Positions 1-64,000 of a stretch of DNA of 64,000 bases are shown here, in pieces; the first letter of the stretch is position 1, and every line of letters starts with the position of its first letter. The stretch spans positions 255,883-319,882 of the forward strand of contig VMEP01000001.1 of assembly GCA_007375595.1 (NCBI GenBank). Direction: 5' to 3'. Under the pieces are notes generated by a model. That model did not search any database. It was not told the DNA's origin and saw only the letters and a program-made list of their open reading frames with translations. Source of the DNA: Parcubacteria group bacterium LiPW_30 (GTDB lineage: Bacteria > Patescibacteriota > Minisyncoccia > Phycocordibacterales > VMEP01). The translations under genes were made by a program, and so were the position numbers.

Positions 1-450
1 GTTGGATTGAAAGATACAGCAAAGACGACTGTTACCGGAATCGAAATGTTCAATAAGACATTGAACGAAGGTATGGCCGGAGACAACGCAGGTATCCTTA
101 TTCGTGGAATAAAGAAAGAGGAAATTACCCGTGGTCAGGTTTTGGCTAAGCCAGGTTCTGTTACACCTCACACAGACTTCGAAGCAGAAGTTTATATCTT
201 GAAGAAGGAAGAAGGAGGTCGTCACACACCATTCTTCTCAGGTTACAAGCCTCAGTTTTATATTCGTACAACGGATGTGACTGGAGACGTGACCCTTCCA
301 GAAGGTGTTGAAATGGTTATGCCTGGAGACACAATGAAATTCAAAGTGAAGCTCGTTGCTCCAGTTGCCCTTGAGGAAAAACAGCGTTTTGCTATCCGTG
401 AGGGAGGTAAGACTGTTGGTGCAGGCGCAGTAACAAAGATTACGGCATAA
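1..450 (+). CDS. tuf: Elongation factor Tu, C-terminal part (gene starts upstream of window)
   Basis: ORF 7..450 translation matches EF-Tu domains 2-3 (GIEMF...[17 protein letters not shown]); open at window start. Confidence 0.9.
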
Positions 451-550
451 AGACTAGCTATCAGCTTCTAGCTTATAGCTTTTAGAAAATAAGATAGAAT
501 TCTAAATTACTAATGAAGCTAACAAGCTGAAACCTAAAAAGCTAAAAATA

Positions 551-952
551 ATGGCTCAAACAGAATTAAAAACTAAAAAAGTAGTAGAAAAAAAGGTTGC
601 TTCAAAAACACCTCGTGTTTCTAAAGCTTCAGCGAAAGAAGAGGTTATCACCAAACTTCGCATAAGAGTGCGAGCATATGAGAGTAAAATCCTCGATGCT
701 TCAGTGAAACAAATCATTGATACCGCGCTTCGTTATGATGCGAAACTAGTTGGTCCAATTCCACTTCCTACTGAAATAAAGAAGTACACGGTCAACCGCT
801 CGTCATTCGTCTATAAGAATGCGCGAGAGCAATTCGAGATGAGGATTCACAAGCGAGTAATTGATATTCTTAACCCTTCGGCAAAGATTATCGAAGCGCT
901 CACAAACATGAATCTTCCGTCGGGCGTTGATATTGATGTGAAGATGTTATAA
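551..952 (+). CDS. rpsJ: 30S ribosomal protein S10 with N-terminal Lys-rich extension
   Basis: KLRIRVRAYESKILD...GPIPLPT...HKRVIDIL motif set typical of S10. Confidence 0.9.
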   Translation: MAQTELKTKKVVEKKVASKTPRVSKASAKEEVITKLRIRVRAYESKILDASVKQIIDTALRYDAKLVGPIPLPTEIKKYTVNRSSFVYKNAREQFEMRIHKRVIDILNPSAKIIEALTNMNLPSGVDIDVKML

Positions 953-973
953 AAACTGGAAAGCCAGTTTAAA

Positions 974-1006
974 CAAAAAATCCCCAACATCAGGGGATTT
1001 TTTGTT
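974..1006 (+). terminator. Rho-independent terminator after rpsJ
   Basis: aaaaaatccccaacatcaggggattttttgttg: GC stem plus T-run. Confidence 0.6.
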
Positions 1007-1115
1007 GTGTGTGGCTTTGTTTTCCCATACTGTCTCCGCTTTTGCCTTTAAAAACATTGCGTAATTTTTTTGGATCTTCCTAAAATCAAGACTTTTTCTT
1101 CTGAATTTTAATACT

Positions 1116-1212
1116 CCAAAATACCTCCAAAAAACATTGCGCAGTGCGGCGGCACGAGCATAGTAAATTTTCAGCAGAAAATTATACGTGTTTTTAGGAG
1201 GTATTTTAAAAA
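1116..1212. mobile_element. MITE-like small repeat element, short copy; 19-bp imperfect terminal inverted repeats
   Basis: aaaatacctccaaaaaaca ... tgtttttaggaggtatttt (1 mismatch); internal gcgcagtgcg and taaattttcagcagaaaattatacg core shared with the copy at 54941 and others. Confidence 0.6.
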
Positions 1213-1270
1213 AGAGAAATAATGTGTTTTTAGAAGTAAAAGCTAAAAAAAGAAATAATTTACTTATTTG

Positions 1271-1298
1271 TTGCATTTTTTATTGGCTTCTGTATAAT
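1271..1298 (+). promoter_or_regulatory. sigma70-like promoter upstream of rplC (TTGCAT - 16 nt - TGTATAAT)
   Basis: hexamers read directly from sequence; position after terminator and MITE. Confidence 0.4.
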
Positions 1299-1364
1299 CC
1301 CCGTTACTCTTCATTGAGTAGATCTAAGTCCCCGCCAGTTCACGAATTGGCCGTTTCTGGGGAC

Positions 1365-1411
1365 CAATGGACAATCACCCCGCTTTGGTGAAGTCCATTG
1401 CGGTTTTTTTA
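1365..1411 (+). promoter_or_regulatory. Leader hairpin plus U-tract in rplC 5' UTR (candidate attenuator)
   Basis: caatggac...gtccattg 8-bp stem followed by cggttttttt, 40 nt upstream of the rplC ATG. Confidence 0.4.
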
Positions 1412-1450
1412 TTGCAAAAAATGAAATTCCTTTTGGGTATAAAAAAGAAT

Positions 1451-2050
1451 ATGGAACAGTTTTTCTCCGAAGACGGGAGAGCTTTTGCAGTGACTATCGT
1501 TTCTGCAACCCCTCTTACCGTTACGAGAACTAAAACAGCAAAGTCTGATGGTTATTCCGCTGTACAGGTTGGTCACGGAGAAAAACGCGAAAAACTTCTT
1601 TCAAAGGCTGAGTTAGGTCAGAGAAAAGGTTTTGCTAATTTTCGTAAATTGAAAGAATTCAGAATGCCAGAAGAAAAACTTGGTGAATACAAGGCTGGCG
1701 ATATGCTTGATGTTTCTCAGTTTGAAGTCGGCGATAAGATTGCCGTCTCCGGTGTTTCAAAAGGAAAAGGATTCCAAGGAGTTGTGAAGCGTCACGGATT
1801 TCACGGAGGACGCCGTTCTCACGGACAAAAGCACTCAGAGCGTGAACCAGGTGCTATTGGTGGTTCTGGTGGTCGCGCTGGAGGTCGTGTTGCAAAAGGT
1901 ATCCGTATGGCTGGTAGAATGGGTTCTGACCGTGTTACGGTTAAAAACCTTATGGTTGCCGCTATTGATAAAGAGAACAACACAATTTTAATTAAGGGAG
2001 CTCTTCCAGGGAAACCAGGAACACTTCTTGAAATTAGAAAAATTTCATAA
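1451..2050 (+). CDS. rplC: 50S ribosomal protein L3
   Basis: Translation from ATG 1451 (MEQFFSEDGRAFAVTIVSATPLTV...); upstream part of ORF 1367 overlaps the leader hairpin, so the shorter start is preferred. Confidence 0.85.
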   Translation: MEQFFSEDGRAFAVTIVSATPLTVTRTKTAKSDGYSAVQVGHGEKREKLLSKAELGQRKGFANFRKLKEFRMPEEKLGEYKAGDMLDVSQFEVGDKIAVSGVSKGKGFQGVVKRHGFHGGRRSHGQKHSEREPGAIGGSGGRAGGRVAKGIRMAGRMGSDRVTVKNLMVAAIDKENNTILIKGALPGKPGTLLEIRKIS

Positions 2051-2055
2051 AAATC

Positions 2056-2796
2056 ATGGAAAAGTCTAAAACACAAAAGAATAAGGTAGCTACGGCTAAA
2101 GAAAGCGTTAAGAAAGTACGCCCTCTAGTTGATATGAACGCAAAGGTCTACAACCAAGACGGGAAAGATGCTGGCACAGTCGAACTTCCAAAGACTGTTT
2201 TTGATGTTAAGTGGAATGATGATTTGGTTCATCAGGTTATGCTTTCAATGCAGTCTAACGCTCGCGCTGGTACAGCTCACACTAAAAACAGAGGAGATGT
2301 ACGCGGAGGTGGTAAGAAACCTTGGGCACAGAAAGGAACCGGTCGCGCACGACACGGCTCTTCAAGAAGCCCTATTTGGCGTGGTGGTGGTGTGACATTT
2401 GGTCCACGTGCTGAGAAAAACTATGATCGTAAGATAAACAAGAAGATGAAGGTTAAGGCGCTTTACACTGTTTTGTCGAGGAAATTTAGAGATGGTGAAA
2501 TTCTTTTTGTTGATACATTTAAACTAGCTTCTCCAAAAACAAAAGAAGCAAAAGTTATTTTTGAAAAAATAGTAGCAGGAGCAAAGCTCACAAAGACAAC
2601 AATGAAGAAGCGAAATACTGCATATCTTGCACTTGGAGCAAAAGATGTTCAGGTAGAAAAGAGTTTCCGCAATCTTCCAAATCTTGAGACAGGTAATGTT
2701 CGCGATTTGAACCTACTTTCTTTACTTAATCACCGTTACATTATAATTTCCGAACCAAAAGAAAGTATTTCGTTTTTGTCGGCAAAGATTAAATAA
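2056..2796 (+). CDS. rplD: 50S ribosomal protein L4
   Basis: Operon position and L4-like sequence (GTGRARHGS...). Confidence 0.85.
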   Translation: MEKSKTQKNKVATAKESVKKVRPLVDMNAKVYNQDGKDAGTVELPKTVFDVKWNDDLVHQVMLSMQSNARAGTAHTKNRGDVRGGGKKPWAQKGTGRARHGSSRSPIWRGGGVTFGPRAEKNYDRKINKKMKVKALYTVLSRKFRDGEILFVDTFKLASPKTKEAKVIFEKIVAGAKLTKTTMKKRNTAYLALGAKDVQVEKSFRNLPNLETGNVRDLNLLSLLNHRYIIISEPKESISFLSAKIK

Positions 2797-2801
2797 AATA
2801 T

Positions 2802-3158
2802 ATGGCACGAACAGCAAAAAAAGAAGAAGTTAAAGGAATCGCAGTTAAGGCGAGAGTCCAGCCTGTTGCTAAGCAGGCGAAAAATACTGGTGCATATACC
2901 CTTGTTCGCCCACACATCACAGAGAAAGCATCTTTCCTTACTTCTTCAAACGTATATACACTTGTGGTTCCAGTTGAAATGAATAAAAAAGAAATTTCAA
3001 AAGTTGTTGAGAAATTATACAAAGTTAAATCCGTTAAAATCACAACAGCTCCTATTAAGAAGAAGAATATTTTCAATCGCGGAAAGTGGGGCACAAAAGG
3101 AGGTGGGAAAAAAGCTTATGTGTTTTTGAAAAAGGGCGATTCAATTGATTTTGCATAA
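2802..3158 (+). CDS. rplW: 50S ribosomal protein L23
   Basis: Operon position, size, L23-like core. Confidence 0.8.
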   Translation: MARTAKKEEVKGIAVKARVQPVAKQAKNTGAYTLVRPHITEKASFLTSSNVYTLVVPVEMNKKEISKVVEKLYKVKSVKITTAPIKKKNIFNRGKWGTKGGGKKAYVFLKKGDSIDFA

Positions 3159-3168
3159 TTAAACTATT

Positions 3169-4011
3169 ATGAAAACCTACAAACCAACATCACCATCAAG
3201 AAGAAGCATGACAGGCGTAGTATATCGCAATGTTATCACCCATACAGAGCCATTAAAAGCTCTTACCAAGGGTCGCAAGCGAGATAGTGGACGCAACTCT
3301 GCTGGACGCATTACCACTCGCCATAAAGGAGGTGGGCACAAAAGACTCTATCGTGATATAGATTTTAAATATAATAAATTTGATATTCCAGCAAAGATTG
3401 CGAGCGTTGAATACGATCCAAACCGCACTGGTTTTATAGGTCTCGCTGTTTATAAAGACGGAGAGAAGCGTTATGTGCTTTTACCTAAATCTGTTGGAGT
3501 AGGTAACTCTTTTATCGTTAGTGAAACTGCATCGATAACCCCAGGAAATCGCATGCCACTCAAACAAGTTCCTGTTGGTACTTTTGTTTACAACGTTGAA
3601 CTAAAACCAAAGGGTGGTTCAAAAATTGCGCGCGGGGCTGGTGTTTATGTGGAAGTTGTTGCAAACAACGACGGTTACACGCACTTAAAAATGCCATCTA
3701 CAGAAGTTCGAAAAGTTTCTGATAAATGTTACGCATGTATCGGGCAGGTTTCAAACGAAGAACACGGACTTGTAAAAATAGGAAAAGCAGGACGTTCTCG
3801 ATGGATGGGTATTCGCCCAACAGTTCGTGGAACAGCTATGAACCCTGTTGATCACCCACACGGTGGAGGTGAAGGACGCCAAGGACGCGGTCTTCGACGT
3901 GCAAAGAGCAAGTGGGGCAAGCCAACAGGCAAGGGCCAAAAGACACGCGCACCTAAAAAATATTCAAACGTCTTTATTGTTTCAAGACGTAAAGTTGGAA
4001 AGAAACGATAA
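3169..4011 (+). CDS. rplB: 50S ribosomal protein L2
   Basis: Hallmark GRNSAGRITTRHKGGGHKRLYR and C-terminal Gly/Arg-rich tail. Confidence 0.95.
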   Translation: MKTYKPTSPSRRSMTGVVYRNVITHTEPLKALTKGRKRDSGRNSAGRITTRHKGGGHKRLYRDIDFKYNKFDIPAKIASVEYDPNRTGFIGLAVYKDGEKRYVLLPKSVGVGNSFIVSETASITPGNRMPLKQVPVGTFVYNVELKPKGGSKIARGAGVYVEVVANNDGYTHLKMPSTEVRKVSDKCYACIGQVSNEEHGLVKIGKAGRSRWMGIRPTVRGTAMNPVDHPHGGGEGRQGRGLRRAKSKWGKPTGKGQKTRAPKKYSNVFIVSRRKVGKKR

Positions 4012-4027
4012 TAATATAGCTATAAAC

Positions 4028-4060
4028 AAAAAATCTCGTCACATGGCGAGATTTTTTATT
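4028..4060 (+). terminator. Terminator directly after rplB
   Basis: aaaaaatctcgtcacatggcgagattttttatt. Confidence 0.5.
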
Positions 4061-4062
4061 AC

Positions 4063-4145
4063 GAGTTTACTTTTATCTTTACGGGTATAGTATTTCTCTT
4101 AGTTTACTTCTTTAATTTTTTGGCGGAGGAATCATGTCAAGAGAA
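4063..4145 (+). repeat. Direct repeat copy 1 (~80 bp leader: promoter-like TATAGTAT, RBS GGAGGAA, ATG-TCA-AGA)
   Basis: Near-identical to 5081..5162; each precedes a different small ORF starting MSR. Confidence 0.8.
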
Positions 4146-4550
4146 TCAGATGGCATCCTTTTTTCAGCAGTGTGCGGACATTGCGGCGAGTGTTGGGATG
4201 ATCATGAAAATCCGTATCAGTATGGTTGGACGGAAGACATGATGAAACAACGTCAGCCTGGCTTTAAAAAGTCGCTTTATGATTGCCCGGGGTTTCAGGT
4301 CAGAAAGATTGATTTGCCAGACATCATACTTGTTTCTGCAAGACGATTGTTTTTTGGAGAACCCCAATTACCTGTTTTTTGGAAATATCCCGGAATCAAG
4401 TCTGCCGCCGAGCACTGCTTGAAACAAAATCAAGCGAAGTGGGATTCGGCCGAAAGGAAACAGCGGTGGTCAATGTATAGTGACTGTGTGGTCCTTATTG
4501 GCGTTAACCCCAAGACAGGAACATCTGTCGTTGTTGATTGTGGTAGCTGA
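4134..4550 (+). CDS. Hypothetical protein, CxxCxxC N-terminus, GC-rich cassette gene
   Basis: ORF with RBS in duplicated leader; ~50% GC against ~38% background. Confidence 0.45.
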   Translation: MSRESDGILFSAVCGHCGECWDDHENPYQYGWTEDMMKQRQPGFKKSLYDCPGFQVRKIDLPDIILVSARRLFFGEPQLPVFWKYPGIKSAAEHCLKQNQAKWDSAERKQRWSMYSDCVVLIGVNPKTGTSVVVDCGS

Positions 4551-4610
4551 TAAGCCAATTATTGTGTACAAGGTCAGATTTCCGGACGAGTAGTTCGTCG
4601 GTGTAAGATA

Positions 4611-4650
4611 ATCGGCGCAGGGTTCTCACCCCGCGCCGATTTTTATTTTA
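4611..4650 (+). terminator. Rho-independent terminator
   Basis: atcggcgc...gcgccgat stem followed by ttttatttt. Confidence 0.6.
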
Positions 4651-4722
4651 CCAAAGGAAACTTACTTGGTCGTTTACAATTTTTTCAAGATTGCGTAGTA
4701 TCACACATAGAGGGAAAGTTCG

Positions 4723-5016
4723 ATGTTTTCTTACTGGGGGATTTCACCAGTGGACGACAAATTTAAACTGTTTCATGAGATTTCTCGGTTTTTACGTACC
4801 GCCCCACAGCCTGCAGTGATTGCGTGGAGAGAAGGGTGGAGCAAAATTACCCTACATCCCGACGGGTTTGAGTCGTGGGATTCGTGTGGGTGTTGTACAA
4901 CTGGATACTCTCCGGGGTGGTATTGCGAAAATCCCAAGGGGTCTTACCGTTGGATCTGTGGTCCCAAAGGAGAGAGCGTCAAAGGAAAAGCCCCAGAAGG
5001 ACTTTGTTGTTTGTGA
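4723..5016 (+). CDS. Hypothetical Cys-rich small protein
   Basis: RBS GAGGGAAAG before ATG; overlapping alternative frame 4820..5032 cannot be excluded. Confidence 0.35.
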   Translation: MFSYWGISPVDDKFKLFHEISRFLRTAPQPAVIAWREGWSKITLHPDGFESWDSCGCCTTGYSPGWYCENPKGSYRWICGPKGESVKGKAPEGLCCL

Positions 5017-5040
5017 AAACCTGGGTGACTAAAATAAAAA

Positions 5041-5074
5041 CCTGCAAAACCATCTCGGTCCTGCAGGTTTTTCT
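5041..5074 (+). terminator. Rho-independent terminator
   Basis: cctgca...tgcagg stem then tttttc. Confidence 0.55.
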
Positions 5075-5080
5075 GTTATG

Positions 5081-5162
5081 GGTTTACTTTTATTCCTGCT
5101 GGTATAGTATTTCTCTTAGTTTACTTCTTTAATTTTTGGCGGAGGAATCATGTCAAGACTGA
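5081..5162 (+). repeat. Direct repeat copy 2 of the cassette leader
   Basis: Matches 4063..4145 with few substitutions. Confidence 0.8.
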
Positions 5163-5398
5163 GAATTACAAGCGCCCGGGTGCTTGCGAAGATTGCTGGT
5201 CCAGAATGTGGAATTCATTGTCAGGTCAGAATCACTGCACCACTCAACAGTGTTTTTCAGGGAATTACTGCACCAAGTCTCTGGTTGGCAGAAGTGAGCA
5301 GACTTTTCCCCGAAATTCCAGAAAACCATCTTTCCATGGCGCCTGACGATAGTTTCGCTGTGCTCGCGGACCGTATCGCCGAGTACTTGAATCGCTGA
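5150..5398 (+). CDS. Hypothetical small protein (second MSR... cassette gene)
   Basis: Same leader/RBS as 4134 ORF, terminator downstream. Confidence 0.4.
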   Translation: MSRLRITSARVLAKIAGPECGIHCQVRITAPLNSVFQGITAPSLWLAEVSRLFPEIPENHLSMAPDDSFAVLADRIAEYLNR

Positions 5399-5425
5399 CG
5401 AATAACTTCGCCAGAAGAATGAAAG

Positions 5426-5456
5426 AAGCCCTGCGCATGCGCAGGGCTTTGTTTGT
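5426..5456 (+). terminator. Rho-independent terminator
   Basis: agccctgcgcatgcgcagggct followed by ttgtttg. Confidence 0.6.
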
Positions 5457-5741
5457 AGGTGGCCCCGCCGATCGGGGCAGACCTCCTGGTATCTCGTCTG
5501 ATCTAGCTCTCCTTGCTTGGCCGTGCAAGTATGATGCCTGTCGTTTTGACGAGCGGACAACGCCCACCGGAGTGGCGTATTCCAGGGTGAGGGACATGAT
5601 TACAACGACTTGCCTCCTTTACTCATATCCTAAGTCCGATTAGGGAGCAGCATACATCGAGGGGAATATGTGGGCGGGGCGCCCGACGACCCCAAGATTA
5701 GTCACCAAGTCCTTTTTCGATATTATCTGGTTTAGTCTGGT

Positions 5742-5769
5742 TTGACAATGGTTTTTCTTCTGATAATAT
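5742..5769 (+). promoter_or_regulatory. sigma70-like promoter re-starting the r-protein operon (TTGACA - 16 nt - TG-n-TAATAT)
   Basis: Consensus hexamers read directly, 60 nt upstream of rpsS. Confidence 0.5.
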
Positions 5770-5831
5770 GCACGACAAGCTCACTTGGGCTGTTTTTGTT
5801 TGTTTTTCATTAATTATACTAATTACTACAA

Positions 5832-6176
5832 ATGACCAGGTCACTAAAAAAAGGACCATACGTTGATCCACGCCTTCTAAAAAAGATAGAAGGTAAAAAA
5901 CCACTTGAAGCTGGGGTTATTAAGACTTGGTCACGACCATGCCAAATTTCTCCGGAGATGGTTGGTTTTACTTTTGGTGTACATAATGGAAAGAGCCATA
6001 TTGAAGTTTTGGTTACAGAAGATATGGTTGGACATCGCCTAGGTGAATTTTCTCCAACAAAGAAATTCGTAAGACACGGAGGTAAAATGCAGAAAGAGCT
6101 TGAACAGAAGAAGAAACAAGCGGAAATTTCTGCCGCACAGTCTGCTAAGGCAACCGCCGGTGATAAAAAGAAATAA
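5832..6176 (+). CDS. rpsS: 30S ribosomal protein S19 with Lys/Ala-rich C-terminal extension
   Basis: SLKKGPYVD...TWSR...VHNGK core. Confidence 0.9.
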
Positions 6177-6181
6177 AAAAT

Positions 6182-6604
6182 ATGAAAGCTGCACTTACAA
6201 ATTATCGCCAATCACCAAGAAAGGTTAGACTCGTAACTGATTTGGTAAAAGGAAAAAGCGTTGAGCAGGCAATTGCGTTGCTTACTTTTTCTGGGAAAAG
6301 AGCAGGAGACCCAATCCAAAAGCTAATCCGTTCAGCAATAGCAAATGCTAAAACTAACAACAAAGCTGAGGGTGAACTTTTCATAAAAGAATTTCGTGTT
6401 GACGAAGGGGTAACTCTTAAGCGTTCAATGCCTCGCGCTCGTGGTTCGGCTTTTCCAATTAAGAAACGCCAGAGCCATATTTTATTGGTTCTCGGGGAGC
6501 GAGGAGTTGTAGAGCCAAAAGAGGCAAAGAAGACCACCGCTTCAGTTAAAAAAACAGAGAAATCTGAAAAAAGTATTACTAAGAAGCTAAAAGCTAAAAG
6601 CTAA
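6182..6604 (+). CDS. rplV: 50S ribosomal protein L22
   Basis: Operon position; ARGSAFPIKKRQSHI-like L22 motif. Confidence 0.9.
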   Translation: MKAALTNYRQSPRKVRLVTDLVKGKSVEQAIALLTFSGKRAGDPIQKLIRSAIANAKTNNKAEGELFIKEFRVDEGVTLKRSMPRARGSAFPIKKRQSHILLVLGERGVVEPKEAKKTTASVKKTEKSEKSITKKLKAKS

Positions 6605-6618
6605 AAGCTGTTATTATC

Positions 6619-7299
6619 ATGACTCACGTTGTCCATCCATACGCACATAGAATAGGAATTTTAAGAGACTGGAAGTCTCGCTGGTTCGCAACGCTAGGTG
6701 GGAAATACAGTACCCTTTTACGTGGAGATGTTTTACTACGCGAGTATCTTGAAAAGAAACTCCGTGGTTTTTATATTGATTCTATTGATATTGAAAGAAG
6801 TCCAAAAACATTGCGTTTAAATATTAGAACATCACGTCCAGGAATGGTTATCGGCAGAAGCGGGGAAGGTTCAACTCGTTTACGAAACGATATAGTTGCT
6901 TTCATGAGAAAGAACAAGCTTGAAACTCCTGGTGAGCTAAAAATTGATATTGAAGAGGTTTCGTCTCCGGAAACAAGCGCAGCTATTGTTTCTTATATGG
7001 TTGCTGAAGCTCTTGAAAAACGCCTACCATTCCGCCGTGTTTTGAAACAGACAGTTGAAAAGGTTATGGCAAACCGCGATGTGAAAGGTGTTAAGGTTGC
7101 TTTGTCCGGTCGCTTAGGTGGAGCTGATATGGCAAGACGAGAGCACTTGAAGAGAGGCGGAATTCCACTTCAGACAATGCGCGCTGATATCGATTTTTAT
7201 CGAGAAAAAGCCCATCTTCCATATGGTGATATCGGTATTAAAGTTTGGATTTATAAAGGCGAAATTTTTGCTAAGGATAAGGATCAGGAGAAAAAATAA
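6619..7299 (+). CDS. rpsC: 30S ribosomal protein S3
   Basis: HPYAHRIGI...KH domain...GRLGGADMAR. Confidence 0.95.
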   Translation: MTHVVHPYAHRIGILRDWKSRWFATLGGKYSTLLRGDVLLREYLEKKLRGFYIDSIDIERSPKTLRLNIRTSRPGMVIGRSGEGSTRLRNDIVAFMRKNKLETPGELKIDIEEVSSPETSAAIVSYMVAEALEKRLPFRRVLKQTVEKVMANRDVKGVKVALSGRLGGADMARREHLKRGGIPLQTMRADIDFYREKAHLPYGDIGIKVWIYKGEIFAKDKDQEKK

Positions 7300-7311
7300 C
7301 CCAATAAATTT

Positions 7312-7740
7312 ATGTTATTCCCTAAAAAAGTTAAATACCGAAAGTGGCAGACAACTAGAAAGAATCCTGCTAAGTTAAAGGTGGAGACACGTGGTCTTTC
7401 TCTTTCGTATGGAGCTTTTGGGTTAAAGGCCCAGACCGAGGCTCGTGTAGATAGTAAGCAGATCGAAGCGGCAAGACGCGCAATGTCACGCGCCCTTGGT
7501 AAAACTGGCCGTATTTGGATCCGTATCTTCCCCGACCGCCCAGTTACCGCAAAGGCGGCTGAAGTTCCTATGGGTAAAGGAAAAGGAGACCCAAAGGGGT
7601 ATTGTTTCCAGGTTAAACCAGGAAGGATTTTGTTTGAGGTTGATGGTGTAGTAGAATCAGTCGCGCGCGAGGCCCTACGTAAGGGTGGTACAAAACTTCC
7701 ACTTAAGACAAAGTTTATGAGTCGCGCTGGAATGTTTTAA
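7312..7740 (+). CDS. rplP: 50S ribosomal protein L16
   Basis: MLFPKKVKYRK...RMGKGKG. Confidence 0.95.
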   Translation: MLFPKKVKYRKWQTTRKNPAKLKVETRGLSLSYGAFGLKAQTEARVDSKQIEAARRAMSRALGKTGRIWIRIFPDRPVTAKAAEVPMGKGKGDPKGYCFQVKPGRILFEVDGVVESVAREALRKGGTKLPLKTKFMSRAGMF

Positions 7741-7750
7741 TTATATTTTT

Positions 7751-7948
7751 ATGAAAGATTTAAAAACAAAAAAAGACGAAGACCTAAAGAAACTTCTTGT
7801 TGAGAAACAAGATGCTTTGAGAGCTTTTCGCCTCGGTCTTTCTGGAAGTAAGATTAAGAATGTAAAAGAAGGAGCAGAGATAAAAAAAGATATCGCGCGC
7901 ATCATGACCGAAGTTTCAAGTCGCCGAATTGCAGTTATCGCCAAATAA
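7751..7948 (+). CDS. rpmC: 50S ribosomal protein L29
   Basis: Size and position between L16 and S17; [10 protein letters not shown]-like. Confidence 0.8.
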
Positions 7949-7956
7949 ATATTTAT

Positions 7957-8211
7957 ATGACAAAAGCTACTGAACAAAAGAATAAGAAAGTACTAAAGGG
8001 GAAAGTTGTCTCTGATAAAATGGGTAAGACTGTGGTTGTTCTTATTGAGCGATATGTAAAGCACCCTAAGTATGGTAAGTTTATGAACCTAACAAAGCGT
8101 TACAAGGCACATGATGAGACAAACGCCTTCAAGGTTGGAGATGTGGTCGAAATAGAAGAAACTAGACCTATGTCTAAGGATAAGTGTTTCGTGGTCCGCA
8201 CAACAAAATAA
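7957..8211 (+). CDS. rpsQ: 30S ribosomal protein S17
   Basis: [14 protein letters not shown]...KRYKAHDE. Confidence 0.9.
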
Positions 8212-8215
8212 TTTT

Positions 8216-8584
8216 ATGATACAAGATGGCACAGTAGTAAAAGTTACAGATAACTCCGGAGCAAAAATCGGAAAGGTTTTCAAAGTGCTCGGTGGTTCAA
8301 AGAGACGATACGCGCAAATCGGAGATCTTGTTGTACTTTCAATCAAGATTGCAGAACCACGTAAGGCAACAAAGAAAAAAGATGTTGTTAAGGGTGTTGT
8401 TGTTCGCCAGCGAAAGCCTTTCAAGCGTAAGGATGGTTCTTATATTTCTTTTGATGACACAGCCGTTGTTCTTGTTGACGATAAGGGAGAGCCAAAGGCA
8501 GGACGTGTTTTCGGACCAATTCCTCGAGAGATTGGGGAGCGTGGTTATCAGAAGATTGTTTCGCTTGCGCCTGAGGTTATATAG
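8216..8584 (+). CDS. rplN: 50S ribosomal protein L14
   Basis: MIQ..T...V.DNSGAK. Confidence 0.95.
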   Translation: MIQDGTVVKVTDNSGAKIGKVFKVLGGSKRRYAQIGDLVVLSIKIAEPRKATKKKDVVKGVVVRQRKPFKRKDGSYISFDDTAVVLVDDKGEPKAGRVFGPIPREIGERGYQKIVSLAPEVI

Positions 8585-8590
8585 AAAAAT

Positions 8591-8896
8591 ATGAAAATCA
8601 AAAAAGGAGACAATATAATAATCATTGCCGGTAAGGATCGCGGCAAAAAAGGAAAGGTTGTTAAGGCCATGCCTAAAGACGGTAAAGTTATCGTCGAAGG
8701 TTTAAATATGGTTAAACGCCACAAGAAGGCTCGCAAGGCGGGAACAAAAGGACAGACTGTTTCTGTTGCTATGCCAATCAACGTTTCAAACGTTATGATT
8801 ATTGATCCAAAGGATGGAACACAGACACGCGTTGGGAAGAAACTTTCTGGTGGAAGATTTGTTCGTATAGCAAAGAAGAGCGGAAGTGAAATATAA
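8591..8896 (+). CDS. rplX: 50S ribosomal protein L24
   Basis: KIKKGD.V.IIAGKDRGK KOW motif. Confidence 0.9.
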   Translation: MKIKKGDNIIIIAGKDRGKKGKVVKAMPKDGKVIVEGLNMVKRHKKARKAGTKGQTVSVAMPINVSNVMIIDPKDGTQTRVGKKLSGGRFVRIAKKSGSEI

Positions 8897-9449
8897 AAAC
8901 ATGAAAATAAAAACGACAAAAGAAAAAGAAATAGAAGCCTATAGCAAACTAAAGGAGGAATTTGGCTATAAGAATAAAATGGCTGCACCAAAACTTTCTA
9001 AAGTTGTTATTTCTGTTGGTGTCGGTAATCTTTTGAAAAAAGACAGAACTAAAGGGGATTTCGTAAACGGCAGACTCGGCAAGATAGCTGGACAGAAATC
9101 AGTTGCTCGTGGGGCAAAAAAGGCTATTGCAACCTTTAAATCTAGACAAGGCGACATTATCGGCTACATGGTTACACTTCGTGGAGCACGCATGTACTCT
9201 TTCCTTGAAAAACTTTTCAATGTTGCGCTTCCTCGCACTAAAGACTTTCGTGGTATAAACCGGACCGCTGTTGATGAAATGGGTAATCTTACGATTGGTA
9301 TTAAAGAGCACACAATTTTCCCAGAAACAGCCGATGAAGAACTAAAAGATGTTTTTGGAATGGCTATAACACTTGTTAGTACCGCAAAAAGCAAGAAGGA
9401 AGGAATGGCTTTTTACGAATTACTCGGAACTCCGTTTAAGAGAAAGTAG
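8886..9449 (+). CDS. rplE: 50S ribosomal protein L5
   Basis: L5 core (DFRGI...YSFLEKL...). Confidence 0.95.
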   Translation: MKYKNMKIKTTKEKEIEAYSKLKEEFGYKNKMAAPKLSKVVISVGVGNLLKKDRTKGDFVNGRLGKIAGQKSVARGAKKAIATFKSRQGDIIGYMVTLRGARMYSFLEKLFNVALPRTKDFRGINRTAVDEMGNLTIGIKEHTIFPETADEELKDVFGMAITLVSTAKSKKEGMAFYELLGTPFKRK

Positions 9450-9472
9450 AATATTTTTACCTAAAAACAAAA

Positions 9473-9506
9473 AACCCTCTCTGTTTACAGAGAGGGTTTT
9501 TTGTTG
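9473..9506 (+). terminator. Rho-independent terminator after rplE
   Basis: aaccctctctgtttacagagagggttttttgttg. Confidence 0.65.
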
Positions 9507-9595
9507 ACAGATAAAAGCTAAGGAGTAGTCTTTTAAATAGATGTATGTAGTACGGCGTTTCAATCAAAATCGTTTCTATACAAAAGAGGTGTGCC

Positions 9596-10048
9596 ATGGC
9601 AAAGAAGGTGGTGTCAGAAGGAGTGTTGGCGGCAAGGGCAAATGAGGCCGCCAGGAGAAAGTGCAGAAAGAGCCTGATCGCGTGGAGCGCTCACCCGATT
9701 TCGAAGGAGTCATTCCCCGATGACTTCGCGGATGGGTTTGATTTCGCCGACCGGGCTGGTTCAGGGGCTTTTGAAGCTTTCGCCGGTCGGCTTGAGACGA
9801 ATCTCGCCTCAGCGCCGTGTGCTCAGTGTTCAAAGGATTGTCCCGGTTCACACGGGGAATGTCTCCTCGATGTTGACCCTGGGGCACTTCAGGACCAGGA
9901 AGATCTCGCAGTCGAGGAGGCCGAAATGAGCCCCTTCGTGTTGGCTGCGAGGCGTGCTGGTTTCGACCATGATACCGCCTTGCGCATGGAGGCCGAAATG
10001 GAAATTGAGATGAGTCGTCTTTCTGGGGAAATGGACAGCATCCATTAG
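9596..10048 (+). CDS. Hypothetical acidic protein, GC-rich (~58%) cassette gene inserted between rplE and rpsZ
   Basis: RBS AAGAGG then ATG; own terminator downstream; compositional outlier. Confidence 0.4.
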   Translation: MAKKVVSEGVLAARANEAARRKCRKSLIAWSAHPISKESFPDDFADGFDFADRAGSGAFEAFAGRLETNLASAPCAQCSKDCPGSHGECLLDVDPGALQDQEDLAVEEAEMSPFVLAARRAGFDHDTALRMEAEMEIEMSRLSGEMDSIH

Positions 10049-10093
10049 GCAGACCTCTGTCAAAATTGGTTGTTCGCTCTTCGGAGACGTTTA

Positions 10094-10129
10094 CGCCCCG
10101 ACACGATGTTTGTGTTCGGGGCGTTTTCT
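10094..10129 (+). terminator. Rho-independent terminator
   Basis: cgccccgacacgatgtttgtgttcggggcg followed by ttttct. Confidence 0.6.
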
Positions 10130-10148
10130 ATTGTTAGTTTGTGCCAGT

Positions 10149-10176
10149 TTGACATTAAAGGGCGTTTTGGTAGTAT
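10149..10176 (+). promoter_or_regulatory. sigma70-like promoter (TTGACA - 16 nt - TAGTAT) reading toward rpsZ
   Basis: Hexamers read directly. Confidence 0.45.
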
Positions 10177-10353
10177 ATGCGGGAGCTCATTTGAGCCAGT
10201 TTTTTGGGAAACTATCCGTTCTGATCCGTTTTTCTCCTTTAGGGCTTCGGCATTAAAGAATAAAAACGAGACATCGAAAGGGAAAGTCCCGAATTTAAAT
10301 TATTCCGACGAACGATTAACGTGCTGTCGGAATAAAAAGAAAACTTTTTATTT

Positions 10354-10539
10354 ATGGCAAAAACATCAACTAGAGTTCGCGCGTTAAAGACGCCAAAATT
10401 CAGCACACGAAAAGTAAATCGTTGTTTTCGTTGTGGACGTAAGCGTGCTTTCATGCGTGATTTCGGTCTTTGTCGTATTTGTTTCCGTGAATTAGCCAAC
10501 GATGGAAAATTGCCTGGCATTAAGAAATCATCCTGGTAA
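10354..10539 (+). CDS. rpsZ: 30S ribosomal protein S14 type Z (zinc-binding, 61 aa)
   Basis: CFRCGR...CRIC zinc ribbon, typical short S14. Confidence 0.9.
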
Positions 10540-10547
10540 AAAATATT

Positions 10548-10943
10548 ATGACCACTGACCCTATTGCAGACATGTTAATTCGTATAAAGAATGGTAGTAA
10601 AGCCAAAAAGGAAACGGTGCTTATTCCTTATTCACAGTTACGGTTTTCTATCGCTCAAATCCTACTTCGTGAAGGATATCTTTCATCTGTTACAAAGAGA
10701 CTACGAAAGGCATCTCGATTACTTGAGGTTGGTTTGATTTATGATGGAAACGGAACACCAAAAGTCACAGACGTAGAGCGTGTTTCGAAATCATCAAAGC
10801 GTATTTATGCCGGCGTTCGTGATGTTCGTCCCGTTAAATACGGTTACGGTATTATGGTTCTTTCAACTCCAAAAGGTCTTTTGACTGGAGATGAGGCGCG
10901 AAAAGAACATGTCGGAGGAGAAGTAATGTTTAAAATCTGGTAA
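10548..10943 (+). CDS. rpsH: 30S ribosomal protein S8
   Basis: MTTDPIADMLIRIKN. Confidence 0.95.
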   Translation: MTTDPIADMLIRIKNGSKAKKETVLIPYSQLRFSIAQILLREGYLSSVTKRLRKASRLLEVGLIYDGNGTPKVTDVERVSKSSKRIYAGVRDVRPVKYGYGIMVLSTPKGLLTGDEARKEHVGGEVMFKIW

Positions 10944-10947
10944 TTAT

Positions 10948-11481
10948 ATGAGCAGACTAGGAAAACAAATTATCGCAATTCCCGAAAAAACCACAATTAC
11001 AATGGAGGGTAATATTGTTACGGTTAAGGGACCGTTGGGAGAAATCTCGCGCGTTTTCCGTGATAGCGAAATTACAATAAACATTGCCGACACAGTTACT
11101 TTGGTTCCAAAAAGAAATGACGTTTTCTCCCGCGCTCTTTGGGGAACCTATGCATCGCACATAAAAAACATGCTTGCTGGCGTTAATAAGGCCTACGAAA
11201 AAAAGCTTATTCTTGAAGGAGTTGGTTTTAAATCAGAAGTTGTCGGGACATCACTTAATCTTGCTCTTGGTTTTTCACATCCAGTAAAAATGGCAATTCC
11301 AGAAGGTCTTACTGTTAAGGCGGAGAAAAACGTTATTACAATTTCTGGTATTGATAAGGAAAAGGTCGGACAGTTTGCTTCACAAGTTCGTAGTATGAAA
11401 AAACCAGAACCATATAAGGGTAAAGGATTCCGTTACGAAGGTGAAGTTATTCGCAGAAAACAAGGGAAGAAGTCCGCATAA
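10948..11481 (+). CDS. rplF: 50S ribosomal protein L6
   Basis: SRLGK.PI.IP two-domain L6. Confidence 0.95.
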   Translation: MSRLGKQIIAIPEKTTITMEGNIVTVKGPLGEISRVFRDSEITINIADTVTLVPKRNDVFSRALWGTYASHIKNMLAGVNKAYEKKLILEGVGFKSEVVGTSLNLALGFSHPVKMAIPEGLTVKAEKNVITISGIDKEKVGQFASQVRSMKKPEPYKGKGFRYEGEVIRRKQGKKSA

Positions 11482-11490
11482 TATAAATAT

Positions 11491-11841
11491 ATGAAAACAG
11501 GTAATTCAAAAACTGAACTTCGAGCAAGGCGACACAAAAAGATTCGCTCACAGGTTTCTGGAACAGCAGAGCGCCCTCGTCTTGCTGTGTATAAATCAAA
11601 CCGTTATCTTTATGCGCAAGTAATAGACGATGTTCTAGGCAAGACACTTGCTCAAGCATCAGACATGACCCTTAAAGGAAAAACAAAGACCGACAAAGCA
11701 AAACAGGTTGGTGTTGAAATTGCGAAGAATGCACTTTCAAAAAAAATCAGCAAGGTCGTTTTTGATCGAGGTGGTTTTAATTATACGGGGCGAATTAAAG
11801 CATTGGCCGAAGCAGCCCGTGAAGGTGGCCTTCAATTTTAA
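11491..11841 (+). CDS. rplR: 50S ribosomal protein L18
   Basis: [18 protein letters not shown]. Confidence 0.9.
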
Positions 11842-11852
11842 TTTTTAAATAT

Positions 11853-12518
11853 ATGACGAAAGAAGAAATAATAAAAGAAGAAATTGTAAACGCTGATGTT
11901 CCAGCTGTTTCTTCTCCTGTCACAGAGATAGCTATTCCTGTGGAAGCTCAAAAGCCAAAGAATGATTTTTCTCCGCGCCGAGACGCCGGAAAGAAAAAAG
12001 GTGGTGGTTCACGCCCTTTTAGAAAAGGGTTTGAAAGAGTTAAACCTGAATTTGATCACAAGATAATAAATATTCGTCGTGTTGCCCGCGTTGTTGCCGG
12101 GGGACGTCGCTTTAGTTTTAGTGTTGTGTTGGTCGCAGGCGACCGAAAGGGAACTGTTGGAGTTGGAATGGGTAAGGCCGGAGACACAGCGCTTGCAATA
12201 GAAAAGGCAATGCGTTCGGCTAAGAAAAACATGTTCAAAGTTTCTTTGAATAAGAAAATGTCTATTCCTCACGACGTGGAAGCAAAATACTCAAGCGGAA
12301 CAGTGATGTTAATGCCCAACAAATCACGCGGACTTATCGCGGGTAGTGCGGTTCGTATTGTTGCTGATTTAGCTGGAGTGAAAGACATTACTGGAAAAGT
12401 TTTTTCTGGAAGTAAGAACTCTCTTAACATCGCAATGGCAACAGTTAAAGCATTAAAGATGTTGAAGCCGGCTAAGGTTAATGCCGTGGTCGCAACAGAA
12501 GATAAGGTTAGTAAATAA
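11853..12518 (+). CDS. rpsE: 30S ribosomal protein S5 with N-terminal extension
   Basis: S5 core (INIRRVARVVAGGRRFSFSVVLV...). Confidence 0.9.
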   Translation: MTKEEIIKEEIVNADVPAVSSPVTEIAIPVEAQKPKNDFSPRRDAGKKKGGGSRPFRKGFERVKPEFDHKIINIRRVARVVAGGRRFSFSVVLVAGDRKGTVGVGMGKAGDTALAIEKAMRSAKKNMFKVSLNKKMSIPHDVEAKYSSGTVMLMPNKSRGLIAGSAVRIVADLAGVKDITGKVFSGSKNSLNIAMATVKALKMLKPAKVNAVVATEDKVSK

Positions 12519-12523
12519 ATACC

Positions 12524-12973
12524 ATGCAAACTCATAACGTAAAAAGGAATACTAAAAATAGAAAAAACCCAGCTGTTGGGCGTGGTGGAAAGCGTGGTAA
12601 AACTTCTGGTCGTGGTACCAAAGGACAGAAAGCTCGCGCTGGTAACAAGAGACGCCCACAAATGCGCGATACCATCAAGAAGTTACCAAAACGCCGTGGT
12701 CATGGTATGAACCGTGCTCGCACAGTTAACTCAAGTATTGTTACTACTGCTGTTGTAAATATTGATCTTCTTGAAAAAGTATTTCCAGCTGGTTCTGTTA
12801 TAACACCAGAAGTTCTCGCAGAAAATAAACTAATCAGAAAGGTTTCTGGTAAATTCCCTCCAATCAAGATTTTGGCTAGAGGAACACTCAATAAAAATTT
12901 TACCTTCAAAGGATGTTCAATGTCTGTGAAGGCGAAAGAAATAGTTGAGTCGGTTGGTGGAAAGGTTGAATAA
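12524..12973 (+). CDS. rplO: 50S ribosomal protein L15; no L30 gene lies between rpsE and this gene
   Basis: GRGGKRGKTSGRGTKGQ motif; only a 5-nt gap to rpsE. Confidence 0.9.
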   Translation: MQTHNVKRNTKNRKNPAVGRGGKRGKTSGRGTKGQKARAGNKRRPQMRDTIKKLPKRRGHGMNRARTVNSSIVTTAVVNIDLLEKVFPAGSVITPEVLAENKLIRKVSGKFPPIKILARGTLNKNFTFKGCSMSVKAKEIVESVGGKVE

Positions 12974-12983
12974 TAAAAATTTT

Positions 12984-14255
12984 ATGGACGCATTTATAAA
13001 CAAGCTCAAAATCATAATCGGCGACAGAGCTCTTTTAAAGCGCATCCTTTTTGTTATTTTCATGCTTTTTGTTTTCCGTGCTTTAGCGGCTATTCCAATC
13101 CCAGGTGTTGACCCACTTCGCTTGTCTCAGTTTTTGAGTGGCAATCAATTTTTAGGTTTACTTAACATCTTTTCTGGCGGTGGTTTGGCGACCTTGTCGA
13201 TAGTGATGCTTGGAGTTGGACCTTACATCACAGCCTCTATTATCATGCAGCTTTTGACGATAATGGTACCTAGTTTAAAACAGATGTACCACGAAGAGGG
13301 GGATTTGGGTCGTAGAAAATTTACCCAGTATTCACGCCTCATTACATTACCACTCGCTCTTATTCAGGGATTTAGTTTGCTTGTTTTGCTTGAGCGACAA
13401 GGAATCATTGAACACCTCACTCTTTTTAGTAAAGTAACAAATCTTATTGTTATTACAGGTGGTACCGTTTTGTTGATGTGGCTCGGAGAATTGATTTCAC
13501 AATATGGAATTGGCAATGGAGTTTCCCTTATTATTTTTGCCGGCATTGTCTCGAGCCTTCCTTCGAGCGTTGGGCAGTTGCTATTCACGTTTGATGTTTC
13601 TCAGATTCCACTATATCTAGCCTTTTTGGTTGCTGGCTTATTGATTGTTGCCGGCGTTGTCTTTGTTACAGAAGCCGAACGACCGTTGCCGGTGACATAC
13701 GCTAAGCGTGTTCGTGGAAGTAAGATGTTTGGTGGGGTTTCAACTTATCTACCATTACGTATTAATCAGGCTGGTGTTATTCCAATAATTTTTGCCCTCT
13801 CAATCCTTCTCTTTCCTCAAATGATTGGCGCCTTTTTGGCAACATTTAGTAATAGTATATTGCAGACTATTTCTTCATTCCTTATTTCTTTCTCTCAAAA
13901 TACTTGGGTTTATGGGATTTTCTATTTCGTTCTTGTTTTCTTATTTACTTATTTTTACACCGCGGTTACTTTTGACCCAGATTCAATCGCAACTAATCTA
14001 CAGAAAAATGGAGCATTTATTCCAGGTGTTCGCCCAGGGCAATCAACCTCTGAATATATCGCTAAGATTTTAAATCGTATTACTCTCTTTGGCGCATTAT
14101 TCCTTGGCGCTATCGCCGTTTTGCCTCTAATAATGCAAGGGTTAACTGGTATTGCAACGCTTGCAATCGGGGGAACAGCTTTGCTTATCGTTGTTTCAGT
14201 TGTTCTTGATCTCGTTAAAAAGGTTGACGCTCAGGTTTCAATGAGGGAATACTAG
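12984..14255 (+). CDS. secY: Preprotein translocase SecY
   Basis: 10-TM profile, SecY motifs; start set at ATG after rplO stop. Confidence 0.9.
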   Translation: MDAFINKLKIIIGDRALLKRILFVIFMLFVFRALAAIPIPGVDPLRLSQFLSGNQFLGLLNIFSGGGLATLSIVMLGVGPYITASIIMQLLTIMVPSLKQMYHEEGDLGRRKFTQYSRLITLPLALIQGFSLLVLLERQGIIEHLTLFSKVTNLIVITGGTVLLMWLGELISQYGIGNGVSLIIFAGIVSSLPSSVGQLLFTFDVSQIPLYLAFLVAGLLIVAGVVFVTEAERPLPVTYAKRVRGSKMFGGVSTYLPLRINQAGVIPIIFALSILLFPQMIGAFLATFSNSILQTISSFLISFSQNTWVYGIFYFVLVFLFTYFYTAVTFDPDSIATNLQKNGAFIPGVRPGQSTSEYIAKILNRITLFGALFLGAIAVLPLIMQGLTGIATLAIGGTALLIVVSVVLDLVKKVDAQVSMREY

Positions 14256-14411
14256 GAAGAAGTCATTAGCTTTCAGGTATCAGCTTCGTTAGAAAAGTTC
14301 TTAACTCGATGATTTTTCTAATAAGCTAAAAACTAACGCAGCTATCCCGCCGTTCAATTGTTTGATAGGATTTTAAGAAGCTAACAACTAACAGACTAAA
14401 AGCCAATTAAC

Positions 14412-15011
14412 ATGGATTTACAAACTTTTATTTTTATCGGACGCTCTGGGTGTGGCAAAGGAACACAGGCTGAATTGTTAAAAAAATACGTAGAAGAACA
14501 TGATACTGAAAAGAGATCGATTTATTACCTTGAAACCGGTGAGCGCTTCAGAAATTTTCTCTCCAAGGATGGTTATTCTAATAAACTAGCGCGTGAAATA
14601 GCAGAGAATTCAGAACTTCAGCCTTCGTTTTTAGCTGTTTCCATGTGGTCAAGTAGTTTTATAGAAAATTTAAACGGAGAAGAGCATGTTTTTATTGATG
14701 GCACTCCAAGAACGTTACCAGAGACATATATATTAGAGACTGCTTTAAACTTCTATAAAAGAGGACGAGCAAAAGTTATTTATATAAATGTTTCTCGAGA
14801 GGAATCAGAAAAAAGATTGCTCGCTCGTGGTAGGAAAGACGATAAGAAAATTGGAGATATAGAAAAAAGATTAAATTGGTTTGATAATGACGTCGTTCCG
14901 GCGGTTATGTATTTAAGTCAAAGTAAGAATCATGATTTTTACGATATAGATGGAGAGCAGTCTATTGAAGATGTGCACAAAGAGCTTATTTCTAAGGTAT
15001 TTTCTGGTTAA
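14412..15011 (+). CDS. adk: Adenylate kinase-like nucleoside monophosphate kinase
   Basis: P-loop GRSGCGKGTQAELL; operon position after secY. Confidence 0.7.
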   Translation: MDLQTFIFIGRSGCGKGTQAELLKKYVEEHDTEKRSIYYLETGERFRNFLSKDGYSNKLAREIAENSELQPSFLAVSMWSSSFIENLNGEEHVFIDGTPRTLPETYILETALNFYKRGRAKVIYINVSREESEKRLLARGRKDDKKIGDIEKRLNWFDNDVVPAVMYLSQSKNHDFYDIDGEQSIEDVHKELISKVFSG

Positions 15012-15020
15012 CTAAATTTA

Positions 15021-15062
15021 TTTCCTACAATTATAACGCTATAGCGTTATAATTGTAGGAAA
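15021..15062. repeat. Perfect 42-bp palindrome centred on GCTATAGC
   Basis: tttcctacaattataacgc TATA gcgttataattgtaggaaa; no flanking U-tract. Confidence 0.8.
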
Positions 15063-15079
15063 TAAAAAAAACAAAAACA

Positions 15080-15850
15080 ATGGCAACAATACTAACAACT
15101 GAAGAAGAATATGAGATTGTCCGCGAAGGGGGGAAGCGTCTTGGCTTGATACTTCAGGTTTTGGCATCTTCTGCAAAACCAGGTGTTACGACAATGGAAC
15201 TTGACCAAATTGCACACAAATTAATTACCAAAGAAGGTGATAAACCAGCTTTTCTTGGTTATACCCCCGATGGGTCCGATAGACCATACCCAGCGACTCT
15301 CTGTATTTCTGTAAATAGCGAAGTGGTACACGGAATTCCCAAAGATAGAGTTTTAAGAGATGGAGACATTGTTGGTCTTGATTTAGGTCTTTCACACAGA
15401 GGTCTTTATGTTGATAGCGCTATAACGGTTCCAGTTGGAGAGATAGACGATGTTGCAAAAAGACTTATCGAAACCACAAGAGAGGCGCTTTCTCGTGGAA
15501 TGAATGTTGTTAAAGTAGGGGCAAGGATTGGAGATATTGGCGAAGCGATTGAAAGATATGTTAAGACAGAAGGTTTTGCTATCGTTAAAATTTTAGGAGG
15601 GCACGCTCTTGGCGTACACCCACACGAAGAGCCATACATACCAAATTATGGTAAACGCGGCACTGGGCCAATTCTTAAAGAAGGAATGCTTATTGCGCTT
15701 GAACCAATCGTTAATGAAGGATCTCCGAAAGTAACCCTAGATGAAAAAGATGGATATACCTTCCATACAGAAGATGGCAAACGCTCCGCACACTTTGAAC
15801 ATACTCTACTCATAACAAAAGATGGCGCAGAAATAATAACTCTCGTTTAA
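15080..15850 (+). CDS. map: Methionine aminopeptidase type I
   Basis: Pita-bread fold metal ligands (D..D..H..E..E) in conserved context. Confidence 0.9.
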   Translation: MATILTTEEEYEIVREGGKRLGLILQVLASSAKPGVTTMELDQIAHKLITKEGDKPAFLGYTPDGSDRPYPATLCISVNSEVVHGIPKDRVLRDGDIVGLDLGLSHRGLYVDSAITVPVGEIDDVAKRLIETTREALSRGMNVVKVGARIGDIGEAIERYVKTEGFAIVKILGGHALGVHPHEEPYIPNYGKRGTGPILKEGMLIALEPIVNEGSPKVTLDEKDGYTFHTEDGKRSAHFEHTLLITKDGAEIITLV

Positions 15851-15924
15851 GGGCGAGGTTTCCTTGTTTAAAATTTTTTCTAATATCTTCCAACTTTCTC
15901 GTATCCGCGGTATCATAAAACTTA

Positions 15925-18675
15925 ATGGTTTTAAACTTTAACGGAGAAAGTCATGAAAAATTTGTAAATCCCGAAGAGGAGATTAATTTTTTGCGTGAAC
16001 GTCTTGCAGAAAAGGAAAAAGAAGCCTCGTTTGGTAAAGAATCGGCGCCAGTTAATCATGAAAAAGAGGTTATTAGGGAATATTCGGAAAAGCCAGCTCG
16101 GGAAATTTTGCATCACGAAAAGGTGCTGGGGGAACAAGAGGTAGAGCGTATCGTTCTTGATTTGAAGCCAGAAGAGCACGATAAACAAATGGAGGAGCTT
16201 CTAGGACTTCTTATTGAAAAAGGTGCTCGTAACACTATTTCAGTTGTGGAGAAGATGGATAATCCCCACATAACTGACGACTTTCACAGAATACTTGTTC
16301 AATATGTTAAAAGCGTAGGAAAAGTTCCAGACTTAGAAAAAGATAAACAAGTTTGGAAGGCGGTACATATGCGTCTTTATGAAATCCTTCTTCCAGAAGG
16401 AGACGCAGAAAAGCAGGCAAAAAGCTTTAAAGAAATTGTTACGATAATGGAACAGTTTTACGCTGGGATGCTTTCTGTTTCCGATGGTCGAGATAATTTT
16501 CCAGGGAAGAATTATTTTACGCTTGAGATAGCTTTGTCTAATCAAAGCAGTGAAATAGTTTTTTACGCTTCTGTTCCTGATGATAAGAGTGGTTTGTTGG
16601 AAAAACAGTTACTCGGTTTATATAAAGACGCTCGAATTAGGGAGGTAAAGGATGATTATAATATTTTTAACGAAAAGGGAGCATCTTTGGGCGCCTACGG
16701 AGCTTTCACAAAAAGTCAGGTCTATCCAATAAAAACATATGCAGATTTTGAACATGATCCACTTCCGGTAATTCTTAACGTTTTTTCTAAACTTAAAAAT
16801 AAAGGAGAGGGGGCGGCAATTCAATTTTCAGTTTCTCCTGTTGGTGATTATTTCTTGAAAAGATACGGAAGAGTGCTTGACGATTTAAAACGAGGAGTGC
16901 CAAAAGATGAAGCAACAAATATTTCGCCAACTGTCGGACAAGAGGTGGGGAGGTTTGCCAAGGAACTCATTATGGGTGTTTCTGTGCCTAAAAAAATTGA
17001 TGGGAAAGAGGTTATTGATGAAGACGCGGTAAAATATGTTTCGGAAAAAATTAGTAGCACTATTGTTAATACAAACATTCGAGTAATTGCTTCCGCAGAG
17101 ACAACCTTGCGCGCTGAAGAAATTTTAGGTGAACTACAATCGGCTTTTAATCAATTCACAGATACTAAAGGAAATGGTGTTGAGTTTAAGTCGTTAAAAC
17201 GCCACGACCTGTTGAAGCTTTTTCAAGAATTTTCTTATAGGCTATTTTCTCAAGATCATTCTTTGCCGCTCAACCTAAAAGAACTTACCACAATGTTCCA
17301 TTTTCCAGAGCAGGTTTCGTCGGCGCCACAACTAAAACAAGCCCGTTCCACGACAGCGCCTGCACCGCTTGATGCTCCAACCTACGGGACACTTCTTGGA
17401 ATAAATAAACACCGTGGAGAAAATAAGGAAATTTTTATTACCGACGAAGATCGAATGCGTCACTTTTATGTTGTCGGACAAACAGGCACTGGTAAGACCG
17501 CAATCATGAAGAACATGATTATTCAGAATATTAAAGCTGGGCACGGGGTGTGCATGATAGACCCACACGGAACCGATATTGAGGATATTTTAGGAAATAT
17601 TCCACCTGAGAGAGAAAAAGACGTTATTTATTTTGACCCAGCTTACACAGAAAGAGTGATGGGTTTGAACATGCTGGAGTATGACCAAACTCGACCAGAG
17701 CGGAAAACTTTCGTGGTTAACGAGTTGATTTCGATTTTTAATAAATTATTTGATATGAAAGTTGCTGGCGGACCAGCATTTGAACAGTACTTCAGAAACT
17801 CTGCTCTTTTGGTTATGGAACACCCAGAATCTGGCAGCACTCTTCTTGAAATTGTGCGTGTTTTGGCTGACAAATCTTTTCGTGACATGAAATTGTCTTA
17901 TTGTAAGAATCCAGTGATTACGCAGTTTTGGCAAAACGCGATTAAGACAAGCGGGGAGCAGTCGCTCGCCAACTTTGTCCCTTATATCTCAAGCAAATTT
18001 GATCCATTTTTATCAAACGATATTATGCGTCCAGTTATTGCTCAAGAAAAATCATCATTTAATTTTAGGCAAATAATGGATGAGAAAAAAATACTCTTGG
18101 TTAATTTGTCTAAAGGGAGGTTGGGAGATTTAAACGCCAATTTAATAGGGCTTATCTTGGTTGGCAAGATTCTTATTGCCGCGCTTTCTCGTGTTGATAT
18201 TGTTGGCGGAAAACCTGCTGATTTTTATTTATACATTGATGAGTTCCAAAATATAACCACTGACTCAATTTCCACAATCCTTTCAGAAGCGCGAAAATAC
18301 AGATTATCTCTAAATGTTGCCCATCAATTTATTAAACAACTTGATGAAAAAACAAAGAACGCTATTTTCGGCAACGTTGGTTCAATGGCGGTGTTTCGTG
18401 TTGGTAGTGAGGATGCAGAATTTTTAGAGAAACAACTTGCGCCAGTTTTTTCTGCAAGAGATATTATGAATTTGGACAATTATAACGCTTACGTGAAAAT
18501 GCTTATGAATGGTCAACCAGCCAGAGCTTTTAACATTGAAACGATTTCGCCAAGGAAGGGGGACGTAAATACCGCTACAAGAATTAAAGAGGCGTCTTAC
18601 CAAAAATACGGAACCCCCCGTGTAGAAATTGAGGAGCATATCGCTCAAAAGTATCGCCAAACAGGAACAGTTTAG
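15925..18675 (+). CDS. Large soluble P-loop ATPase: C-terminal VirD4/TraD/TrwB-like (type IV coupling protein family) domain with an uncharacterised ~480-aa N-terminal region
   Basis: Walker A GQTGTGKT, Walker B LYIDEF, downstream RKYR...NVAHQFIKQL resembling the T4CP R..QS..QL motif; no TM segments. Confidence 0.5.
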   Translation: MVLNFNGESHEKFVNPEEEINFLRERLAEKEKEASFGKESAPVNHEKEVIREYSEKPAREILHHEKVLGEQEVERIVLDLKPEEHDKQMEELLGLLIEKGARNTISVVEKMDNPHITDDFHRILVQYVKSVGKVPDLEKDKQVWKAVHMRLYEILLPEGDAEKQAKSFKEIVTIMEQFYAGMLSVSDGRDNFPGKNYFTLEIALSNQSSEIVFYASVPDDKSGLLEKQLLGLYKDARIREVKDDYNIFNEKGASLGAYGAFTKSQVYPIKTYADFEHDPLPVILNVFSKLKNKGEGAAIQFSVSPVGDYFLKRYGRVLDDLKRGVPKDEATNISPTVGQEVGRFAKELIMGVSVPKKIDGKEVIDEDAVKYVSEKISSTIVNTNIRVIASAETTLRAEEILGELQSAFNQFTDTKGNGVEFKSLKRHDLLKLFQEFSYRLFSQDHSLPLNLKELTTMFHFPEQVSSAPQLKQARSTTAPAPLDAPTYGTLLGINKHRGENKEIFITDEDRMRHFYVVGQTGTGKTAIMKNMIIQNIKAGHGVCMIDPHGTDIEDILGNIPPEREKDVIYFDPAYTERVMGLNMLEYDQTRPERKTFVVNELISIFNKLFDMKVAGGPAFEQYFRNSALLVMEHPESGSTLLEIVRVLADKSFRDMKLSYCKNPVITQFWQNAIKTSGEQSLANFVPYISSKFDPFLSNDIMRPVIAQEKSSFNFRQIMDEKKILLVNLSKGRLGDLNANLIGLILVGKILIAALSRVDIVGGKPADFYLYIDEFQNITTDSISTILSEARKYRLSLNVAHQFIKQLDEKTKNAIFGNVGSMAVFRVGSEDAEFLEKQLAPVFSARDIMNLDNYNAYVKMLMNGQPARAFNIETISPRKGDVNTATRIKEASYQKYGTPRVEIEEHIAQKYRQTGTV

Positions 18676-18779
18676 TCTATACGTTTTAATTTAATTATAG
18701 GTGGTAGGGATTTTTTTGTCAGGTTAGTTTCCGTACGGTAAATTACTTTTTAGAGCACAGTCTTTAATTAATAGTTAGT

Positions 18780-18829
18780 TTCCATACCTCCAATCCATGT
18801 GCTATAGCACATGGATTGGAGGTATGGAA
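18780..18829. repeat. Perfect 50-bp palindrome centred on GCTATAGC
   Basis: ttccatacctccaatccatgt GCTATAGC acatggattggaggtatggaa. Confidence 0.8.
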
Positions 18830-18940
18830 TTGTCTTGAGAATTTTAGGAGGTTGCAGTATGTAGGCGTTCTTTGTTAGGATAAGCCCTACATCACACTAA
18901 AAGGTGATAGGGCTAGACCGGGTGTCCCACGGACGCCATA

Positions 18941-19033
18941 GGGCGAACAGTCTGGGTACAGACTGTTTTAGCCCTAAAACATTATTACCAAAATGTTCGG
19001 GCGAACAAATTTTAAATAAAATTTGTTTTAGCC
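18941..19033 (+). repeat. Two tandem copies of the TTCGGGCGA-hairpin-TTTTAGCC motif
   Basis: gggcgaaCAGTCTGggtaCAGACTGttttagcc then ctaaaa..ttcgggcgaaCAAATTTtaaataAAATTTGttttagcc. Confidence 0.6.
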
Positions 19034-19062
19034 ATTAAACAGTTAATTAAATTTCTAAATTT

Positions 19063-19539
19063 ATGGCTCACGAGAAAAAAGAAACTTCGCTTATTATTTT
19101 TAAACCAGATACTCTCCAAAGAGGTTTGCTTGGAGAAATGATTCATCGTTTTGAAAGAAAGGGCTTGAAGATTCGCGGACTCAAAATGATGCAATTAGAA
19201 GATGTGGTTCTTGAAGAGCATTACGCTCATATAAAAGATAAACCATTTTTTGGCGGGATAAAGGAGTATATGAAAGCAACACCAGTCGTTGTTTTTGCGG
19301 TAACAGGAATTAATGCAATCTCGGCAATTCGTACCATTATCGGACCAACAAAAGGACATGAAGCTCCAGCCGGGACAATCCGCGGAGATTTTTCTATGAG
19401 TGGTCAATCAAATATTGTTCATGCGTCAGACTCAAAAGAATCAGCAGAAGCAGAACTAAAGCGTTTCTTTAAAGAAGATGAGTTGTTTGATTATGAACGT
19501 CCTAATTTCCCTTTTATCTACGCAGACGAAGCATTCTAG
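19063..19539 (+). CDS. ndk: Nucleoside diphosphate kinase
   Basis: NDK fold motifs (FKPD..QRGL, active-site His region NIVHASDS). Confidence 0.9.
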   Translation: MAHEKKETSLIIFKPDTLQRGLLGEMIHRFERKGLKIRGLKMMQLEDVVLEEHYAHIKDKPFFGGIKEYMKATPVVVFAVTGINAISAIRTIIGPTKGHEAPAGTIRGDFSMSGQSNIVHASDSKESAEAELKRFFKEDELFDYERPNFPFIYADEAF

Positions 19540-19547
19540 TTGATTAA

Positions 19548-19832
19548 AATAATTAGATAAATCAAGTATTTTTTGAAATTAAGGTTACTCGAGAATAAAT
19601 TTCTAATTAAATTTGGCTTGTCACTTTAGAAATATTCATAATTTCTGATAAATGTCAGAAATGGTTTGTTAAATATAGATATTTTAATTTTTAGTCCATT
19701 CCAATATAAATTTCTGATTAAATGGGGCCTGCCCCGTTAGAAATAAACGCTGTTTTACTTACAGCATCAAAATAATTATATAAATCAACCTGTTTTTGAA
19801 ATTATCTTTACTCGAGAATAAATTTCTAATGG
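19548..19832 (+). repeat. Two ~60-bp direct repeats (19548-19607, 19774-19832) sharing ttactcgagaataaatttctaat
   Basis: ~85% identity read by eye. Confidence 0.5.
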
Positions 19833-19849
19833 GGTCAATATTGCAAACC

Positions 19850-20035
19850 AATTCTTCGGTGATACGATTTAAGTAGGGTTATTTGGGAGGTTATCTAGAT
19901 CAAGTCATTAGTTCCGGGAGCTTAGCTTACACTACGTCTTGGCGCAGTGTAGAGGGCACCCACGTATTACTACGCTAGTGGCTAACTTCACTAAGTAACC
20001 CTAAAGAAAGATTCCTGCAGGGCAGGATTTTTCTT
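19850..20035 (+). ncRNA. Candidate structured small RNA ending in an intrinsic terminator
   Basis: Long-range helix agggttat...gtaaccct enclosing ~120 nt with internal helices, then cctgcagggcagg plus T-run at 20005-20035. Confidence 0.25.
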
Positions 20036-20088
20036 TTTTAGAATGGGTGTTAGAATACAGAAACGATAGAACGTCTTTATTCGAACGA

Positions 20089-21462
20089 ATGGCAATTTCA
20101 AAAAAATTAAAACTTTCATTTTTTGGCGGAGCCGGTGAAGTCACTGGCTCCAATTTTCTTATTGAGGGAGAAGGTAAGAAAATATTAATTGATTGTGGGC
20201 TATATCAAGGTAGTAAAATTGGTGACCTCAGAAATCTAGACCCACTTTTGTATAATGCGGCTGAAATTGATGTTGTTTTTGTGACCCACGCTCATATTGA
20301 CCACATTGGGCGTATTCCAAAGCTTATTAAAGACGGTTTTCGTGGTGAAATTTACTCAACAATACCAACGAAAGAAATAGGAGAATTGTCTTTAATGGAT
20401 AGCCTCGGTGTTTTAGGGAAGGAAGCGAAACGAGATAATCACCCAGTTATTTATCGCGAAGAAGATGTTCTTCATGCTGTTAAGTTATGGAAAACGGTCG
20501 GCTATCACGAACCAGTAAAAGTTGGGGAAAATATCTCCGTTGTGTTTAGGGATGCCGGACACATTTTAGGTTCAGCGATGGTTGAAATTACATACAACGG
20601 AAAGAAAATTCTTTTTACCGGTGATTTGGGAAATTCTCCGGCACCACTGCTTCGTGATACAGAAAAAGTAACAGATGCTGATTATATGGTTATTGAGAGC
20701 GTTTATGGTGACCGCAACCACGAAAGCGTGGATGAACGAAAGAAAAAAACAGAGCAGGTTATTGAAGACACAATTAGTAAGGGTGGTGTTCTTATGATTC
20801 CAGCATTTTCAATAGAACGAACACAAGACCTTTTGCTTGAAATAAACAATCTTGTTGAAAACAAAAGAATTCCACCAGTTTCAATATTTTTGGATTCACC
20901 GCTTGCAATAAATGTGACAAAAATTTATCGAAATAATCAGGATTTTTTCAACAAAGAAGCGTTAGGGATTATTCATGGAGGAGATGACATTTTTAATTTT
21001 CCAGGGTTGAAACTTACCCCCACCACAGAGGAGTCTAAAAAAATTATCGACTATCCAAATCCAAAAATAATTATTGCAGGCTCCGGTATGTCAAACGGAG
21101 GGAGAATAGTGCACCACGAGCAGAATTATCTCGGAGATCCTAGAAGCACTCTGATGCTTATTGGTTATCAAGCAGTTGGTACACCAGGGAGAATGCTTCA
21201 AGAAGGAGCAAAAAGAGTTAGAATAAACGCCACAGAAGTAGAGGTTAAGGCGAAGGTTGTCAGCATTTCTGGTTACTCTGCGCATAAAGATGGTGACCAT
21301 TTGTTTAAATTTGTTAAAGGCACTGCCGATACTCTTAAAAAAGTTTTTGTAGTTCACGGAGAACCAAAAACAACAATGTTTTTTGTTCAAAGATTGCGTG
21401 ATTACTTAGGACTCAACGCAATGGCCCCACAGGCCGGTGAATCAGTCGAACTTGATTTCTGA
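20089..21462 (+). CDS. MBL-fold beta-CASP ribonuclease (RNase J-like)
   Basis: HAHIDHIG motif and beta-CASP C-terminal region; start set at ATG (MAISKK), ORF track begins at an upstream GTG. Confidence 0.75.
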   Translation: MAISKKLKLSFFGGAGEVTGSNFLIEGEGKKILIDCGLYQGSKIGDLRNLDPLLYNAAEIDVVFVTHAHIDHIGRIPKLIKDGFRGEIYSTIPTKEIGELSLMDSLGVLGKEAKRDNHPVIYREEDVLHAVKLWKTVGYHEPVKVGENISVVFRDAGHILGSAMVEITYNGKKILFTGDLGNSPAPLLRDTEKVTDADYMVIESVYGDRNHESVDERKKKTEQVIEDTISKGGVLMIPAFSIERTQDLLLEINNLVENKRIPPVSIFLDSPLAINVTKIYRNNQDFFNKEALGIIHGGDDIFNFPGLKLTPTTEESKKIIDYPNPKIIIAGSGMSNGGRIVHHEQNYLGDPRSTLMLIGYQAVGTPGRMLQEGAKRVRINATEVEVKAKVVSISGYSAHKDGDHLFKFVKGTADTLKKVFVVHGEPKTTMFFVQRLRDYLGLNAMAPQAGESVELDF

Positions 21463-21485
21463 TATAATAAAAAACATTAAAATAT

Positions 21486-22124
21486 ATGGAAGAAAACGAT
21501 AAGCATTTTCATAATAGGATAAGAATTTGTGTTTCCGGCGCCGCTGAAACGGGGCATTGTGGTATTGGGGCATTAGAAAAAGCAAAAGAGCTCGGCAAGG
21601 AAATTGCGAGACAAGGGGCAATTTTAGAGAACGGCGCTACAACTGGATTTCCATTATGGGCTGCTATTGGGGCAAAAGAAGTGAGTGGTATTGTTGTTGG
21701 TTTTTCTCCTGCCGCCAACGAAAAAGAACATCGCGAGGTTTACCGTTTACCTGTTGATTATCACGACATTATTGTTTACACCGGATTTGGTTACTCTGGG
21801 CGAGATCTTCTCTTAACCCGATCTGCAGAGGCTATTATTATAGGTTGTGGGCGTATTGGTACCGTGCACGAATTTACTATCGCTTATGAAGACGATAAGC
21901 CGATTGGGATATTACAAGGCGATTGGGATATGGATGAAGTTTTGAAAAATATTATGGATAAAAGTAATCGCGTAAATAATAAGATTATTTTTGAATCTGA
22001 TCCAAAAAGACTTGTTGAGAGAGTTATAGAAATTGTTAAAAAAGACAGAGCCACACGAGGGGAGACAACTCGTTTACCAGATACTCCTCCAAGTAACGAA
22101 GAATTACTGAAAGCAGTTCAGTAG
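21486..22124 (+). CDS. LOG/TIGR00725-like Rossmann-fold protein
   Basis: GCGRIGTVHE resembles the LOG PGGxGTxxE motif; glycine-rich N-terminal nucleotide-binding region. Confidence 0.45.
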   Translation: MEENDKHFHNRIRICVSGAAETGHCGIGALEKAKELGKEIARQGAILENGATTGFPLWAAIGAKEVSGIVVGFSPAANEKEHREVYRLPVDYHDIIVYTGFGYSGRDLLLTRSAEAIIIGCGRIGTVHEFTIAYEDDKPIGILQGDWDMDEVLKNIMDKSNRVNNKIIFESDPKRLVERVIEIVKKDRATRGETTRLPDTPPSNEELLKAVQ

Positions 22125-22139
22125 AAAACGAAGCTAAAA

Positions 22140-22172
22140 CAAAAAAACCACCATTTGGTGGTTTTTTTGTTT
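22140..22172. terminator. Bidirectional terminator between convergent genes
   Basis: aaaaaaaccaccatttggtggtttttttg. Confidence 0.7.
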
Positions 22173-22179
22173 TAGGTAT

Positions 22180-22530
22180 TTATTTTGCGAGTGCGAATTC
22201 TACGATTCTCTTGAAACTTTCTGGTTTCTTGTCCGCGATATCAGACATAACCTTTCTGTCTATTTCAATATTTTTTAATTTCAAAATGTTGATGAACTTG
22301 CTGTACGAAAGACCATGTGGACGAATTGCTGCGTTTATGCGAACTGTCCAAAGACGACGAAAATCATTTTTCTTATCTTTTCTGTGTGCAAAAGAATACT
22401 TCCCAGCATGAACCAAAGCCTCATGGGCCATGATTTCTTTAGTTGAGCGACCAAAACGAAAACCCTTTACCTTCTTAAGGACGTTACGTCGTGTCTTGCT
22501 TGCAATTGTTCCTCTTTTTACTCTTGTCAT
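22180..22530 (-). CDS. rplT: 50S ribosomal protein L20
   Basis: MTRVKRG...KKVKGFRFGRS. Confidence 0.9.
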   Translation of the reverse strand: MTRVKRGTIASKTRRNVLKKVKGFRFGRSTKEIMAHEALVHAGKYSFAHRKDKKNDFRRLWTVRINAAIRPHGLSYSKFINILKLKNIEIDRKVMSDIADKKPESFKRIVEFALAK

Positions 22531-22540
22531 ATTATTTAAA

Positions 22541-22738
22541 TTACCTCTGTTTTAATCCTGGAAGAAAACGACTCTTTTCTTTGTTGGTCATTTTAAAAGC
22601 AACACCAAGCTTTCCAGCAAGTTGTTTTTCGCGACTTTGCTTAGCATTGAAATGGTTAAAACCAGGCTTTCGGCCGATAATTTTACCGTTCTTTGTTACA
22701 CGGAGTCTTTTTGAAAATGATTTGTTTGTTTTTGTCAT
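22541..22738 (-). CDS. rpmI: 50S ribosomal protein L35
   Basis: 65-aa basic protein between infC and rplT. Confidence 0.85.
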   Translation of the reverse strand: MTKTNKSFSKRLRVTKNGKIIGRKPGFNHFNAKQSREKQLAGKLGVAFKMTNKEKSRFLPGLKQR

Positions 22739-22756
22739 TTGTTTGCTTGTTCGGAT

Positions 22757-23278
22757 CTAGTTTTTCTTGGTATCTCTTTCGAGAACAATACTATATCCTT
22801 TTGGCCCCTTTTTGAAAGGGTCCGCAATTTTGTAGTTTTCGCTAATCAAAACAAGTATGCGTTCAAGGCGACTTTTAAGGAATTTTTCCTCCATATACTT
22901 CGCGCGCCCCGCTAAATATAGGTCTGCTCTAACGCGATGGCCATCTTTAAGCCACTCTGACGCTTTTTTGGCTTTTATGCCGAGATCGTGCTCAGAAGTG
23001 CCGATTTTAACCTGAACCGTCTTGGTTTCGGTCACATGAGCGTGAGCTTTGATTTTCTTGTTTTTCTTGCTCTGCTCGTACTGAAATTTACCATAATCCA
23101 TTATTTTTGCAACCGGTGGGACTATATCTGGCGATATTTCAATTAAATCTAGGCCTTTCTCCTTGGCTTTGGCTAAGGCGTCGGCAAACGACATAACGCC
23201 TAAATTCCCGTCTTCGTTGTCAATGATACGTAATTCTGGGGCTCTTATTTGATTGTTTATGCGGAGTTTAACGGACAC
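22757..23278 (-). CDS. infC: Translation initiation factor IF-3
   Basis: RINNQIRAPELRIIDNEDGNLGVM... Confidence 0.9.
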   Translation of the reverse strand: MSVKLRINNQIRAPELRIIDNEDGNLGVMSFADALAKAKEKGLDLIEISPDIVPPVAKIMDYGKFQYEQSKKNKKIKAHAHVTETKTVQVKIGTSEHDLGIKAKKASEWLKDGHRVRADLYLAGRAKYMEEKFLKSRLERILVLISENYKIADPFKKGPKGYSIVLERDTKKN

Positions 23279-23329
23279 GTGTTTGTTTATTCAGTGAATT
23301 GTAGCCGAGAAGGGGGGAATAATCAATAT

Positions 23330-23700
23330 GTTTTTTAATGTTCGCCCTTAAAATGCGCGTATAATTTTTTGCTAAAAATTTACTATACTCGCCTCGCCAG
23401 GCTCCGTAATGCATTTTAAGGGCGAACATAGAGATATTAAATACAAAAAACTTTGCTGAATTTTCGCTCTGCTCGATTCGTCAATCTGCGCAAGGTATTT
23501 TAGGGGTGTATGCAGGAAATAAAATACTTAGAAATGCACGTATAATTTTCTGCTGAAAATTTACTATACTCGGCTCGTCAGCCTCCGTCTCTCAATTGCT
23601 TCACTTATCGCAATTGAGCATCGCACTGCGCCCGCCTGCGCGTACACGCGGGCAGGCAATGTTTTTAAATACAAAAAATTGGATTTTTGAAGAAGGAGGA
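23330..23700 (-). mobile_element. Cluster of two partial MITE-family copies, minus orientation
   Basis: 23341-23430 bounded by ttcgcccttaaaatgc / gcattttaagggcgaa inverted repeats; 23536-23690 is the reverse complement of modules seen at 54961-55105 (ctcaattgcgataagtgaagcaattgagagacggaggctgacgagccgag). Confidence 0.55.
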
Positions 23701-23715
23701 AGGTTTATTTTTACA

Positions 23716-23748
23716 AAAAAAAGAACAGGACCCGGAGGTCCTGTTTGT
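23716..23748 (-). terminator. Terminator for minus-strand gene 23757..24827
   Basis: acaggacccggaggtcctgt followed by a T-run on the minus strand. Confidence 0.6.
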
Positions 23749-23756
23749 CGCCAGTG

Positions 23757-24827
23757 TTACTTATCGGCGGGCGTGGTGGCTAGCCTCTTCAGGTTTTGTT
23801 CGGCTTCTTCCGTTTGCCGTTCTGCTTCCCGAATTGCCGCGAGGCGGGCGTATTCAGCCTTCCTTATTTCATACAGCTTAAGGAATTCCGCCGCCTTTGA
23901 GTTTACGAGACAGGCTTCTTCGACGGTAGTCGCTAGGCGAGTTTTACCGACAGGGGATTTGGTTGTGCGGAGTTCTGTTCGCAGAGAGATTTCTTTGAGC
24001 TTTGCCAAACATGGTTCATCAAGCTCTTCGAAACCCCAGAAACTGCTTCGCATACCATAAATATCCCACAGCAGGTCAATCTTGCCGATGGAGGACAGCA
24101 CTTCAAGCATCCAGAGTTTTGCCGAGTTGATGTTTTTGCGCATCTCGGCATTTTGCTTTGCTTTCTCTTCTGGACGGATATGCCACGACTTGATTTCTTC
24201 TCCCTTCCACTTGAAAACAAACGCTGCGAGTCGCAGTAGGAAATTGATGGCCTGTTGTTCGTTGTGGTTGGAGGCCTCTAGTCCAGATAGGTTGCGAACA
24301 GCCCCCCCTTCGACCGCGAAAAAGTTCATGAGGATTGGAAGGATTCGCCCTGAAACAAAGTCAGTGCCCCATGGGTCTCTGCTCCTGTGTTGCACGGAGA
24401 GGGAGTTCTCAATCTCGACCTTGAAGAAGTTCTGGGCGAGTACGTCAAACGCTTTGCGTGCCAACTTCTGGCGAAACCATGCTGGGTTTCCTGGTTGGCG
24501 ATTTCCGTACCTGTCGTAGCCGATGACATATCCTTTGCCTTCATCTGACTCAAGATGCCACTGGGAATAACCACGTTCCCAACCATCAGCAATGGCGAAG
24601 TAGGTTTCCAGGCGATCAGCATGGTCGTACTCTTGTTCGCCATGACTGAAACGCTCAAACCCCACATTGAAACCCTCGTGGAGCAGTCCGGCCAGCTGGT
24701 GCGTGGTGGTGGACTCTTGCCAGCAGGTTCGCCACTCGTTCCAATTACGGGGCGGGCGAATTTCGCGCACCATGAGGGGGTGTGGTAGAGCACTTACGGC
24801 ACTTACGAGATCTTCAATTTGCGACAT
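23757..24827 (-). CDS. Hypothetical 357-aa protein, GC-rich (~52%), coiled-coil C-terminus
   Basis: Start moved to internal Met (MSQIEDL) because the longer ORF overlaps tRNA-Ala; RBS AGAGAGG upstream. Confidence 0.5.
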   Translation of the reverse strand: MSQIEDLVSAVSALPHPLMVREIRPPRNWNEWRTCWQESTTTHQLAGLLHEGFNVGFERFSHGEQEYDHADRLETYFAIADGWERGYSQWHLESDEGKGYVIGYDRYGNRQPGNPAWFRQKLARKAFDVLAQNFFKVEIENSLSVQHRSRDPWGTDFVSGRILPILMNFFAVEGGAVRNLSGLEASNHNEQQAINFLLRLAAFVFKWKGEEIKSWHIRPEEKAKQNAEMRKNINSAKLWMLEVLSSIGKIDLLWDIYGMRSSFWGFEELDEPCLAKLKEISLRTELRTTKSPVGKTRLATTVEEACLVNSKAAEFLKLYEIRKAEYARLAAIREAERQTEEAEQNLKRLATTPADK

Positions 24828-24929
24828 TTTGTTGCCTCTCTTTCTTTCTTGGGTTATGCCCCGTACTGTGACGGGACGAGGTACTGCTATGCCAAATATA
24901 CCTCGGGGCTTGATTAAGTCAAACTGTTG

Positions 24930-25005
24930 TGGTGGACCATACCGGATTCGAACCGGTCGCCTCATCCATGCCATGGATGCGCTCTACCAAATGAGCTAAT
25001 GGCCC
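24930..25005 (-). tRNA. tRNA-Ala (anticodon GGC), CCA encoded
   Basis: Cloverleaf folded by hand: acceptor GGGCCAT/ATGGTCC, D-arm GCTC..GAGC, anticodon loop ATGGCAT, T-loop TTCGAAT. Confidence 0.8.
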
Positions 25006-25064
25006 CTAAAATATTTTACAGAAAAATATTCGGGCGACCATTTTCTTTAGAAAATGGTTTAGCC
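25006..25064 (+). promoter_or_regulatory. CTAAAA-hairpin-TTCGGGCGA-hairpin-TTTTAGCC motif, antisense orientation abutting the tRNA-Ala 5' end
   Basis: Read on minus strand the motif ends TTTTAG immediately before mature tRNA G1. Confidence 0.5.
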
Positions 25065-25097
25065 TTTAAATTTTGAAACACTATACCAAAACAAACA

Positions 25098-25135
25098 AAA
25101 ACAGCCCGACGAAAGTCGGGGCTGTTTTTGTTTCT
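25098..25135. terminator. Bidirectional terminator
   Basis: aaaaacagccccgactttcgtcgggctgtttttgtttg-type hairpin flanked by A-run and T-run. Confidence 0.6.
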
Positions 25136-25145
25136 ATTAATTAAA

Positions 25146-25305
25146 ACTATTTCTTTGAAGGAAGGATTTTGTACATTCCAGTTCCACACACTGTACATGT
25201 ACCTTTTGCTGCAGGGCGTCCAGGCTTTATTTCAGTCTGCTGAACATCCTTCATCTCACGCTTTTCCTTACACTTCACACAATACCCAATTATTTTTTCA
25301 TCCAT
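25146..25305 (-). pseudogene. Small double-CxxC zinc-ribbon protein gene (52 aa expected) disrupted by a single extra G (frameshift)
   Basis: Minus-strand translation MDEKIIGYCVKCKEKA* then +1 frame ...REMKDVQQTEIKPGRPAAKGTCTVCGTGMYKILPSKK*; intact reading is restored by deleting one g in aaggaaaagGcgtgag. Confidence 0.35.
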
Positions 25306-25451
25306 AGTTATATAGTCTAGCCTATTTTAGGGTAAATACACAAGGAGGAAGGGGAATATACCCGTTTGACCTTTCTGTGATTATCATGTAGTAGTTAGTG
25401 TTAGTAATTGTTGAATTTTCAATCAACGGGATAGAAAAGGAAAAAACGATC

Positions 25452-26861
25452 ATGCACATTTCAACTCGCGGTTTGGCTCCGGCGGTTAATTTTGCCTACA
25501 CGGTGCTCAAGGGAATTGCGCCAGATGGTGGTTTATACGTTCCGGAGAAGATTTTCCAGTTTGCCGAAGATGACATTCGTCGGCTTGCTGGACTTTCCTA
25601 TACGGAGGTTGCCAAAATTGTCATGGATCGGTTTGCTCCGGACATGGACAAAGTCGCGCTTCACGGCGCGATAGACAAGGCTTATACCCCCGACGTTTTT
25701 GCAAACGTTACCGAAAAGGATGACAATCCCATCGACATCGTCCCTGTGCGCCATCTTGGTCAAGATTTGTATCTTGCTCGGCTGAGCAATGGGCCAACTC
25801 TCGCATTCAAGGATTTGGCGTTGCAGTTGCTTGGCCACCTCTTCGAAATCGTTCTCGACGGGAAACCACTCAACGTGCTTGGGGCGACGTCGGGCGACAC
25901 GGGGTCGGCGGCTATTCATGCCATGCTCGGAAGAAAGGATATACGCGTTTTCATGCTCTCTCCGCATGGCAGGATGAGTCAATTTCAATCGGCTCAGATT
26001 TTGGGCGTCAATGACCCGATGATTCACAACATTTCGGTCAACGGTTCGTTCGACGATTGCCAAGACGTGGTGAAGGCGGTTAGCGGGGACGCTAGCTTCA
26101 GGGAGGAGTACAACATCGGCGCCGTAAACTCAATCAATTGGGCAAGGGTTGCCGCGCAGGTGGTCTACTACTTCTTTGTTTGCTCCCGCATCCGTGGTCG
26201 TGATGGTGGCCAAATTGACGTCGCCGTCCCGACAGGGAATTACGGCAACATCTATGCGGCCTGGGTTGCGAAAATGATGGGGTTGCCGATTCGTCGGCTG
26301 ATTCTCGCAACCAACGAAAACGATGTTCTGCATGAGTTTTTCACAACGGGCATTTACAGGCCCAGACTGAAGACCATCGAAACGTCGAGTCCGTCGATGG
26401 ACATCACCAAGGCGTCGAATTTCGAGCGTTACGTTTTTGACGTTTTTGGCGGCAACTCAACCAAGGTTGCAAGGCTGTGGGCGGCACTCGACAAGACGGG
26501 GCAGTTTGATTTGTCGCACAGGATGGCGAAGATTCGCGAGACAGGTATTACTTCCTGCGCAGTTCAGCAGGAACAAGTCGCCGAGACCATCAACTACGCC
26601 TTCGTGAAGTACGGCATCGTCATCGACCCCCACACGGCGGTAGCAATGCACTCGGCAATTAATACGCAGCAGTCCGGCGTGCCGATGGTCGTGATGGAGA
26701 CAGCTCAGCCCTGCAAGTTTGACCTTGCTATAAAGCAGGCGCTTGGTTTCACTGTATCGCCTCCTTCGAGCATGAAGGACCTTATGTCCACAAAGCAGTT
26801 CTTTACGCAGATGGATCCAAACGTCGAAGCGACCAAGGAATTCATTCGCGCGCGGGCATGA
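25452..26861 (+). CDS. thrC: Threonine synthase
   Basis: PLP-enzyme motifs GPTLAFKD and ATSGDTGSAA; GC ~55-60%, well above background. Confidence 0.85.
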   Translation: MHISTRGLAPAVNFAYTVLKGIAPDGGLYVPEKIFQFAEDDIRRLAGLSYTEVAKIVMDRFAPDMDKVALHGAIDKAYTPDVFANVTEKDDNPIDIVPVRHLGQDLYLARLSNGPTLAFKDLALQLLGHLFEIVLDGKPLNVLGATSGDTGSAAIHAMLGRKDIRVFMLSPHGRMSQFQSAQILGVNDPMIHNISVNGSFDDCQDVVKAVSGDASFREEYNIGAVNSINWARVAAQVVYYFFVCSRIRGRDGGQIDVAVPTGNYGNIYAAWVAKMMGLPIRRLILATNENDVLHEFFTTGIYRPRLKTIETSSPSMDITKASNFERYVFDVFGGNSTKVARLWAALDKTGQFDLSHRMAKIRETGITSCAVQQEQVAETINYAFVKYGIVIDPHTAVAMHSAINTQQSGVPMVVMETAQPCKFDLAIKQALGFTVSPPSSMKDLMSTKQFFTQMDPNVEATKEFIRARA

Positions 26862-26883
26862 GCGAATTCATTTTCGCTTTTCA

Positions 26884-26985
26884 AAACCTAGTCTTCGGGC
26901 TAGGTTTTTTGTTTGGTGAGGCGTTGATTTCATAACTAAAATTTTTGAATTAATAAAACCCGCCGGAGCGGGTTTTTTGTGACTT
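26884..26985. terminator. Two successive intrinsic terminator hairpins
   Basis: aaaacctagtcttcgggctaggttttttg and aaaacccgccggagcgggttttttg. Confidence 0.65.
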
Positions 26986-26989
26986 CTTT

Positions 26990-27493
26990 TTACCATGGCG
27001 TTTTATTTCCAGGATATTCTGCGATTGCAAACTCGAGGCCATCTATCCCGTAATCAGCGAGACGGACACACCCACCCATGAAGCAAAACTGCTTGGCTTG
27101 GAGAATGTCGAGAGCCACGGTTGTTTCCATGCCCTGGAAAAGATTCCAGAGGTAGTGGGATTTCACCCTTTCGTCCACAACAGGTTCACCTCGTCGCTGG
27201 ATGTTTACAAGCCAGAAGATAGTGAAGACGGTCGGGGCGAGGAGGTCGCTCTTGTACTTCTTGTAGAGGCGGTATTCGGTACGGTTTGCGACGATACCGG
27301 CCAGAAGATACTTGATTACGGCAAGGAGCGGGTTCCGGTGATGTTTCTCAAGGTTACCCCGTACTTGTTTCTTCTGAATTGATTCGAAGAGCTTGATGAA
27401 CGGCCTTAGTGGGCGAAATCGCGCAATCTTGATGGCGTACTGCCCAATCAAAATTACACAGCGGGTAGAACCACACGCGAAATCAAGGTACAT
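26990..27493 (-). CDS. Hypothetical 167-aa protein, possibly small kinase-like fold
   Basis: AIKIAR (beta-3 Lys-like) and VRLADYG (DFG-like) motifs; GC-rich; weak inference. Confidence 0.3.
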   Translation of the reverse strand: MYLDFACGSTRCVILIGQYAIKIARFRPLRPFIKLFESIQKKQVRGNLEKHHRNPLLAVIKYLLAGIVANRTEYRLYKKYKSDLLAPTVFTIFWLVNIQRRGEPVVDERVKSHYLWNLFQGMETTVALDILQAKQFCFMGGCVRLADYGIDGLEFAIAEYPGNKTPW

Positions 27494-27621
27494 GATGCCT
27501 CCCGTTCCTGTTGGTTGAAGAGACTACCTATGTTTACTCGCTACACTTCATCATCTTTGGGGCTGGAAGTCAAGGATAAAAAACAAACCCATGGAAACCT
27601 GTGCTTGTGTTTTTGTGGGGT

Positions 27622-27683
27622 GGCTAAAACATCTCTACAAAAGAGATGTTCGCCCGAATATTTTGTAATTGCAAAATATTTTA
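27622..27683 (-). promoter_or_regulatory. Fifth copy of the TTCGGGCGA hairpin motif, sense orientation ahead of gene 27705
   Basis: ggctaaaaCATCTCTacaaaAGAGATGttcgcccgaa tattttgtaattgcaaaatat tttag | gagggg. Confidence 0.5.
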
Positions 27684-27704
27684 GGAGGGGTAGGATTGGG
27701 GGAC

Positions 27705-28049
27705 ATGGAGAAGGTAATACTAAGTGTGTTTGTTGGGGTACTTTTGGTTCCACAAATTGCTTTTGCTCACCCTGGTAGGACAGACTCTTCTGGTTGTCAC
27801 ACGTGTAAAACAAATTGTTCCAATTGGGGTCTTTCGTATGGAGAATATCATTGTCATAATTCAAAAGGAGTTTCTCAGCCAAAGGAACCAATAAAAAGTA
27901 CGTATGGTGAAAATGGAACAGGTTACGTTTCTAAAGCTCCTGAATATAAGACACAGAAAGTTAATACGGTGAAAAGTGTAAATACACAACAAAACAAAAA
28001 AGTAGAAGAAAAAGGAAATTGGTTTAGTAGATTATTAGGGTGGAGGTAA
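27705..28049 (+). CDS. Secreted small protein with His/Cys metal-binding-like motif (HPGRTDSSGCH...GEYHCH) and C-terminal WFSRLLGW tail
   Basis: Signal peptide MEKVILSVFVGVLLVPQIAFA; RBS AGGAGGGG; start set at ATG (track ORF begins at an upstream TTG). Confidence 0.5.
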   Translation: MEKVILSVFVGVLLVPQIAFAHPGRTDSSGCHTCKTNCSNWGLSYGEYHCHNSKGVSQPKEPIKSTYGENGTGYVSKAPEYKTQKVNTVKSVNTQQNKKVEEKGNWFSRLLGWR

Positions 28050-28058
28050 TAAAAGGAG

Positions 28059-29042
28059 ATGAAGAAAATATTTATTGCATCATTATTAATATTTACACCA
28101 GTTCTGTTTTTAAGTGCAAGCTCTATTAAGGGTGTTTCGCTTGGTGAGTTTGCCAGCTGTAGTTATTATTTAATAGAGGACAGTTCTGGGGACTATACAC
28201 TCGCAGAGTGGTACGGTGGTATTACTCCATACGAAGGAGATGTTTTATATGGGGAGTTACATTCCTATGGATTTAAGGATTTGTACAATATTACAAGGGA
28301 TAATTCTACTCGTGTGTGGATTGATGACTACTTATTGTCCGAGGACAGGGCAACGGAAAAGCTAATAGATGAATGTGGTTGGGACAGGGAAATTTTTAAT
28401 TATTTTGGTAACACGTCCTATTACCCTTCCTCTTATACACAACCACCGCGCGTATCACCGCCTACAATTTCTTGTCCTGTTAATTCAACTTTAAATTCTT
28501 CTGATTCAAAATGTTATTGTAACTCTGGGTATTCTATAAATTCAAATGGAAATGCTTGTGTAGTAAATATGCCCACTTGTACAGCCAATTCGTCTAGGAG
28601 GGCAGATAATCAATGTTATTGTGACACAAGTTTTACGCGTGTTGGAGATAGGTGTATTAGTTACACAGAAAAGTGTCAATTGACTTATGGGTCAAATTCT
28701 TATGGAACTGAAACAAATTGTTATTGTTCAAACGGTTATATTTTTAATAGTGCTGGCAATTACTGTGTTCCTAAGCCCGTAACAGTTACTACTAATCCGG
28801 TACCTAATAACGTAAGTGCTAATAAATTAACCACAGACTTAACAGAACCTGCTGTATCAAAAAAAGAAATAAAAACAATCACAACAAAAACAAATATTCT
28901 TAAAACAAAAACGATAAAGTCACAATTATCTAGTACAACTATTTCTGCGAAAGCGTCGACAACTATTGAAACACCTAATTCTAAAACAAAAATAGATCCA
29001 AAAATATCATGGTTCAATAGATTGTTTGGTTGGTTTAAATAG
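28059..29042 (+). CDS. Secreted Cys-repeat protein (three C-x-C-x2-GY-x3-N/S-x-G-N-x-C-V repeats, Thr/Lys-rich linker, C-terminal SWFNRLFGWFK)
   Basis: Signal peptide; repeats CYCNSGYSINSNGNACV / CYCDTSFTRVGDRCI / CYCSNGYIFNSAGNYCV. Confidence 0.6.
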   Translation: MKKIFIASLLIFTPVLFLSASSIKGVSLGEFASCSYYLIEDSSGDYTLAEWYGGITPYEGDVLYGELHSYGFKDLYNITRDNSTRVWIDDYLLSEDRATEKLIDECGWDREIFNYFGNTSYYPSSYTQPPRVSPPTISCPVNSTLNSSDSKCYCNSGYSINSNGNACVVNMPTCTANSSRRADNQCYCDTSFTRVGDRCISYTEKCQLTYGSNSYGTETNCYCSNGYIFNSAGNYCVPKPVTVTTNPVPNNVSANKLTTDLTEPAVSKKEIKTITTKTNILKTKTIKSQLSSTTISAKASTTIETPNSKTKIDPKISWFNRLFGWFK

Positions 29043-29087
29043 TTTATGTGATTGTGTTTTATCGTAAGAATGGAGTCAAAATAAAAA

Positions 29088-29696
29088 ATGACAAGTGATT
29101 TAAATACCATTGTGGGACTTTACAGGGAAAAAGTTTTTCAAATTTTAAAAGTGTCATTTATCCTAGAGTACTTAGAGGAATATAATTATGAATTTTCTGT
29201 AAAATACAGAGAACAGAATGCATCATTAATAACAGTGATTGAATCTATTGATTTTTGTCACACGATGCTTTTATCACGTATTTTTGACGAGGATAACAAA
29301 TCTTTCTCAGTTAAAAATATACTTAAAAAACTAAATAAGAATTATAACAATGGTGTAATTTCTGAGATTACGGAGTTAGAGCTTAAGGGGACTTTAAAAA
29401 ATCTTAGTATGTGGAGGGGAAATGTTTTTGCTCATGATAATTTTAATGTTTCAATGTCTTCAGAGCATTACGATATGTACCCTTCTCATACGATAGATTT
29501 TGAAACATTACATCAATATCTTATCGATACTCTTATAACATACGAATTTGATTTGATTAATAATGATAAATCAGTTGAATATTTAACTAATGTTTTTAAT
29601 GAGGAGTTAGAAGCTAAGAAAAAACAATGGGAAGGTGATATTAATTTAGTATTAAAGTTTATTGGTAATTATAGAGTTCAAAATCTATTAAAGTAA
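29088..29696 (+). CDS. Hypothetical protein in AT-rich island; possible HEPN-like Rx5H motif (WRGNVFAHD)
   Basis: ~28% GC; motif-level inference only. Confidence 0.35.
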   Translation: MTSDLNTIVGLYREKVFQILKVSFILEYLEEYNYEFSVKYREQNASLITVIESIDFCHTMLLSRIFDEDNKSFSVKNILKKLNKNYNNGVISEITELELKGTLKNLSMWRGNVFAHDNFNVSMSSEHYDMYPSHTIDFETLHQYLIDTLITYEFDLINNDKSVEYLTNVFNEELEAKKKQWEGDINLVLKFIGNYRVQNLLK

Positions 29697-29830
29697 TTTA
29701 TTGCTCGCTAAATTTTGTGTTGTTTGAACGTAAGGGTTTTCATCAGTTTAGTTAAATTATGGGTTTCGGTTGCATAAACACTCTAGAACTGTAAGTATTA
29801 ACGTGTTAGGATATTTGTGATTTTATAACC

Positions 29831-30241
29831 ATGTCAAAGCATAAAGGAATATGGGAGTATGTAAAAATTAGTTCTTCGGAATACTACTATTCTGAAATAC
29901 AACCAGAAGGAATAAATTATTTTCTTCGAGCTGCAACAGCAAAAATTCTATGGGTGACTTTTTGTTACATACTGGTTTTAAAGATGATCCCGCTAACTAA
30001 CTTTATCCTTTTGAACGCCTCGGTTCTTCTTGCGGGAAGCGCGTTTATTTTCTTTTGGGAACAGGTTGTAAAAGATCATGCTCCAAAATGGTGTGACGAT
30101 TTTGTAACTGGAAAGATATTTTTTGAAGTTGACATATCTTCATTAAACAAGTATATTTTCTACCTCTTTATAGCAAACCTACTTATGTTCCTTTTCCCTG
30201 GAACTAAATTAGGATTAACAACATCTTATGACAAAAAATAG
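29831..30241 (+). CDS. Hypothetical membrane protein
   Basis: Three predicted TM segments; AT-rich. Confidence 0.4.
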   Translation: MSKHKGIWEYVKISSSEYYYSEIQPEGINYFLRAATAKILWVTFCYILVLKMIPLTNFILLNASVLLAGSAFIFFWEQVVKDHAPKWCDDFVTGKIFFEVDISSLNKYIFYLFIANLLMFLFPGTKLGLTTSYDKK

Positions 30242-30872
30242 TCTTACAACTAGTATTATATTGTTTATTTTGGCAGTATCATTGCTCTTCTTTGCAATAA
30301 AGAATAGTAGCAAAGAGGATAGTAAAACTAATATATCCATCGAGACCATAAAGGAAGAAGTTATTCCGTATAAAGCAAAAGATTCGATGAGCAAAGTTTT
30401 AGTTGTGAAAGATTTTAAGAATTCCTCAATTTCCCACAGCCCGACAGATACTTTTAAAAAAACACTAGAGGTCAACGGGACCATCGTTGGTGGTTATATA
30501 TACATTAAGGCCGATGTTGACAACAGGGCCCTTACTAGTTTTGATGATATATATGTAAAACTCATAGAGTCTTCCCATGGGTTGTATAAAGAATATGGGG
30601 GACATTTAATACAAAGCCAAAGTCTTGACACCCCTAAAAATGATAAACAAACCGAATTTTTATACGAACTTTCGTCTATAAAATATAAAAAAAGTTTTAC
30701 CGATTCTGACAAAGAGGTACTTTCTGGTAACTGGCTCGCTATTTTAAATGATTCTACAACTAAGAAAATTTTGGGGTTCTCCTCAACTTCTCGAAATGGG
30801 GATATGCAAGAGATGTATATTTATTATAAATGTTTAGATAACACCGATTGTTCGATTAGTATTTCCCAGTGA
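30228..30872 (+). CDS. Hypothetical N-terminally anchored extracytoplasmic protein
   Basis: Single N-terminal TM then Ser/Lys-rich domain. Confidence 0.4.
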   Translation: MTKNSLTTSIILFILAVSLLFFAIKNSSKEDSKTNISIETIKEEVIPYKAKDSMSKVLVVKDFKNSSISHSPTDTFKKTLEVNGTIVGGYIYIKADVDNRALTSFDDIYVKLIESSHGLYKEYGGHLIQSQSLDTPKNDKQTEFLYELSSIKYKKSFTDSDKEVLSGNWLAILNDSTTKKILGFSSTSRNGDMQEMYIYYKCLDNTDCSISISQ

Positions 30873-30916
30873 TTTAAGGTTATTTTTTTATTTAAAATAT
30901 GTAAATAGAACCAAAT

Positions 30917-31228
30917 GTGGTTAGTTACTTTCTGGTTATTACGTCTGGATTTGCTGTTGTGTGGGGTTTTCGGGCTTTTAGTGATAGTGGTGAAAAGAAG
31001 ATATCTGAGTTCGAATATGCCGGGTTCAGTACTTTTTGGGGAAGTTTAGTTTTCATTTTATTTATCTGGATATTAAAAAACAAATCAGATATTTTGCTTG
31101 GGGCACTTTCTTATCCTTTTACGGCTACGCCCACATTGTTTTTACTCGGAGGTATTACTGGAGCTTCCACTGGGTGGATTTTTAAACATACGCATGAGTT
31201 GCGGACTTGGTTGCAAAGTAAACTATGA
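30917..31228 (+). CDS. Hypothetical small membrane protein
   Basis: Hydrophobic segments; weak. Confidence 0.3.
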   Translation: MVSYFLVITSGFAVVWGFRAFSDSGEKKISEFEYAGFSTFWGSLVFILFIWILKNKSDILLGALSYPFTATPTLFLLGGITGASTGWIFKHTHELRTWLQSKL

Positions 31229-31364
31229 CAAGGGAGATTGACTATAAATAACTTTTTGCCGTCGCAAAAAGTTTTGAGGATTAGTTCGATGTGGGAATTG
31301 GTCACAAATCTTTTGTTGCTACAAAAGTTCGCGACCCCGCCTCGCGCCGTCGCGCTCCGGCTTT

Positions 31365-31447
31365 CAATTCCCCACACAAGACATGCAGATGTCTTGCTCC
31401 ATCTCCACAAACAAAAATGGCTCACCGAAAGGTGAGCTCATTTTTGA
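31365..31447. repeat. Inverted partial copy of the tmRNA 3' end next to a bidirectional terminator hairpin
   Basis: ttcaattcccc...tccatctccacaa is the reverse complement of tmRNA 3' segments tgtggagatgg / ggggaattgaa; terminator ggctcaccgaaaggtgagcc. Confidence 0.5.
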
Positions 31448-31452
31448 TAATT

Positions 31453-31849
31453 GTGGAGATGGGGGGAATTGAACCCCCGTGCAGATGATTTTCAGGCGCG
31501 GGTCTACGAAGCTTAGTTTGTTTTTTTGTTTTCAGCACGAAAGGTTTAAAGCAAACAAAATCCTTTCACACTTATCCTCTATGTTTTTTAGTTAGTATCC
31601 CCGAGAAGTGAAATACGCTTAGTCCGGAAATATAACGCCCGTTCACATCTACCAGACTGCAATGTGACGAACGACCTTAGCTTATTTTATTAAGCGAAAG
31701 CGACGGCGAAGCTGTTTGCCTTAAAATAAGGAGAAACAGATAAGCCCTGTGCAGTTTTGTTTGCACTTATGTTTTGTGACGGTTTAACAAGTCATCACAG
31801 CTTGGCTTGCGCGCGCGAGAATGGTCAGCTGTCTAAGCAAATCATCCCC
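31453..31849 (-). ncRNA. ssrA: tmRNA (ssrA)
   Basis: Minus-strand 5' GGGGATG pairs with 3' CATCTCC; T-arm GGGGGTTCAATTCCCCC; candidate tag reading frame GCA AAC AGC TTC GCC GTC GCT TTC GCT TAA TAA; smpB adjacent. Confidence 0.75.
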
Positions 31850-31910
31850 CTAAAACATTTTTGTTGCAAAAATGTTCGGGCGACCATTTTCTTTAGAAAA
31901 TGGTTTAGCC
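31850..31910 (+). promoter_or_regulatory. CTAAAA-hairpin-TTCGGGCGA-hairpin-TTTTAGCC motif abutting the tmRNA 5' end (antisense as written)
   Basis: 45-nt core identical to the copy at 25019-25064. Confidence 0.5.
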
Positions 31911-31913
31911 AAT

Positions 31914-32183
31914 TTAATGGCACACCCTATTTTGTTTATATTTCTTTAAAATCTTTTGTTTGAATCTAGCCGACCACAGACTTTTTAGGAATCTCTCTCT
32001 GTTGAACGCTTCACTTTTATCATCTAATTTTTCAGAATAAATGATTTCAAACGGTCGGCGTTTTACAGTCGCGATAACCTTGCCTTGATTGTGGTCTTTG
32101 ATTCTGCGTTCAAGATTTTCTGTACATCCTACATACAGTTTCTCGTCTTTTAAACTGAGTAGAATATAAACAAAATAGGGCAT
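31914..32183 (-). CDS. GIY-YIG domain nuclease (UPF0213/YhbQ-like)
   Basis: YFVYILLS..KLYVGCT..L.RRI.DHN motif set. Confidence 0.75.
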   Translation of the reverse strand: MPYFVYILLSLKDEKLYVGCTENLERRIKDHNQGKVIATVKRRPFEIIYSEKLDDKSEAFNRERFLKSLWSARFKQKILKKYKQNRVCH

Positions 32184-32184
32184 A

Positions 32185-32631
32185 CTACATGTTTTTCAAT
32201 GATCTCCTTACTTCACGCATGTCGTCTCGTTTTTTTATTGTCTCGCGTTTATCAAATTTCTTTTTACCGCGAGCAACTCCGAGCGACACCTTGACCTTAC
32301 CTTTTTTATTATACATCGAAAGTGGCACTATTGTCAACTTCTTTTCTTGCTCCATTTGGGCAAGTTCAATGATTTCTTTCTTGGTTAGAAGGAGTTTTCT
32401 GGTGCGGAGAGGATCATAACCTTTTGGCATATTTCCGGCTTGATATGGCGGGATATTTGAACCAAGTAAAAAAACTTCGCCACCACGGACGACAGCATAA
32501 GCCCCCTCAAGGGAACCCATACCTCCTTTAATAGACTTAACCTCAGGACCTAAAAGCTCAATACCAGCTTCTAGTGTTTCCGTAATTTCGTAATTAAATC
32601 TAGCTTTTTTGTTTTCTATGAAAGAAGACAT
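32185..32631 (-). CDS. smpB: SsrA-binding protein SmpB
   Basis: SmpB family sequence; adjacent to tmRNA. Confidence 0.9.
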   Translation of the reverse strand: MSSFIENKKARFNYEITETLEAGIELLGPEVKSIKGGMGSLEGAYAVVRGGEVFLLGSNIPPYQAGNMPKGYDPLRTRKLLLTKKEIIELAQMEQEKKLTIVPLSMYNKKGKVKVSLGVARGKKKFDKRETIKKRDDMREVRRSLKNM

Positions 32632-32699
32632 ATTGCGATTCTAACACGCCTTAAGATATTTTTTCATATACTTTTAAACTGGTGTATAATGTCGAAACT

Positions 32700-34634
32700 A
32701 TGGAAATAAAAATGCCAAAAATGAAGGGTGGAAAAGACGAAAAGGGGAATAAAAAAGAATTGAAAAAAATGACCACTATTCAATTGGTCAGCAATATTGC
32801 TACAGCTCTTTTAATTTTCCTACTCTTAACTTCTCTATATTCATATATTTCCGAGCGCGCTAAAAAACCAGCCAACATTCCAGTCTCCGAAGCTGCTCAA
32901 TTAGTTCAAGATGGAAAGGTAAAAAAGATTTCGGTTGTTGGTGAGGAATTGAAAATCACACTTACTGACGATACAGAGCGCACTTCAAAGAAAGAAAAAG
33001 AGTCGGCAGTTTCTGAAACACTTTCGCGCTACGGTGTTACTTCTGAAAAATTATCTAAAGTTGAAGTTTCTATTTCAGATGACCGTGGTGTTTCATTTTG
33101 GTTACTCAACATTTTACCTTTTCTTATTCCCGTTCTTTTCATTGTCTTTTTCTTTTGGTTCTTATCTCGACAAGTTAAGGGCGCTGGCATGCAAGCATTT
33201 ACTTTCGGACAATCCAAAGCCCGCGTTATTGACCCTCTAGATTTAAATCAAAAAGTAACATTTAAAGATGTCGCAGGGGTGAAAGAAGCAAAGGAAGAAT
33301 TACGTGAGATTGTCGACTTTTTGAAAAACCCTAAAAAATTCTTAGACATCGGCGCACGTATTCCAAAAGGTGTTCTTTTGATGGGTGCTCCCGGCACAGG
33401 AAAAACATTGCTTGCAAGAGCGGTGGCGGGGGAAGCAGCCGTGCCATTTTTCTATCTATCCGGTTCTGAATTCGTGGAAATGTTTGTTGGCGTTGGCGCT
33501 TCTCGTGTACGCGACTTGTTTATGATGGCAAAGAAAGCAGCTCCAGCAATTGTTTTCGTTGATGAAATTGACGCCGTTGGTCGCGTGCGCGGAACAGGTG
33601 TTGGTGGTGGCAACGATGAACGCGAGCAAACACTGAATCAAATTCTAGTCGAGATGGATGGTTTTGAACCAACCGAGAAAGTTATTGTTATGGCAGCAAC
33701 CAACAGGCCTGATGTTTTGGACCCAGCTTTGCTTCGTCCAGGTCGTTTTGATCGTCGAGTAATTCTTGATTTACCAGACCGCGACGAACGTGAAGAGATT
33801 TTGAAAATTCACAGTTTGAAAAAGCCATTAACCGAAGATGTTAACCTCCGTGTGATTGCTGAACGTACACCTGGTTTTTCTGGCGCTGATTTATTCTCAC
33901 TTATGAACGAAGGTGCAATTTTGGCCGCACGAGAAATAAGAAAGAAAGTTTCCCAATACGACCTTATTCGTTCTATTGAAAAAGTGATGATGGGCCCAGA
34001 AAGAAAGAGCCACCTTCTCTCTATTAAAGAAAAAGAAATTACCGCCTACCACGAAGCAGGGCACGCGCTACTTGCTTCCGTCTTACCATATGCTGACCCA
34101 GTGCATAAAGTTTCAATCGTTGCTCGTGGTCGCGCTGGTGGATACACACTAAAACTTCCAATCGAAGAAAGAAAATTACAATCGAAGAAAGAGTTTTTGG
34201 ATGATATTGTTGTTTCTCTTGGTGGATACGTTGCTGAAGAAACAGTTTTTGGTGATTTAACAACAGGACCATCAAACGACCTTCAAGTCGCAACCGCCTT
34301 AGCGCGCGACATGGTTACTAAATATGGAATGTCTGAAAAGATGGGACCAGTCGCGCTTGAAGGTTCTGGTGGGCGAGTTTTATTTGGAACCGGTGTTTCG
34401 GATCACGGCTATTCCGAAGTTGTTTCCGCAAAAATTGACGAAGAGGTTTCAAAGATAATGAACGATTCAATGAAAAAAGCGCAGGCGGAAATAAAAACAC
34501 ACAGAAAAATACTTGATGCTATCGCCAAAGAACTTGTTTCAGTTGAAACGATTGAGCGAGAAGAGTTTGAAAAAATTCTTGTTGCCAATGGCATAATGCC
34601 AAAGAAGGGAGAGGGAATCGACATCGTTTCGTAA
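32700..34634 (+). CDS. ftsH: ATP-dependent zinc metalloprotease FtsH
   Basis: AAA Walker [18 protein letters not shown] zinc site; start uncertain (a -10-like TGTATAAT at 32683-32690 argues against the 32682 start). Confidence 0.9.
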
Positions 34635-34644
34635 AAATAAATAT

Positions 34645-34678
34645 AAAACAAAAAAACCGCCAAATGGCGGTTTTTTTA
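34645..34678. terminator. Bidirectional terminator
   Basis: aaaaaaaccgccaaatggcggttttttta. Confidence 0.7.
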
Positions 34679-35671
34679 TTACTTAAGATTTAATCTTTCA
34701 GAAATCAAATCTACTTTTCCACGCACGTTTTCATAGTTAGATTTCTTTGAAGCGTAAAGCTCATAGTCTTTCTTTGTGTGTGAGTCACCACCACCACTTT
34801 CAAGTGCTTTGTATTTTTTTATCAACCCTTTTAGTATTTCTTGTTCTTTTTTTATTCCCTCTTTAAATTTACCTTTAAAGCCCAATCCATAAGTTGTTTC
34901 AAGACCATCAATACGCTTTTGTTTCAAAAGCTTCTCTACTAGTTTTAGTGGAATTTCTTTTGCGGTGGTGAAATAGTGGGCGATAAAGGCAAGACCTCCG
35001 GCATTTCTAATAAGCTTAACGGCTTCGTCTAAATCAGGTCGGTCATCTATTTCAACAGAACATGGTTTAAATGCGTGATGTCCAAGGAAAAGACTATAGG
35101 GTTGTTGATATTCGCCAACGTTCATCATTAAGTCGTATTCTTTTTTAATTTTGTCATTTGTTTTTGAAGCCTCCTTCATTTCCTCTATAGATTTCTTAAA
35201 AATAAGAAGATTCCTCTTTTTTGAAAGAAGGATGGAAACGATATGTGGTTTATTAACTACTCCTTCGCCAGCCTTTCGAAGACACTCTTTTGCTGTTATA
35301 GAAAGACCATATTTTTGAAGATTTAAAACCGTCTTTTCCATGCGAGTAATTCTCAATCGTGATATTTTTTCCGTGAACGCGCGAAGTTTTTTATTTTGAG
35401 GGTTAACAAACAAACCTATTGTATGTAGCGTGCCGTTTCCACGGAGGGCCTCTTTGGGGTGCTTTGCAGAAATTTCAATTCCCATAACCACATTCACAGG
35501 ACCTTTATATTTTTTTAGAAAAGTAAGTGTTTTATCACTCGGTAATACATCGTGGTCAGTAAAAGCTAGAGTTTTGTAACCTAGTTTTTCAGTAAGAGCT
35601 AAGACTTCTTTGTGGCTTAAATCGCCGTCTGAAATTTTTGTATGATTATGTAGGGATTCAATATTTTTCAT
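34679..35671 (-). CDS. PHP-domain metal-dependent phosphoesterase
   Basis: N-terminal H.H..SDG and later His/Asp ligand pattern of the PHP family. Confidence 0.65.
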   Translation of the reverse strand: MKNIESLHNHTKISDGDLSHKEVLALTEKLGYKTLAFTDHDVLPSDKTLTFLKKYKGPVNVVMGIEISAKHPKEALRGNGTLHTIGLFVNPQNKKLRAFTEKISRLRITRMEKTVLNLQKYGLSITAKECLRKAGEGVVNKPHIVSILLSKKRNLLIFKKSIEEMKEASKTNDKIKKEYDLMMNVGEYQQPYSLFLGHHAFKPCSVEIDDRPDLDEAVKLIRNAGGLAFIAHYFTTAKEIPLKLVEKLLKQKRIDGLETTYGLGFKGKFKEGIKKEQEILKGLIKKYKALESGGGDSHTKKDYELYASKKSNYENVRGKVDLISERLNLK

Positions 35672-35744
35672 TTCGTATGGTATTTTGAGCCGTCAGTATA
35701 ACATTTTGTCTTAATCTTAGTTTTCCTGTTTTTATTAGAAACCA

Positions 35745-35786
35745 TCCCCCGACTATAATTACGCTATAGCGTAATTATAGTCGGGG
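35745..35786. repeat. Perfect 42-bp palindrome centred on GCTATAGC
   Basis: cccccgactataattacgc TATA gcgtaattatagtcggggg. Confidence 0.8.
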
Positions 35787-35882
35787 GGGGTTATTTAAAA
35801 CTTGTGCAGTTTCTCTTGAAAATGTAAACTTCGATTTACGTTCTATTTATTTATGTAGCCAAGAACTTGATTGAAAATATGC

Positions 35883-35960
35883 GTCCGCCCTTAGCTCAGT
35901 TGGTTAGAGCACAGAGCTTATACCTCTGCGGTCCCTGGTTCGAATCCAGGAGGGCGGACA
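35883..35960 (+). tRNA. tRNA with anticodon TAT (UAU; reads AUA, Ile); acceptor helix can extend to 9 bp
   Basis: Cloverleaf folded by hand: D-arm TAGCTCAGTTGGTTAGAGC, anticodon stem CAGAG/CTCTG, loop CTTATAC, T-loop TTCGAAT, acceptor CCGCCCT/AGGGCGG. Confidence 0.6.
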
Positions 35961-35974
35961 TATATTTTCAGTTT

Positions 35975-38134
35975 CTACTCAAAGTGTATCGTTGCTTCTT
36001 TTTCCGCTAGTTTTTCTTTAAGTCTAGGATATTTAGTGAGCTTGTTTTCAAGAATTATTTTTTTTGCTTCCTCTCGCGCTGCTTCCACCATCTTTAGATT
36101 TTTTAGCGCCTCCATTCCAATATCAGAAAGCCCCCATTGTTTTCCGCCAGAGAGTTCTCCTGGGCCACGTAGTTTTAAATCAAGTTCGGCAAGCTCAAAT
36201 CCATTTTTCGCTTCAGTGATTGCCTTTAGGCGAGCTTTTGATTTTTCGTTGTCTGACTCAGGGAATAAATAACAATATGATTGATGACTACTTCGCTGGA
36301 CTCGTCCGCGAAGTTGGTGAAGTTGAGCTAGTCCAAATCTTTCCGCACCCTCAATAATAATTGAAGTTGCGTTGGGAACATTTAATCCAACTTCTACCAC
36401 AGAAGTTGCAACCAAAATATTCATTTTCCCAAAAAGAAAATCTTCCATCACTCGGTCACGTTCTTCGCGCTTCATCTTGCTGTGTAAAATTCCGATAGTA
36501 GATTTTGGGAAAACACTTTTCTTTAAACGTTTAGCTTCAGCTGTTACCGACTTCGCATTCAGTGCCATTGATTTGTCTGGATCTGGTTCGTCAATTCGCG
36601 GACAAATTATATATGCCTGCCTACCAGCGGTAATTTCTTCTTGGATTTTTTCATAAACTTTTTCGCGTTTTCCTTTGGTGACAATTTCTGTAATAACTTG
36701 TTTTCGCCCAACAGGCATTTCGTCTATCAGTGTTAAATCTAGGTCTCCATAGACGGTTAGCGCGAGCGTGCGTGGGATTGGAGTTGCGGTCATTGAAAGA
36801 AGGTGTGGAGCGGAAGTATCTTTGCGAGCAAGCCTCATTCGCTGGTTTGTGCCGAATCGATGTTGTTCGTCAATAACAACTAAACCTAAGTTTTTAAAAG
36901 AAACACTTTTTTGTATTAAGGCGTGTGTTCCAATTACGATTGGAATTTCCCCATTTGCCACCCATTTCAGAAATTGAGTTCTTGAAATATTTGTCCAAGA
37001 GCTCGGATTTACTTTTGATGGAAATTTTCTACACCCTGAACCCGTAATTAAACCAACGGAGATATTCATGTGGGTAAAATATTTTATGAAGGATTCAAAA
37101 TGCTGAGAAGCCAATATTTCAGTTGGCGCCATATAAGCGACCTGCATTCTGGCGGCGCGGTTTTCTTTAGGGCTTGTGGAAATAACCGCGTAAGAAGCAG
37201 TTGCCGCAACGGCAGTTTTTCCCGAACCAACATCTCCTTCAAGTAGGCGCGACATTGGTTTTCCACTTTTGAAATCTTCCAAAATGTCTTTTATCGCATT
37301 GTTCTGCGCCTCGGTTGCTTCAAAAGGGAAGCGTTCAATAAACCCTTGAACATCCTCTTTGTCGGGTTCTATAACAAACGAGTTATTTTTTTCAAATTCA
37401 AACTTTGCTTGTTGTCGTTGTAGTTGGATGAAAAAGACTTCTTCGAAAGCGAAACGTTTGCGCGCCGCAGAAGCGTGAGATTCATTTTTGGGATTATGTA
37501 TAAAAATGAGCGCATCTTTTAACTGAGGAAGTTTGTATTTTGTAAGAATCTCGTTTGGTATTGGGTCATCTAAAGTATTTAAAAAATTTGCTTGAAGTAA
37601 TTTTCTTATTGAGTGCTGAAACCACAAAGAAGAAATTCCCTTACTTTCCTCATATACAGGAATCATGCTCTCGGTTGTGACCGCCTCTCCCAGTAACCCG
37701 TTTTGAAGAGGGAGGCTCGCAACACGCTCTATATCTGGGTTTGCTAAATATCGTGAACCACTTCTTTCTGAAATAACACCACTTACTCTCACAGAAGATT
37801 CGGCAGGAATCATTTTTGCGAGATATGGTTGGTTGAACCAAACTATTTTTATTGAGCCTGTGTGGTCGGTGAGAGTTCCTTCGGCCATTGGGATTTTTTT
37901 TCGGAAAGCTTTGCTTGTTTTAAGATTGGTTAGTTTGCCGAAAAAAATAACCCGGTCGCCAGAACGAGAAGATAAAATTGCTTGAGACGAACCAAAGTCT
38001 ATATAGCGCGAGGGAAGGTGATAAAGAAGATCTCTTACTGTTATTATTTTTAGTTTAACAAGAGCTTCTTTCTGAGATTGATTTAACCTAAAAAGAGAAG
38101 ATATTGGGGTTTTTTCCTCAAAGGTTGTTTGCAT
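35975..38134 (-). CDS. recG: ATP-dependent DNA helicase RecG
   Basis: Wedge domain plus SF2 helicase motifs GDVGSGKT, DEQHRFG. Confidence 0.9.
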   Translation of the reverse strand: MQTTFEEKTPISSLFRLNQSQKEALVKLKIITVRDLLYHLPSRYIDFGSSQAILSSRSGDRVIFFGKLTNLKTSKAFRKKIPMAEGTLTDHTGSIKIVWFNQPYLAKMIPAESSVRVSGVISERSGSRYLANPDIERVASLPLQNGLLGEAVTTESMIPVYEESKGISSLWFQHSIRKLLQANFLNTLDDPIPNEILTKYKLPQLKDALIFIHNPKNESHASAARKRFAFEEVFFIQLQRQQAKFEFEKNNSFVIEPDKEDVQGFIERFPFEATEAQNNAIKDILEDFKSGKPMSRLLEGDVGSGKTAVAATASYAVISTSPKENRAARMQVAYMAPTEILASQHFESFIKYFTHMNISVGLITGSGCRKFPSKVNPSSWTNISRTQFLKWVANGEIPIVIGTHALIQKSVSFKNLGLVVIDEQHRFGTNQRMRLARKDTSAPHLLSMTATPIPRTLALTVYGDLDLTLIDEMPVGRKQVITEIVTKGKREKVYEKIQEEITAGRQAYIICPRIDEPDPDKSMALNAKSVTAEAKRLKKSVFPKSTIGILHSKMKREERDRVMEDFLFGKMNILVATSVVEVGLNVPNATSIIIEGAERFGLAQLHQLRGRVQRSSHQSYCYLFPESDNEKSKARLKAITEAKNGFELAELDLKLRGPGELSGGKQWGLSDIGMEALKNLKMVEAAREEAKKIILENKLTKYPRLKEKLAEKEATIHFE

Positions 38135-38169
38135 ACGTGTTGCCTTTTAGTATAGCAAACTCATTGAGG

Positions 38170-38766
38170 TTAATTTTTCTTGTTACTACCAAGAATATTT
38201 TCTTCAAAAATTGTAGTGATAAGACGCTCAACCACAAGGAAAAGAAGAAGACCTAAGGCGAGCCCAATTTCGGCATAGCGGAAATAATATTTAAGGTGAG
38301 GTATCCAAGCGCTTGTAGTATAAGCAATCCCTCCGACTATAAAGATCCAGACAAGCACTGCTTTTACGTCAGCTCTAAAAAATTTTCTAACTGGGACGTT
38401 AAGCATTCCTGAACGAATTAAGGTTATACGATTGGTGCCATAGATAAATTTCGTGGCCATAAGGAGAGTATCTGTACGGTTTAAAATGCCGTCATCAAAG
38501 CGTTTAGTTACCTTGCTAATTATTTTAGAAGGTAGACTTTCGGGATGTCTGTTGGCAAATTTTCCTAATGAGTACCATAAAAAATCCCCAATGAGCGCGC
38601 CTAAAATAAGAAGTGGGGCGATATATGGAAGATAGAAAAATCCTTGTTTTGTAAGAAAAGCGGAAACGAAGACAACAACATCACCTTCAATCATCATTAA
38701 AGCAAAGGCCCCTAAATAGGCGGATAGTTTCCAAGAGATTAAGTATTTTAGGAAGAGGGTTTTCAT
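38170..38766 (-). CDS. DedA/VTT-family membrane protein
   Basis: TM topology and DedA-like core. Confidence 0.65.
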   Translation of the reverse strand: MKTLFLKYLISWKLSAYLGAFALMMIEGDVVVFVSAFLTKQGFFYLPYIAPLLILGALIGDFLWYSLGKFANRHPESLPSKIISKVTKRFDDGILNRTDTLLMATKFIYGTNRITLIRSGMLNVPVRKFFRADVKAVLVWIFIVGGIAYTTSAWIPHLKYYFRYAEIGLALGLLLFLVVERLITTIFEENILGSNKKN

Positions 38767-38874
38767 GGGAGCTTATCTATAATTTGTTTCAGCATATCAT
38801 AATTTTTTATCATAAAAACAAAAAGGCGCATGTAGATTTTTCTACACACGCCTCCTAAGGTTAGGCTGAAGGTT

Positions 38875-39327
38875 TTATTCCAGCCCGACCAAACTCAGGG
38901 TCATCCCCAGAATCGGCAGATGGTTTGGAAAAAAGTTCTGGAGCCCTCGGATTTGGTCAAGGGAGAACGACTTCACAATTTCTCCCTCGTCGCCAGTTGC
39001 CGCGAGATCTGCAAAGTCCCCAAGTCCGACGTAGAGATACTGGGTGTGGGTCCTCTTGTCGAGTTTCCCGAGCCTGGATACTCGCACCGTCACACCAGTC
39101 TCTTCTTTGACCTCACGTACGGCGGCATTGTCTGCTGCCAAATGGTCGTCGTATGGATGTTCTGGATTGACGTCCTCCTTGTCGATTTTTCCGCCAGGGA
39201 ACTTCCAGTAATGTGGCTCAGGTTTCGTTTTGTCGAGGACTAAGGCAAATCGCCCCGTATTCTCGTCAATTACCGCAACAACAGACGCGCCAATACCGGC
39301 CGTCTTATCAGATTTTTGATTAGCCAA
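38875..39327 (-). CDS. NUDIX hydrolase
   Basis: Nudix box GGKIDKED....AAVREVKEETGV; GC-rich. Confidence 0.7.
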   Translation of the reverse strand: MANQKSDKTAGIGASVVAVIDENTGRFALVLDKTKPEPHYWKFPGGKIDKEDVNPEHPYDDHLAADNAAVREVKEETGVTVRVSRLGKLDKRTHTQYLYVGLGDFADLAATGDEGEIVKSFSLDQIRGLQNFFPNHLPILGMTLSLVGLE

Positions 39328-39534
39328 TTTAACCCACCTCCTAGCGGGGGAAAATCAAGTTAAGTTAAAGGGTCTTGCTACTTTTTATGATAGCACGTTT
39401 GTATAAAAAAGTCAATGCGGGGTGGTAATGTGTACACATTACCCATAGAGCTTGACTACTTAATTCTGCCATGTTACCGTACAAAAAGATTCATTGTCCC
39501 GCTCCGAAAGGAGCTTTCCTTAAAGGAGGAACCC

Positions 39535-39894
39535 ATGCTACTGTCCAGCGAGTTAGCCTTGCAATTGAAATCCGTTCGGAAACCGATCGTGTTCTCTCTT
39601 TTCGGACCGGAAGGCGCCGATGACGAGCGGGAACAAATCATCTTCAAGAATGCTCTGGTCGTCGAAGTAATTAACGCCTTGCGACTCTGTGGCTTCTGTC
39701 AAATCTATGCCGCCAAACTCCTGATTGGAACCTCCAATGAGGCAAGAGTGCGGAGAGAAACCTTCGAGCTTCTTGAGCTTTTCCAAAGGCAGATCATGCT
39801 TTTGAGGATCGGCGGAGAGACCCTCAAGTTCGAGACACTCGAATTTGGCGAACCGGGCTCAGTGTCGATTCGGCTGGATGTACTTTTGATTTGA
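39535..39894 (+). CDS. Hypothetical protein (GC-rich)
   Basis: RBS AAAGGAGGAA before internal Met; terminator downstream. Confidence 0.35.
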   Translation: MLLSSELALQLKSVRKPIVFSLFGPEGADDEREQIIFKNALVVEVINALRLCGFCQIYAAKLLIGTSNEARVRRETFELLELFQRQIMLLRIGGETLKFETLEFGEPGSVSIRLDVLLI

Positions 39895-39912
39895 CGCGAA
39901 CTGTCAAAACAG

Positions 39913-39945
39913 GCCGCCCCAATTGGGGCGGCTAACTTTTTTAAT
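39913..39945 (+). terminator. Rho-independent terminator
   Basis: caggccgccccaattggggcggctaacttttttaa. Confidence 0.65.
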
Positions 39946-39959
39946 TATTTTCTTCGGCC

Positions 39960-40165
39960 AAATATCTTACTTGCTGTTGCTCGTAAAAATTTAAAACGGA
40001 GACGGTGGTTCGGCCACGAATATTTTACTCGCCGTCGCTCGTAAAATTTCTTGACCACGGCTCGCGACCTGTTCTGCTGAACAGGTGCCCGCTCCGCCTT
40101 TCGAATCCCACCGTCTTTACGAAAAATATAGTCACAAAATGCTTCACATTTTGTTCCTTGTTTTA
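39960..40165. repeat. Degenerate repeats derived from the tRNA-Ser 3' end
   Basis: aacggagacggtgg at 40002 and 40165; ttcgaatcccaccgtct at 40097 is an inverted copy of the T-arm/acceptor; direct repeats ttact[ct]gc[ct]gt[ct]gctcgtaaaa at 39969 and 40025. Confidence 0.5.
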
Positions 40166-40252
40166 CGGAGACGGTGGGATTCGAACCCACGGTCCCGATT
40201 AAGGGACGCCTCGTTAGCAGTGAGGTGCTTTCGACCACTCAGCCACGTCTCC
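40166..40252 (-). tRNA. tRNA-Ser (anticodon GCT) with long variable arm
   Basis: GGAGACGTGGCTGAGTGGTCGAAAGC...CTGCTAA loop...long extra arm...GGTTCGAATCC. Confidence 0.85.
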
Positions 40253-40340
40253 ATATATTATATAAACATTGCACGCTTTCTCTTTTTAATGCACCGCCGA
40301 TATGAGAAAACTTAACACATTTTTATTAGTTGAGCCAATG

Positions 40341-41030
40341 TTATTTTGCCACAGTGATTTTTAAAAAATTCCTTGCTCCAGATTTTTTAAGAGCTTTTTC
40401 TGCTTCATGGAGGGTTGCGCCAGTAGTTGAAACATCGTCTATTAAAATTATATTTTTTCCGCGCACTAATTCTTTGTTTTTAACAGCAAAACAACCGCGA
40501 ACATTATTTTTTCTTTCTCCTTTATTTTTTATTTCCGCTTGTGGGGGTGTGTCAATCGCACGGAGAAGAATATCTTTTTTAAGTGTGAAGTTTTCTCCCG
40601 CATCTTTTTCAATTAAAGCTTCCGCCAAAAGTTCCGCCTGGTTATATCCTCGTTTTTTAAAACGTTTTGTAGAAAGTGGAACGGGAATCAGAACGGCATC
40701 GCTCCAGTTTTTTAGTAATTTTAGGTCGGCAAGTTCTGGAAGTAGTCTTTCATAAAGAGCTTCCGCTAAAATTGGAGCTAAGTATCTTCCATTTCTGTAC
40801 TTTAGTTTCCAGATAGCTCTTTTAACTATTTTGTTCTGGTAAGAAAACACAGCAACAACCTCTTCTTCTTGTTTAAAATCTGGTGGCGGTAAAACGACGA
40901 GGCATTTTGCGCATAAACCAACCTCTTTTTCCCCACAACCAACACAAGAAATAGGGTAGAGGGTATTTGATAGCAAAAAAGAAAGGGGCTGTAATAAATC
41001 GGTTAGTTTTTTTAAATCAACACTAAACAT
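40341..41030 (-). CDS. comFC: Competence protein ComFC (double zinc ribbon plus phosphoribosyltransferase domain)
   Basis: CxxC..CxxC N-terminus and PRTase motif IILIDDVSTTGAT. Confidence 0.8.
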   Translation of the reverse strand: MFSVDLKKLTDLLQPLSFLLSNTLYPISCVGCGEKEVGLCAKCLVVLPPPDFKQEEEVVAVFSYQNKIVKRAIWKLKYRNGRYLAPILAEALYERLLPELADLKLLKNWSDAVLIPVPLSTKRFKKRGYNQAELLAEALIEKDAGENFTLKKDILLRAIDTPPQAEIKNKGERKNNVRGCFAVKNKELVRGKNIILIDDVSTTGATLHEAEKALKKSGARNFLKITVAK

Positions 41031-41115
41031 CGCAAATTTTTAAAACTTTTTTATGTTATACTTTTAAAAAGACTTTTCAAACATGGCTATTGTAATTGTA
41101 ATTGATTTTTAGGTT

Positions 41116-42267
41116 ATGGATAATCCCTTCAACAAAATTCTTGGGTCACTTAAATCGGGCTTCGCCAAAAGAAGCCAGAGTGTTGTTGGTATCGATATTG
41201 GTTCTTCTTTCGTTAAAGTTGTGCAACTTAAAAAGAAAGGTGGACGCGCCGTGCTTGAAACATATGGCGAGCTTGCTTTGGGCCCAATCGCTGGGCTTGA
41301 AGTTGGAAGAATGACCAACCTTTCTGCGGAGAAAGTTGCCCAAGCGGTAGCAGATATTTTTCGTGAGGCCAACGTGACAACAAAAGAGAGCGCAATCGCA
41401 ATTCCGCTTTCTGGTAGCCTTATCTCTTTTGTGGAGATTCCGTATCTTGTAGAAAAACAACTTCAAGAAATTATTCCGATTGAAGCGAGAAAGTATATTC
41501 CTGTGCCAATCTCCGAAGTCACTCTTGATTGGTGGATTATTCCAAAATTTGATAGCGCAACAACCGAAGTTAGCGAATCGGAAAAATCGAGTATTACTGC
41601 CGGAGCAAGAGTTCAGAAGGCCGATGTGTTGATTGCTGCAATTCACAATGAGGTGCTTATGAAGCTAAAAAGCGTAGCAACTTTAAATAGTTTAAATGCT
41701 GGGTTTTTTGAAATAGAGGTTTTCAGTACAGTTCGTTCTACTTTTGGACACGACTTGGTACCAACAATGCTTTTTGATATGGGTGCCGGAATGACCAAGC
41801 TTTCTATTGTGGAAAGAGGAATCATGCAAAGCTCGCACATAATAAATAGAGGATCACAAGACATCACGATGAACATTTCAAACTCTCTCGGGGTCTCGTC
41901 TTCGCGCGCGGAAGAGCTGAAGCGTTTATACGGATTATCTCAAACAGAGACCGAAGAAGGAAAAGTTGTCGCCGAAATCTCATCCACAGTTCTTGAGTAT
42001 GTATTTTCCGAAGCGAATAGGATATTATTAAACTACGAAAGGAAATATAATAAAACTGTCTCAAAGGTTATCCTTATCGGTGGCGGCGTTCTTTTAAAAG
42101 GGTTTAAAGAAGCAGCAGAAAAAAATCTAGAAGCCGAAGTTCTTTACGGAGATCCATTTGCAAAAGTCGAAGCCCCTGCGTTTTTAACAGATGTATTAAA
42201 AGAGGCTGGACCAGAGTTTGCTGTGGCAATAGGATTGGCTCTAAGAAGACTACAAGAACTTGATTAA
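41116..42267 (+). CDS. pilM: Type IV pilus assembly protein PilM (actin-like ATPase fold)
   Basis: VVGIDIGSSFVKVV and later conserved blocks. Confidence 0.85.
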   Translation: MDNPFNKILGSLKSGFAKRSQSVVGIDIGSSFVKVVQLKKKGGRAVLETYGELALGPIAGLEVGRMTNLSAEKVAQAVADIFREANVTTKESAIAIPLSGSLISFVEIPYLVEKQLQEIIPIEARKYIPVPISEVTLDWWIIPKFDSATTEVSESEKSSITAGARVQKADVLIAAIHNEVLMKLKSVATLNSLNAGFFEIEVFSTVRSTFGHDLVPTMLFDMGAGMTKLSIVERGIMQSSHIINRGSQDITMNISNSLGVSSSRAEELKRLYGLSQTETEEGKVVAEISSTVLEYVFSEANRILLNYERKYNKTVSKVILIGGGVLLKGFKEAAEKNLEAEVLYGDPFAKVEAPAFLTDVLKEAGPEFAVAIGLALRRLQELD

Positions 42268-42298
42268 AAAATTTTTATATTAGGCACTTCGTAATTTA

Positions 42299-42919
42299 AT
42301 GGATTACCCATCACAAAATCAAACATCATTTATTCCAAGAAAGTCCTTGGTTAAAGAAGGAAACGGGGGTGAAAAACCTGTTGGGGTCTTTCTTATTATT
42401 TCTGTTTTTATTTTTCTAGTTGCCGTTCTTGGTGGTGTTGGCGTCTTTCTTTACGAGAAAAAATTATCTAACGATATACAAAGTGCTAGCGATAGTTTAA
42501 AAAGGGCACAAGGGGCTTTTGAAATTCCAACGATAGAGAATTTGAAATTATTAGGAAGAAGAATTGAAATGTCTAAAAACTTAGTTCAAAGACACACCGT
42601 AGTGTCGCCGGTTTTTGAATTACTACAAAACGAAACTTTGAAAAGTGTGCGATTTAATAAATTTGAATACTCTAATGACCTTAAAGGTGTTGTGAAGGTG
42701 GATTTGGACGGAGAAGCAAAAAGCTATGAAACTCTTGCTTTGCAGTCATCTGAGTTTGCCAAAAATAAGAACATTAAAGGTAATGTCTTTTCAAATATCA
42801 ATTTGGATGAAAAAGGCAATGTTGTTTTTAAAGTAGAACTCACTCTTGACCCAACTGTTATTTCTTACCGCGACCAATTATTACGATTAAGTGGTGGTAG
42901 TGAAGATTTCCAATTTTAA
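42299..42919 (+). CDS. PilN-like bitopic membrane protein
   Basis: Single TM after short N-terminus; follows pilM. Confidence 0.5.
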   Translation: MDYPSQNQTSFIPRKSLVKEGNGGEKPVGVFLIISVFIFLVAVLGGVGVFLYEKKLSNDIQSASDSLKRAQGAFEIPTIENLKLLGRRIEMSKNLVQRHTVVSPVFELLQNETLKSVRFNKFEYSNDLKGVVKVDLDGEAKSYETLALQSSEFAKNKNIKGNVFSNINLDEKGNVVFKVELTLDPTVISYRDQLLRLSGGSEDFQF

Positions 42920-42922
42920 AAT

Positions 42923-43516
42923 ATGCTTAAAGTAATTTTTCCAATTTTATTGCTCTCCACGTCAGTCTTGATGTTTTTCACTTTTATTAATCCGCATTAT
43001 CAGAAAATAAAAACAGAACAGGTTGAACTTGCGGATTATAATGAGGCACTCGATAATTCGAAGATTATTTTAGGTCAAAAAAACGATCTTCTGGCTACCG
43101 TTAATGAAATTCCACAAGAACAAAAAGATAAATTAGAAAAATTACTTCCAAGTAATATTGATAATATCCGTCTTATAATCGAAATTAATAATATCGCCAA
43201 AAGATACGGAATAGTGCTTCGGGCAATTGAATTTGGTAGCACCCCTGGTAGTGGAGACAAGAAGACTGACAGCTCTCAGGCGGGACAAAAGGGCGCTGCA
43301 CCAAGCACTACTGGCGGAAATAATGAATACGGGACGGTCACTCTTGGTTTTACCACAGTCGCATCGTACAAGACATGCGTTTCTTTCTTAAAAGAAATAG
43401 AAACGAGTTTACGTTTGGTCGAAATAAAATCTGTCTTGTTTGATGCTCCAGCTTCTTCACAAGATAAAGATTTGTACACCTTTAGAATTGAGCTTAGTAC
43501 CTTTTGGTTAAAATAA
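42923..43516 (+). CDS. PilO-like bitopic membrane protein
   Basis: Single N-terminal TM; operon position. Confidence 0.45.
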   Translation: MLKVIFPILLLSTSVLMFFTFINPHYQKIKTEQVELADYNEALDNSKIILGQKNDLLATVNEIPQEQKDKLEKLLPSNIDNIRLIIEINNIAKRYGIVLRAIEFGSTPGSGDKKTDSSQAGQKGAAPSTTGGNNEYGTVTLGFTTVASYKTCVSFLKEIETSLRLVEIKSVLFDAPASSQDKDLYTFRIELSTFWLK

Positions 43517-43525
43517 AAAAGATAT

Positions 43526-43882
43526 ATGATTTCTAAAAATATAAAGAATATAGTAATAGCCGGGGTGATAATAGGCGCAAGTTTTCTTGTTTATTCTTTT
43601 TTTATAAAATCTAGTGATTCAAACGAATCTATTTCTTCAACCCCGTCTGCTGTTGAAATGAATCAGACTGATAACACCACAGGAAATCAAATCTTAAAAA
43701 TATTAAGTAATTTAAAAACTATCAGAATAGATAAAAACTTCTTTTCTGAACCAGCCTTCATTGAGTTACAAGATTATAGTGTTAATTTGACCGAGGAACA
43801 GGTTGGTAGACAGAATCCATTTATTTCCGTAGGAGCTGAGCCGGTACAGGCACCACAGGCTACCCCTAAGGTAACACAGTAA
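43526..43882 (+). CDS. Hypothetical bitopic protein in pilus operon
   Basis: N-terminal TM; position before pilB. Confidence 0.35.
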   Translation: MISKNIKNIVIAGVIIGASFLVYSFFIKSSDSNESISSTPSAVEMNQTDNTTGNQILKILSNLKTIRIDKNFFSEPAFIELQDYSVNLTEEQVGRQNPFISVGAEPVQAPQATPKVTQ

Positions 43883-43930
43883 GTTGTGGTTTTGTGATAG
43901 TTAACAGTTAAAAATTATTTTTGAAAAACT

Positions 43931-45637
43931 ATGAGTTTTCTCGACAAGCTTGCTGAAGAAAAAATAATTAAACAAAGTGAGCTTGAAGAAATAAGCTTGC
44001 GTTTAGCTGAGGGGAATACAGATGTTGACGATATTCTTATCGCCAAGGGAGTGAAAGAGGATGTTATTGTTAAGCTAAAATCTGAATATTCCAATGTTCC
44101 AATGCGAAGAATAGATATAAAAGCTATTTCTTTTGACGTTTTAAAATATATTCCAGAGGAGTCGGCAACTTATTATAAATTTGTTCCAATTGGAGTCACT
44201 CAGGGTGTGCTTGAAGTTGGCCTTTTGGACCCAGATAACCTAGATACTCGCGATGCGTTACAGTTTATTGCTTCGAAAATTGGGATGCCGTTTAAGATGT
44301 TTGTTATTTCAAAATCTGATTTCAACGGGATAATTAATAACTACAAAGGATTAACCGGGGAAGTGACCCACGCACTTGAAGATCTTACTCCACCTCAAGG
44401 AGACATGGATCTTGATGCGGAAAAAGCTGAAGGAAAGGTTGATACAGAAAAAATAATAGAAGACGCCCCAGTTTCTAAAATAGTTGCGGTTATTTTAAGA
44501 CATGCCACAGAGGGTGGCGCCTCAGATATTCATATCGAAAACGCTGGAGACAAAGTTAAGGTTAGGTTTCGTGTTGACGGTGTTTTGCATACAAGTTTGT
44601 TTCTGCCGTTAAAAGTTTACGCGGCGGTTATTTCTCGTATTAAAATTCTCGCCAACTTAAAGCTCGACGAAAAAAGAAAACCACAAGACGGACGTTTCTC
44701 GGTAAAACTAGAAGGTAGGAAAGTGGATATTCGTGTTTCTTCTTTGCCAACATTTTACGGAGAGAAGATAGCAATGAGAATTCTTGATTCGGAAAAGGGT
44801 GTTAAGCCACTTGATAGCATTGGTCTTACTGAAGGAAATTTGGCGAAAATAAGAAAGGCCATGCTTGAGCCGTATGGTTTGATTTTAGTTAGTGGACCAA
44901 CCGGTTCTGGAAAGACGACCACTCTTTACTCGATGTTAAATGAGCTTGATAGAGAAAAAAGAAACGTAGTAAGTTTGGAAGATCCGGTTGAATACAATAT
45001 TCCAGGGATGAATCAATCTCAAATTGTTCCTGAGATTGGATATAGTTTTGCTTCTGGTCTCCGTTCTATTTTGCGTCAGGACCCAGACGTGATAATGGTT
45101 GGTGAAATTCGTGATAAAGAAACTGCCGAACTTGCAATTCAGGCTTCTTTGACTGGGCACATGGTGTTCGCAACCATCCACACTAATAACGCAATCGGTA
45201 CAGTTCCTCGTTTGGTTGATATGGGTATAGACCCATATTTGATTGCTCCGACTTTAACTCTCTCGATTGCTCAGCGTTTGGTTCGTGTCGCTTGCCCTGC
45301 CTCTATTCGGCCAGTACCGGTTGAGGGTGCAATTAAAATGATGTTTGATAAACAATTCGCAGATTTACCAGAGGAGTTTAAGAAAGAATTGAATCTTGGG
45401 GGGAATGTTTACAACGTTGAGCCGTCTCCGGAATGCCCTTCAGGTACTCGTGGTCGCGTCGCGGTGTTTGAGATTTTTGATATAGATAAAGAGGTGGAGG
45501 CTATGATCTTGAAAGACCCAACAGACATAGAACTTTGGAAGATTGCTCGTAAAAAGGGGATGCTCACAATGAGAGAAGACGCTATCCAAAAGGCTCTTCG
45601 TGGAGAGATTGCTTTTCAAGAAGTAAACTCATTGTAA
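43931..45637 (+). CDS. pilB: Type IV pilus assembly ATPase PilB (GspE family)
   Basis: Walker A GPTGSGKTTT, Asp and His boxes, C-terminal tetracysteine motif. Confidence 0.9.
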   Translation: MSFLDKLAEEKIIKQSELEEISLRLAEGNTDVDDILIAKGVKEDVIVKLKSEYSNVPMRRIDIKAISFDVLKYIPEESATYYKFVPIGVTQGVLEVGLLDPDNLDTRDALQFIASKIGMPFKMFVISKSDFNGIINNYKGLTGEVTHALEDLTPPQGDMDLDAEKAEGKVDTEKIIEDAPVSKIVAVILRHATEGGASDIHIENAGDKVKVRFRVDGVLHTSLFLPLKVYAAVISRIKILANLKLDEKRKPQDGRFSVKLEGRKVDIRVSSLPTFYGEKIAMRILDSEKGVKPLDSIGLTEGNLAKIRKAMLEPYGLILVSGPTGSGKTTTLYSMLNELDREKRNVVSLEDPVEYNIPGMNQSQIVPEIGYSFASGLRSILRQDPDVIMVGEIRDKETAELAIQASLTGHMVFATIHTNNAIGTVPRLVDMGIDPYLIAPTLTLSIAQRLVRVACPASIRPVPVEGAIKMMFDKQFADLPEEFKKELNLGGNVYNVEPSPECPSGTRGRVAVFEIFDIDKEVEAMILKDPTDIELWKIARKKGMLTMREDAIQKALRGEIAFQEVNSL

Positions 45638-45730
45638 TGAGGTGGATAACACGTTTTGTAGTATGATATATAATATTCAGTGGATTAAGAAGTATAAAAT
45701 ATTTCTTAAAAATCTGAATAGATACATATT

Positions 45731-46123
45731 ATGGAGAAAATGAATAAAAAAATACTTATTGTTGATGACGATAATTTTTTGCTTGATATGTACAGTTTAA
45801 AATTCACCGAACGTGGTTTTAGCGTGGACTCATCTTTGGGGAGCGTTGACCTAATTCAGAAGCTACGCGGTGGAGCGACCCCAGACATTTTGTTATTAGA
45901 CATTGTTATGCCGACAATGGATGGTTTTGAAGTTTTGGAGGCAATAAAAAAAGAAAATTTAGCAAAAGGTGCTATTAAAATAATACTTTCAAACCGCGGA
46001 CAGAAGGAGGATATAGACCGCGGGATAAGTTTAGGGGCAAAGGGATATATTGTAAAAGCAACAGCTACACCAACGGAAGTGGTTGATAAGGTGATAGAAA
46101 TAATTGGATCTTCTCAGAAATAA
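45731..46123 (+). CDS. Single-domain response regulator (CheY-like receiver) inside the pilus operon
   Basis: ILIVDDD...LLLDIVMPTMDG...K receiver signature. Confidence 0.75.
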   Translation: MEKMNKKILIVDDDNFLLDMYSLKFTERGFSVDSSLGSVDLIQKLRGGATPDILLLDIVMPTMDGFEVLEAIKKENLAKGAIKIILSNRGQKEDIDRGISLGAKGYIVKATATPTEVVDKVIEIIGSSQK

Positions 46124-46143
46124 TAAAATATTAATTATTTAAA

Positions 46144-47208
46144 ATGGATTATCAAAAAATACTCGCAGAATTGATTTCTATCGTTATTAAAGAAGGTGGC
46201 TCAGACCTCCACTTATCAGAAGGTCGGTATCCGGCAGTTCGTGTCGCGGGGACGTTGAGTTATCTTGTAAAAAAAGAAGTACTTAAAAAAGAAGATACCC
46301 TTGGTTTACTCGAGGCTCTTATTGGAAAAGAGAGAGTTAAAAAATTTTTAGAAAAACAAGAGTTTGATTTTTCATATGAATTTAATAAAGGGGAGGCAAG
46401 AATGAGAGGTAATGCTTTTATAGAAAAAGGGGCAATAAGTGTTGCTTTGAGACTTATTCCAAGGGTAAAAACTTTAGCTGAGTTGAGACTTCCTCCGATA
46501 CTCACTGAATTTGCAAGAAAAAAACAAGGATTTTTCTTGGTAGTGGGCCCAGTTGGGCAAGGTAAATCAACAACACTCGCTTCGATGATTAATCTTATCA
46601 ACGCCGAACGAGCAGAACATATTGTTACGATTGAAGACCCTATTGAATATATCTTTGAACAAGAGCGCTCAATGATAGACCAACGTGAAGTTGGTATAGA
46701 CACAAAAGATTTTCAAACAGCGTTGAATTCTGTTTTTAGGCAAGACGTGAATGTCATTATGATTGGAGAAATGAGAAACCCAGAGACGATGGCAACAGCC
46801 GTAACCGCCGCTGAAACAGGACACCTTGTTTTTTCAACACTACACACAAACAACGCCTCTCAAACAATAGACCGTATTATTGACTCATTTAGTGCTGGGC
46901 AACAAGACCAGATTCGTGTACAACTTGCTTCAAGTTTACTCGGAATTTTTTCACAACGTCTTGTACCGCGCATTTCTGGTGGCATGGTTCCAGCATACGA
47001 GCTTTTGATAAAAAATAATGCTGTTGCTAATTTGATTCGAGAAAAAAGAACACATGAAATAAATATGATTATTGAAACAGGGTCAGAACAGGGGATGATT
47101 GATATGAACCACTCTTTATTAGAGCTTGTTTCTATGGGAGAAATAACACCAGAAAGTGCATATACTTATTCCCTTAATCCCAAAGGACTAGAAAGATCGC
47201 TTTCTTAA
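46144..47208 (+). CDS. pilT: Twitching motility ATPase PilT
   Basis: Walker A GPVGQGKSTT; PilT-size (354 aa) lacking the N-terminal GSPII domain. Confidence 0.9.
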   Translation: MDYQKILAELISIVIKEGGSDLHLSEGRYPAVRVAGTLSYLVKKEVLKKEDTLGLLEALIGKERVKKFLEKQEFDFSYEFNKGEARMRGNAFIEKGAISVALRLIPRVKTLAELRLPPILTEFARKKQGFFLVVGPVGQGKSTTLASMINLINAERAEHIVTIEDPIEYIFEQERSMIDQREVGIDTKDFQTALNSVFRQDVNVIMIGEMRNPETMATAVTAAETGHLVFSTLHTNNASQTIDRIIDSFSAGQQDQIRVQLASSLLGIFSQRLVPRISGGMVPAYELLIKNNAVANLIREKRTHEINMIIETGSEQGMIDMNHSLLELVSMGEITPESAYTYSLNPKGLERSLS

Positions 47209-47228
47209 GATAATTAAATTTTACTCAG

Positions 47229-48446
47229 ATGATTTTTTCATACAAAGCGATAACTCAAGATGGGCAAGAGAAGAAAGGCACTATTGAGGTTGCAACACAA
47301 GATATGGCAATTGTTGCGCTTCAGCGCCGAGGACTCGTTGTTGCTTCTATAGAGGAAGTCAAAGAAGGACAAGGTGGTTCTATTTTTAATTACAACCTCG
47401 CTTTTCTTGAAAGTGTTTCTTCAAAAGATGTGGTTATGCTTTCACGACAAGTTGCAACACTTTTTGACGCGAACGTTTCAGTTCTCAAGGCTTTTAGAAT
47501 GCTTGCAGCTGAATCAGAGAAATCGATTATTCGAAATAACCTAACATTACTATCTGACGATATACAAGGAGGGTTGTCTATTTCTGAATCAATGCTCAAA
47601 AGACCAGTATTATTCTCTCCTTTCTATGTGAACATGGTTAGGGCGGGGGAGGAATCAGGAAAATTATCAGACACATTTATGAGCCTTGCGGACCAAATGG
47701 AACGTTCGTACGAATTAACCTCAAAAGCTCGTGGGGCAATGATTTACCCAGCTTTCGTCATCGGGACGTTCGTGGTTGTTATGATATTAATGCTCACGAT
47801 GGTTATTCCAAAATTAGCAGGTATTTTGGAAGAGAGTGGACAAGCTGTTCCAGTTTATACGCAAATAGTTTTGTTCATGAGTAAGTTCCTTGTTGATTAT
47901 GGAATATTTTTTCTATTTCTCCTTGTTGGAATCGTTGTGTATCTTTGGAAGTTTAAATTTAAAGATGAAGGGGGGTTTTATCTTGACCGTATGAAATTGT
48001 CTATCCCTTTTGTGAAAGACCTTTTTGAGAAGTTATATTTATCTCGTATCTCCGATAACATGGACACGATGCTCTCTTCTGGAATTTCAATGGTGCGTTC
48101 TCTTGAGATTAGCGCCTCGGTTGTTGATAATAAAGTTTACGAACAAATATTGATTAAGACCGCTGAAGATGTGCGTGGTGGTGTTCCTCTTTCAGACGCT
48201 TTATACAAATACGAGGAAATGCCAAACATGATGATACAGATGATTCGAGTTGGAGAGGAAACTGGTAAACTCGCCCCAATCCTAAAAACAGTCGCCCGTT
48301 TTTATCGTCGTGAAGTTAATACCGCCGTTGATACCTTGGTGAGTTTGATTGAGCCAATTATGATTGTCGCCCTAGGTTTGGGTGTTGGTATCTTACTCGC
48401 ATCTGTTTTGGTCCCAATTTACAACATCGCTTCGGCTGGATTCTAG
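47229..48446 (+). CDS. pilC: Type IV pilus platform protein PilC (GspF family)
   Basis: Duplicated GspF domains, 3 TM. Confidence 0.9.
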   Translation: MIFSYKAITQDGQEKKGTIEVATQDMAIVALQRRGLVVASIEEVKEGQGGSIFNYNLAFLESVSSKDVVMLSRQVATLFDANVSVLKAFRMLAAESEKSIIRNNLTLLSDDIQGGLSISESMLKRPVLFSPFYVNMVRAGEESGKLSDTFMSLADQMERSYELTSKARGAMIYPAFVIGTFVVVMILMLTMVIPKLAGILEESGQAVPVYTQIVLFMSKFLVDYGIFFLFLLVGIVVYLWKFKFKDEGGFYLDRMKLSIPFVKDLFEKLYLSRISDNMDTMLSSGISMVRSLEISASVVDNKVYEQILIKTAEDVRGGVPLSDALYKYEEMPNMMIQMIRVGEETGKLAPILKTVARFYRREVNTAVDTLVSLIEPIMIVALGLGVGILLASVLVPIYNIASAGF

Positions 48447-48675
48447 TGGCAGAAAGATAGCTTTTAGCTTCACCAGCTTCTTTAGGGGATAGGGGGCAGG
48501 TTGTATAGTTAAAAGCTCTCTCCTATCGGTCTAACAAGCTAATGAAGCTATGTTAGCTAACACCTGCTTAAAGTTGTCCACATAATCCTTCCCACAATAA
48601 AGATTGGCTGGTATAATAAGACAATCTTAAAAATTGAGGCTTTTTAATGGGTCAAATTATAATTTAAATTAAAAT

Positions 48676-49155
48676 ATGAATAGAAATAATAAAGGTTTTA
48701 CGCTTATCGAACTCTTGGTTGTTATCGCAATCATCGGTATTTTGTCGTCTATCGTTCTTGCTTCCCTAAACACAGCTCGTGGTAAGGGTGCAGACGCAGC
48801 TATTAAGGGGAACCTTGAAGGTATCCGTGTTCAAGCAGAAATGCTCTACGACACTAATGGTGGTTATGGTGTTGATGCTACACCTACAGCATTTACTGCC
48901 GCTGCTTGTGCAGCAACAGCAGATACTCTCTTTGCTGACACTGTAATCAAAGGTCAAATCACCTCTGCTGGTACTGCCGTGGACAGTGATGGTATGGCTA
49001 ATGGTAGTTGTGTAAGCACCGCTTCAGAATGGGCAGTATCAATGCCACTAAAGACAGCTCCCTCAACATCTTGGTGTGTTGATAGTACAGGAGCATCAAG
49101 GGTCGTTAGTCCAGCTGGTACAGATAAAGGATTTAGTGGTAATGCTTGTAAATAG
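48676..49155 (+). CDS. Type IV major pilin
   Basis: Class III signal KGFTLIELLVVIAIIGIL; C-terminal Cys pair. Confidence 0.8.
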   Translation: MNRNNKGFTLIELLVVIAIIGILSSIVLASLNTARGKGADAAIKGNLEGIRVQAEMLYDTNGGYGVDATPTAFTAAACAATADTLFADTVIKGQITSAGTAVDSDGMANGSCVSTASEWAVSMPLKTAPSTSWCVDSTGASRVVSPAGTDKGFSGNACK

Positions 49156-49171
49156 TCTTAATTTTCTATCA

Positions 49172-49205
49172 AACAAAAAACCCCGCTTTTCTGCGGGGTT
49201 TTTTG
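49172..49205 (+). terminator. Rho-independent terminator after pilin
   Basis: aaacaaaaaaccccgcttttctgcggggttttttgttg. Confidence 0.75.
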
Positions 49206-49230
49206 TTGTTGCATGATATAATTTAAGTAT

Positions 49231-50073
49231 ATGGAAGCGCTTATTGGATTATTTTCTTTTATTTTAGGAACAGTTGTTGGTAGTTTTCTGAATGTTGTAA
49301 GTTTGCGCCACAATACAGGCAGAGGTCTTTCTGGGCGTTCTTTTTGCTTTACTTGTGGAAAAACACTTAGTTGGTACGAACTAATACCCGTCTTTAGTTT
49401 TCTTTTTCAAAAGGGTAGATGTCGGGCATGTGAGAGTGCAATTTCTTGGCAGTATCCAACAGTTGAAGTAATAACTGGTATTTTGTTCTTTGCCCTTTCT
49501 CAAAAATTTTTAGACTTTTTTATGTTAGGTGCAATTGTTGGGGTTGGCAATTTTTATGGAGCGATGATTCTTTCCGCAATGGTTATTTACGCAGTACTTT
49601 TCGGTCTACTTATTGCTATCGGTGTTTATGACCTTAAGCACAAAATAATTCCCAATAAACTCGTTTATATATTTATTTTAGTTGCTTTTATACGTGTTGT
49701 TGGTGTTTCATTCATCAATATTTTTGTTTTAGGTGATACGCTCATTTCTGTTTTGCCGAACCTTTTATCGGGCCCTATTGTAGCTTTACCGCTTTTTCTT
49801 ATCTGGTTTTTATCAAATGGTCGTGCGATGGGGTTTGGGGATGTTAAATTGGCGCTTGGCCTTGGTTGGATGATGTCTTTGTGGGGAGCTTTAGCAGCAC
49901 TTATGATTTCGTTTTGGGTTGGCGGTATTGTTGGTATTATTTTATTGTTTTTGTTTAGTAAAAAAATTACAATGAAGACAGAGGTGCCGTTTGCTCCTTT
50001 CTTAATCTCCGGCACTATTATTGCTTTTTTCTTTAACATCAACATTTTCAGTTTTTTAGAATTTTTTGGCTAA
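49231..50073 (+). CDS. pilD: Prepilin peptidase PilD (A24 family)
   Basis: N-terminal CxxC..CxxC zinc motif, polytopic membrane, conserved Asp residues. Confidence 0.85.
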   Translation: MEALIGLFSFILGTVVGSFLNVVSLRHNTGRGLSGRSFCFTCGKTLSWYELIPVFSFLFQKGRCRACESAISWQYPTVEVITGILFFALSQKFLDFFMLGAIVGVGNFYGAMILSAMVIYAVLFGLLIAIGVYDLKHKIIPNKLVYIFILVAFIRVVGVSFINIFVLGDTLISVLPNLLSGPIVALPLFLIWFLSNGRAMGFGDVKLALGLGWMMSLWGALAALMISFWVGGIVGIILLFLFSKKITMKTEVPFAPFLISGTIIAFFFNINIFSFLEFFG

Positions 50074-50095
50074 AAAACTTGAAGTAGAATAATAA

Positions 50096-50722
50096 ATGAA
50101 ACAAAAACTAATTAACCGAATACCTAAAAGCTACAGAATAATTCCTGAACGTGGTTTTACGATTATTGAACTATTAGTTGTTATCGGAATAATTGGGTTA
50201 CTTTCGTCGGTTACTTTGGCAAATTATAGAGACGTGTCAGCGCGTATTTCTCTTGAGAACTTAGTTCAACAAATGGCTATTATTGTTAGACAAGCTCAGG
50301 TTTACGGCATTTCTGTTGCGAAAACGAAAAATGTTGTTAGTGAATACCCTCCTTATGGAGTTCATTTTAATACGAGCCCAGCAACATCCTTCATTCTTTT
50401 TGTTGATAACGATGGAAGTGGACAATATTCTGGACAAAGCGAGGATGTTGAAATAATAAATTTAAAAAATAATAATGTGATAAGTGGTTTATCGGGGAAT
50501 AAAATTTCAAGTAGCTGTTTAAATATTCTTCCTCTTGGAACTTTGGACATTATTTTTACTCGACCAAATCCAGAGGCTGTTTTTTATGCTATCAGTGGAG
50601 AGTCGCAAGCTTATCCATCGGATGTGGAGATTACAGTGAAATCCCCAGATGGTTTATATAGAGAGGTAAGTGTATGGTCGACAGGACAAATAAGTGTTGG
50701 TAATGAGGCTTGTCCTTCTTAA
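50096..50722 (+). CDS. Minor pilin / pseudopilin
   Basis: ERGFTIIELLVVIGIIGLL prepilin signal. Confidence 0.6.
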   Translation: MKQKLINRIPKSYRIIPERGFTIIELLVVIGIIGLLSSVTLANYRDVSARISLENLVQQMAIIVRQAQVYGISVAKTKNVVSEYPPYGVHFNTSPATSFILFVDNDGSGQYSGQSEDVEIINLKNNNVISGLSGNKISSSCLNILPLGTLDIIFTRPNPEAVFYAISGESQAYPSDVEITVKSPDGLYREVSVWSTGQISVGNEACPS

Positions 50723-51336
50723 TTAACCCCATGTCTCTTTTAAATAAATTTAAGAAATTAAATAAGGATAACTTTAAAAAAGGTTTTACACTTGTCGAAC
50801 TTTTGGTTGCAGTGTCGCTTTTTGTGGTTGTTTCAACGGTTAGTATTATGGCGTTAATTACGGTCAAAGAAGCTAATGCAAAAGCTCAGGTAAAAAGAAA
50901 CGTTTTGAATAATTTAAGTTTCGCTGTTGAGAATATGGCAAGAAATCTTCGTGTTGGGACTGTTTATAGTTGTAATAGAAGTAGTTTATCTCCAGCCGAA
51001 ACACCAGTTGGTGTTGACTGTGTTAACGGAGAAGACAACATTACCTTTAAGGATTATTTAGGAGATGCCGTGACATATTCTTTAGATGGTGATAGTAAGG
51101 TGATATTGAAAAAGATAACTGGTATCGAAAATCAAGGGAGAACAACACCCGCTTTGCCAATTACTTCTCCGGATGTTCAAATTGACACCCTTCGCTTTAT
51201 TGTGAGAGAGGCAGGCGCTGGTGGCTTACAGCCATTTGCTGTTATTTTTGTTGAGGGTGTTGCTAAACCAGGAACAAAATTAGAAACTAGGTTTAAGGTT
51301 CAAACGTCGGCTTCACAAAGAGTTCTTGATTTTTAA
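50710..51336 (+). CDS. Minor pilin
   Basis: KKGFTLVELLVAVSLF prepilin signal. Confidence 0.6.
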   Translation: MSFLINPMSLLNKFKKLNKDNFKKGFTLVELLVAVSLFVVVSTVSIMALITVKEANAKAQVKRNVLNNLSFAVENMARNLRVGTVYSCNRSSLSPAETPVGVDCVNGEDNITFKDYLGDAVTYSLDGDSKVILKKITGIENQGRTTPALPITSPDVQIDTLRFIVREAGAGGLQPFAVIFVEGVAKPGTKLETRFKVQTSASQRVLDF

Positions 51337-51880
51337 TATGAATATTTTTATAAAAAGAAATAATAGTGTGAGCAATGAAAGAGGTTTTACTTTAATAGAA
51401 TCTATTGTTGCTATTTTTATTCTCTTGATTGCGATTGTGATGCCGATGGCAGTAGTGGCCCGAGCGCTTTTTGCCGCAAATTATGCTCAAGACCAAATTA
51501 CTGCGGTTTATTTAGCACAAGAAGGTGTGGAGTTGGTGCGTAACACGAGAGACAACAATGTTTTGAGCGGCAGTGCTTTATGGGATCAGGGAGACTTGAG
51601 TAACTGTTATGGTGCGAGTGGTTGTTATGTTGACGCAGTTCATAGTAGTAACATGGTTAATGTTTGTTCTGGAACATGCCCGTATGTTCAAGAAGGTGTG
51701 GGTGGTGGTATTTCTTGGTATGGAAACAATAGCGATTGGGGAAACACTAAATATATAAGAACAATAAAGCTTTCAAAAATTAGCGATTATGAAATCAAGG
51801 TTAATTCAACTGTTACTTGGGCTACTCGCGCTGCACCAAGAACAGTTTTGGTCGAAGACGTCATAACGAATTGGCCATAA
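51326..51880 (+). CDS. Minor pilin (PilV-like)
   Basis: ERGFTLIESIVAIFIL prepilin signal. Confidence 0.6.
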   Translation: MIFNMNIFIKRNNSVSNERGFTLIESIVAIFILLIAIVMPMAVVARALFAANYAQDQITAVYLAQEGVELVRNTRDNNVLSGSALWDQGDLSNCYGASGCYVDAVHSSNMVNVCSGTCPYVQEGVGGGISWYGNNSDWGNTKYIRTIKLSKISDYEIKVNSTVTWATRAAPRTVLVEDVITNWP

Positions 51881-51885
51881 TTTTT

Positions 51886-54416
<2,531 letters not shown>

Positions 54417-54505
54417 TTTTTACTCATTGACTTTTACGTAAAAGTATGATAGTGTTTTTGATAGTTTGCTGTACCTAATATTAACCTTTCGTGAGGAGGC
54501 TCTGA

Positions 54506-54841
54506 ATGAAGCCACGTGAAAAAAGCGCACTAAAGAGTGTCGTCGTCTTGTTCTTCTGTGCTGTGATGATGTCGGTTACGGCGATGTTTTTTCCCGAGTA
54601 CTTTGTCGAGATGTTTTTTATTGTTTTTCTCGCCACTGTATTTGTAATCAACCGACACCTCTGTGCCTCGTGCCCGAAATGCGGAAGCTGGGACACGTCT
54701 CGGAAGAGCAGTATGTCATTTGATTCACATCTTGGCTCCTTTCATTCGGTTGAATGGCAGATCTGTTCATGTGGATATGAATGGGGGAGTCATCACGAAA
54801 TCCTTTCAGCGAGAGAACATTCCCGTAGAAGCCCTATGTAA
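54506..54841 (+). CDS. Hypothetical 2-TM protein with C-terminal CxxC...CxC zinc-ribbon-like segment
   Basis: ORF with hydrophobic N-terminal half; GC higher than neighbours. Confidence 0.35.
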   Translation: MKPREKSALKSVVVLFFCAVMMSVTAMFFPEYFVEMFFIVFLATVFVINRHLCASCPKCGSWDTSRKSSMSFDSHLGSFHSVEWQICSCGYEWGSHHEILSAREHSRRSPM

Positions 54842-54940
54842 TTTCCCTCAAGTGGATAAAAGGCGGAGTGGTAGCAATACCCCCGCCTTTTTGTTTTGTT
54901 TTTAAAAATATTACGGAATTGTATTTTTTTAATTTAAGAC

Positions 54941-55127
54941 CCAAAATACCCCCAAAAAACATTGCGCAGTGCGACTGGCTCAATTGCGATAAGTGAAGCA
55001 ATTGAGAGACGGAGGCTGACGAGCCGAGTCGGGGTAGCGCAAATTTCTAGCAAGAAATTATGCGTGACCGAGCATAGTAAATTTTTAGCAAAAAATTATA
55101 CGCGTTTTTTGGGGGTATTTTAAAAAA
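54941..55127. mobile_element. MITE-like element, long copy; perfect 18-bp terminal inverted repeats
   Basis: ccaaaatacccccaaaaaac ... gttttttgggggtattttaa; internal modules shared with 1116, 23536-23690 (reverse complement), 59842-59937, 57740-57800. Confidence 0.65.
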
Positions 55128-55169
55128 AGAGATTTACTACCAACTTTTGATTTCTTGCGTTAGTATAAA

Positions 55170-55295
55170 GGGATGAATCCCGTTAGAAATCAGTATGTTA
55201 TATTTTGACGATGAATACATTTATCACACAACTAAATAGTCGAGCAATAGTTGCCAAACTAATACACGGAAGCGTCGACGCTTCCTATTTCTAAC
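55170..55295 (+). promoter_or_regulatory. Long-range inverted repeat plus internal palindrome in the gatC leader
   Basis: gggatgaatcccgttagaaat ... atttctaacgggatgaag; internal ggaagcgtcgacgcttcc. Confidence 0.35.
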
Positions 55296-55298
55296 GGG

Positions 55299-55577
55299 AT
55301 GAAGAAAGAAGATTTAGACAAATTAGCCAAGCTTTCACGTCTTTCCATTACCGACGAGGAAAAAGAAAAGCTCGCTTTGGAATTTGACTCAATTTTGGGT
55401 TATGTTTCTGAAATTGAAAAAGTTTCAGTGGGAGAGCGCATTCTTGAGGCTGGTCCTTTAAGAAACGTTATGCGTGAAGACGGAGAGCCACACGAAAGCG
55501 GTCTTTATACTAAAGCCATTTTAAATAATGCTCCAGATACGGAAGATGGGTATTTGAAAGTTAAACAAGTTTTTTAA
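55299..55577 (+). CDS. gatC: Glu-tRNA(Gln) amidotransferase subunit C
   Basis: Size, position before gatA, GatC-like sequence. Confidence 0.8.
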   Translation: MKKEDLDKLAKLSRLSITDEEKEKLALEFDSILGYVSEIEKVSVGERILEAGPLRNVMREDGEPHESGLYTKAILNNAPDTEDGYLKVKQVF

Positions 55578-55579
55578 AC

Positions 55580-57004
55580 ATGTCAGTTGATTTAAACAAG
55601 TTAATAATAGAGGAAGCATTGAAAGGACTCTCAAACGGAGATTTTTCGTCAGTTGACTTGGTAAAAAGTTCATTAAATATTATTTCCGAAAAAGAGGGAG
55701 ACATCCACGCCTATCTCGAAGTTTTTGATGACGCAATAGAGCAAGCAAAAAAAGCAGACGAGGAAAGAAAAAACGGTGGGAAAGGAATGCTTCTTGGAAT
55801 TCCTCTTGCTGTAAAAGATAACATTCTTATAGAAGGTCGCCGTGTTACTGCGGCTTCAAAAATACTTGAAGGCTATGTGGCGCCATATGACGCGACTGTC
55901 ATCAAACAACTTAAAAAAGAGGGGGCAATTTTTATCGGAAGAACAAACATGGACGAATTTGCCATGGGTGGTTCTACGGAAAATTCTGCGTTTGGTGTGA
56001 CAAAAAATCCACATGATTTGTCGAGAGTCGCTGGTGGTTCTTCGGGCGGGTCTGCCGCTGCCGTTGCCATGGGAAGTGTTTTGGGCGCGCTCGGCTCTGA
56101 TACGGGCGGTTCTATCAGACAACCTGCATCACTCTGCGGAGTTGTTGGTTTAAAAACTACATATGGTAGTGTGTCGCGTTTCGGGCTTATGGCGATGGGT
56201 TCTTCTCTTGATCAGATTGGACCATTTGCAAAAACAGTTGGCGACGCAGAAATATTATTTAAAGCAATTTCGGGTCACGATGAAATGGATAGCACTTCTT
56301 TGCCGGATGATTTTTATAAAACAGAGAGCAAGAAAGATAAATTGGTGATAGGTGTTCCTCGAAACTTTATTTTTACCGAAGGTATAGACAAAGAGGTGCT
56401 TTCAAATTTCGAAAAATCACTTAATCTTTTGGAAAAATCTGGCGCGGAAATAAAAGATATTGATTTGCCGAGTCTGAAGCACTCATTGGCTGTTTATTAT
56501 ATTTTGATGCCAGCGGAAGCTTCAACAAACTTGGCTCGCTTTGACGGTGTACGGTTTGGTCTTTCGGAAGATGGTGGAGATGTTTTAGGTTCTTACATGA
56601 AAACTCGTGGTGATGGATTTGGACGCGAGGTTCGTCGAAGAATTATGCTCGGAGCTTATGTTCTTTCTTCCGGGTATTATGACGCTTATTACAACAAGGC
56701 AAATGGTGTGAGGGCTCTTATAAACGACGACTTCAAGAAAGCTTTTAGTTCTGTTGATATTATTGCAACGCCGACTTCCCCGGTGCCGGCCTTTAAAATA
56801 GGGGAGAAATCAGAGGACCCACTTTCGATGTATCTTGCTGATATTTTCACAGTTCCTGTAAACTTAGCAGGAGTACCAGCGATTTCTATTCCATCAGGAT
56901 TTACAGAGGAAAAACTCCCGCTTGGAATTCAGTTTATTGCAGGACACGATAGAGAAGGAATACTTTTTGAGTTAGGAAAGAAGTTTGAATCAATTCGCGA
57001 ATAA
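55580..57004 (+). CDS. gatA: Glu-tRNA(Gln) amidotransferase subunit A (amidase signature)
   Basis: Amidase signature GGSSGGSAAAV, catalytic Ser-cisSer-Lys context. Confidence 0.9.
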   Translation: MSVDLNKLIIEEALKGLSNGDFSSVDLVKSSLNIISEKEGDIHAYLEVFDDAIEQAKKADEERKNGGKGMLLGIPLAVKDNILIEGRRVTAASKILEGYVAPYDATVIKQLKKEGAIFIGRTNMDEFAMGGSTENSAFGVTKNPHDLSRVAGGSSGGSAAAVAMGSVLGALGSDTGGSIRQPASLCGVVGLKTTYGSVSRFGLMAMGSSLDQIGPFAKTVGDAEILFKAISGHDEMDSTSLPDDFYKTESKKDKLVIGVPRNFIFTEGIDKEVLSNFEKSLNLLEKSGAEIKDIDLPSLKHSLAVYYILMPAEASTNLARFDGVRFGLSEDGGDVLGSYMKTRGDGFGREVRRRIMLGAYVLSSGYYDAYYNKANGVRALINDDFKKAFSSVDIIATPTSPVPAFKIGEKSEDPLSMYLADIFTVPVNLAGVPAISIPSGFTEEKLPLGIQFIAGHDREGILFELGKKFESIRE

Positions 57005-57005
57005 T

Positions 57006-57620
57006 ATGTTAGACCAAGAAACATTAACAAGACTAGGAAAGGGTGATGAAATTAATTATCTAAATCTAGAGTATTTTTTTAATTTAATATATCAAGGTTT
57101 AAACAATATTTATTTGCTTCTTTCCGGTGGTATTCCAGGTGTTTCATTTAGTGAAATTTTTTTGACCTTAAAAAATATTTTGCAAATATTGATTGTTTTT
57201 CTTATTGTGGGAATAGTTTATTGTTTTCTTCGTCTTCGTGAAATACGAAAAGAACAAAACGATAAATTAACTATCATTGAAATAAAAGATGATGGTGAGA
57301 AAATTAGAAATGAACGCTGGGCTATTGTTCAAGATCATTTGAATAGCGACAACGAAGCAGACTGGAAATTTGCAGTTATTGAGGCAGATAACATATTAGA
57401 TGAGCTCGTCAGAAAAATGGGATATGACGGAGAAGATTTAGGGGAACGTTTGAAGGCCGTTGAGCCATCCGATTTTCAAAGTTTACAAAGTGCGTGGGAG
57501 GCACATAAGGTACGTAATCAGATTGTTCATGAAAGTTCTGGTTTTAAGCTTACATACGCCGAAACAAAAAGAATAATTGGTTTATATGAACAGGTATTCC
57601 GTGAGTTTGAATATTTGTAA
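57006..57620 (+). CDS. Hypothetical membrane-anchored protein with C-terminal HEPN-like R-N-x-x-x-H motif (HKVRNQIVHE)
   Basis: TM helix ILQILIVFLIVGIVYCFL then soluble domain; motif-level inference. Confidence 0.4.
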   Translation: MLDQETLTRLGKGDEINYLNLEYFFNLIYQGLNNIYLLLSGGIPGVSFSEIFLTLKNILQILIVFLIVGIVYCFLRLREIRKEQNDKLTIIEIKDDGEKIRNERWAIVQDHLNSDNEADWKFAVIEADNILDELVRKMGYDGEDLGERLKAVEPSDFQSLQSAWEAHKVRNQIVHESSGFKLTYAETKRIIGLYEQVFREFEYL

Positions 57621-57655
57621 ATTTAGTTGAATTTTTTTGGTTTTGGGGTATTATT

Positions 57656-57685
57656 AGCACGAACGCCTGTAGAGACAGGCCTTTT
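57656..57685 (+). terminator. Terminator hairpin
   Basis: gcctgtagagacaggcctttt. Confidence 0.5.
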
Positions 57686-57719
57686 CAGTTAAAAACTGAG
57701 AAATTATATAGCGGGATGC

Positions 57720-57858
57720 GGGCTTATGGAGTAAGACCGGGCCGGAGCGTGGCGACGCGAGGCGGGGTCGCAGAATTTTTCAGCAGAAAAATATCTGTGA
57801 CGAAGTGGTACTCCTTGTGGTTTAACCACAAAGTTTGTTAAGGTAGTTGTTGAAAGAA
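57720..57858. mobile_element. MITE-family fragment inserted at the tRNA-Met 5' end, flanked by a direct repeat of the tRNA start
   Basis: Direct repeat aattata(t)agcgggatg at 57703 and 57856; internal ccggagcgtggcgacgcgaggcggggtcgcagaatttttcagcagaaaaatat matches family modules. Confidence 0.45.
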
Positions 57859-57863
57859 TTATA

Positions 57864-57932
57864 GCGGGATGGAGAAGTGGTATCTCGCAAGGCTCATAAC
57901 CTTGAGGCGCCCGTTCGAGTCGGGCTCCCGCA
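57864..57932 (+). tRNA. tRNA (anticodon CAT; Met or Ile-lysidine type), compact D-region
   Basis: Acceptor GCGGGAT/CTCCCGC, D-stem GAGA/TCTC, anticodon stem CAAGG/CCTTG, loop CTCATAA, T-loop TTCGAGT. Confidence 0.55.
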
Positions 57933-57993
57933 ACAAGTAAGCGTGGGTGACAGTCGCGAAGTTTCTAGTGTCACAGTACGATTATGATAGCTT

Positions 57994-58064
57994 GCCGATG
58001 TAGTTCAATGGTAGAACGAAGGACTCATAAGCCTTAGACAATGGTCCGATTCCATTCATCGGCA
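57994..58064 (+). tRNA. tRNA (anticodon CAT), second copy type
   Basis: Acceptor GCCGATG/CATCGGC, D-arm TAGTTCAATGGTAGAAC, loop CTCATAA, T-arm AATGG/CCATT. Confidence 0.55.
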
Positions 58065-58086
58065 CTCGGTTTAAAAAATCGAAAAT

Positions 58087-58162
58087 GCGGCCATAGCTCA
58101 ACTGGTTAGAGCACTCGCCTGTCACGCGAGAGGTTGTGGGTTCAAGTCCCATTGGCCGCGCA
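58087..58162 (+). tRNA. tRNA-Asp (anticodon GTC)
   Basis: Acceptor GCGGCCA/TGGCCGC, anticodon stem CTCGC/GCGAG, loop CTGTCAC, T-loop TTCAAGT. Confidence 0.85.
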
Positions 58163-58196
58163 AAATTAATCCCCGAAAGGGGATTTAATTTTGCGT
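58163..58196 (+). terminator. Terminator after the tRNA cluster
   Basis: aaattaatccccgaaaggggatttaatttt. Confidence 0.6.
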
Positions 58197-58209
58197 GACA
58201 AAGCAAGAC

Positions 58210-58325
58210 ACTTGAGTGCCTTGCGGTGGGACTTGAAGCCCGGAGCGATGTTTTTGTTTGAGCGTAGCGAAAGGCAAAAACCGCGAGGGCGGGCTGGGCG
58301 ATTTTTCAGTCAGGAAAAATACGAC
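58210..58325. repeat. GC-rich MITE-family fragment
   Basis: gggcgatttttcagtcaggaaaaatacgac resembles the aatttttcagcagaaaa core. Confidence 0.35.
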
Positions 58326-58462
58326 TAGCCAAGTCCAATTAGTATTTCTTTTTTGGTTTTTTTACAATTAAAATAACCCACTTGTCTTAAAGGTAAAATG
58401 GGTATTAAATTAAGCTAAATTTATCTCCCAGGAAGAGATTATGAAAATTACAATTACTCTAA

Positions 58463-59572
58463 ATGAAGATTTTTTACCATATACGAAACGCAGTAATTTC
58501 AATTATATTTTTAGGAAGTTTTTTTATTTTACCTTCGCTATCATATGCTGTATCAGGCACATGTTCATATCATGGAGGCGTTAACTGTTCGGCAGGATTT
58601 GATTGGGATGGAAGCGCTATTTGTAACGATGGATGGCGAGATAGTAGTGAACTATATTCTCAAGTCAATGGATGTTCTACTGATAGACGTCCTTTATGCA
58701 CGTCCGAAGAGGTTACCCAGCTTCAGAATAAATATGGTCTTCCTGAAATAAAACAAAGATGGGATAGTATTTCCCAAAAAATAGACGCTATTGCAAATAG
58801 CTCACAGTCATCCACTGACACCAATACTCTTCGGAATAATGCCATAGAATCAAGTAAACTTTATATAGAATTTTTACCCGTACAAGTTGAGTACCAAAAT
58901 GCATTCAACCACGCAATGGAAGATTGTTACGAACTAGGAGCTAAAGAAGAACAACAATTTAAGGATAATTTATACAAGCAACAGCAACAGAATCAAGATA
59001 ATTTGCGGAAGAAAGACCAAGAATTGGAAGATTACTTGTATAAGCTACTTCAATCTCAACAAACACAACCTACATCACAGCCAGCACAAACTAGTGGTGA
59101 TGTATGTGTAGAAAGAGGGGTTGCACATTCTCATTTAAAAAATTCTGCCTGTGAGTGTGATTCGGGGTATTACAACATTAACAATTCTTGTGTCCCATAC
59201 GATAACGCATGCAAGAGTCAGATGGGGTCTAGTGCTTACTATATTGGAAATAATCAATGCTCATGTTCAGCAGGTTATATTATGGAAAATAGTAAATGTG
59301 TTCCGCAGACTCTTCCTGTCAATAACAATAATGCAAATACATCGTCTGTGAATACGACTAACACTGTCTCACCAAAAGAAACTGTATTGCCATATAAACC
59401 TAAAGTAGAAGTTAAGAACCTTCCTGCCAAAACTAGTATTTCAAAATCAAAATCATTAGATAAACCACAAGCAACAACCACAAGCACGACAACTGCTCCA
59501 GTAATTCAAAAAAACACTAAACCAACAATTACTTCTAGAATTGGCTCGTGGCTCAAGAGTTTATTCAGATAA
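58463..59572 (+). CDS. Secreted Cys-repeat protein, paralog of 28059..29042
   Basis: Signal peptide; CECDSGYYNINNSCVP / CSCSAGYIMENSKCVP repeats, Thr/Asn-rich linker, C-terminal SWLKSLFR. Confidence 0.6.
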   Translation: MKIFYHIRNAVISIIFLGSFFILPSLSYAVSGTCSYHGGVNCSAGFDWDGSAICNDGWRDSSELYSQVNGCSTDRRPLCTSEEVTQLQNKYGLPEIKQRWDSISQKIDAIANSSQSSTDTNTLRNNAIESSKLYIEFLPVQVEYQNAFNHAMEDCYELGAKEEQQFKDNLYKQQQQNQDNLRKKDQELEDYLYKLLQSQQTQPTSQPAQTSGDVCVERGVAHSHLKNSACECDSGYYNINNSCVPYDNACKSQMGSSAYYIGNNQCSCSAGYIMENSKCVPQTLPVNNNNANTSSVNTTNTVSPKETVLPYKPKVEVKNLPAKTSISKSKSLDKPQATTTSTTTAPVIQKNTKPTITSRIGSWLKSLFR

Positions 59573-59682
59573 AGTTAGTCAGTTGAAGCTTTGGAATGTA
59601 AATACTCGTATCATTTATTCTTTCAAAACTGGTTCTGGTGTCGTTCAGTAAGTCGCGCAAAGTTAATCCCGTTCGCTTTGAG

Positions 59683-59717
59683 AAAACGCAGAAATAGATT
59701 ACTATTTCTGCGTGTTT
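59683..59717 (+). terminator. Rho-independent terminator
   Basis: aaaacgcagaaatagattactatttctgcgtgttt. Confidence 0.65.
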
Positions 59718-59722
59718 AGTTT

Positions 59723-59795
59723 GCCGTTGTAGCTCAGTTGGTAGAGCACGTCATTGGTAATGACGAGGTCTCCGGTTCAATCCCGGACAACGGCT
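59723..59795 (+). tRNA. tRNA-Thr (anticodon GGT)
   Basis: Acceptor GCCGTTG/CAACGGC, anticodon stem CGTCA/TGACG, loop TTGGTAA, T-loop TTCAATC. Confidence 0.85.
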
Positions 59796-59960
59796 CTGGG
59801 TTGTAACCAGTAAATAATTTTACTGGTGTACGGGATTGAAAGCCGGAGGCAGACGTGCCGAGGCGGGGTAGCGCAACCGGAGGCAGACGTGCCGAGGCGG
59901 GGTAGCGCAAAAATTTAGCAAAATTTTATGCGTGACCAATCCCGGACAACGGCTCTGGGT
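59779..59960. mobile_element. 137-bp MITE-family insert bounded by a 23-bp direct repeat of the tRNA-Thr 3' end
   Basis: aatcccggacaacggctctgggt at 59779-59801 and 59938-59960; insert has tandem 34-bp repeat ccggaggcagacgtgccgaggcggggtagcgcaa x2 plus aaatttagcaaaattttatgcgtgacc. Confidence 0.6.
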
Positions 59961-59972
59961 ATATAGGAATAT

Positions 59973-60048
59973 GCCACCTTAGCTCAGTTGGTAGAGCGAC
60001 CCCTTCGTAAGGGGTAGGTCCCCAGTTCGATTCTGGGAGGTGGCTCCA
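59973..60048 (+). tRNA. tRNA-Thr (anticodon CGT), CCA encoded
   Basis: Acceptor GCCACCT/AGGTGGC, anticodon stem ACCCC/GGGGT, loop TTCGTAA, T-loop TTCGATT. Confidence 0.85.
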
Positions 60049-60050
60049 AA

Positions 60051-60938
60051 ATGAAAGATAAACAGTCTATAGAAAAACGTATAGCAGAAATCGAAGCCCA
60101 AATGGCGGGGGCGGATTTTTGGAATGATAAGGTCACAGCGCAAGCAATATTAAAAGAATTTCAGCAATTAAAAAACGACCTTGAGGGCGCGTCTCGATAC
60201 GACAAGGGAAACGCTGTGATGACTATTTTCTCTGGGGCTGGTGGCGATGATTCTGAAGATTTTTCACGGATGCTTCTTAATATGTATGAAAAGTTTTTTG
60301 CGAAAAAAGGTTGGACCTCGCACGTTGTGCATGAAAATAAAAATGATTTAGGGGGATATCGTAATATCACAATCGAAATTAGTGGGAAAAACGCATATGG
60401 TTTGTTAAAAAATGAATCCGGTGTTCACAGGCTTGTTCGTATTTCTCCTTTTAATGCAAAAAAACTTCGCCACACCTCATTTTCAATGGTTGAAGTTATT
60501 CCAGATTTTGAAGAGGGAGATGAAAGTGATGTTCAGATTGCACCAGAAGACGTAAGGGTTGAATTTGCACGCTCGTCTGGTCCTGGTGGGCAAAACGTCA
60601 ATAAAAGAGAGACCGCAGTAAGAGTGGTGTATTTGGCGACAAATATTGCGGTTCACGCTGAGACGGAGCGTTCTCAAGAGCAGAACCGCGCGCGGGCTAT
60701 GCAGATTTTGCGAGGGAAATTATTTAAGAAAATGGAAGATGAGCGAAAGTCTAGAGAAAGTGGAATGTATGTTTCTAAGACAACTGAGGTTGAATGGGGT
60801 AATCAAATTCGCTCATACGTTTTGCATCCCTATAAAATGGTTAAGGACCACAGAACTGGTGTAGAAACAGGGGACGTGGACGGAGTTTTGGAAGAAGGAA
60901 AATTGGAGGAGTTTATTGAAGCAGAAAAAGGACTCTAG
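60051..60938 (+). CDS. prfB: Peptide chain release factor 2, short form (295 aa) with no programmed-frameshift leader
   Basis: SPF tripeptide (RISPFNAKKLRHTSF) and GGQ (SGPGGQNVNK); ATG 3 nt after the tRNA-Thr CCA end. Confidence 0.85.
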   Translation: MKDKQSIEKRIAEIEAQMAGADFWNDKVTAQAILKEFQQLKNDLEGASRYDKGNAVMTIFSGAGGDDSEDFSRMLLNMYEKFFAKKGWTSHVVHENKNDLGGYRNITIEISGKNAYGLLKNESGVHRLVRISPFNAKKLRHTSFSMVEVIPDFEEGDESDVQIAPEDVRVEFARSSGPGGQNVNKRETAVRVVYLATNIAVHAETERSQEQNRARAMQILRGKLFKKMEDERKSRESGMYVSKTTEVEWGNQIRSYVLHPYKMVKDHRTGVETGDVDGVLEEGKLEEFIEAEKGL

Positions 60939-61089
60939 ATTTGACCACAAACCTACTCTGAGAAATAACATTGAGGTAATTTTTTTGATATAATGCTTTG
61001 ATAATTCTTTTACTGTTTATATTTATGCTAAGGTAGAGTAGGCACGTGGTCACTGTCTTCTAAGACTCGCTCCGCTCGCCAAGAAAACA

Positions 61090-61770
61090 ATGATTTATTT
61101 TGATAAAGTTTCAAAAATATATAAAGACCAATCGGTTGCTCTTGAAGACGTTACAATAACAATCTCCCCCGGGGAATTTGTTTCTATTGTTGGACACTCT
61201 GGCGCTGGGAAGACTACGCTTCTTAAAATGCTCATGGTTGAGGAAAAGCCAACAGCGGGCAAAGTTTTTTTTGAATCGATAGATGTTCAGACACTTCGCG
61301 GGAAGGAAATACCAACATACCGCAGACGAATTGGTGTAGTTTTTCAGGATTTTAAGCTTTTGCCAAACAAAACTGCGTATGAAAATATCGCTTTTGCTAT
61401 GGAGGCTGCTGGGCGTAGCGATGAAGAGATTGCCTCAGATGTCCCTCACGCATTAGAGCTCGTTGATCTTGGTTTAAAGAGGTGGAATTTCCCTCATCAG
61501 CTTTCTGGTGGGGAACGCCAGAGGGTCGCTATTGCGCGTTCCATAATAAATCAACCAGATGTTTTGATTGCTGATGAGCCAACAGGTAATCTCGACCCTA
61601 TAAACACACAAGAAATCATCCAAATCTTGAAAAAAATCAACGACCTCGGCACAACCGTTATTTTAACCACCCATAACAAAGGAGTTATCGATTCTTTGGG
61701 GAAAAGAGTGGTAACAATGGAGAACGGAAGGATTTCTCGAGATGACGAGAAAGGGCGTTACGTGATGTAA
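61090..61770 (+). CDS. ftsE: Cell division ATP-binding protein FtsE
   Basis: ABC ATPase motifs GHSGAGKTT, LSGGERQRVAIARS, ADEPTGNLD. Confidence 0.9.
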   Translation: MIYFDKVSKIYKDQSVALEDVTITISPGEFVSIVGHSGAGKTTLLKMLMVEEKPTAGKVFFESIDVQTLRGKEIPTYRRRIGVVFQDFKLLPNKTAYENIAFAMEAAGRSDEEIASDVPHALELVDLGLKRWNFPHQLSGGERQRVAIARSIINQPDVLIADEPTGNLDPINTQEIIQILKKINDLGTTVILTTHNKGVIDSLGKRVVTMENGRISRDDEKGRYVM

Positions 61771-61819
61771 TTTTAGTAATTTTGTCCGCACTTCTAGTTT
61801 CTGATATAATGCGGGAGAT

Positions 61820-62740
61820 ATGATTTGGACAGACTTGAGACGTATCATAAAAGCCGGCATAACCAACTTTTGGCGCACTGGCACCGTCTCCCTCTCCTCG
61901 GTTTTTATCTTCACGGTAACTCTCTATTTTCTTGGCTCGCTAATTTTTTTGCAAGCAGTTTTGGACTACACACTAACGCAGATTAAAGACCGCGTTGACG
62001 TGAATACATATTTTACAATCGCAACCGATGAATCAAAGATTCTTTCAATAAAGAAAAAATTAGAGGCGCTTCCAGAAGTTGCCTCTGTTAACTACACCTC
62101 TCGAGACGAAGCGCTCGCGCAATTTAAGAAACGACACGAAAATGATTATCTAACCCTTCAAGCGCTTGATGAATTGGGCGATAATCCTCTTGGTGCATCA
62201 CTAAATATTAAAGCAAAAGACCCTTCGCAATATGAATCGGTTGTTAGATTTTTGCAGAGTGATAGTTTGGGCGCTCAGTCTGGCGGTCTTATTGATAAAA
62301 TTAATTACAACCAAAACAAGAGTGTCATAGAGCGACTCTCAGGTATTATTAATGGTTCTAAAAAAATTGGTTTTGGTGTCGCGTTTGCGCTCGCAATACT
62401 TTCTATTTTAATTACCTTCAACACAATCCGTTTAGTCATCTATGTTGCAAGGGAGGAGATTGGCATTATGCAACTTGTTGGGGCAAATGATTCTTATGTG
62501 CGTGGGCCATTTATCGTTGGTGGAATAATGTATGGAATTTTTTCTGCAATTTTTGCTTTGATACTTTTCGTTCCGACAACTATTTGGTTTGGGGAGACAA
62601 CCACAAGTTTCTTTGGTGGAATAAATATTTTTGACTATTACATGTCTAATTTCTTGGAGATAGCTTTCATTTTGCTTTTGTCTGGAGTGCTTTTGGGTGC
62701 GATATCGAGCGTCCTTGCCGTTAGGAAATATTTAAAATAA
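61820..62740 (+). CDS. ftsX: Cell division permease FtsX
   Basis: Topology: TM, periplasmic loop, three C-terminal TM; follows ftsE. Confidence 0.8.
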   Translation: MIWTDLRRIIKAGITNFWRTGTVSLSSVFIFTVTLYFLGSLIFLQAVLDYTLTQIKDRVDVNTYFTIATDESKILSIKKKLEALPEVASVNYTSRDEALAQFKKRHENDYLTLQALDELGDNPLGASLNIKAKDPSQYESVVRFLQSDSLGAQSGGLIDKINYNQNKSVIERLSGIINGSKKIGFGVAFALAILSILITFNTIRLVIYVAREEIGIMQLVGANDSYVRGPFIVGGIMYGIFSAIFALILFVPTTIWFGETTTSFFGGINIFDYYMSNFLEIAFILLLSGVLLGAISSVLAVRKYLK

Positions 62741-62744
62741 TGAA

Positions 62745-64000
62745 ATGAAAAGAAACAAAACAAAATACATTTTTGTGGTAGGAGGCGTGATATCAGGAGT
62801 CGGCAAGGGGGTAACTGTCTCATCAATAGGAAAAATCTTACAATCCCGCGGTCTTAAAGTGACCGCGATTAAAATTGACCCGTATGTAAACGTGGATGCT
62901 GGCACCATGAATCCAACAGAGCACGGCGAAGTTTTTGTGCTTGAAGATGGTTTTGAGACCGATCAAGACATGGGTAATTACGAGCGTTTCTTGGGAATAA
63001 AACTCTCCCGCGCTAATTACATGACGACAGGTCGTGTTTATGAGGCTGTTATAAAAAAAGAACGAAACCTAGAATACGGTGGGAAGTGTGTGCAGGTGGT
63101 GCCACATATTCCGCTTGAAATTATTGGGCGTATTGAACGCGCAGGCACAAGAGCAAGCGCTGATATTGTTGTGATTGAAATTGGTGGAACAGTCGGGGAA
63201 TACGAAAATATTTTATTCCTTGAAGCTGCTCGCATGATGAAGCTTCGCAAACCAGACGATGTGGCTTTCGTAATTGTCTCTTATCTCCCCGTGCCATCGA
63301 AAGTTGGAGAAATGAAAACAAAACCAACCCAGCACGCTGTTCGCGCTCTCTCAAGTGCTGGTATTCACCCAGATATTATTGTTGCGCGAAGTCAGGGGGC
63401 GATTGATAAAAAAAGAAAAGATAAACTAGCGCTTTTCTGTAATGTTTCACCGGAGTGTGTCATCTCTGCTCCAGATGTTGATAGTATTTACGATATCCCA
63501 TTAAATTTAGAGCGTGATCATTTAGGTGAAATTTTGTTAAAGAAATTAAAAGTGAAGGCAAAGAACGGCGCTGATCTAGCAGATTGGAAAAAGTTTTTTG
63601 ATGGTGTCGGAAAGTTTAAAGATGAAATAAAAATTGCGGTGGTTGGGAAATATTTTGATACCGGAGATTTCGTTTTGGCGGATTCATATATTTCCGTGAT
63701 TGAGGCAATAAAGTTTTCTGCGTATCATTTGAAAAAGCGCCCAGTTCTCACTTGGATAAACGCTAAAGATTTTGAGGTTGATCCAAAGAAAGTTAAACAG
63801 CTCGATAAATACGACGGCGTGGTTGTTCCTGGGGGATTTGGTGAATCGGGGATTGCAGGTAAACTCTCAGCTATTAAATATGCTCGCGAAAATAAGATTC
63901 CATATCTCGGGCTTTGTTATGGAATGCAACTTATTGTTATTGAATATGCAAGAAATGTTTTAGGTTTAAAGAATGCTAATACTGCTGAAATAGATCCTGA
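62745..64000 (+). CDS. pyrG: CTP synthase, N-terminal part (continues beyond window)
   Basis: Translation MKRNKTKYIFVVGGVISGVGKG...IDPYVNVDAGTM...LCYGMQL; open at window end, hence absent from the ORF track. Confidence 0.9.
   Translation, partial: MKRNKTKYIFVVGGVISGVGKGVTVSSIGKILQSRGLKVTAIKIDPYVNVDAGTMNPTEHGEVFVLEDGFETDQDMGNYERFLGIKLSRANYMTTGRVYEAVIKKERNLEYGGKCVQVVPHIPLEIIGRIERAGTRASADIVVIEIGGTVGEYENILFLEAARMMKLRKPDDVAFVIVSYLPVPSKVGEMKTKPTQHAVRALSSAGIHPDIIVARSQGAIDKKRKDKLALFCNVSPECVISAPDVDSIYDIPLNLERDHLGEILLKKLKVKAKNGADLADWKKFFDGVGKFKDEIKIAVVGKYFDTGDFVLADSYISVIEAIKFSAYHLKKRPVLTWINAKDFEVDPKKVKQLDKYDGVVVPGGFGESGIAGKLSAIKYARENKIPYLGLCYGMQLIVIEYARNVLGLKNANTAEIDP

Follow-up and report, generated by a model that had tools for sequence, protein, structure and literature searches.

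In the structures of the R388 T4SS, the N-terminal domain of VirB4 ties this ATPase to VirB3 and VirB8 at the inner-membrane complex. The N-terminal domain of HerA is a HAS barrel. At the level of fold, VirB4 (TrwK of R388, PDB 7o42/8rtd; the C-terminal domain of Thermoanaerobacter pseudethanolicus VirB4, PDB 4ag5) is among the closest known systems to the 916-aa protein presented here, and the best matches of this protein to sequence profiles are the coupling proteins (T4CPs) TrwB, TraD, VirD4, DotL/IcmO and Cag-beta. VirB4 is characteristically encoded in a T4SS cluster beside genes of the VirB3, VirB6 and VirB8 types. The T4CPs are characteristically encoded with relaxase and/or T4SS genes, usually have two TM helices and lack an N-terminal domain of the VirB4 type. 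In the Patescibacteria, a separate canonical VirB4 is present and T4CP homologs were reported from 2,918 of 3,035 genomes, mostly away from virB4 (PMC12102498). The T4SS of Southlakia epibionticum, the only genetically tractable species of these bacteria, is essential and “lacks a recognizable coupling protein” (PMC10633639), and a t4cp homolog has been called dispensable (PMC12102498).

The gene described here belongs to a large family, with members in nearly all of the ultra-small “CPR” bacteria, and was studied in a window of 64,000 nucleotides (the whole stretch of DNA that was analyzed) from Parcubacteria group bacterium LiPW_30. It encodes an intact three-module ATPase and is located between map and ndk, in agreement with the preliminary description of this DNA. 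The features of the locus are as follows.

15080..15850, + strand: map (methionine aminopeptidase, Peptidase_M24), end of the S5-L15-secY-adk-map operon
15925..18675, + strand: complete open reading frame of 916 aa with an ATG start, a single frame over the whole span
15925..16335, + strand: acidic helical N-module, residues 1-137, helices in the model with a pLDDT of about 80-90
16336..17364, + strand: DUF8128 (PF26449) domain, alpha/beta, residues 138-480, predicted fold like that of the VirB4 N-terminal domain
17365..18672, + strand: P-loop motor of the VirB4/VirD4 (FtsK-HerA) clade, residues 481-916
17476..17499, + strand: Walker A GQTGTGKT, residues 518-525, with G518, T520, G521, G523 and K524 invariant in 64 sequences
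17701..18039, + strand: all-helical insertion between the two Walker motifs, residues 593-705, helices in the AF2 model
18226..18246, + strand: Walker B LYIDEFQ, residues 768-774, with D772, E773, Q775 and N776 invariant in 64 sequences
18780..18829, no strand: perfect 25+25 nt palindrome, possible transcript-end hairpin, 105 nt past the stop codon
19063..19539, + strand: ndk, the downstream neighbor

The protein matches GenBank TSC54817.1 (“hypothetical protein LiPW30_283”) exactly in the protein collection, and the 90% cluster that contains it is represented by a protein of 97% identity (P0001). The G+C content of the gene is 0.38-0.40, the same as that of its surroundings. The palindrome downstream of the gene is not accompanied by a clean T-run, and a search of the 388-nt downstream spacer against Rfam gave nothing real, the only matches being miRNA-like ones to the palindrome below threshold.

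The motor domain resembles the T4CPs (TrwB/TraD/VirD4) by sequence profile and the VirB4 C-terminal domain and TrwB by fold. It has a Walker A, a Walker B, downstream polar and arginine residues and a RecA-like core, as expected in the FtsK-HerA superfamily. The downstream residues include a ARKYRLSLNVAHQFIKQL motif at residues 789-806; when 64 homologs with identities down to 35% were aligned, its R790/K791 and Q801/Q805 showed no variation. The T4CP signature motifs that had been noted in the C-terminal half were thus recovered, and the Walker motifs, for which degeneracy on alignment had been considered, proved invariant across the same 64 homologs. In Pfam, the motor matched TraG-D_C with 27.8 bits (cut-off 22) and TrwB_AAD_bind with 25.1 bits (cut-off 20.5), over short stretches only, and the T4CP-type matches in NCBIfam, which include SXT_TraD and the CD1115 VirD4-like model, fell far under their cut-offs (49.9 vs 366, 43.8 vs 250 and 34.3 vs 648). 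A family profile searched against the PDB sequences found TrwB (3e-8) and DotL (1e-5) as the best matches. In contrast to its fold, the sequence lies outside the VirB4 profiles: TIGR00929, for which the cut-off is 643, reached only 10 bits (E 0.15), and CagE_TrbE_VirB, AAA_10 and P-loop_TraG gave no Pfam match in the 916-aa protein. In the fold comparison, 359 of 420 residues of TrwB and 332 of 374 residues of the VirB4 C-terminal domain were aligned. The helical insertion is placed in the model where the T4CPs have their all-alpha domain (AAD) and the C-terminal domain of VirB4 its helical bundle, and it may correspond to an AAD.

The N-terminal 480 residues had been described as a single uncharacterized domain, which should be revised: they comprise a fused small-partner module and a DUF8128 domain with a predicted VirB4 N-terminal domain fold. 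The first of these modules contains a conserved motif (KG..N...VV..M.NPHI.DDFH). In the DUF8128 domain, E176, E201, Y245, P268, K375, F408, R439, E453, H459 and P461 are invariant. The AF2 models had pLDDT values of 82 (full-length protein) and 87.6 (N-domain), and fold comparison showed the modeled domain to be of the VirB4 N-terminal type; the PDB sequence search with the N-domain gave no match, so that the likeness came only from the fold. The assignment to PF26449 is indirect, through the precomputed annotation on all 120 homologs listed, P0001 included, and a literature search on PF26449 and DUF8128 found nothing. At the level of fold, the protein has the layout of VirB4, in which the N-terminal domain of this type precedes a P-loop domain at the C-terminus. 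The T4CPs differ in this respect, as they are without such an N-terminal domain.

More than 2,000 full-length homologs were found, essentially all in the Patescibacteria, and the identities to the window protein are 57-60% in Paceibacteria lineages. The gene is thus not the orphan it was first taken for, but a core and highly conserved gene of the Patescibacteria with a conserved chromosomal position. As previously noted, the protein is without a TM anchor, and so differs from the T4CPs, which have one; its sole hydrophobic stretch, at residues ~736-760, is internal to the ATPase core and immediately precedes Walker B. The soluble state is, however, derived rather than a trait of the family. 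A single N-terminal TM helix was found in 120 of 125 unfused relatives and in none of the 137 fused-type homologs.

A profile of the N-module matched small upstream open reading frames at five loci (L080, 4e-17; L084, 2e-7; L081, 1e-6; L074, 2e-3; L004, 6e-3), and at L080 the small frame overlaps the start of the gene for a TM-anchored 805-aa ATPase by 8 nt. Judging from these profile matches, the counterpart of the N-module in the unfused relatives is a small gene of its own, located immediately ahead of the gene for a membrane-anchored ATPase, and therefore the window copy represents a subfamily that has gained the partner by gene fusion and lost the ancestral single N-terminal TM helix. For the small upstream frames of the Saccharibacteria, Falkowbacteria and L003 loci, the N-module profile made no detection (E-values of 0.06-0.2 in a test with four sequences), and their equivalence to the N-module is by position only.

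Within the window, the gene follows the S5-L15-secY-adk-map operon, and beyond ndk there are genes for a beta-CASP RNase and a SLOG protein, followed by L20/L35/IF3 on the opposite strand. Neither T4SS nor relaxase genes were detected among the window open reading frames scanned with Pfam, as had been described; several of these frames were matchless, and the scan left some smaller ones aside. VirB4 was located within 10 kb in none of the 84 Paceibacteria-type loci, and among the scanned window frames the gene had no T4SS cluster with VirB3/VirB6/VirB8-type genes beside it. It is, like many t4cp genes, encoded away from virB4. Conservation of the neighborhood across CPR genomes, which the preliminary description had named as a check, holds in part. 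Map is found at most 6 kb upstream in 25 of the 46 fused-type loci with enough flank and ndk at most 4 kb downstream in 28 of 54; the position between the two is kept in about half of the fused-type loci. In other lineages, the gene is placed in other co-directional housekeeping settings, such as L27-X-dnaX and IF3/L35/L20...X...gyrBA. Outside of the map-ndk arrangement no conserved neighbor was observed: in an all-against-all clustering of the neighbors in the 39 loci without map or ndk, no partner occurred in more than six loci, and the best clusters (FKBP, tgt, UvrB, histidine kinase, GtrA-like and PMT_2 glycosyltransferases) were all housekeeping.

Distant relatives were found beside VirB4 genes. 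In a Patescibacterium (L090), the DUF8128 ATPase adjoins a PrgI-VirB4-M23 peptidase cluster beside dnaA/dnaN, and on a Pontibacillus megaplasmid it is located about 8-12 kb from a cluster of a pilin-like gene, VirB4 (CD1110) and a PG-hydrolase. In Bacillus phage G, the DUF8128 ATPase gp156, which carries PF26449, directly follows the VirB4-type ATPase gp155, which matches P-loop_TraG and AAA_10. The three VirB4 proteins are mutually homologous, with identities of 31-40%. The phage homologs (PHROG 5156) have the DUF8128 domain and the motor, and phrog_5156 matched residues 183-909 with an E-value of 3e-78; likewise, the SPO1-like phages (CP-51 gp91, JL and Shanette) gave a tblastn match over residues 175-901, with the same architecture. 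They differ from the window protein in their identity of about 22%, in being phage-borne and in having no N-module. With the N-domain alone, tblastn found nothing in phages and a single record, that of Pontibacillus, in plasmids. One T4SS-adjacent relative (P0483; 30% identity, 306 bits) is more distant than the Saccharibacteria homolog discussed below (P0448; 433 bits), and it may be a paralog with a different job.

The homolog P0448 shares 36% identity with the window protein across 733 aa, and the order of six genes at its locus is also that of SEML1_0138-0145 in S. epibionticum ML1. On the synteny of this proxy locus, we tentatively consider SEML1_0142 to be the apparent ortholog. A rough NJ tree and pairwise scores showed a continuum without two clean paralog groups, and statements about orthology are therefore tentative. 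As with the modules of the window gene, a small upstream gene, SEML1_0141, is followed by an ATPase of ~1,000 aa with a “TraM recognition domain,” the P-loop domain of which begins near residue 380. Unlike the 916-aa protein, this form is unfused and TM-anchored (in the proxy P0448, the TM segment is at residue 4). The N-module profile did not detect homology between the small Saccharibacteria partner and the window N-module. Both SEML1_0141 and SEML1_0142 are essential by Tn-seq (PMC10633639 Table S1). These data suggest that there are two T4CP-like genes in S. epibionticum, and that the one resembling the window gene, SEML1_0142, is essential.

We favor the hypothesis, to which we assign a probability of about 0.5, that the protein serves the Patescibacteria T4SS as its second motor, of the coupling type, with the T4SS itself presumably encoded at another site. 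The 916-aa protein would assemble as a ring NTPase and could dock onto the T4SS through its VirB4-like domain and fused partner module, without a membrane helix of its own. The dock would be the T4SS of monoderm MPF-FATA descent that is present in most Patescibacteria at another place in the chromosome. There, the second motor might feed substrate, either protein or nucleic acid, to the T4SS channel, and the placement in a housekeeping operon could provide constitutive expression. A bolder version, which we put forward tentatively, is that the “missing coupling protein” of the Patescibacteria T4SS is an essential one that has been overlooked, namely the DUF8128 ATPases. They would then be a third lineage beside VirB4 and VirD4, with a VirB4-type docking domain and a VirD4-type motor, and would function only together with a small helical partner protein. 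The two are fused and off the membrane in this Paceibacteria subclade, where the motor would come to the channel from the cytoplasm and might by then be loaded with substrate.

We also considered a T4SS-independent role, in which an ancestral secretion ATPase would have become a pump for DNA, RNA or protein that serves, for example, segregation, repair or the building of the envelope. Exaptation to a core cellular process would explain why the gene sits in ribosomal-protein and replication-gene neighborhoods, and the co-directional housekeeping settings in several lineages, the high sequence conservation and the lack of a T4SS gene within 10 kb in all 84 loci are consistent with it; the authors of the genome survey themselves wrote that exaptation “cannot be ruled out” (PMC12102498). 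We consider it rather unlikely, in that VirB4 genes are located beside three independent relatives. The prevalence of T4CP homologs (96%) compared to VirB4 (80%) also fits two copies per genome at ~80% recovery per gene, and is therefore no proof of independence from the T4SS. Furthermore, the VirB4-type N-terminal domain is otherwise, to our knowledge of the established structures, solely a T4SS docking module. As a substitute for FtsK, the protein was set aside: a canonical FtsK is also essential in S. epibionticum (PMC10633639), which makes a replacement of FtsK unlikely there.

The preliminary description also raised a link to DNA uptake, in which the protein would be a motor of the competence machinery formed by the type IV pilus, ComEC and ComFC. 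A T4P cluster (PilM, PilB, PilT, PilC, prepilin peptidase and pseudopilins) and a ComFC-like phosphoribosyltransferase frame are located 22-35 kb downstream, and a PilM_2 gene is next downstream in one relative (L004). However, pilus genes adjoin in only one of ~90 loci, and neither fold nor sequence comparison found any likeness to ComFA or PilB/PilT. Deletion of comEC in S. epibionticum abolished competence but not viability (PMC12857230), whereas SEML1_0142 is essential; if the two genes are orthologous, the role would exceed competence alone, and we find this explanation improbable. A defense function, which the preliminary description had mentioned, would here be that of an ATPase of the HerA, DptH or MADS mad8 type; it is poorly supported and very improbable. 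The PADLOC mad8 model (E 3e-15) and HerA do match, but only the generic motor domain, and the N-terminal domains of these proteins differ from that of the 916-aa protein. The effector or modification partners beside which the HerA-like ATPases of defense systems (MADS, Dnd/DptH, Nezha) are encoded are likewise missing: no nuclease, methylase, Sir2 or Dnd partner adjoins the gene in any locus examined, and the window gene, with map, ndk, an RNase and a SLOG protein for neighbors, is a core gene of fixed position and ordinary G+C, with an essential apparent ortholog. Least probable of all is that the gene was left behind by a prophage or an integrated conjugative element. Members of the family do occur in Bacillus phages (PHROG 5156; phage G, CP-51, JL, Shanette) as well as on the Bacillales megaplasmid, but the phage homologs are only ~22% identical, the flanks of the gene are without integrase, relaxase or repeats, and the G+C content, the synteny kept over many species and the invariant catalytic residues all argue against such an origin.

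Much of the diversity of bacteria belongs to the Patescibacteria, whose cells live attached to those of a host. Our findings make SEML1_0142, together with SEML1_0141, a concrete candidate for the missing T4SS motor, with a VirB4-type docking domain. The fused and unfused forms serve as a natural Rosetta stone that names the partner protein of the motor, and the mixture of VirB4-like and VirD4-like features bears on the divergence of the two T4SS ATPases. If the DUF8128 ATPases are indeed the missing coupling protein, they would power the exchange, whatever its cargo, between these epibionts and their hosts.

The ATPase is encoded by a single, uninterrupted ORF, and its sequence is identical to that of TSC54817.1 in GenBank ("hypothetical protein" on a 680-kb contig of Parcubacteria bacterium LiPW_30). 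The motifs quoted in the preliminary description are all present, and the G+C content of the gene equals that of the surrounding DNA.

15925-18675, + strand: ATPase ORF, 916 aa
Residues 518-525 of the protein: Walker A motif, GQTGTGKT
Residues 768-774 of the protein: Walker B motif, LYIDEFQ
Residues 789-806 of the protein: ARKYRLSLNVAHQFIKQL motif

In an alignment of 64 homologues with identities down to 35%, the Walker motifs proved not to be degenerate: G518, T520, G521, G523 and K524 of Walker A and D772 and E773 of Walker B were invariant in all 64 sequences, as were R790/K791, Q801/Q805 and ten positions in the N-terminal domain. Judged from its sequence, the ATPase is expected to be a working enzyme under purifying selection. 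A 19-residue hydropathy scan detected a single hydrophobic stretch (residues ~736-760), and since this is a buried helix preceding Walker B, the protein is without a membrane anchor, as had been claimed.

The protein had also been described as an orphan, which it is not. A search of 5.8 billion proteins gave more than 2,000 significant matches, and the best 120 of these were all full length, 57-97% identical and derived from Paceibacteria, Nomurabacteria, Wolfebacteria and similar MAGs; all 120 carried the precomputed Pfam family PF26449, named DUF8128. When the N-terminal region alone was searched with HMMER against 1.8 billion representatives, 1,142 clusters were recovered, and the ATPase followed in every full-length match. 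With gp156 of phage G as the query, the family extended to the Berkelbacteria, Falkowbacteria, Gottesmanbacteria and Saccharibacteria. Outside the Patescibacteria, the matches found came only from Bacillus phages (PHROG 5156, E 3e-78; phage G, CP-51, JL and Shanette; about 22% identity) and from one Pontibacillus megaplasmid. Databases already list the family, as DUF8128 in Pfam and as "TraM recognition domain-containing" or "T4SS DNA-binding domain-containing" proteins at NCBI, and a survey from 2025 counted DUF8128-type proteins among the homologues of type IV coupling proteins, T4CPs (PMC12102498).

The protein is built from three modules. What had been taken for one uncharacterised N-terminal domain of 480 aa consists of two different parts, an acidic helical module (residues 1-137) and DUF8128 (residues 138-480), and these are followed by the motor. 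In Pfam and NCBIfam, the C-terminal half matched models of T4CP, HerA and FtsK, all of them weakly, and the best matches of the family profile to sequences of solved structures were TrwB (3e-8) and DotL (1e-5), in support of the T4CP likeness first proposed for this half. These matches place the motor in the FtsK-HerA superfamily, within its VirB4/VirD4 part. In sequence it resembles the T4CPs, its fold is slightly like that of VirB4, and a helical insertion (residues 593-705) occupies the place of the all-alpha domain of the T4CPs.

Structure prediction, suggested earlier for the N-terminal 480 aa, was run on residues 138-480 and gave a model of DUF8128 with a pLDDT of 87.6, a pTM of 0.87 and fold matches of the TrwK type, TrwK being the VirB4 of R388. 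In independent agreement with the fold-match list, Foldseek returned 14 significant matches (E 3e-7 to 3e-4, probability 1.00), all of which were TrwK chains in R388 type IV secretion system (T4SS) structures. Since the list contained neither P-loop nor Hcp1 structures, the modelled similarity would have to lie with the N-terminal domain of TrwK rather than with its motor or the fused Hcp1 tag. In the R388 structures, it is through this domain that VirB4 is attached to VirB3 and VirB8, at the foot of the inner-membrane complex.

The family falls into two length classes, of ~915 aa (the class of the LiPW_30 protein) and ~800 aa. A hydrophobic N-terminal segment was seen in none of the 137 long proteins, whereas 120 of the 125 short proteins have a single TM helix at the N-terminus. 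A profile built from the N-terminal 140 residues of the long proteins, searched against 4,951 ORFs, matched separate small ORFs directly upstream of short-class genes (loci L080, 4e-17; L084, 2e-7; L081, 1e-6; L074, 2e-3; L004, 6e-3). From these findings we conclude that the LiPW_30 protein is a fused two-gene module from which the TM helix has been lost. In a rough NJ tree, the fused proteins group as a single clade within the TM-anchored forms, and solubility is a derived trait of this subclade, not general to the family. The closest unfused state is found at L080 (9998-12773), where a 121-aa partner ORF overlaps the 5' start of the gene for an 805-aa TM-anchored ATPase (53% identity) by 8 nt.

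The gene lies between map and ndk, as the preliminary description had it, preceded by S5-L15-secY-adk-map and followed by ndk, a beta-CASP RNase, a SLOG protein and then L20/L35/IF3 on the opposite strand. The conservation of this neighbourhood across CPR loci had been proposed as a check: among fused-type loci with enough flank, map was located at most 6 kb upstream in 25 of 46 and ndk at most 4 kb downstream in 28 of 54. Conservation extends to the wider order S5-L15-secY-adk-(pyrH)-map-X-ndk-RNase-SLOG-L20/IF3, where X is the ATPase gene. In the remaining 39 loci, no neighbour occurred more than six times, and those that recurred were housekeeping genes. Elsewhere the gene is also found among core genes, as in L27-X-dnaX in the Falkowbacteria and IF3/L35/L20...X...gyrBA in the Saccharibacteria. 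No T4SS or relaxase genes were present among the window ORFs scanned, as stated before, and none of 84 Paceibacteria-type loci had a VirB4 homologue within 10 kb. The window also contains pilus genes:

41116-52413: type IV pilus / competence-pilus cluster (PilM, three ORFs without Pfam match, PilB, response-regulator receiver, PilT, PilC, pilin, prepilin peptidase and three N-methyl pseudopilins, one of them ComGE-like)
40341-41030, strand opposite to the pilus cluster: ComFC-like phosphoribosyltransferase ORF

Several other features of the window were observed. Three long intergenic palindromes (15017-15066, 18780-18829 and 35735-35798) share the centre GCTATAGC and have different arms. Two of them, perfect over 25+25 nt, lie between adk and map and 105 nt past the ATPase stop, respectively; the third shows 86% complementarity. 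They could belong to a family of hairpin elements or be structures at transcript ends. The G+C-rich part of the 388-nt spacer before ndk (18850-18985) has three or four predicted hairpins (-55.8 kcal/mol, z = -5.3 against shuffles) and matched no Rfam family. At 24000-30000 the composition shifts sharply, from a G+C of 0.48 at 24-28 kb (threonine synthase and a 405-aa ORF without Pfam match) to 0.32 at 28-30 kb (a 327-aa ORF without match and a weakly HEPN_AbiU2-like ORF, 29088-29696), and this DNA may have been acquired or may have a role in defence. At 35885-35959, ARAGORN identified a tRNA-Ile with anticodon UAU, an unusual means of reading AUA.

Three distant DUF8128 relatives adjoin VirB4-type genes, and these VirB4s are 31-40% identical in pairwise comparisons. 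At L090, on a 1-Mb Patescibacteria contig, the gene for a 728-aa DUF8128 ATPase is the divergent neighbour of a cluster with PrgI, small genes, VirB4 and an M23 peptidase, next to dnaN/dnaA, a T4SS location previously described in the Patescibacteria (PMC12102498). In the jumbo phage G (L085, 4243-8385), gp156, the DUF8128 ATPase, is immediately downstream of gp155, a VirB4-type ATPase matching P-loop_TraG and AAA_10, with no further recognisable T4SS genes annotated nearby. The copy in Pontibacillus sp. ALD_SL1 (L086, 7878-11870; at about 341-345 kb on plasmid NZ_CP062975.1) lies ~8-12 kb from a cluster of pilin-like, VirB4 (CD1110) and PG-hydrolase genes. It consists of a TM helix, DUF8128 and the motor, split into three ORFs with the first break directly after the Walker A lysine and gaps of ~250 nt and 1.5 kb, and could be a pseudogene or a gene with intervening elements. 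A full flagellar regulon is located next to the T4SS-like cluster on this plasmid.

Of the 3,035 Patescibacteria genomes in the survey, 2,918 contained T4CP homologues; these numbered 5,713, of which only 148 lay near virB4. The survey also described the t4cp of Southlakia epibionticum as dispensable and possibly exapted (PMC12102498). Table S1 of the Tn-seq study (PMC10633639) lists two T4CP-like genes in this organism, the non-essential SEML1_0293 and SEML1_0142, which is scored essential, as is its 420-bp upstream neighbour SEML1_0141 (GD/ES/ES); the main text mentions neither SEML1_0142 nor SEML1_0141. By this table, the remark that the "t4cp homologue is not essential" holds for SEML1_0293 alone. 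The Saccharibacteria homologue P0448, 36% identical to the LiPW_30 protein over 733 aa, lies in the order YifB, small gene, ATPase, two reverse-strand genes and gyrB, which is also the order of SEML1_0138-0145, with similar gene sizes. Given this shared order and the Table S1 scores, the pair of small gene and DUF8128-ATPase is apparently essential in the one Patescibacterium for which genetics are available. Of two homologues compared with the LiPW_30 protein, P0448 (433 bits) is the nearer and P0483, which adjoins a T4SS, the more distant (306 bits); in pairwise scores and the NJ tree the family grades continuously, without a clean division into two paralogue groups. As far as searches show, the literature describes neither the VirB4-type fold of DUF8128, nor the split and fused states with the small partner and the anchor loss, nor the conserved position of the gene where the ribosomal-protein operon ends, nor that the essential one of the two S. 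epibionticum genes is apparently of the type described here.

The main alternative is a translocase that acts independently of any T4SS, which we consider a possible but clearly weaker explanation; the housekeeping contexts and the absence of T4SS neighbours agree with it, but the higher genome prevalence of T4CP homologues (96%) than of VirB4 (80%) does not help, because 96% is also expected when each genome carries two copies and each gene is recovered 80% of the time. A competence motor is improbable, since ComEC is dispensable for viability and SEML1_0142 is not. Even less probable is a defence ATPase, as the similarity to Mad8 and DptH is limited to the motor and partner genes were not found, and a mobile-element remnant ranks last, at odds with the uniform G+C content, the conserved synteny and the invariant catalytic residues.

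We favor, with a probability of roughly 0.5, a coupling-type function for the DUF8128 ATPase. The protein would assemble as a ring ATPase, which the VirB4-like domain and the partner module would dock onto a chromosomal T4SS encoded elsewhere; S. epibionticum has an essential T4SS without a recognisable coupling protein (PMC10633639). Once docked, the ATPase may act as the coupling-type motor of that system.

Follow-up and report, generated by a model that had tools for sequence, protein, structure and literature searches.

The repeated motif that was noticed in the 64-kb stretch of DNA analysed here (hereafter the window) belongs to a family of short elements that spans the Patescibacteria and apparently has not been described before, since our literature search found no description of the motif, nor of a CPR repeat of similar kind. 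On balance, we favour reading it as a Patescibacteria-wide, strand-symmetric, double-hairpin insertion element of the MITE/REP/IS200 type, which uses a 2-nt guide and is transcribed as a removable leader; most likely it is a small palindromic piece of mobile DNA with an unusual, guide-like centre. This reading is based on the existence of both empty and filled sites, on the 2-nt repeats at the flanks, on tandem arrays and on copies located inside RNase P RNA and tmRNA. The flanking dinucleotide X, usually GG, repeats 2 nt of the insertion site in direct orientation, copies come and go among related genomes, tandem arrays form, and hairpin modules are reshuffled inside a genome.

The element is 55-70 bp long and reads X-CTAA-[hairpin 1]-CG-X'-CG-[hairpin 2]-TTAG-X, X being normally GG. 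The window consensus, in the orientation that reads GGCTAAA, is GG-CTAA-[hairpin 1]-CG-CC-CG-[hairpin 2]-TTAG-GG. It can be decomposed into an inverted pair of one single unit, X-C-TAA-[stem]-C-G-X', hence both DNA strands give the same consensus, and the X and X' dinucleotides are its sole asymmetric parts. The orientation proposed in the original prediction therefore survives in part: the element as such is strand-symmetric, and a direction is set by the GG/CC dinucleotides alone. Reading of the window sequence yields four full copies and one aberrant copy, all five of them where they had been predicted. There are exactly four occurrences of the 9-mer TCGCCCGAA in the window, each of them within an element, the chance expectation for such a 9-mer being ca. 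0.5 per 128 kb. With a covariance model derived from five unrelated copies of other genomes, the four full copies score 55-80 bits (E 2e-12 to 3e-19), the aberrant copy scores 24 bits, and there is no convincing match in the 64 kb beyond these five; two weak matches, at 9469 and 34525, correspond to a terminator hairpin and to coding sequence, respectively. Two hairpins are predicted for each window copy, with folding z-scores from -2.9 to -6.1.

Copy A (27622-27686, plus strand; 61 bits, E 3e-14) is composed of X1 GG (27622-23), CTAA (27624-27), hairpin 1 (27628-50), the CG-CC-CG centre (27651-56), hairpin 2 (27657-80), TTAG (27681-84) and X3 GA (27685-86); it is followed by GAGGGG, a putative Shine-Dalgarno sequence, and by an ATG at 27705, 20 nt past TTTTAG. 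Copy B (25004-25064, minus strand; 67.5 bits), with X1 GG at 25064-63, has its TTTTAG end at 25006, and its X3 GG (25005-04) is at the same time nucleotides 1-2 of tRNA-Ala(ggc) (24930-25005, minus strand, as located by ARAGORN and Rfam), whose mature 5' end adjoins the copy. A promoter-like extended -10 box, TGGTATAGT (25080-25088, minus strand), can be read 15 nt upstream of copy B. In the same manner, copy C (31848-31910, minus strand; 79.8 bits) has its TTTTAG end at 31850, and its X3 GG (31849-48) provides nucleotides 1-2 of the adjoining tmRNA (ssrA, 31453-31849, minus strand; Rfam RF00023, 130 bits). As predicted for the window, then, the starts of tRNA-Ala (25005) and of tmRNA (31849) are the base right after TTTTAG, and the element must belong to the 5' leader of both RNAs.

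Copy D (18972-19033, minus strand; 54.8 bits) has its X3 (18973-72) in common with the next unit, which results in a tandem junction TTTTAG-GG-CTAAAA. This third, aberrant unit (18895-18973, minus strand; 23.8 bits, E 4e-4) shows a normal first half, GGCTAA-hairpin-CGCC (18941-18973), with a 29-nt CTAT..CTAG segment (18912-18940) in place of the second hairpin. The ORF-free stretch of 265 bp next to it (18676-18940) was considered as a known RNA gene and discarded, as Rfam gave no match in the region 18500-19200 even at E <= 10; except for the 29-mer, it has no homologue in the fetched loci. GC skew is positive over the entire window and the copies face both ways, so that no replication-strand bias of the copies is evident.

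Concerning its distribution, the element turns out not to be lineage-specific, as had been proposed, but to occur across Patescibacteria. Pattern scans yielded some 230 further copies, almost all from this group. The exact-pattern scan of genomes, with one genome per species, gave at least 118 loci with the element and the metagenome scan 64, nearly all from Patescibacteria in both cases; these loci were retrieved by pattern, and frequencies derived from them are biased accordingly. The lineages represented among the matches listed are Saccharibacteria, Nomura-, Kaiser-, Taylor-, Yonath-, Vogel- and Zambryskibacteria, Paceibacterota and Minisyncoccia. Matches in Muribacter (locus L064), Blastocatellia (L016) and Defluviitaleaceae (L028) have no hairpins and are chance matches. 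The pattern scan of viral contigs found no element, and a phage origin was dismissed for this reason. Two of the loci, L091 and L050, come from a relative of the window genome and are 94-97% identical to it. Tandem arrays of the element occur, whose copies have the junction TTTTAG-X-CTAAAA in common, and at least 11 copies in the Saccharibacteria MAG CAYZZT are built from varying combinations of a few hairpin modules, whose loops are present in both orientations, GAGTAC and GTACTC.

The three dinucleotides follow a rule: the flanking ones are identical (X1 = X3) and the central X' is their reverse complement, which is also kept where X is GA, CA, GT or AG. In a first scan, with X3 free and a GG-type centre, 110 of the 118 hairpin-validated elements among the matches listed were GG/CC/GG or its reverse complement, and the exceptions include CA/TG/CA, AC/GT/AC, AG/CT/AG and GA/TC/GA. 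In a second scan, run on metagenomes, X1 and X3 were unconstrained and the centre had to start with A or T; X1 = X3 = revcomp(X') was then observed in 37 of 63 hairpin-validated elements, where chance would give 1/256, and 19 more of the 63 had X1 = X3 with one centre mismatch, mostly as GG/TC/GG. When 98 distinct elements are aligned without gaps and with their loops trimmed, pairing amounts to 95.9% for X1:X' and likewise for X':X3, through 4-5 pair types. Matched non-GG types are present at 15 or more distinct loci, so the rule has been upheld repeatedly and is not the inheritance of a single event. X3 may also be TG or CT.

The covariation of the stems extends far beyond the five copies in which it was first noticed. 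In the alignment of 98 elements, hairpin 1 is 98.9% and hairpin 2 98.1% paired, and the covariation score is 0.79 compared with 0.145 in shuffles, none of 500 shuffles reaching the observed value; the score collapses once the partners slide by one column. Over ca. 130 distinct elements, the stem positions, from the base upward, show at least four Watson-Crick pair types each; pairing is 91-100% per position and falls to 50-58% once stem halves are exchanged from one element to another. That this covariation reflects a selected secondary structure, as originally argued, is not supported at the RNA level, as it carries no RNA signature, the frequency of G:U equalling that of A:C. In 120 distinct GG-type elements, read on the sense strand of the downstream RNA, the stems comprise 2195 pairs, of which 2156 are Watson-Crick, 15 G:T, 15 A:C and 9 other; the acceptor and T stems of 59 tRNAs from element loci, used as control, comprise 678 pairs, with 621 Watson-Crick, 47 G:U, 6 A:C and 4 other. 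Since G:T is no commoner than A:C, unlike in the tRNA stems, the element stems are kept as true palindromes on both strands. Perfect palindromes are expected if a folded single strand of DNA or a cruciform is recognised, or if copying corrects the palindrome, and not under selection of RNA from one strand. Copies in orthologous RNase P RNAs have stems that differ yet remain perfect, and such divergence without G:U intermediates could come about via re-insertion turnover or palindrome-templated correction.

The tight association with RNA-gene 5' ends seen in the window proved to be general. The element ends at a distance of 0 or -1 from the mature 5' end in 33 of 172 tRNA and tmRNA genes found by ARAGORN, compared with a single one of the 172 that has it at the 3' end, and intermediate distances are nearly empty; many further tmRNAs and intron-containing tRNAs, overlooked by ARAGORN, directly follow TTTTAG. 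Where X is GA or CC, G1 of the tRNA is the last G of TTTTAG and X3 corresponds to tRNA nucleotides 2-3, as in tRNA-Ser of L147, L149 and L161 and tRNA-Arg of L150; judged from coordinates, L013 shows a like overlap between tRNA-Thr and its element. About a dozen copies, window copy A included, end 10-20 nt before a start codon and give a Shine-Dalgarno-like GGAGG or GAGGGG from X3 onward. On the other side, the stop codon of co-directional upstream ORFs is often the TAA of GGCTAA, and T makes up 41-56% of the 6 nt that precede X1, which resemble TTTTAG. Many tRNAs have no element, and neither has the tmRNA of L056.

The element is also found inside mature RNAs. RNase P RNA genes carry internal copies in sense direction, at positions that differ between lineages: one is located at the P3 position in L088, others in the S-domain and the P15-17 region in L014, and a TG-type copy adjoining ...CCAUGGCAACAUGGG|UG is conserved in L004 and at least 12 metagenome loci. 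In L004, a 23-nt hairpin with a GUAA tetraloop lies between two copies. A hairpin loop of tmRNA hosts a copy as well. For L088, where cmscan took hairpin 2 as P3, a mimic of RNase P P1-P3 was considered and the copy is read as an insertion instead, because there is better P1/P2 pairing upstream and the copies of other RNase P genes lie elsewhere. It should be mentioned, concerning annotation, that ARAGORN missed many tmRNAs at these loci and that Rfam aligned element hairpins as RNase P helices.

Direct comparison of alleles with and without the element is possible at two places. In a tmRNA family, the empty alleles (L042, L084 and L111) read ...TATAAG(A/T)TGAGGCATAATATT, and the filled allele L075 reads ...TATAAGTAG-AG-[CTAAAAC...GTTTTAG]-AG-GCATAATATT; L059 has a copy in the same tmRNA loop as L075, the flanks in these two being AG..AG or GG..GG. 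Simple empty and filled sites, differing by 58 nt, thus exist in this family. At the tRNA-Ala locus, L091 is element-free; its flank, ...TTTGGTATAGTGTTTCATAAATTTAAA, agrees with that of the window up to the GG and is directly followed by the tRNA start GGGCTCATAG, and the window reads ...TTTAAA-GG-[CTAAACC...TTTTAG]-GG-GCCATTAG. At both places the empty site holds a single X. The tRNA-Ala comparison is not a clean 59-nt indel, since the tRNA body and 1.7 kb beyond it also differ from L091, so that a simple insertion does not account for everything at this locus: the two genomes stop being similar exactly at the element edge, 25063, their similarity returns 1.7 kb away, and the region between copies B and A contains a tRNA-Ala different from that of L091, plus a high-GC segment with threonine synthase. 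In L091, the orthologue of copy A has a nested 31-nt insert at its centre, flanked by CC repeats, and a 29-mer similar to this insert follows the half copy at 18.9 kb in the window.

The mechanism that we propose operates at the DNA level, where the element would be mobile or duplicative and would fold as single-stranded DNA. At the ends of IS200/IS605 elements a guide pairs with the cleavage site. By analogy with this pairing, the centre dinucleotide would act as a 2-nt guide that pairs with the flank and so positions cutting and joining by a structure-specific enzyme, which might, speculatively, be the UPF0213 GIY-YIG nuclease encoded beside the ssrA copy. The preferred target would be GG preceded by an A/T-rich stretch. 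Within genomes as AT-rich and gene-dense as these, the targets that can be tolerated would mostly be RNA 5' boundaries starting with G, ribosome-binding sites and apical RNA loops. The X repeat, together with the terminal G of the element, would rebuild the 5' end of the RNA, and the gene would survive. Being transcribed with its host, the element would constitute, before a tRNA or tmRNA, a structured 5' leader for RNase P to remove, and inside RNase P RNA or tmRNA it would form a self-contained three-way junction which holds its ends together and would hence be tolerated. A 2-nt guide alone cannot explain the near-exclusive 0/-1 position at RNA 5' ends; the sharp position may arise from the preference for A/T-rich|GG targets combined with purifying selection. 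No transposase or recombinase is tied to the element in the 1.27 Mb of loci. A weak tblastn search, with an approximate IS608 TnpA query, gave one IS200-like TnpA match in the 1.27 Mb, 1.5 kb from an element, and an IS200/IS605 TnpA association was discarded, as this lone match is not adjacent to the element.

The first alternative is that the element works as RNA, as a cis-acting leader or processing signal whose three-way junction, with X' paired to nucleotides 1-2 of the downstream RNA, marks where cleavage would give rise to the 5' ends of tRNAs, tmRNA and some mRNAs; in an extended form, it may free tmRNA from a co-transcript with smpB and the GIY-YIG gene, perhaps via a dedicated nuclease. 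We regard this as unlikely. The exact 0/-1 placement at 33 RNA 5' ends and the 95.9% complementarity of X' and X3 are what such a signal would show, the element precedes tmRNA in six of six loci fetched protein-first, and upstream ORFs often stop at the TAA of GGCTAA, which leaves no space for a separate promoter. The orthologous RNase P copies, with perfect though different stems, also speak for it. Against it, the stems show no excess of G:U such as is seen in RNA helices of these genomes. Moreover, X1 pairs with X' as well as X3 does and the element is strand-symmetric, cutting at the internal copies would fragment RNase P RNA and tmRNA, and the tetraloop hairpin of L004 sits between two copies. 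Many tRNAs and one tmRNA (L056) manage without the element, these organisms possess RNase P RNA genes, and there are no Rfam family matches. A dedicated processing signal is thus the weaker rival to a mobile element, and the original idea of a processing element for stable RNAs loses ground to the evidence of insertion, i.e. empty and filled sites, flanking repeats and internal copies.

A second possibility concerns the gene next to copy C. An ORF of 89 aa of the UPF0213 GIY-YIG type (31914-32183, minus strand; Pfam PF01541) lies 3 nt upstream of the copy and is preceded by smpB (32185-32631, minus strand, identified from its translation and by Pfam SmpB on orthologous genes). Its nearest solved relatives, UPF0213 structures 1YWL and 1ZG2, were both deposited as hypothetical proteins, and we found nothing relevant in the literature on a GIY-YIG-tmRNA link or on UPF0213 function. 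Of 27 loci with element and tmRNA, 24 have a homologue (52-71% identity) directly upstream of the two, and all six loci fetched protein-first from other CPR assemblies show the order smpB - GIY-YIG - element - ssrA. In five loci the element is present on both sides of the GIY-YIG gene (GA type in L098, L168 and L142, GG type in L112 and L030), and this gene, of 85-93 aa, is the only ORF repeatedly flanked by elements in the 1.27 Mb of loci. L056, with the sole tmRNA that has no element, also has no GIY-YIG gene.

The GIY-YIG protein is, speculatively, a candidate partner nuclease of the element. The cuts made by GIY-YIG nucleases such as I-TevI and Eco29kI are staggered by 2 nt, and the 2-nt X would fit this. 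One may then envisage a new transposition or recombination system in which UPF0213 GIY-YIG proteins cut the folded hairpin junctions with a 2-nt stagger, guided by centre and flank; the element would be excised precisely and re-inserted at matching dinucleotides, preferably at the RNase P cleavage boundaries of stable-RNA genes, throughout the CPR. We consider this full scheme doubtful: the link is one of synteny, and the protein could serve trans-translation instead, given that rnr adjoins smpB in other bacteria. The conservation of the nearly universal ssrA-proximal copy over deep lineages, unusual for a selfish repeat, suggests that at least this particular copy is functional; it is possible that it was co-opted, for example as a stabiliser of the 3' end that RNase P would leave on the smpB-GIY-YIG mRNA.

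Co-option may also be thought of more generally. Insertions in the manner of REP sequences would then act as terminator or 3'-end stabiliser of the upstream mRNA and as an insulating spacer before the stable RNA. Four U follow hairpin 2, many copies start at the stop codon of a co-directional upstream ORF, RNase P cleavage would leave the upstream mRNA ending in two stable hairpins, and ordinary terminators in these genomes have a similar form, CTAAAA-stem-TTTTAG. Nevertheless, we give this reading a small probability, because at tRNA-Ala the element comes after a terminator and the promoter-like box, with no ORF to serve, the AT-rich stems are not called by the terminator scan, and both the three-way dinucleotide rule and the copies within RNA genes are left unaccounted for.

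Hardly better or worse placed is a structure-specific recombination site of the att/attC manner, through which tRNA/tmRNA cassettes or islands would be exchanged with X as crossover core. Sites of serine recombinases are palindromes around a 2-nt asymmetric core, and so are the TTTTAG-X-CTAAAA and GTTCG-X'-CGAAC junctions; conserved ends around a variable folded middle resemble attC sites, and the break in similarity between the window and L091 at 25063, with its return 1.7 kb off, is what an exchange of this kind would leave. This breakpoint is the single one on the synteny side, however, and it is set against most copies being solitary and away from island borders, the simple 58-nt empty and filled sites, and the fact that no gene for an integrase or recombinase accompanies the element.

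Finally, a promoter that starts transcription at the G after TTTTAG, whereby stable RNAs would be leaderless and the 5' UTRs of mRNAs very short, would explain the downstream GG found nearly always at a fixed point and the copies that occupy the entire gap from ORF stop to RNA gene, but it is very improbable, given conserved blocks whose spacing varies by more than 12 nt with no -10/-35 consensus, an X3 that can be TG or CT, the copies within RNase P RNA and tmRNA, and the TGGTATAGT box, which stands upstream of tRNA-Ala in the window and in the element-free L091 allele alike and hence makes the element unlikely to be the promoter. The sigma-70 scan calls no promoter-like site in any element, nor is there an upstream -10 at a fixed distance. 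From the promoter/leader proposed originally, the leader is retained on account of position, whereas the promoter is abandoned in view of the L091 box, the variable spacing and the missing fixed -10.

If the insertion-element reading is true, a large part of the bacterial tree harbours an unannotated 60-nt element that borders the 5' side of tRNA and tmRNA genes and also lies within RNase P RNA and tmRNA, which could add to annotation failures such as tmRNAs missed by ARAGORN and helices misaligned by Rfam. The three-way dinucleotide rule hints at a guide-based cut-and-join mechanism undescribed for miniature elements, and the smpB-GIY-YIG-element-ssrA arrangement provides a first testable functional hypothesis on UPF0213 GIY-YIG proteins. 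The precursors of tRNAs would have long, highly structured leaders, which bears on the RNase P biology of reduced genomes, and the element could serve as a handle for genetic tools in Saccharibacteria.

With respect to known systems, several can be set apart readily. None of the elements in the window is matched at Rfam gathering thresholds, and a known RNA family or self-cleaving ribozyme was discarded on this account. Intervening sequences of rRNA, tmRNA and RNase P RNA, and group I introns, which have been described in Patescibacteria (PMC13011429), are alike in being insertions of stable RNAs, in peripheral loops and in the same organisms. Nonetheless, an element of 60 nt is far too small to self-splice and matches no Rfam intron or ribozyme, and most copies, unlike intervening sequences, lie outside the mature RNA, at its 5' edge. 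A TIGR-Tas or CRISPR-like array, compared on the basis of the published TIGR array anatomy (10.64898/2026.09.09.750476), was rejected since the variable parts of the element form self-complementary hairpins and box C/D motifs are absent. As to intrinsic terminators, the elements are not called by the scan, their stems consist mainly of A/T, and the U tract after hairpin 2 is no longer than four. Nine single-hairpin CTAAAAC..GTTTTAG units, in which X3 is the reverse complement of X1, are ordinary, fully palindromic terminators and were not taken as members of the family.

Integron attC sites are similar with regard to recognition by structure, AAC...GTT-type ends and a variable folded middle, which point to a single-stranded DNA substrate. 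The copies described here are solitary or in tandem without ORFs between them, with neither an integron integrase nor cassette arrays seen; they have the conserved GTTCG-X'-CGAAC centre and 2-nt repeats at both ends, and their two strands are equivalent, whereas attC uses the bottom strand only.

Closer relatives in form are IS200/IS605 ends, PATEs and the REP/BIME-RAYT system, which share short, non-coding hairpin repeats with one hairpin near each end. IS200/IS605 and REP/BIME also set their cleavage or target sites by pairing with a short internal guide, as may be the case for our element, and occupy extragenic yet transcribed locations, and BIMEs are comparable mosaics, in which inverted units follow each other in tandem and the linkers alternate. 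IS200/IS605 miniatures have subterminal hairpins and cleavage sites paired to two 4-nt guides; here there are two hairpins and a centre dinucleotide complementary to both flanks, which would make a single 2-nt guide. Instead of a strand-specific insertion 3' of a fixed tetra- or pentanucleotide, without target duplication, we observe a strand-symmetric element with the same dinucleotide on both sides, a preference for RNA 5' boundaries and no associated Y1 transposase. REPs conserve the stem and a 5' GTAG, whereas here the stems are free and the linkers CTAA, CG-X'-CG and TTAG are conserved across the superphylum. A RAYT (Y1 HUH) gene flanked by the repeats was not found in the 1.27 Mb by the weak tblastn search with the approximate query.

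Bacterial MITEs (Correia, RUP and BOX-like) also measure less than 100 bp, have multiple copies per genome, vary in presence and absence and are co-transcribed. Terminal inverted repeats with a duplication of fixed length are found here too, namely the 7-bp CTAAAAC/GTTTTAG and the 2-bp flanking direct repeat, X1 being equal to X3 in 110 of 118 elements among the matches listed and in 56 of 63 in the second scan. An autonomous, transposase-coding element with the same ends was not seen in the 1.27 Mb of loci, and the element has no known parent insertion sequence. What separates it from MITEs, in addition, is a centre that covaries with the target duplication, an interior made of two independent variable hairpins, a conservation over phylum-level lineages and a location inside RNase P RNA and tmRNA.

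The order smpB, a small GIY-YIG gene (UPF0213), element and ssrA (the tmRNA gene) is nearly invariant across CPR lineages, being found at the protein-first loci L183-L188 and at about 25 others. In the window the smpB and GIY-YIG genes of this array occupy 31914-32631 on the minus strand, next to the element copy that abuts tmRNA (31848-31910, minus strand). A second GIY-YIG paralogue lies directly 3' of tmRNA in L111, L030, L093 and L075, and 5' of smpB in L185.

In many CPR genomes, the genes for RNase P RNA and for tmRNA also have one or two elements inside them (L014, L088, L004, L090; L075, L059, L184). In the Rfam alignments the hairpins of these elements are taken for native helices (P3, P16/17), and ARAGORN fails to call a large fraction of the tmRNAs; such insertions could account for some missed or distorted RNase P RNA and tmRNA calls. 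Elements whose outer dinucleotide is GA precede a conserved unannotated sequence, GAAGTAAAATATAGATGCGTGAGACAGGTTGGTCTCC (L121, L135, L165 and L166), possibly the start of a further stable RNA.

Concerning the region around tRNA-Ala(ggc), the copy abutting this gene (25004-25064, minus strand) and that at 27622-27686 (plus strand) bracket, in opposite orientation, a segment encoding threonine synthase (25398-26861) and two further ORFs with no Pfam match. The GC content of this segment, at about 23337-27650, is 0.48 versus 0.32-0.41 in its surroundings. When the window is compared with its close relative L091, similarity stops exactly at the edge of the tRNA-Ala copy (25063); the bodies of tRNA-Ala(ggc) are about 30% different between the two genomes.

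A second, smaller type of insert, of about 29 nt with CTAG/CTAT...CTAG ends and a short GC hairpin, was also observed. Together with its CC repeat it sits exactly at the centre dinucleotide of the element in L091 (2819-2914), and is missing from the corresponding window copy (27650-27656). A similar 29-mer (18912-18940) is contained in the aberrant unit (18895-18973, minus strand) that forms a tandem with the full copy at 18972-19033 (minus strand).

To the left of this tandem lies an ORF-free stretch of 265 bp, which harbors a perfect 50-bp palindrome with 25-nt arms and no spacer (18780-18829), as well as a 14-nt direct repeat, GTTAGTTTCC(G/A)TAC, at 18723 and 18774. The stretch has no Rfam match and, apart from the 29-mer, no homologue among the fetched loci. 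Directly upstream is a 916-aa ORF (15925-18675) with weak matches to HerA/TraG/TrwB-type coupling-protein ATPase domains.

An ordinary bidirectional terminator lies between convergent ORFs at 22134-22175. It is a single hairpin, CTAAAAC-(A7)-stem-loop-stem-(T7)-GTTTTAG, and its ends are similar to those of the element. Nine CTAAAAC...GTTTTAG single hairpins occur in the 1.27 Mb of fetched loci, all of them full palindromes.

As for known transposases, an approximate TnpA query gave a single IS200/IS605-like match in all fetched DNA (L163, 2518-2913), 1.5 kb away from a GA/TC/GG element (outer, centre and outer dinucleotides) that is identical in sequence to the element of L120.

Follow-up and report, generated by a model that had tools for sequence, protein, structure and literature searches.

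Probable lateral origin of a GC-rich threonine synthase gene and of small accessory genes in the AT-rich genome of Parcubacteria group bacterium LiPW_30

Introduction

How does a threonine synthase gene come to be so much richer in GC than the DNA around it, in an AT-rich genome of the Patescibacteria? The question is raised by thrC of Parcubacteria group bacterium LiPW_30 (positions 25452–26861, plus strand), which lies in the window, i.e. the whole 64-kb stretch of DNA analysed here. The initial annotation read this gene, along with several scattered GC-rich neighbours, as probable horizontal acquisitions. Literature searches for threonine synthase together with Parcubacteria returned no matches, those with Patescibacteria or 'Candidate Phyla Radiation' unrelated topics only, and a search for LiPW_30 returned no matches. 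We asked whether thrC and the other segments are real, protein-coding, foreign and recent.

Results

Composition of the GC-rich genes

The window has an overall GC content of 39.9%, and its 64 core genes have a GC content of 0.388±0.034 and a GC3 of 0.312±0.044 (highest value, 0.454). Against this background stand about nine small GC-rich genes, namely thrC and eight other ORFs, whose GC3 differs significantly from that of the core (z-scores of 2.7 to 7.4). The contrast first noted for thrC was confirmed (GC3 0.638, z=7.4), as was the scatter of further GC-rich segments, although the 55–60% GC originally given for thrC is a few points too high: the gene has 53.1% GC, and 200-nt windows peak at 0.56. 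The sliding-window and tetranucleotide analyses proposed as a check also found the set atypical, its tetranucleotide correlation with the core being 0.37, compared to 0.65±0.06 (minimum 0.48) for 200 length-matched core samples.

The GC-rich segments display a coding pattern (GC1 exceeding GC2, with high GC3), dN/dS across thrC, orf167 and orf356 is 0.10–0.18, and pN/pS values, given below, likewise indicate constraint; the segments are therefore coding and not chance open frames. We also considered non-coding RNA as a source of GC-rich DNA and rejected it: at gathering score, an Rfam search of the whole window retrieved tRNAs and tmRNA only, a permissive scan (E≤1) of positions 4000–5850 gave nothing credible, the folding z-scores at 5399–5720 were −1.1 and −2.3, and the ORFs show coding-type constraint.

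An orphan threonine synthase

Judged from its sequence, the 469-aa product of thrC is a true threonine synthase of class II, the long form. It contains the Thr_synth_N, PALP and THR4_C domains (the last at 26.0 bits, slightly below its 27-bit cutoff) and scores 237.9 bits with the equivalog model TIGR00260 (EC 4.2.3.1), whose cutoff is 167.1. Among PDB entries it is matched best by the threonine synthase 3v7n (E=3.6e-128), and it aligns over its full length to both 3v7n and 4f4f. The PLP-binding-lysine motif PTLAFKD and the phosphate loops GDTG and GN(F/Y)GN are present; PTLAFKD, GATSGDTGSAA and TSSPSMDI are conserved between the LiPW_30 protein and 3v7n, while K120, G148-D149-T150-G151 and G262-N263-x-G265-N266 align to 3v7n and are invariant in all nine members of the clade described below. 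By equivalence to K107 of Escherichia coli ThrC, we take K120 to be the catalytic lysine. Since the catalytic motifs are intact, the enzyme has in all likelihood retained the conversion of O-phospho-L-homoserine to threonine, and the dN/dS of thrC (0.10–0.15) denotes purifying selection.

Neither hom, thrB nor asd was found near thrC, be it in the window or in the flanks of its relatives, and thrC is the only amino-acid biosynthesis gene of the window, to which extent the genome is indeed biosynthetically reduced, as had been supposed. An AA_kinase gene beside thrC in two relatives (L005 and L012) was considered as a pathway partner and rejected, the L012 copy being named UMP kinase and the L005 product having, with 239 aa, the length expected of UMP kinase. 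An antisense or dual-coding gene that would constrain synonymous sites within thrC was also discarded, the open antisense stretches differing in position among relatives.

Phylogeny and locus of thrC

In a neighbour-joining tree of 42 ThrC sequences, the nine that come from CPR or CPR-like contigs group together to the exclusion of all others (bootstrap 100/100; the CPR affiliation of L005 and L012 is presumed). Their sister group consists of Betaproteobacteria and Propionibacteriaceae (100/100), the tree being midpoint-rooted, which leaves the direction of transfer, and the choice between 'sister to' and 'nested in' Betaproteobacteria, insecure. The thrC of another member of Patescibacteria, SMAG_U12103, groups with that of the alphaproteobacterium Micavibrio, so that thrC is polyphyletic within Patescibacteria. 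Within the limits of neighbour-joining, these relationships support the horizontal transfer of thrC, and hence the foreign origin originally proposed. Among the matches listed, the nearest ThrC outside the CPR-context clade are betaproteobacterial, at about 50–53% identity, and no GC-rich donor emerged, none of the genome-contig matches listed exceeding 54% identity. A scan of metagenome contigs for the DNA encoding clade-specific motifs likewise recovered only further members in AT-rich backgrounds. As a control, the thrC of about 85 other organisms equals its own contig in GC.

Immediately upstream of thrC lies a gene for a 52-aa zinc-ribbon protein (25147–25305, minus strand; labelled DUF5679 after Pfam in relatives), which has core composition. 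This gene always adjoins thrC in the two sublineages compared here, groups A and B; its product is 100% identical in L001 and belongs to a 90% cluster of 52 members across Paceibacterota/Minisyncoccia. A tRNA-Ala(GGC) gene (24930–25005, minus strand; ARAGORN and Rfam) separates orf356 from the DUF5679-thrC unit. The order tRNA-Ala, DUF5679, thrC is common to both sublineages, an orthologous tRNA-Ala occupying the equivalent place in group B; positions 24933–25071 are absent from L001, L009 and L010. Downstream, thrC is followed by a terminator-like hairpin (26883–26908, plus strand) with an 11-bp stem and a T-run.

Slow loss of GC from thrC

Synonymous changes in thrC comprise 61 GC-to-AT versus 40 AT-to-GC in group A and 51 versus 29 in group B, an excess of GC-to-AT over 1:1 in both (p=0.046 and p=0.018, respectively). 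The expected GC-to-AT fractions derived from flank substitution rates are higher still (0.719, p=0.014, and 0.758, p=0.018). The implied equilibrium GC3 is 0.48–0.50 for thrC compared to 0.34–0.37 for the flanks (Fisher-combined p ~0.002). GC3 of thrC thus appears to drift toward AT, more slowly than flank rates predict, as far as parsimony polarisation on three-taxon stars, with its modest p-values, allows. If AT-rich CPR genomes have carried thrC from a time before the L005/L012 split, simple amelioration should by now be complete. An old gain can then be reconciled with the data only by a later transfer between CPR bacteria with a GC-rich lineage as donor, a scenario implying an ancestral GC3 of about 0.75 or more at the split of groups A and B, or by a force that retards the drift toward AT.

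Such a force would amount to a gene-specific equilibrium: the GC-richness of thrC, and perhaps of other islands, would be actively maintained and not just a fading signature of the donor. We consider this possible, albeit rather unlikely. The substitution spectrum recurs in two independent groups, and GC3 has stayed at 0.59–0.65 in nine lineages although, at fourfold-degenerate sites, the groups have kept only about 25% of the history they share. The region around thrC is, moreover, mosaic in its synonymous divergence (between LiPW_30 and L010 it is 0 for infC and 0.46 for thrC), which indicates recombination at the locus; GC-biased gene conversion, at accessory loci prone to recombination, or else selection acting on synonymous sites might be the cause. 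However, thrC loses GC overall (112 GC-to-AT versus 69 AT-to-GC changes), AT-rich core genes such as ndk and the PHP gene are likewise mosaic, the counterparts of orf356 and orf167 elsewhere simply follow the GC of their genome, and thrC itself is near background composition in L005 and L012. It is accordingly doubtful that GC-rich single-gene islands in AT-rich Patescibacteria are held at a GC3 of about 0.5 instead of about 0.35; were it true, it would represent an 'isochore' effect on the scale of single genes, in a genome of 0.7 Mb. The slow loss of GC, if real, bears on the dating of transfers by base composition in such genomes.

Age of the acquisition

The initial annotation implied that thrC and its neighbours had newly arrived from a GC-rich donor, with no time to ameliorate. 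A strongly atypical composition, the polymorphism of several small ORFs among strains at least 97% identical and the net GC-to-AT synonymous flux in thrC would all fit such a recent arrival. For thrC, however, the proposal fails. The gene was found in every relative recovered, and it is syntenic and GC-rich (GC3 0.59–0.65) in every contig of groups A and B; its fourfold-site identity between LiPW_30 and L002 (0.46) falls within the range of the flanks (0.34–0.58), i.e. its synonymous divergence between groups equals theirs; a coarse thrC tree agrees with the relationships of the flanks; and its relatives outside the CPR context are as distant as stated above. Recent acquisition is thus already contradicted for thrC and, as an account of the GC-rich genes together, it is improbable. 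The same locus in two sublineages, synonymous divergence like that of core genes and purifying selection indicate that this foreign gene was probably gained long ago. Of the horizontal acquisition initially put forward, then, the foreign origin stands and the implied recency, as far as thrC is concerned, does not.

Strain-variable neighbours of thrC

Between infC and the tRNA-Ala gene, orf356 (23757–24827, minus strand; GC 0.519, GC3 0.566) constitutes a strain-variable insertion. It encodes a member of an all-helical family confined to Patescibacteria, is absent from L002 (relative to which the insertion boundary lies at about 23537) and is replaced in L001 by a paralogue of 35% identity. Homologues match their own backgrounds in GC3 in L013 (Paceibacterota, 54% GC; 0.66) and in AT-rich L015 (0.35); that of AT-rich L098 is anomalous (0.657 versus about 0.30). 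The donor pool of orf356 thus looks like other, GC-richer Patescibacteria and not distant phyla. A dispersed modular repeat (families D8, I1, I4 and I7; six copies aligned) occurs twice upstream of infC (23345–23619, minus strand), at 23345–23417 and at 23532–23619, the second copy lying inside the orf356 insertion; 52 nt of this repeat are 100% identical to 54978–55029.

On the other side of thrC, and convergent with it, orf167 (26990–27493, minus strand; GC 0.500, GC3 0.589) encodes a minimal protein-kinase-like product. With Rio, Bud32, archaeal Ark1 and APH, the predicted kinase-like fold shares an N-lobe-like β-sheet that carries an invariant Lys, together with a Glu in a helix and the Asp of a DxG motif; its length of about 165 aa is similar to that of the archaeal RNA kinase Ark1 (173 aa). 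A phage origin was considered for orf356 and orf167 and rejected: neither has relatives in IMG/VR, and only orf167 has a PHROG match, a weak one to phrog_4301, of unknown function.

One could imagine that the orf167 kinase phosphorylates scavenged homoserine, from which ThrC then makes threonine. In LiPW_30, L001 and L100, orf167 and thrC are convergent neighbours, each of them GC-rich, the Lys, Glu and Asp of the kinase-like fold are conserved, and no known thrB lies nearby. Yet orf167 is missing beside thrC in L009 and L010 and in all group B contigs, where unrelated GC-rich ORFs or a P-type ATPase are found instead, and the orf167 homologue of AT-rich L099, whose GC matches its background, has no thrC neighbour. 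We regard such a salvage module as very unlikely, and as less likely than the maintenance of GC discussed above.

Insertions within the ribosomal-protein operon and elsewhere

The segment 4134–5700, in the rplB/rpsS interval, which had been described as a single-gene segment, consists of two tandem cassettes together with non-coding DNA of 0.46–0.56 GC. The first (4052–5068, plus strand), seen in this strain only, comprises a 105-nt leader, orf138 (4134–4550; GC3 0.43, a singleton protein cluster) and about 0.5 kb of non-coding DNA; positions 4143–5068 are missing from the 97%-identical relative L017. Its leader is duplicated at 5069–5158, with 87–94% identity that runs past the RBS to the end of the third codon. 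The duplicate opens the second cassette (5069–5831, plus strand), which is present in L017 and continues with orf82 (5150–5398; GC3 0.45, pN/pS 0.08), a terminator and 0.3 kb of non-coding DNA. This non-coding DNA has 56% GC, and a promoter-like TTGACA-16-TAATAT precedes rpsS at 5742–5769. An integron-type cassette array was considered and set aside: no integrase was found, and the rplB/rpsS cassettes each have their own promoter-like leader.

Between rplE and rpsN, the ORFan orf150 (9596–10048, plus strand; GC 0.567, GC3 0.596) is conserved in L017 with a pN/pS of 0.23 and has no family match; a promoter-like site (10149–10176) precedes rpsN. Further downstream, a NUDIX hydrolase gene (38875–39327, minus strand; PF00293, E=3.5e-13; GC 0.519, GC3 0.570) is divergent from the ORFan orf159 (39415–39894, plus strand; GC 0.487, GC3 0.575), a singleton protein cluster located upstream of tRNA-Ser (40165–40253). 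The weakest member of the GC-rich set is orf111 (54506–54841, plus strand; GC 0.458, GC3 0.500, z=4.2), a small membrane/Cys-rich ORF between ligA and gatC, which has no exact copy in the protein collection searched. Presence varies among close relatives for orf138, orf167 and orf356, while thrC, orf150 and orf82 occur in every relative seen; for the NUDIX gene, orf159 and orf111 no loci of relatives were found. Variation of this kind between near-identical strains, and homologues that track the GC of their own genomes, support a foreign origin of small GC-rich ORFs as well.

Each GC-rich segment had been credited with its own terminators. This is plausible for thrC, orf356 (23745–23724), the NUDIX gene (38856–38821), orf159 (a bidirectional hairpin at 39912–39933) and orf82 (5426–5449), but such terminator-like sites show no enrichment over shuffled sequence. 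Proximity to tRNA genes, likewise suggested, holds for two of the six sites, those next to tRNA-Ala and tRNA-Ser, and not for the others. No integrase or transposase domains were detected in the window ORFs searched, and neither target-site duplications nor flanking direct repeats were found, the cassette boundaries carrying only promoter/leader repeats. Type IV pilus/competence genes are encoded at about 41–52 kb of the window.

The steps in GC are sharp where gene boundaries fall, as they would be had GC-rich fragments of another organism been spliced into an AT-rich contig, but identical transitions between GC-rich and AT-rich DNA, framed by core genes, are found in at least eight assemblies that were made independently, by different pipelines and from different samples (JGI, ENA Hainich and Logan), and the islands are single genes within conserved operons with intact flanks, so that the contig is not chimeric and the mis-assembly initially envisaged has practically no likelihood left.

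Discussion

On balance, we favour the view that the GC-rich segments are no artefact but protein-coding accessory genes, laterally acquired and set in an AT-rich core, and that they fall into two age classes. The older is that of thrC: a class II threonine synthase lineage would have entered Patescibacteria once and would then have been inherited at a fixed tRNA-Ala/DUF5679/thrC locus, in at least two sublineages and under purifying selection. The younger cargo would consist of orf356, orf167, orf150, orf138, orf82, the NUDIX gene, orf159 and orf111 and would vary between strains; its traceable source, that of the orf356 family, would be other, GC-richer Patescibacteria. With no integrase, transposase or target-site duplication found, the mechanism of insertion has to be deduced: it appears to use conserved promoter/leader repeats and tRNA-proximal intergenic sites as homology, and the route may be uptake through the type IV pilus/competence system followed by homologous recombination.

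Seen in this way, the window would show cleanly, and locus by locus, how gene transfer lets ultra-small symbiotic bacteria mend their metabolism and their set of accessory genes. Selection has long preserved an orphan threonine synthase in a lineage that, as far as seen, is without the rest of the pathway. This suggests that O-phosphohomoserine or homoserine is available to the cells, perhaps through a host or the surrounding community, or else that one of their kinases has escaped recognition. Short ORFan cassettes, for their part, can apparently enter even a ribosomal-protein operon and bring promoters of their own.

The LiPW_30 enzyme shares with betaproteobacterial class II ThrC (e.g. PDB 3v7n) the three-domain architecture, alignment over the full length at about 50% identity, and the PLP-lysine and phosphate-loop motifs. 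The genetic setting differs: in Betaproteobacteria (L007) thrC sits in an aminotransferase-hom-thrC operon and equals the genome in GC, whereas in LiPW_30 it is an orphan beside tRNA-Ala and DUF5679, with a GC content 13–15 points above its flanks.

As in tRNA-associated islands and the amelioration model of Lawrence and Ochman, the LiPW_30 islets are atypical in GC, GC3 and tetranucleotides and variable between strains, some adjoin tRNA or tmRNA genes, and thrC drifts toward host composition. Unlike typical genomic islands, they consist of single genes, have neither an integrase or transposase nor direct repeats at their flanks and are found in part within the S10-spc ribosomal-protein operon, and thrC ameliorates more slowly than expected from the rates of its flanks. 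They are also GC-richer than their host, whereas an AT-richer composition is the commoner case for foreign DNA.

Gene transfer into Patescibacteria, and between them, has been documented before, and the present case overturns no current view. Patescibacteria represented by groundwater metagenome-assembled genomes are reported to exchange genes mainly with one another, most of them uncharacterised; few amino-acid biosynthesis genes figure among these transfers, and neither 'threonine' nor thrC is mentioned (PMC12455944). The LiPW_30 case concerns the same type of habitat, several relatives coming from groundwater sets such as Hainich H52, and displays the same pattern of transfer from Patescibacteria to Patescibacteria; it differs in that individual loci are resolved, the gain is placed in time with respect to lineage splits and amelioration is put to the test.

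Composition of the GC-rich genes

The GC content of the window is 39.9%, and our reference comprised 64 curated core genes (ribosomal proteins, secY, adk, map, ndk, an RNase J-like gene, infC, smpB, ftsH, recG, type IV pilus genes, ligA, gatCA, ftsEX and others) with a GC of 0.388±0.034 and a GC3 of 0.312±0.044 (highest value 0.454). Against this background the threonine synthase gene thrC (25452-26861) stands out with a GC of 0.531 and a GC3 of 0.638 (z=7.4). The remaining GC-rich ORFs range from ~0.44 to 0.596 in GC3: orf356 (23757-24827, minus strand; 0.566), orf167 (26990-27493, minus strand; 0.589), orf150 (9596-10048; 0.596), a NUDIX gene (38875-39327, minus strand; 0.570), orf159 (39415-39894; 0.575), orf111 (54506-54841; 0.500), orf138 (4134-4550) and orf82 (5150-5398; the last two ~0.44). 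Several of the small ORFs are LiPW_30 hypothetical proteins (LiPW30_262, 263, 273, 290, 293 and 307); orf138 and orf159 form singleton clusters. The tetranucleotide signature of the GC-rich set is also atypical, its correlation with the core being 0.37 as against 0.65±0.06 (minimum 0.48) for length-matched core samples.

The coordinates and overall GC pattern described in the initial annotation are thus confirmed, except that its 55-60% GC for thrC overstates the value by a few points (maximum over 200-nt windows, 0.56). Terminators of their own had been ascribed to these segments; terminator-like hairpins do lie 3' of thrC, orf356, the NUDIX gene, orf159 and orf82, yet sites of this kind are not enriched in the window relative to shuffled sequence. 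Proximity to tRNA genes holds for two of the six sites and fails for the other four.

Coding status and assembly integrity

All GC-rich ORFs display the codon-position pattern typical of coding sequence, and wherever a relative exists they are under purifying selection (dN/dS 0.10-0.15 for thrC, 0.18 for orf167 and 0.11 for orf356; pN/pS 0.23 for orf150 and 0.08 for orf82); most core genes compared have a dN/dS of 0.02-0.06. That the segments are RNAs is ruled out by this coding-type constraint, by an Rfam scan of the window, which returned tRNAs and tmRNA and nothing else, and by the folding of the non-coding stretch 5399-5720 (56% GC), which is not unusually stable. Chimeric assembly is rejected for practical purposes, since the same junctions between GC-rich and AT-rich DNA, flanked on either side by core genes, recur in independent assemblies of relatives: L001 (JGI), L009 and L010 (Hainich groundwater, ENA), L002, L011 and L017 (Logan), and L100, L121, L131 and L150 (metagenome_contigs collection).

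Identity and origin of thrC

The thrC product possesses the Thr_synth_N, PALP and THR4_C domains, scores 237.9 bits against the TIGR00260 equivalog (cutoff 167.1) and aligns over its full length with solved threonine synthases (best 3v7n, E=3.6e-128). Across its clade, neither the PTLAFKD lysine nor the phosphate-binding loops vary. Its naming as a threonine synthase is therefore upheld; judged by sequence, it is a genuine class II ThrC, and is expected to be catalytic. Neither hom nor thrB was found in the 64-kb window or in any CPR-type thrC flank; in L007, the nearest relative from the Betaproteobacteria, thrC belongs to a classical aminotransferase-hom-thrC operon. The AA_kinase gene beside thrC in L012, a contig of the same clade, encodes UMP kinase and is therefore no pathway partner.

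Sequence searches with ThrC retrieved metagenomic relatives at 92-59% identity, followed by a plateau of Betaproteobacteria at ~50-53%. Among the matches listed in a scan of species-representative genomes, Betaproteobacteria reach at most 54%, with Alphaproteobacteria, Propionibacteriaceae and one Patescibacteria MAG next (~40-45%). Neighbour-joining with bootstrapping on 42 sequences groups the nine ThrC from CPR or CPR-like contigs in a single clade (100% bootstrap), sister to Betaproteobacteria plus Propionibacteriaceae (union 100%). The thrC of the Patescibacteria MAG SMAG_U12103 (L045:8207-9583) falls outside this clade, with Micavibrio and alphaproteobacteria. The gene is thus patchy and polyphyletic in Patescibacteria, the pattern expected of acquired genes, and the phylogeny bears out the foreign origin proposed initially. 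A GC-rich donor of the clade was found neither among the matches listed from species-representative genomes nor in motif-retrieved metagenome contigs.

The thrC genes of termite-gut Propionibacteriaceae (L041, L048) group with Burkholderiales; these and that of SMAG_U12103 resemble additional, independent thrC transfers.

Age and amelioration of thrC

Contigs with thrC at the same locus fall into group A (the window, L001, L100, L009 and L010) and group B (L002, L011, L121, L131 and L150). The order tRNA-Ala(GGC), DUF5679, thrC is common to group B and the window; L001, L009 and L010 keep DUF5679 and thrC and lack the tRNA-Ala gene. Protein identity between the groups is 85-94% for the core flanks and 71-76% for ThrC. 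At four-fold sites of conserved residues, thrC of the window and of L002 are 0.46 identical, compared with 0.27 expected if independent; the corresponding values for flanking core genes are 0.34-0.58 and 0.28-0.38. The residual signal (~25%) is equal for thrC and flanks, so thrC has diverged alongside its neighbours since the groups separated. A recent gain, as the initial annotation implied, is contradicted by this shared locus and signal: the acquisition is old, fixed and selected. Within groups, synonymous divergence is mosaic (window versus L010: infC 0, orf356 0.12, thrC 0.46, ftsH 0.065); because the AT-rich core genes ndk and a PHP gene show similar mosaicism (window versus L001), we ascribe it to ordinary recombination within the population.

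Throughout groups A and B (nine contigs) thrC has a GC3 of 0.59-0.65, in backgrounds of ~40% GC; in the control, ~85 other organisms whose thrC was recovered with the same DNA motif, the gene and its contig agree in GC. Using three-taxon stars, we assigned a direction to synonymous changes at third positions. For thrC, GC-to-AT and AT-to-GC changes number 61 and 40 in group A and 51 and 29 in group B; for the flanks, 72 and 100, and 204 and 226, respectively. On balance thrC still loses GC, its GC-to-AT fraction exceeding 0.5 in both groups (binomial p=0.046 and 0.018), at 0.604 in group A and 0.637 in group B versus 0.719 and 0.758 expected from flank rates (p=0.014 and 0.018; Fisher-combined p ~0.002, modest statistics). 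At equilibrium, these spectra would bring GC3 to 0.48-0.50 in thrC and to 0.34-0.37 in the flanks. Amelioration is thus in progress, at a slower pace than the core-gene spectrum predicts, within these modest statistics; this retardation and the higher apparent equilibrium are the sole mildly surprising element. A conserved antisense ORF was considered as the cause of the retained GC and does not explain it.

About half of the synonymous "memory" has been lost per lineage since the A/B split, which requires an ancestral GC3 of ~0.75 (own spectrum) or 0.8-0.9 (flank spectrum). Such values plausibly fit a GC-rich donor and are hard to reconcile with a presence in AT-rich CPR genomes that goes back much further. 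Two other members of the clade (L005 and L012; 59-61% identity) lie on contigs of 43-45% GC with thrC near background. In the simplest reconciliation, thrC would have entered Patescibacteria once and later spread from CPR to CPR, the A/B ancestor receiving it from a GC-richer lineage.

Other GC-rich genes and a possible insertion route

The orf356 family has 22 detectable members among 5.8 billion proteins, the few named ones belonging to Patescibacteria or Paceibacterota. Homologues match their background in L013 (Paceibacterota, 54% GC genome; GC3 0.66) and in AT-rich L015 (0.35), and form an anomalous islet in a different context in AT-rich Paceibacterota L098 (0.657 versus ~0.30). At the window's locus the gene is missing from L002 and replaced in L001 by a 35% identical paralogue, also GC-rich. 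Judging from these sequences, this appears to be the signature of repeated transfer out of GC-richer Patescibacteria. The protein is predicted to be all-helical, and structure comparison gave no informative match.

Orf356-family genes lie 0.1-0.6 kb from tRNA-Ala in three Paceibacterota contexts (window 23757-25005, GGC; L098:988-2408, CGC; L013:9401-11071, CGC), not in L015, which may reflect a preference for tRNA-Ala-linked insertion or coincidence. The tRNA-Ala(GGC) and its upstream motif (24933-25071) are absent from the closest relatives and orthologous in more distant group B, with a compensatory stem change; the tRNA gene is therefore itself strain-variable. A 43-nt motif (AAAAATATTCGGGCGACCATTTTCTTTAGAAAATGG...), probably a shared promoter element, directly precedes tRNA-Ala (25022-25064) and tmRNA (31868-31910; 98% identical), with an inverted partial copy at 27639-27664 ahead of the gene at 27669 and a further listing at 18989-19031.

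Orf167 belongs to an uncharacterised family of minimal kinase-fold proteins (~165 aa, 355 clusters at 50% identity) with invariant G, R, K, E and D residues and no Pfam or PDB sequence match, which may merit its own description. Relatives have small GC-rich ORFs of other, unrelated kinds (GC3 0.51-0.60) at or near the thrC locus (L001:12129-12551, L002:11539-12063, L011:5763-6284), so the position downstream of thrC seems to be a recurrent landing site for GC-rich cargo.

Insertions splitting the S10-spc operon are unusual. Here orf150 separates rplE from rpsN, and two tandem ORFan cassettes (4052-5831) occupy the rplB-rpsS interval, each opening with a 105-nt leader of promoter-like sequence, GGAGG and ATG-TCA-AGA (RBS and first three codons). 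The leader copies (4052-4142 and 5069-5158) are 87-94% identical, and L017, a 97% identical relative, has only the second cassette, orf138 being missing. Good promoter-like sites follow each insertion, before rpsS (5742-5769, strong) and rpsN. No integrase or transposase was seen in the window, and promoter or leader repeats and the 3' end of a tRNA mark the cassette boundaries; we therefore infer that insertion may have followed DNA uptake, with these short conserved stretches as substrates of homologous recombination. The full type IV pilus/competence-type cluster at ~41-52 kb is a candidate route for the uptake.

Additional elements of the window

A dispersed modular repeat of GC-rich hairpin modules and an AT-rich near-palindrome (GTATAGTAAATTTTTAGCAAAAAATTATAC) occurs at 1116-1213, 23345-23417, 23532-23619, 31298-31380, 54941-55127, 57734-57804 and 59823-59937, upstream of rplC, infC, gatC, tRNA-Met and tRNA-Thr and downstream of tmRNA. 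No Rfam family matches the repeat, which could be a shared promoter/operator or a recombination substrate. Its 52-nt stretch identical (100%) between 23568-23619 and 54978-55029 lies ~137 nt beyond the stop codons of the GC-rich orf356 and orf111.

The tmRNA gene is a classical hotspot for variable islets, and beside it lies a very AT-rich one (29088-31353, ~28% GC) with a weak HEPN/AbiU2-like ORF (29088-29696) and unannotated ORFs; L001 has ~0.66 kb of different sequence in place of 29337-31353. This is a second compositional class of accessory DNA, AT-rich and possibly defence-related. A tRNA-Ile with a UAU anticodon, an uncommon means of reading AUA, is encoded at 35885-35959 and in L001; tRNA(CAU) is encoded twice in the window, at 57863 and 57994.

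Comparison with known Patescibacteria transfers

The proposal that the GC-rich genes are horizontal acquisitions therefore stands as to foreign origin and a genuine assembly, and falls as to the recency of thrC. The searchable literature holds nothing on thrC in these Patescibacteria lineages. Transfer into and among Patescibacteria has been described from groundwater MAGs, mostly for unannotated genes and rarely for those of amino-acid biosynthesis (PMC12455944); the LiPW_30 genes are thus a new, well-resolved instance of an already known phenomenon.
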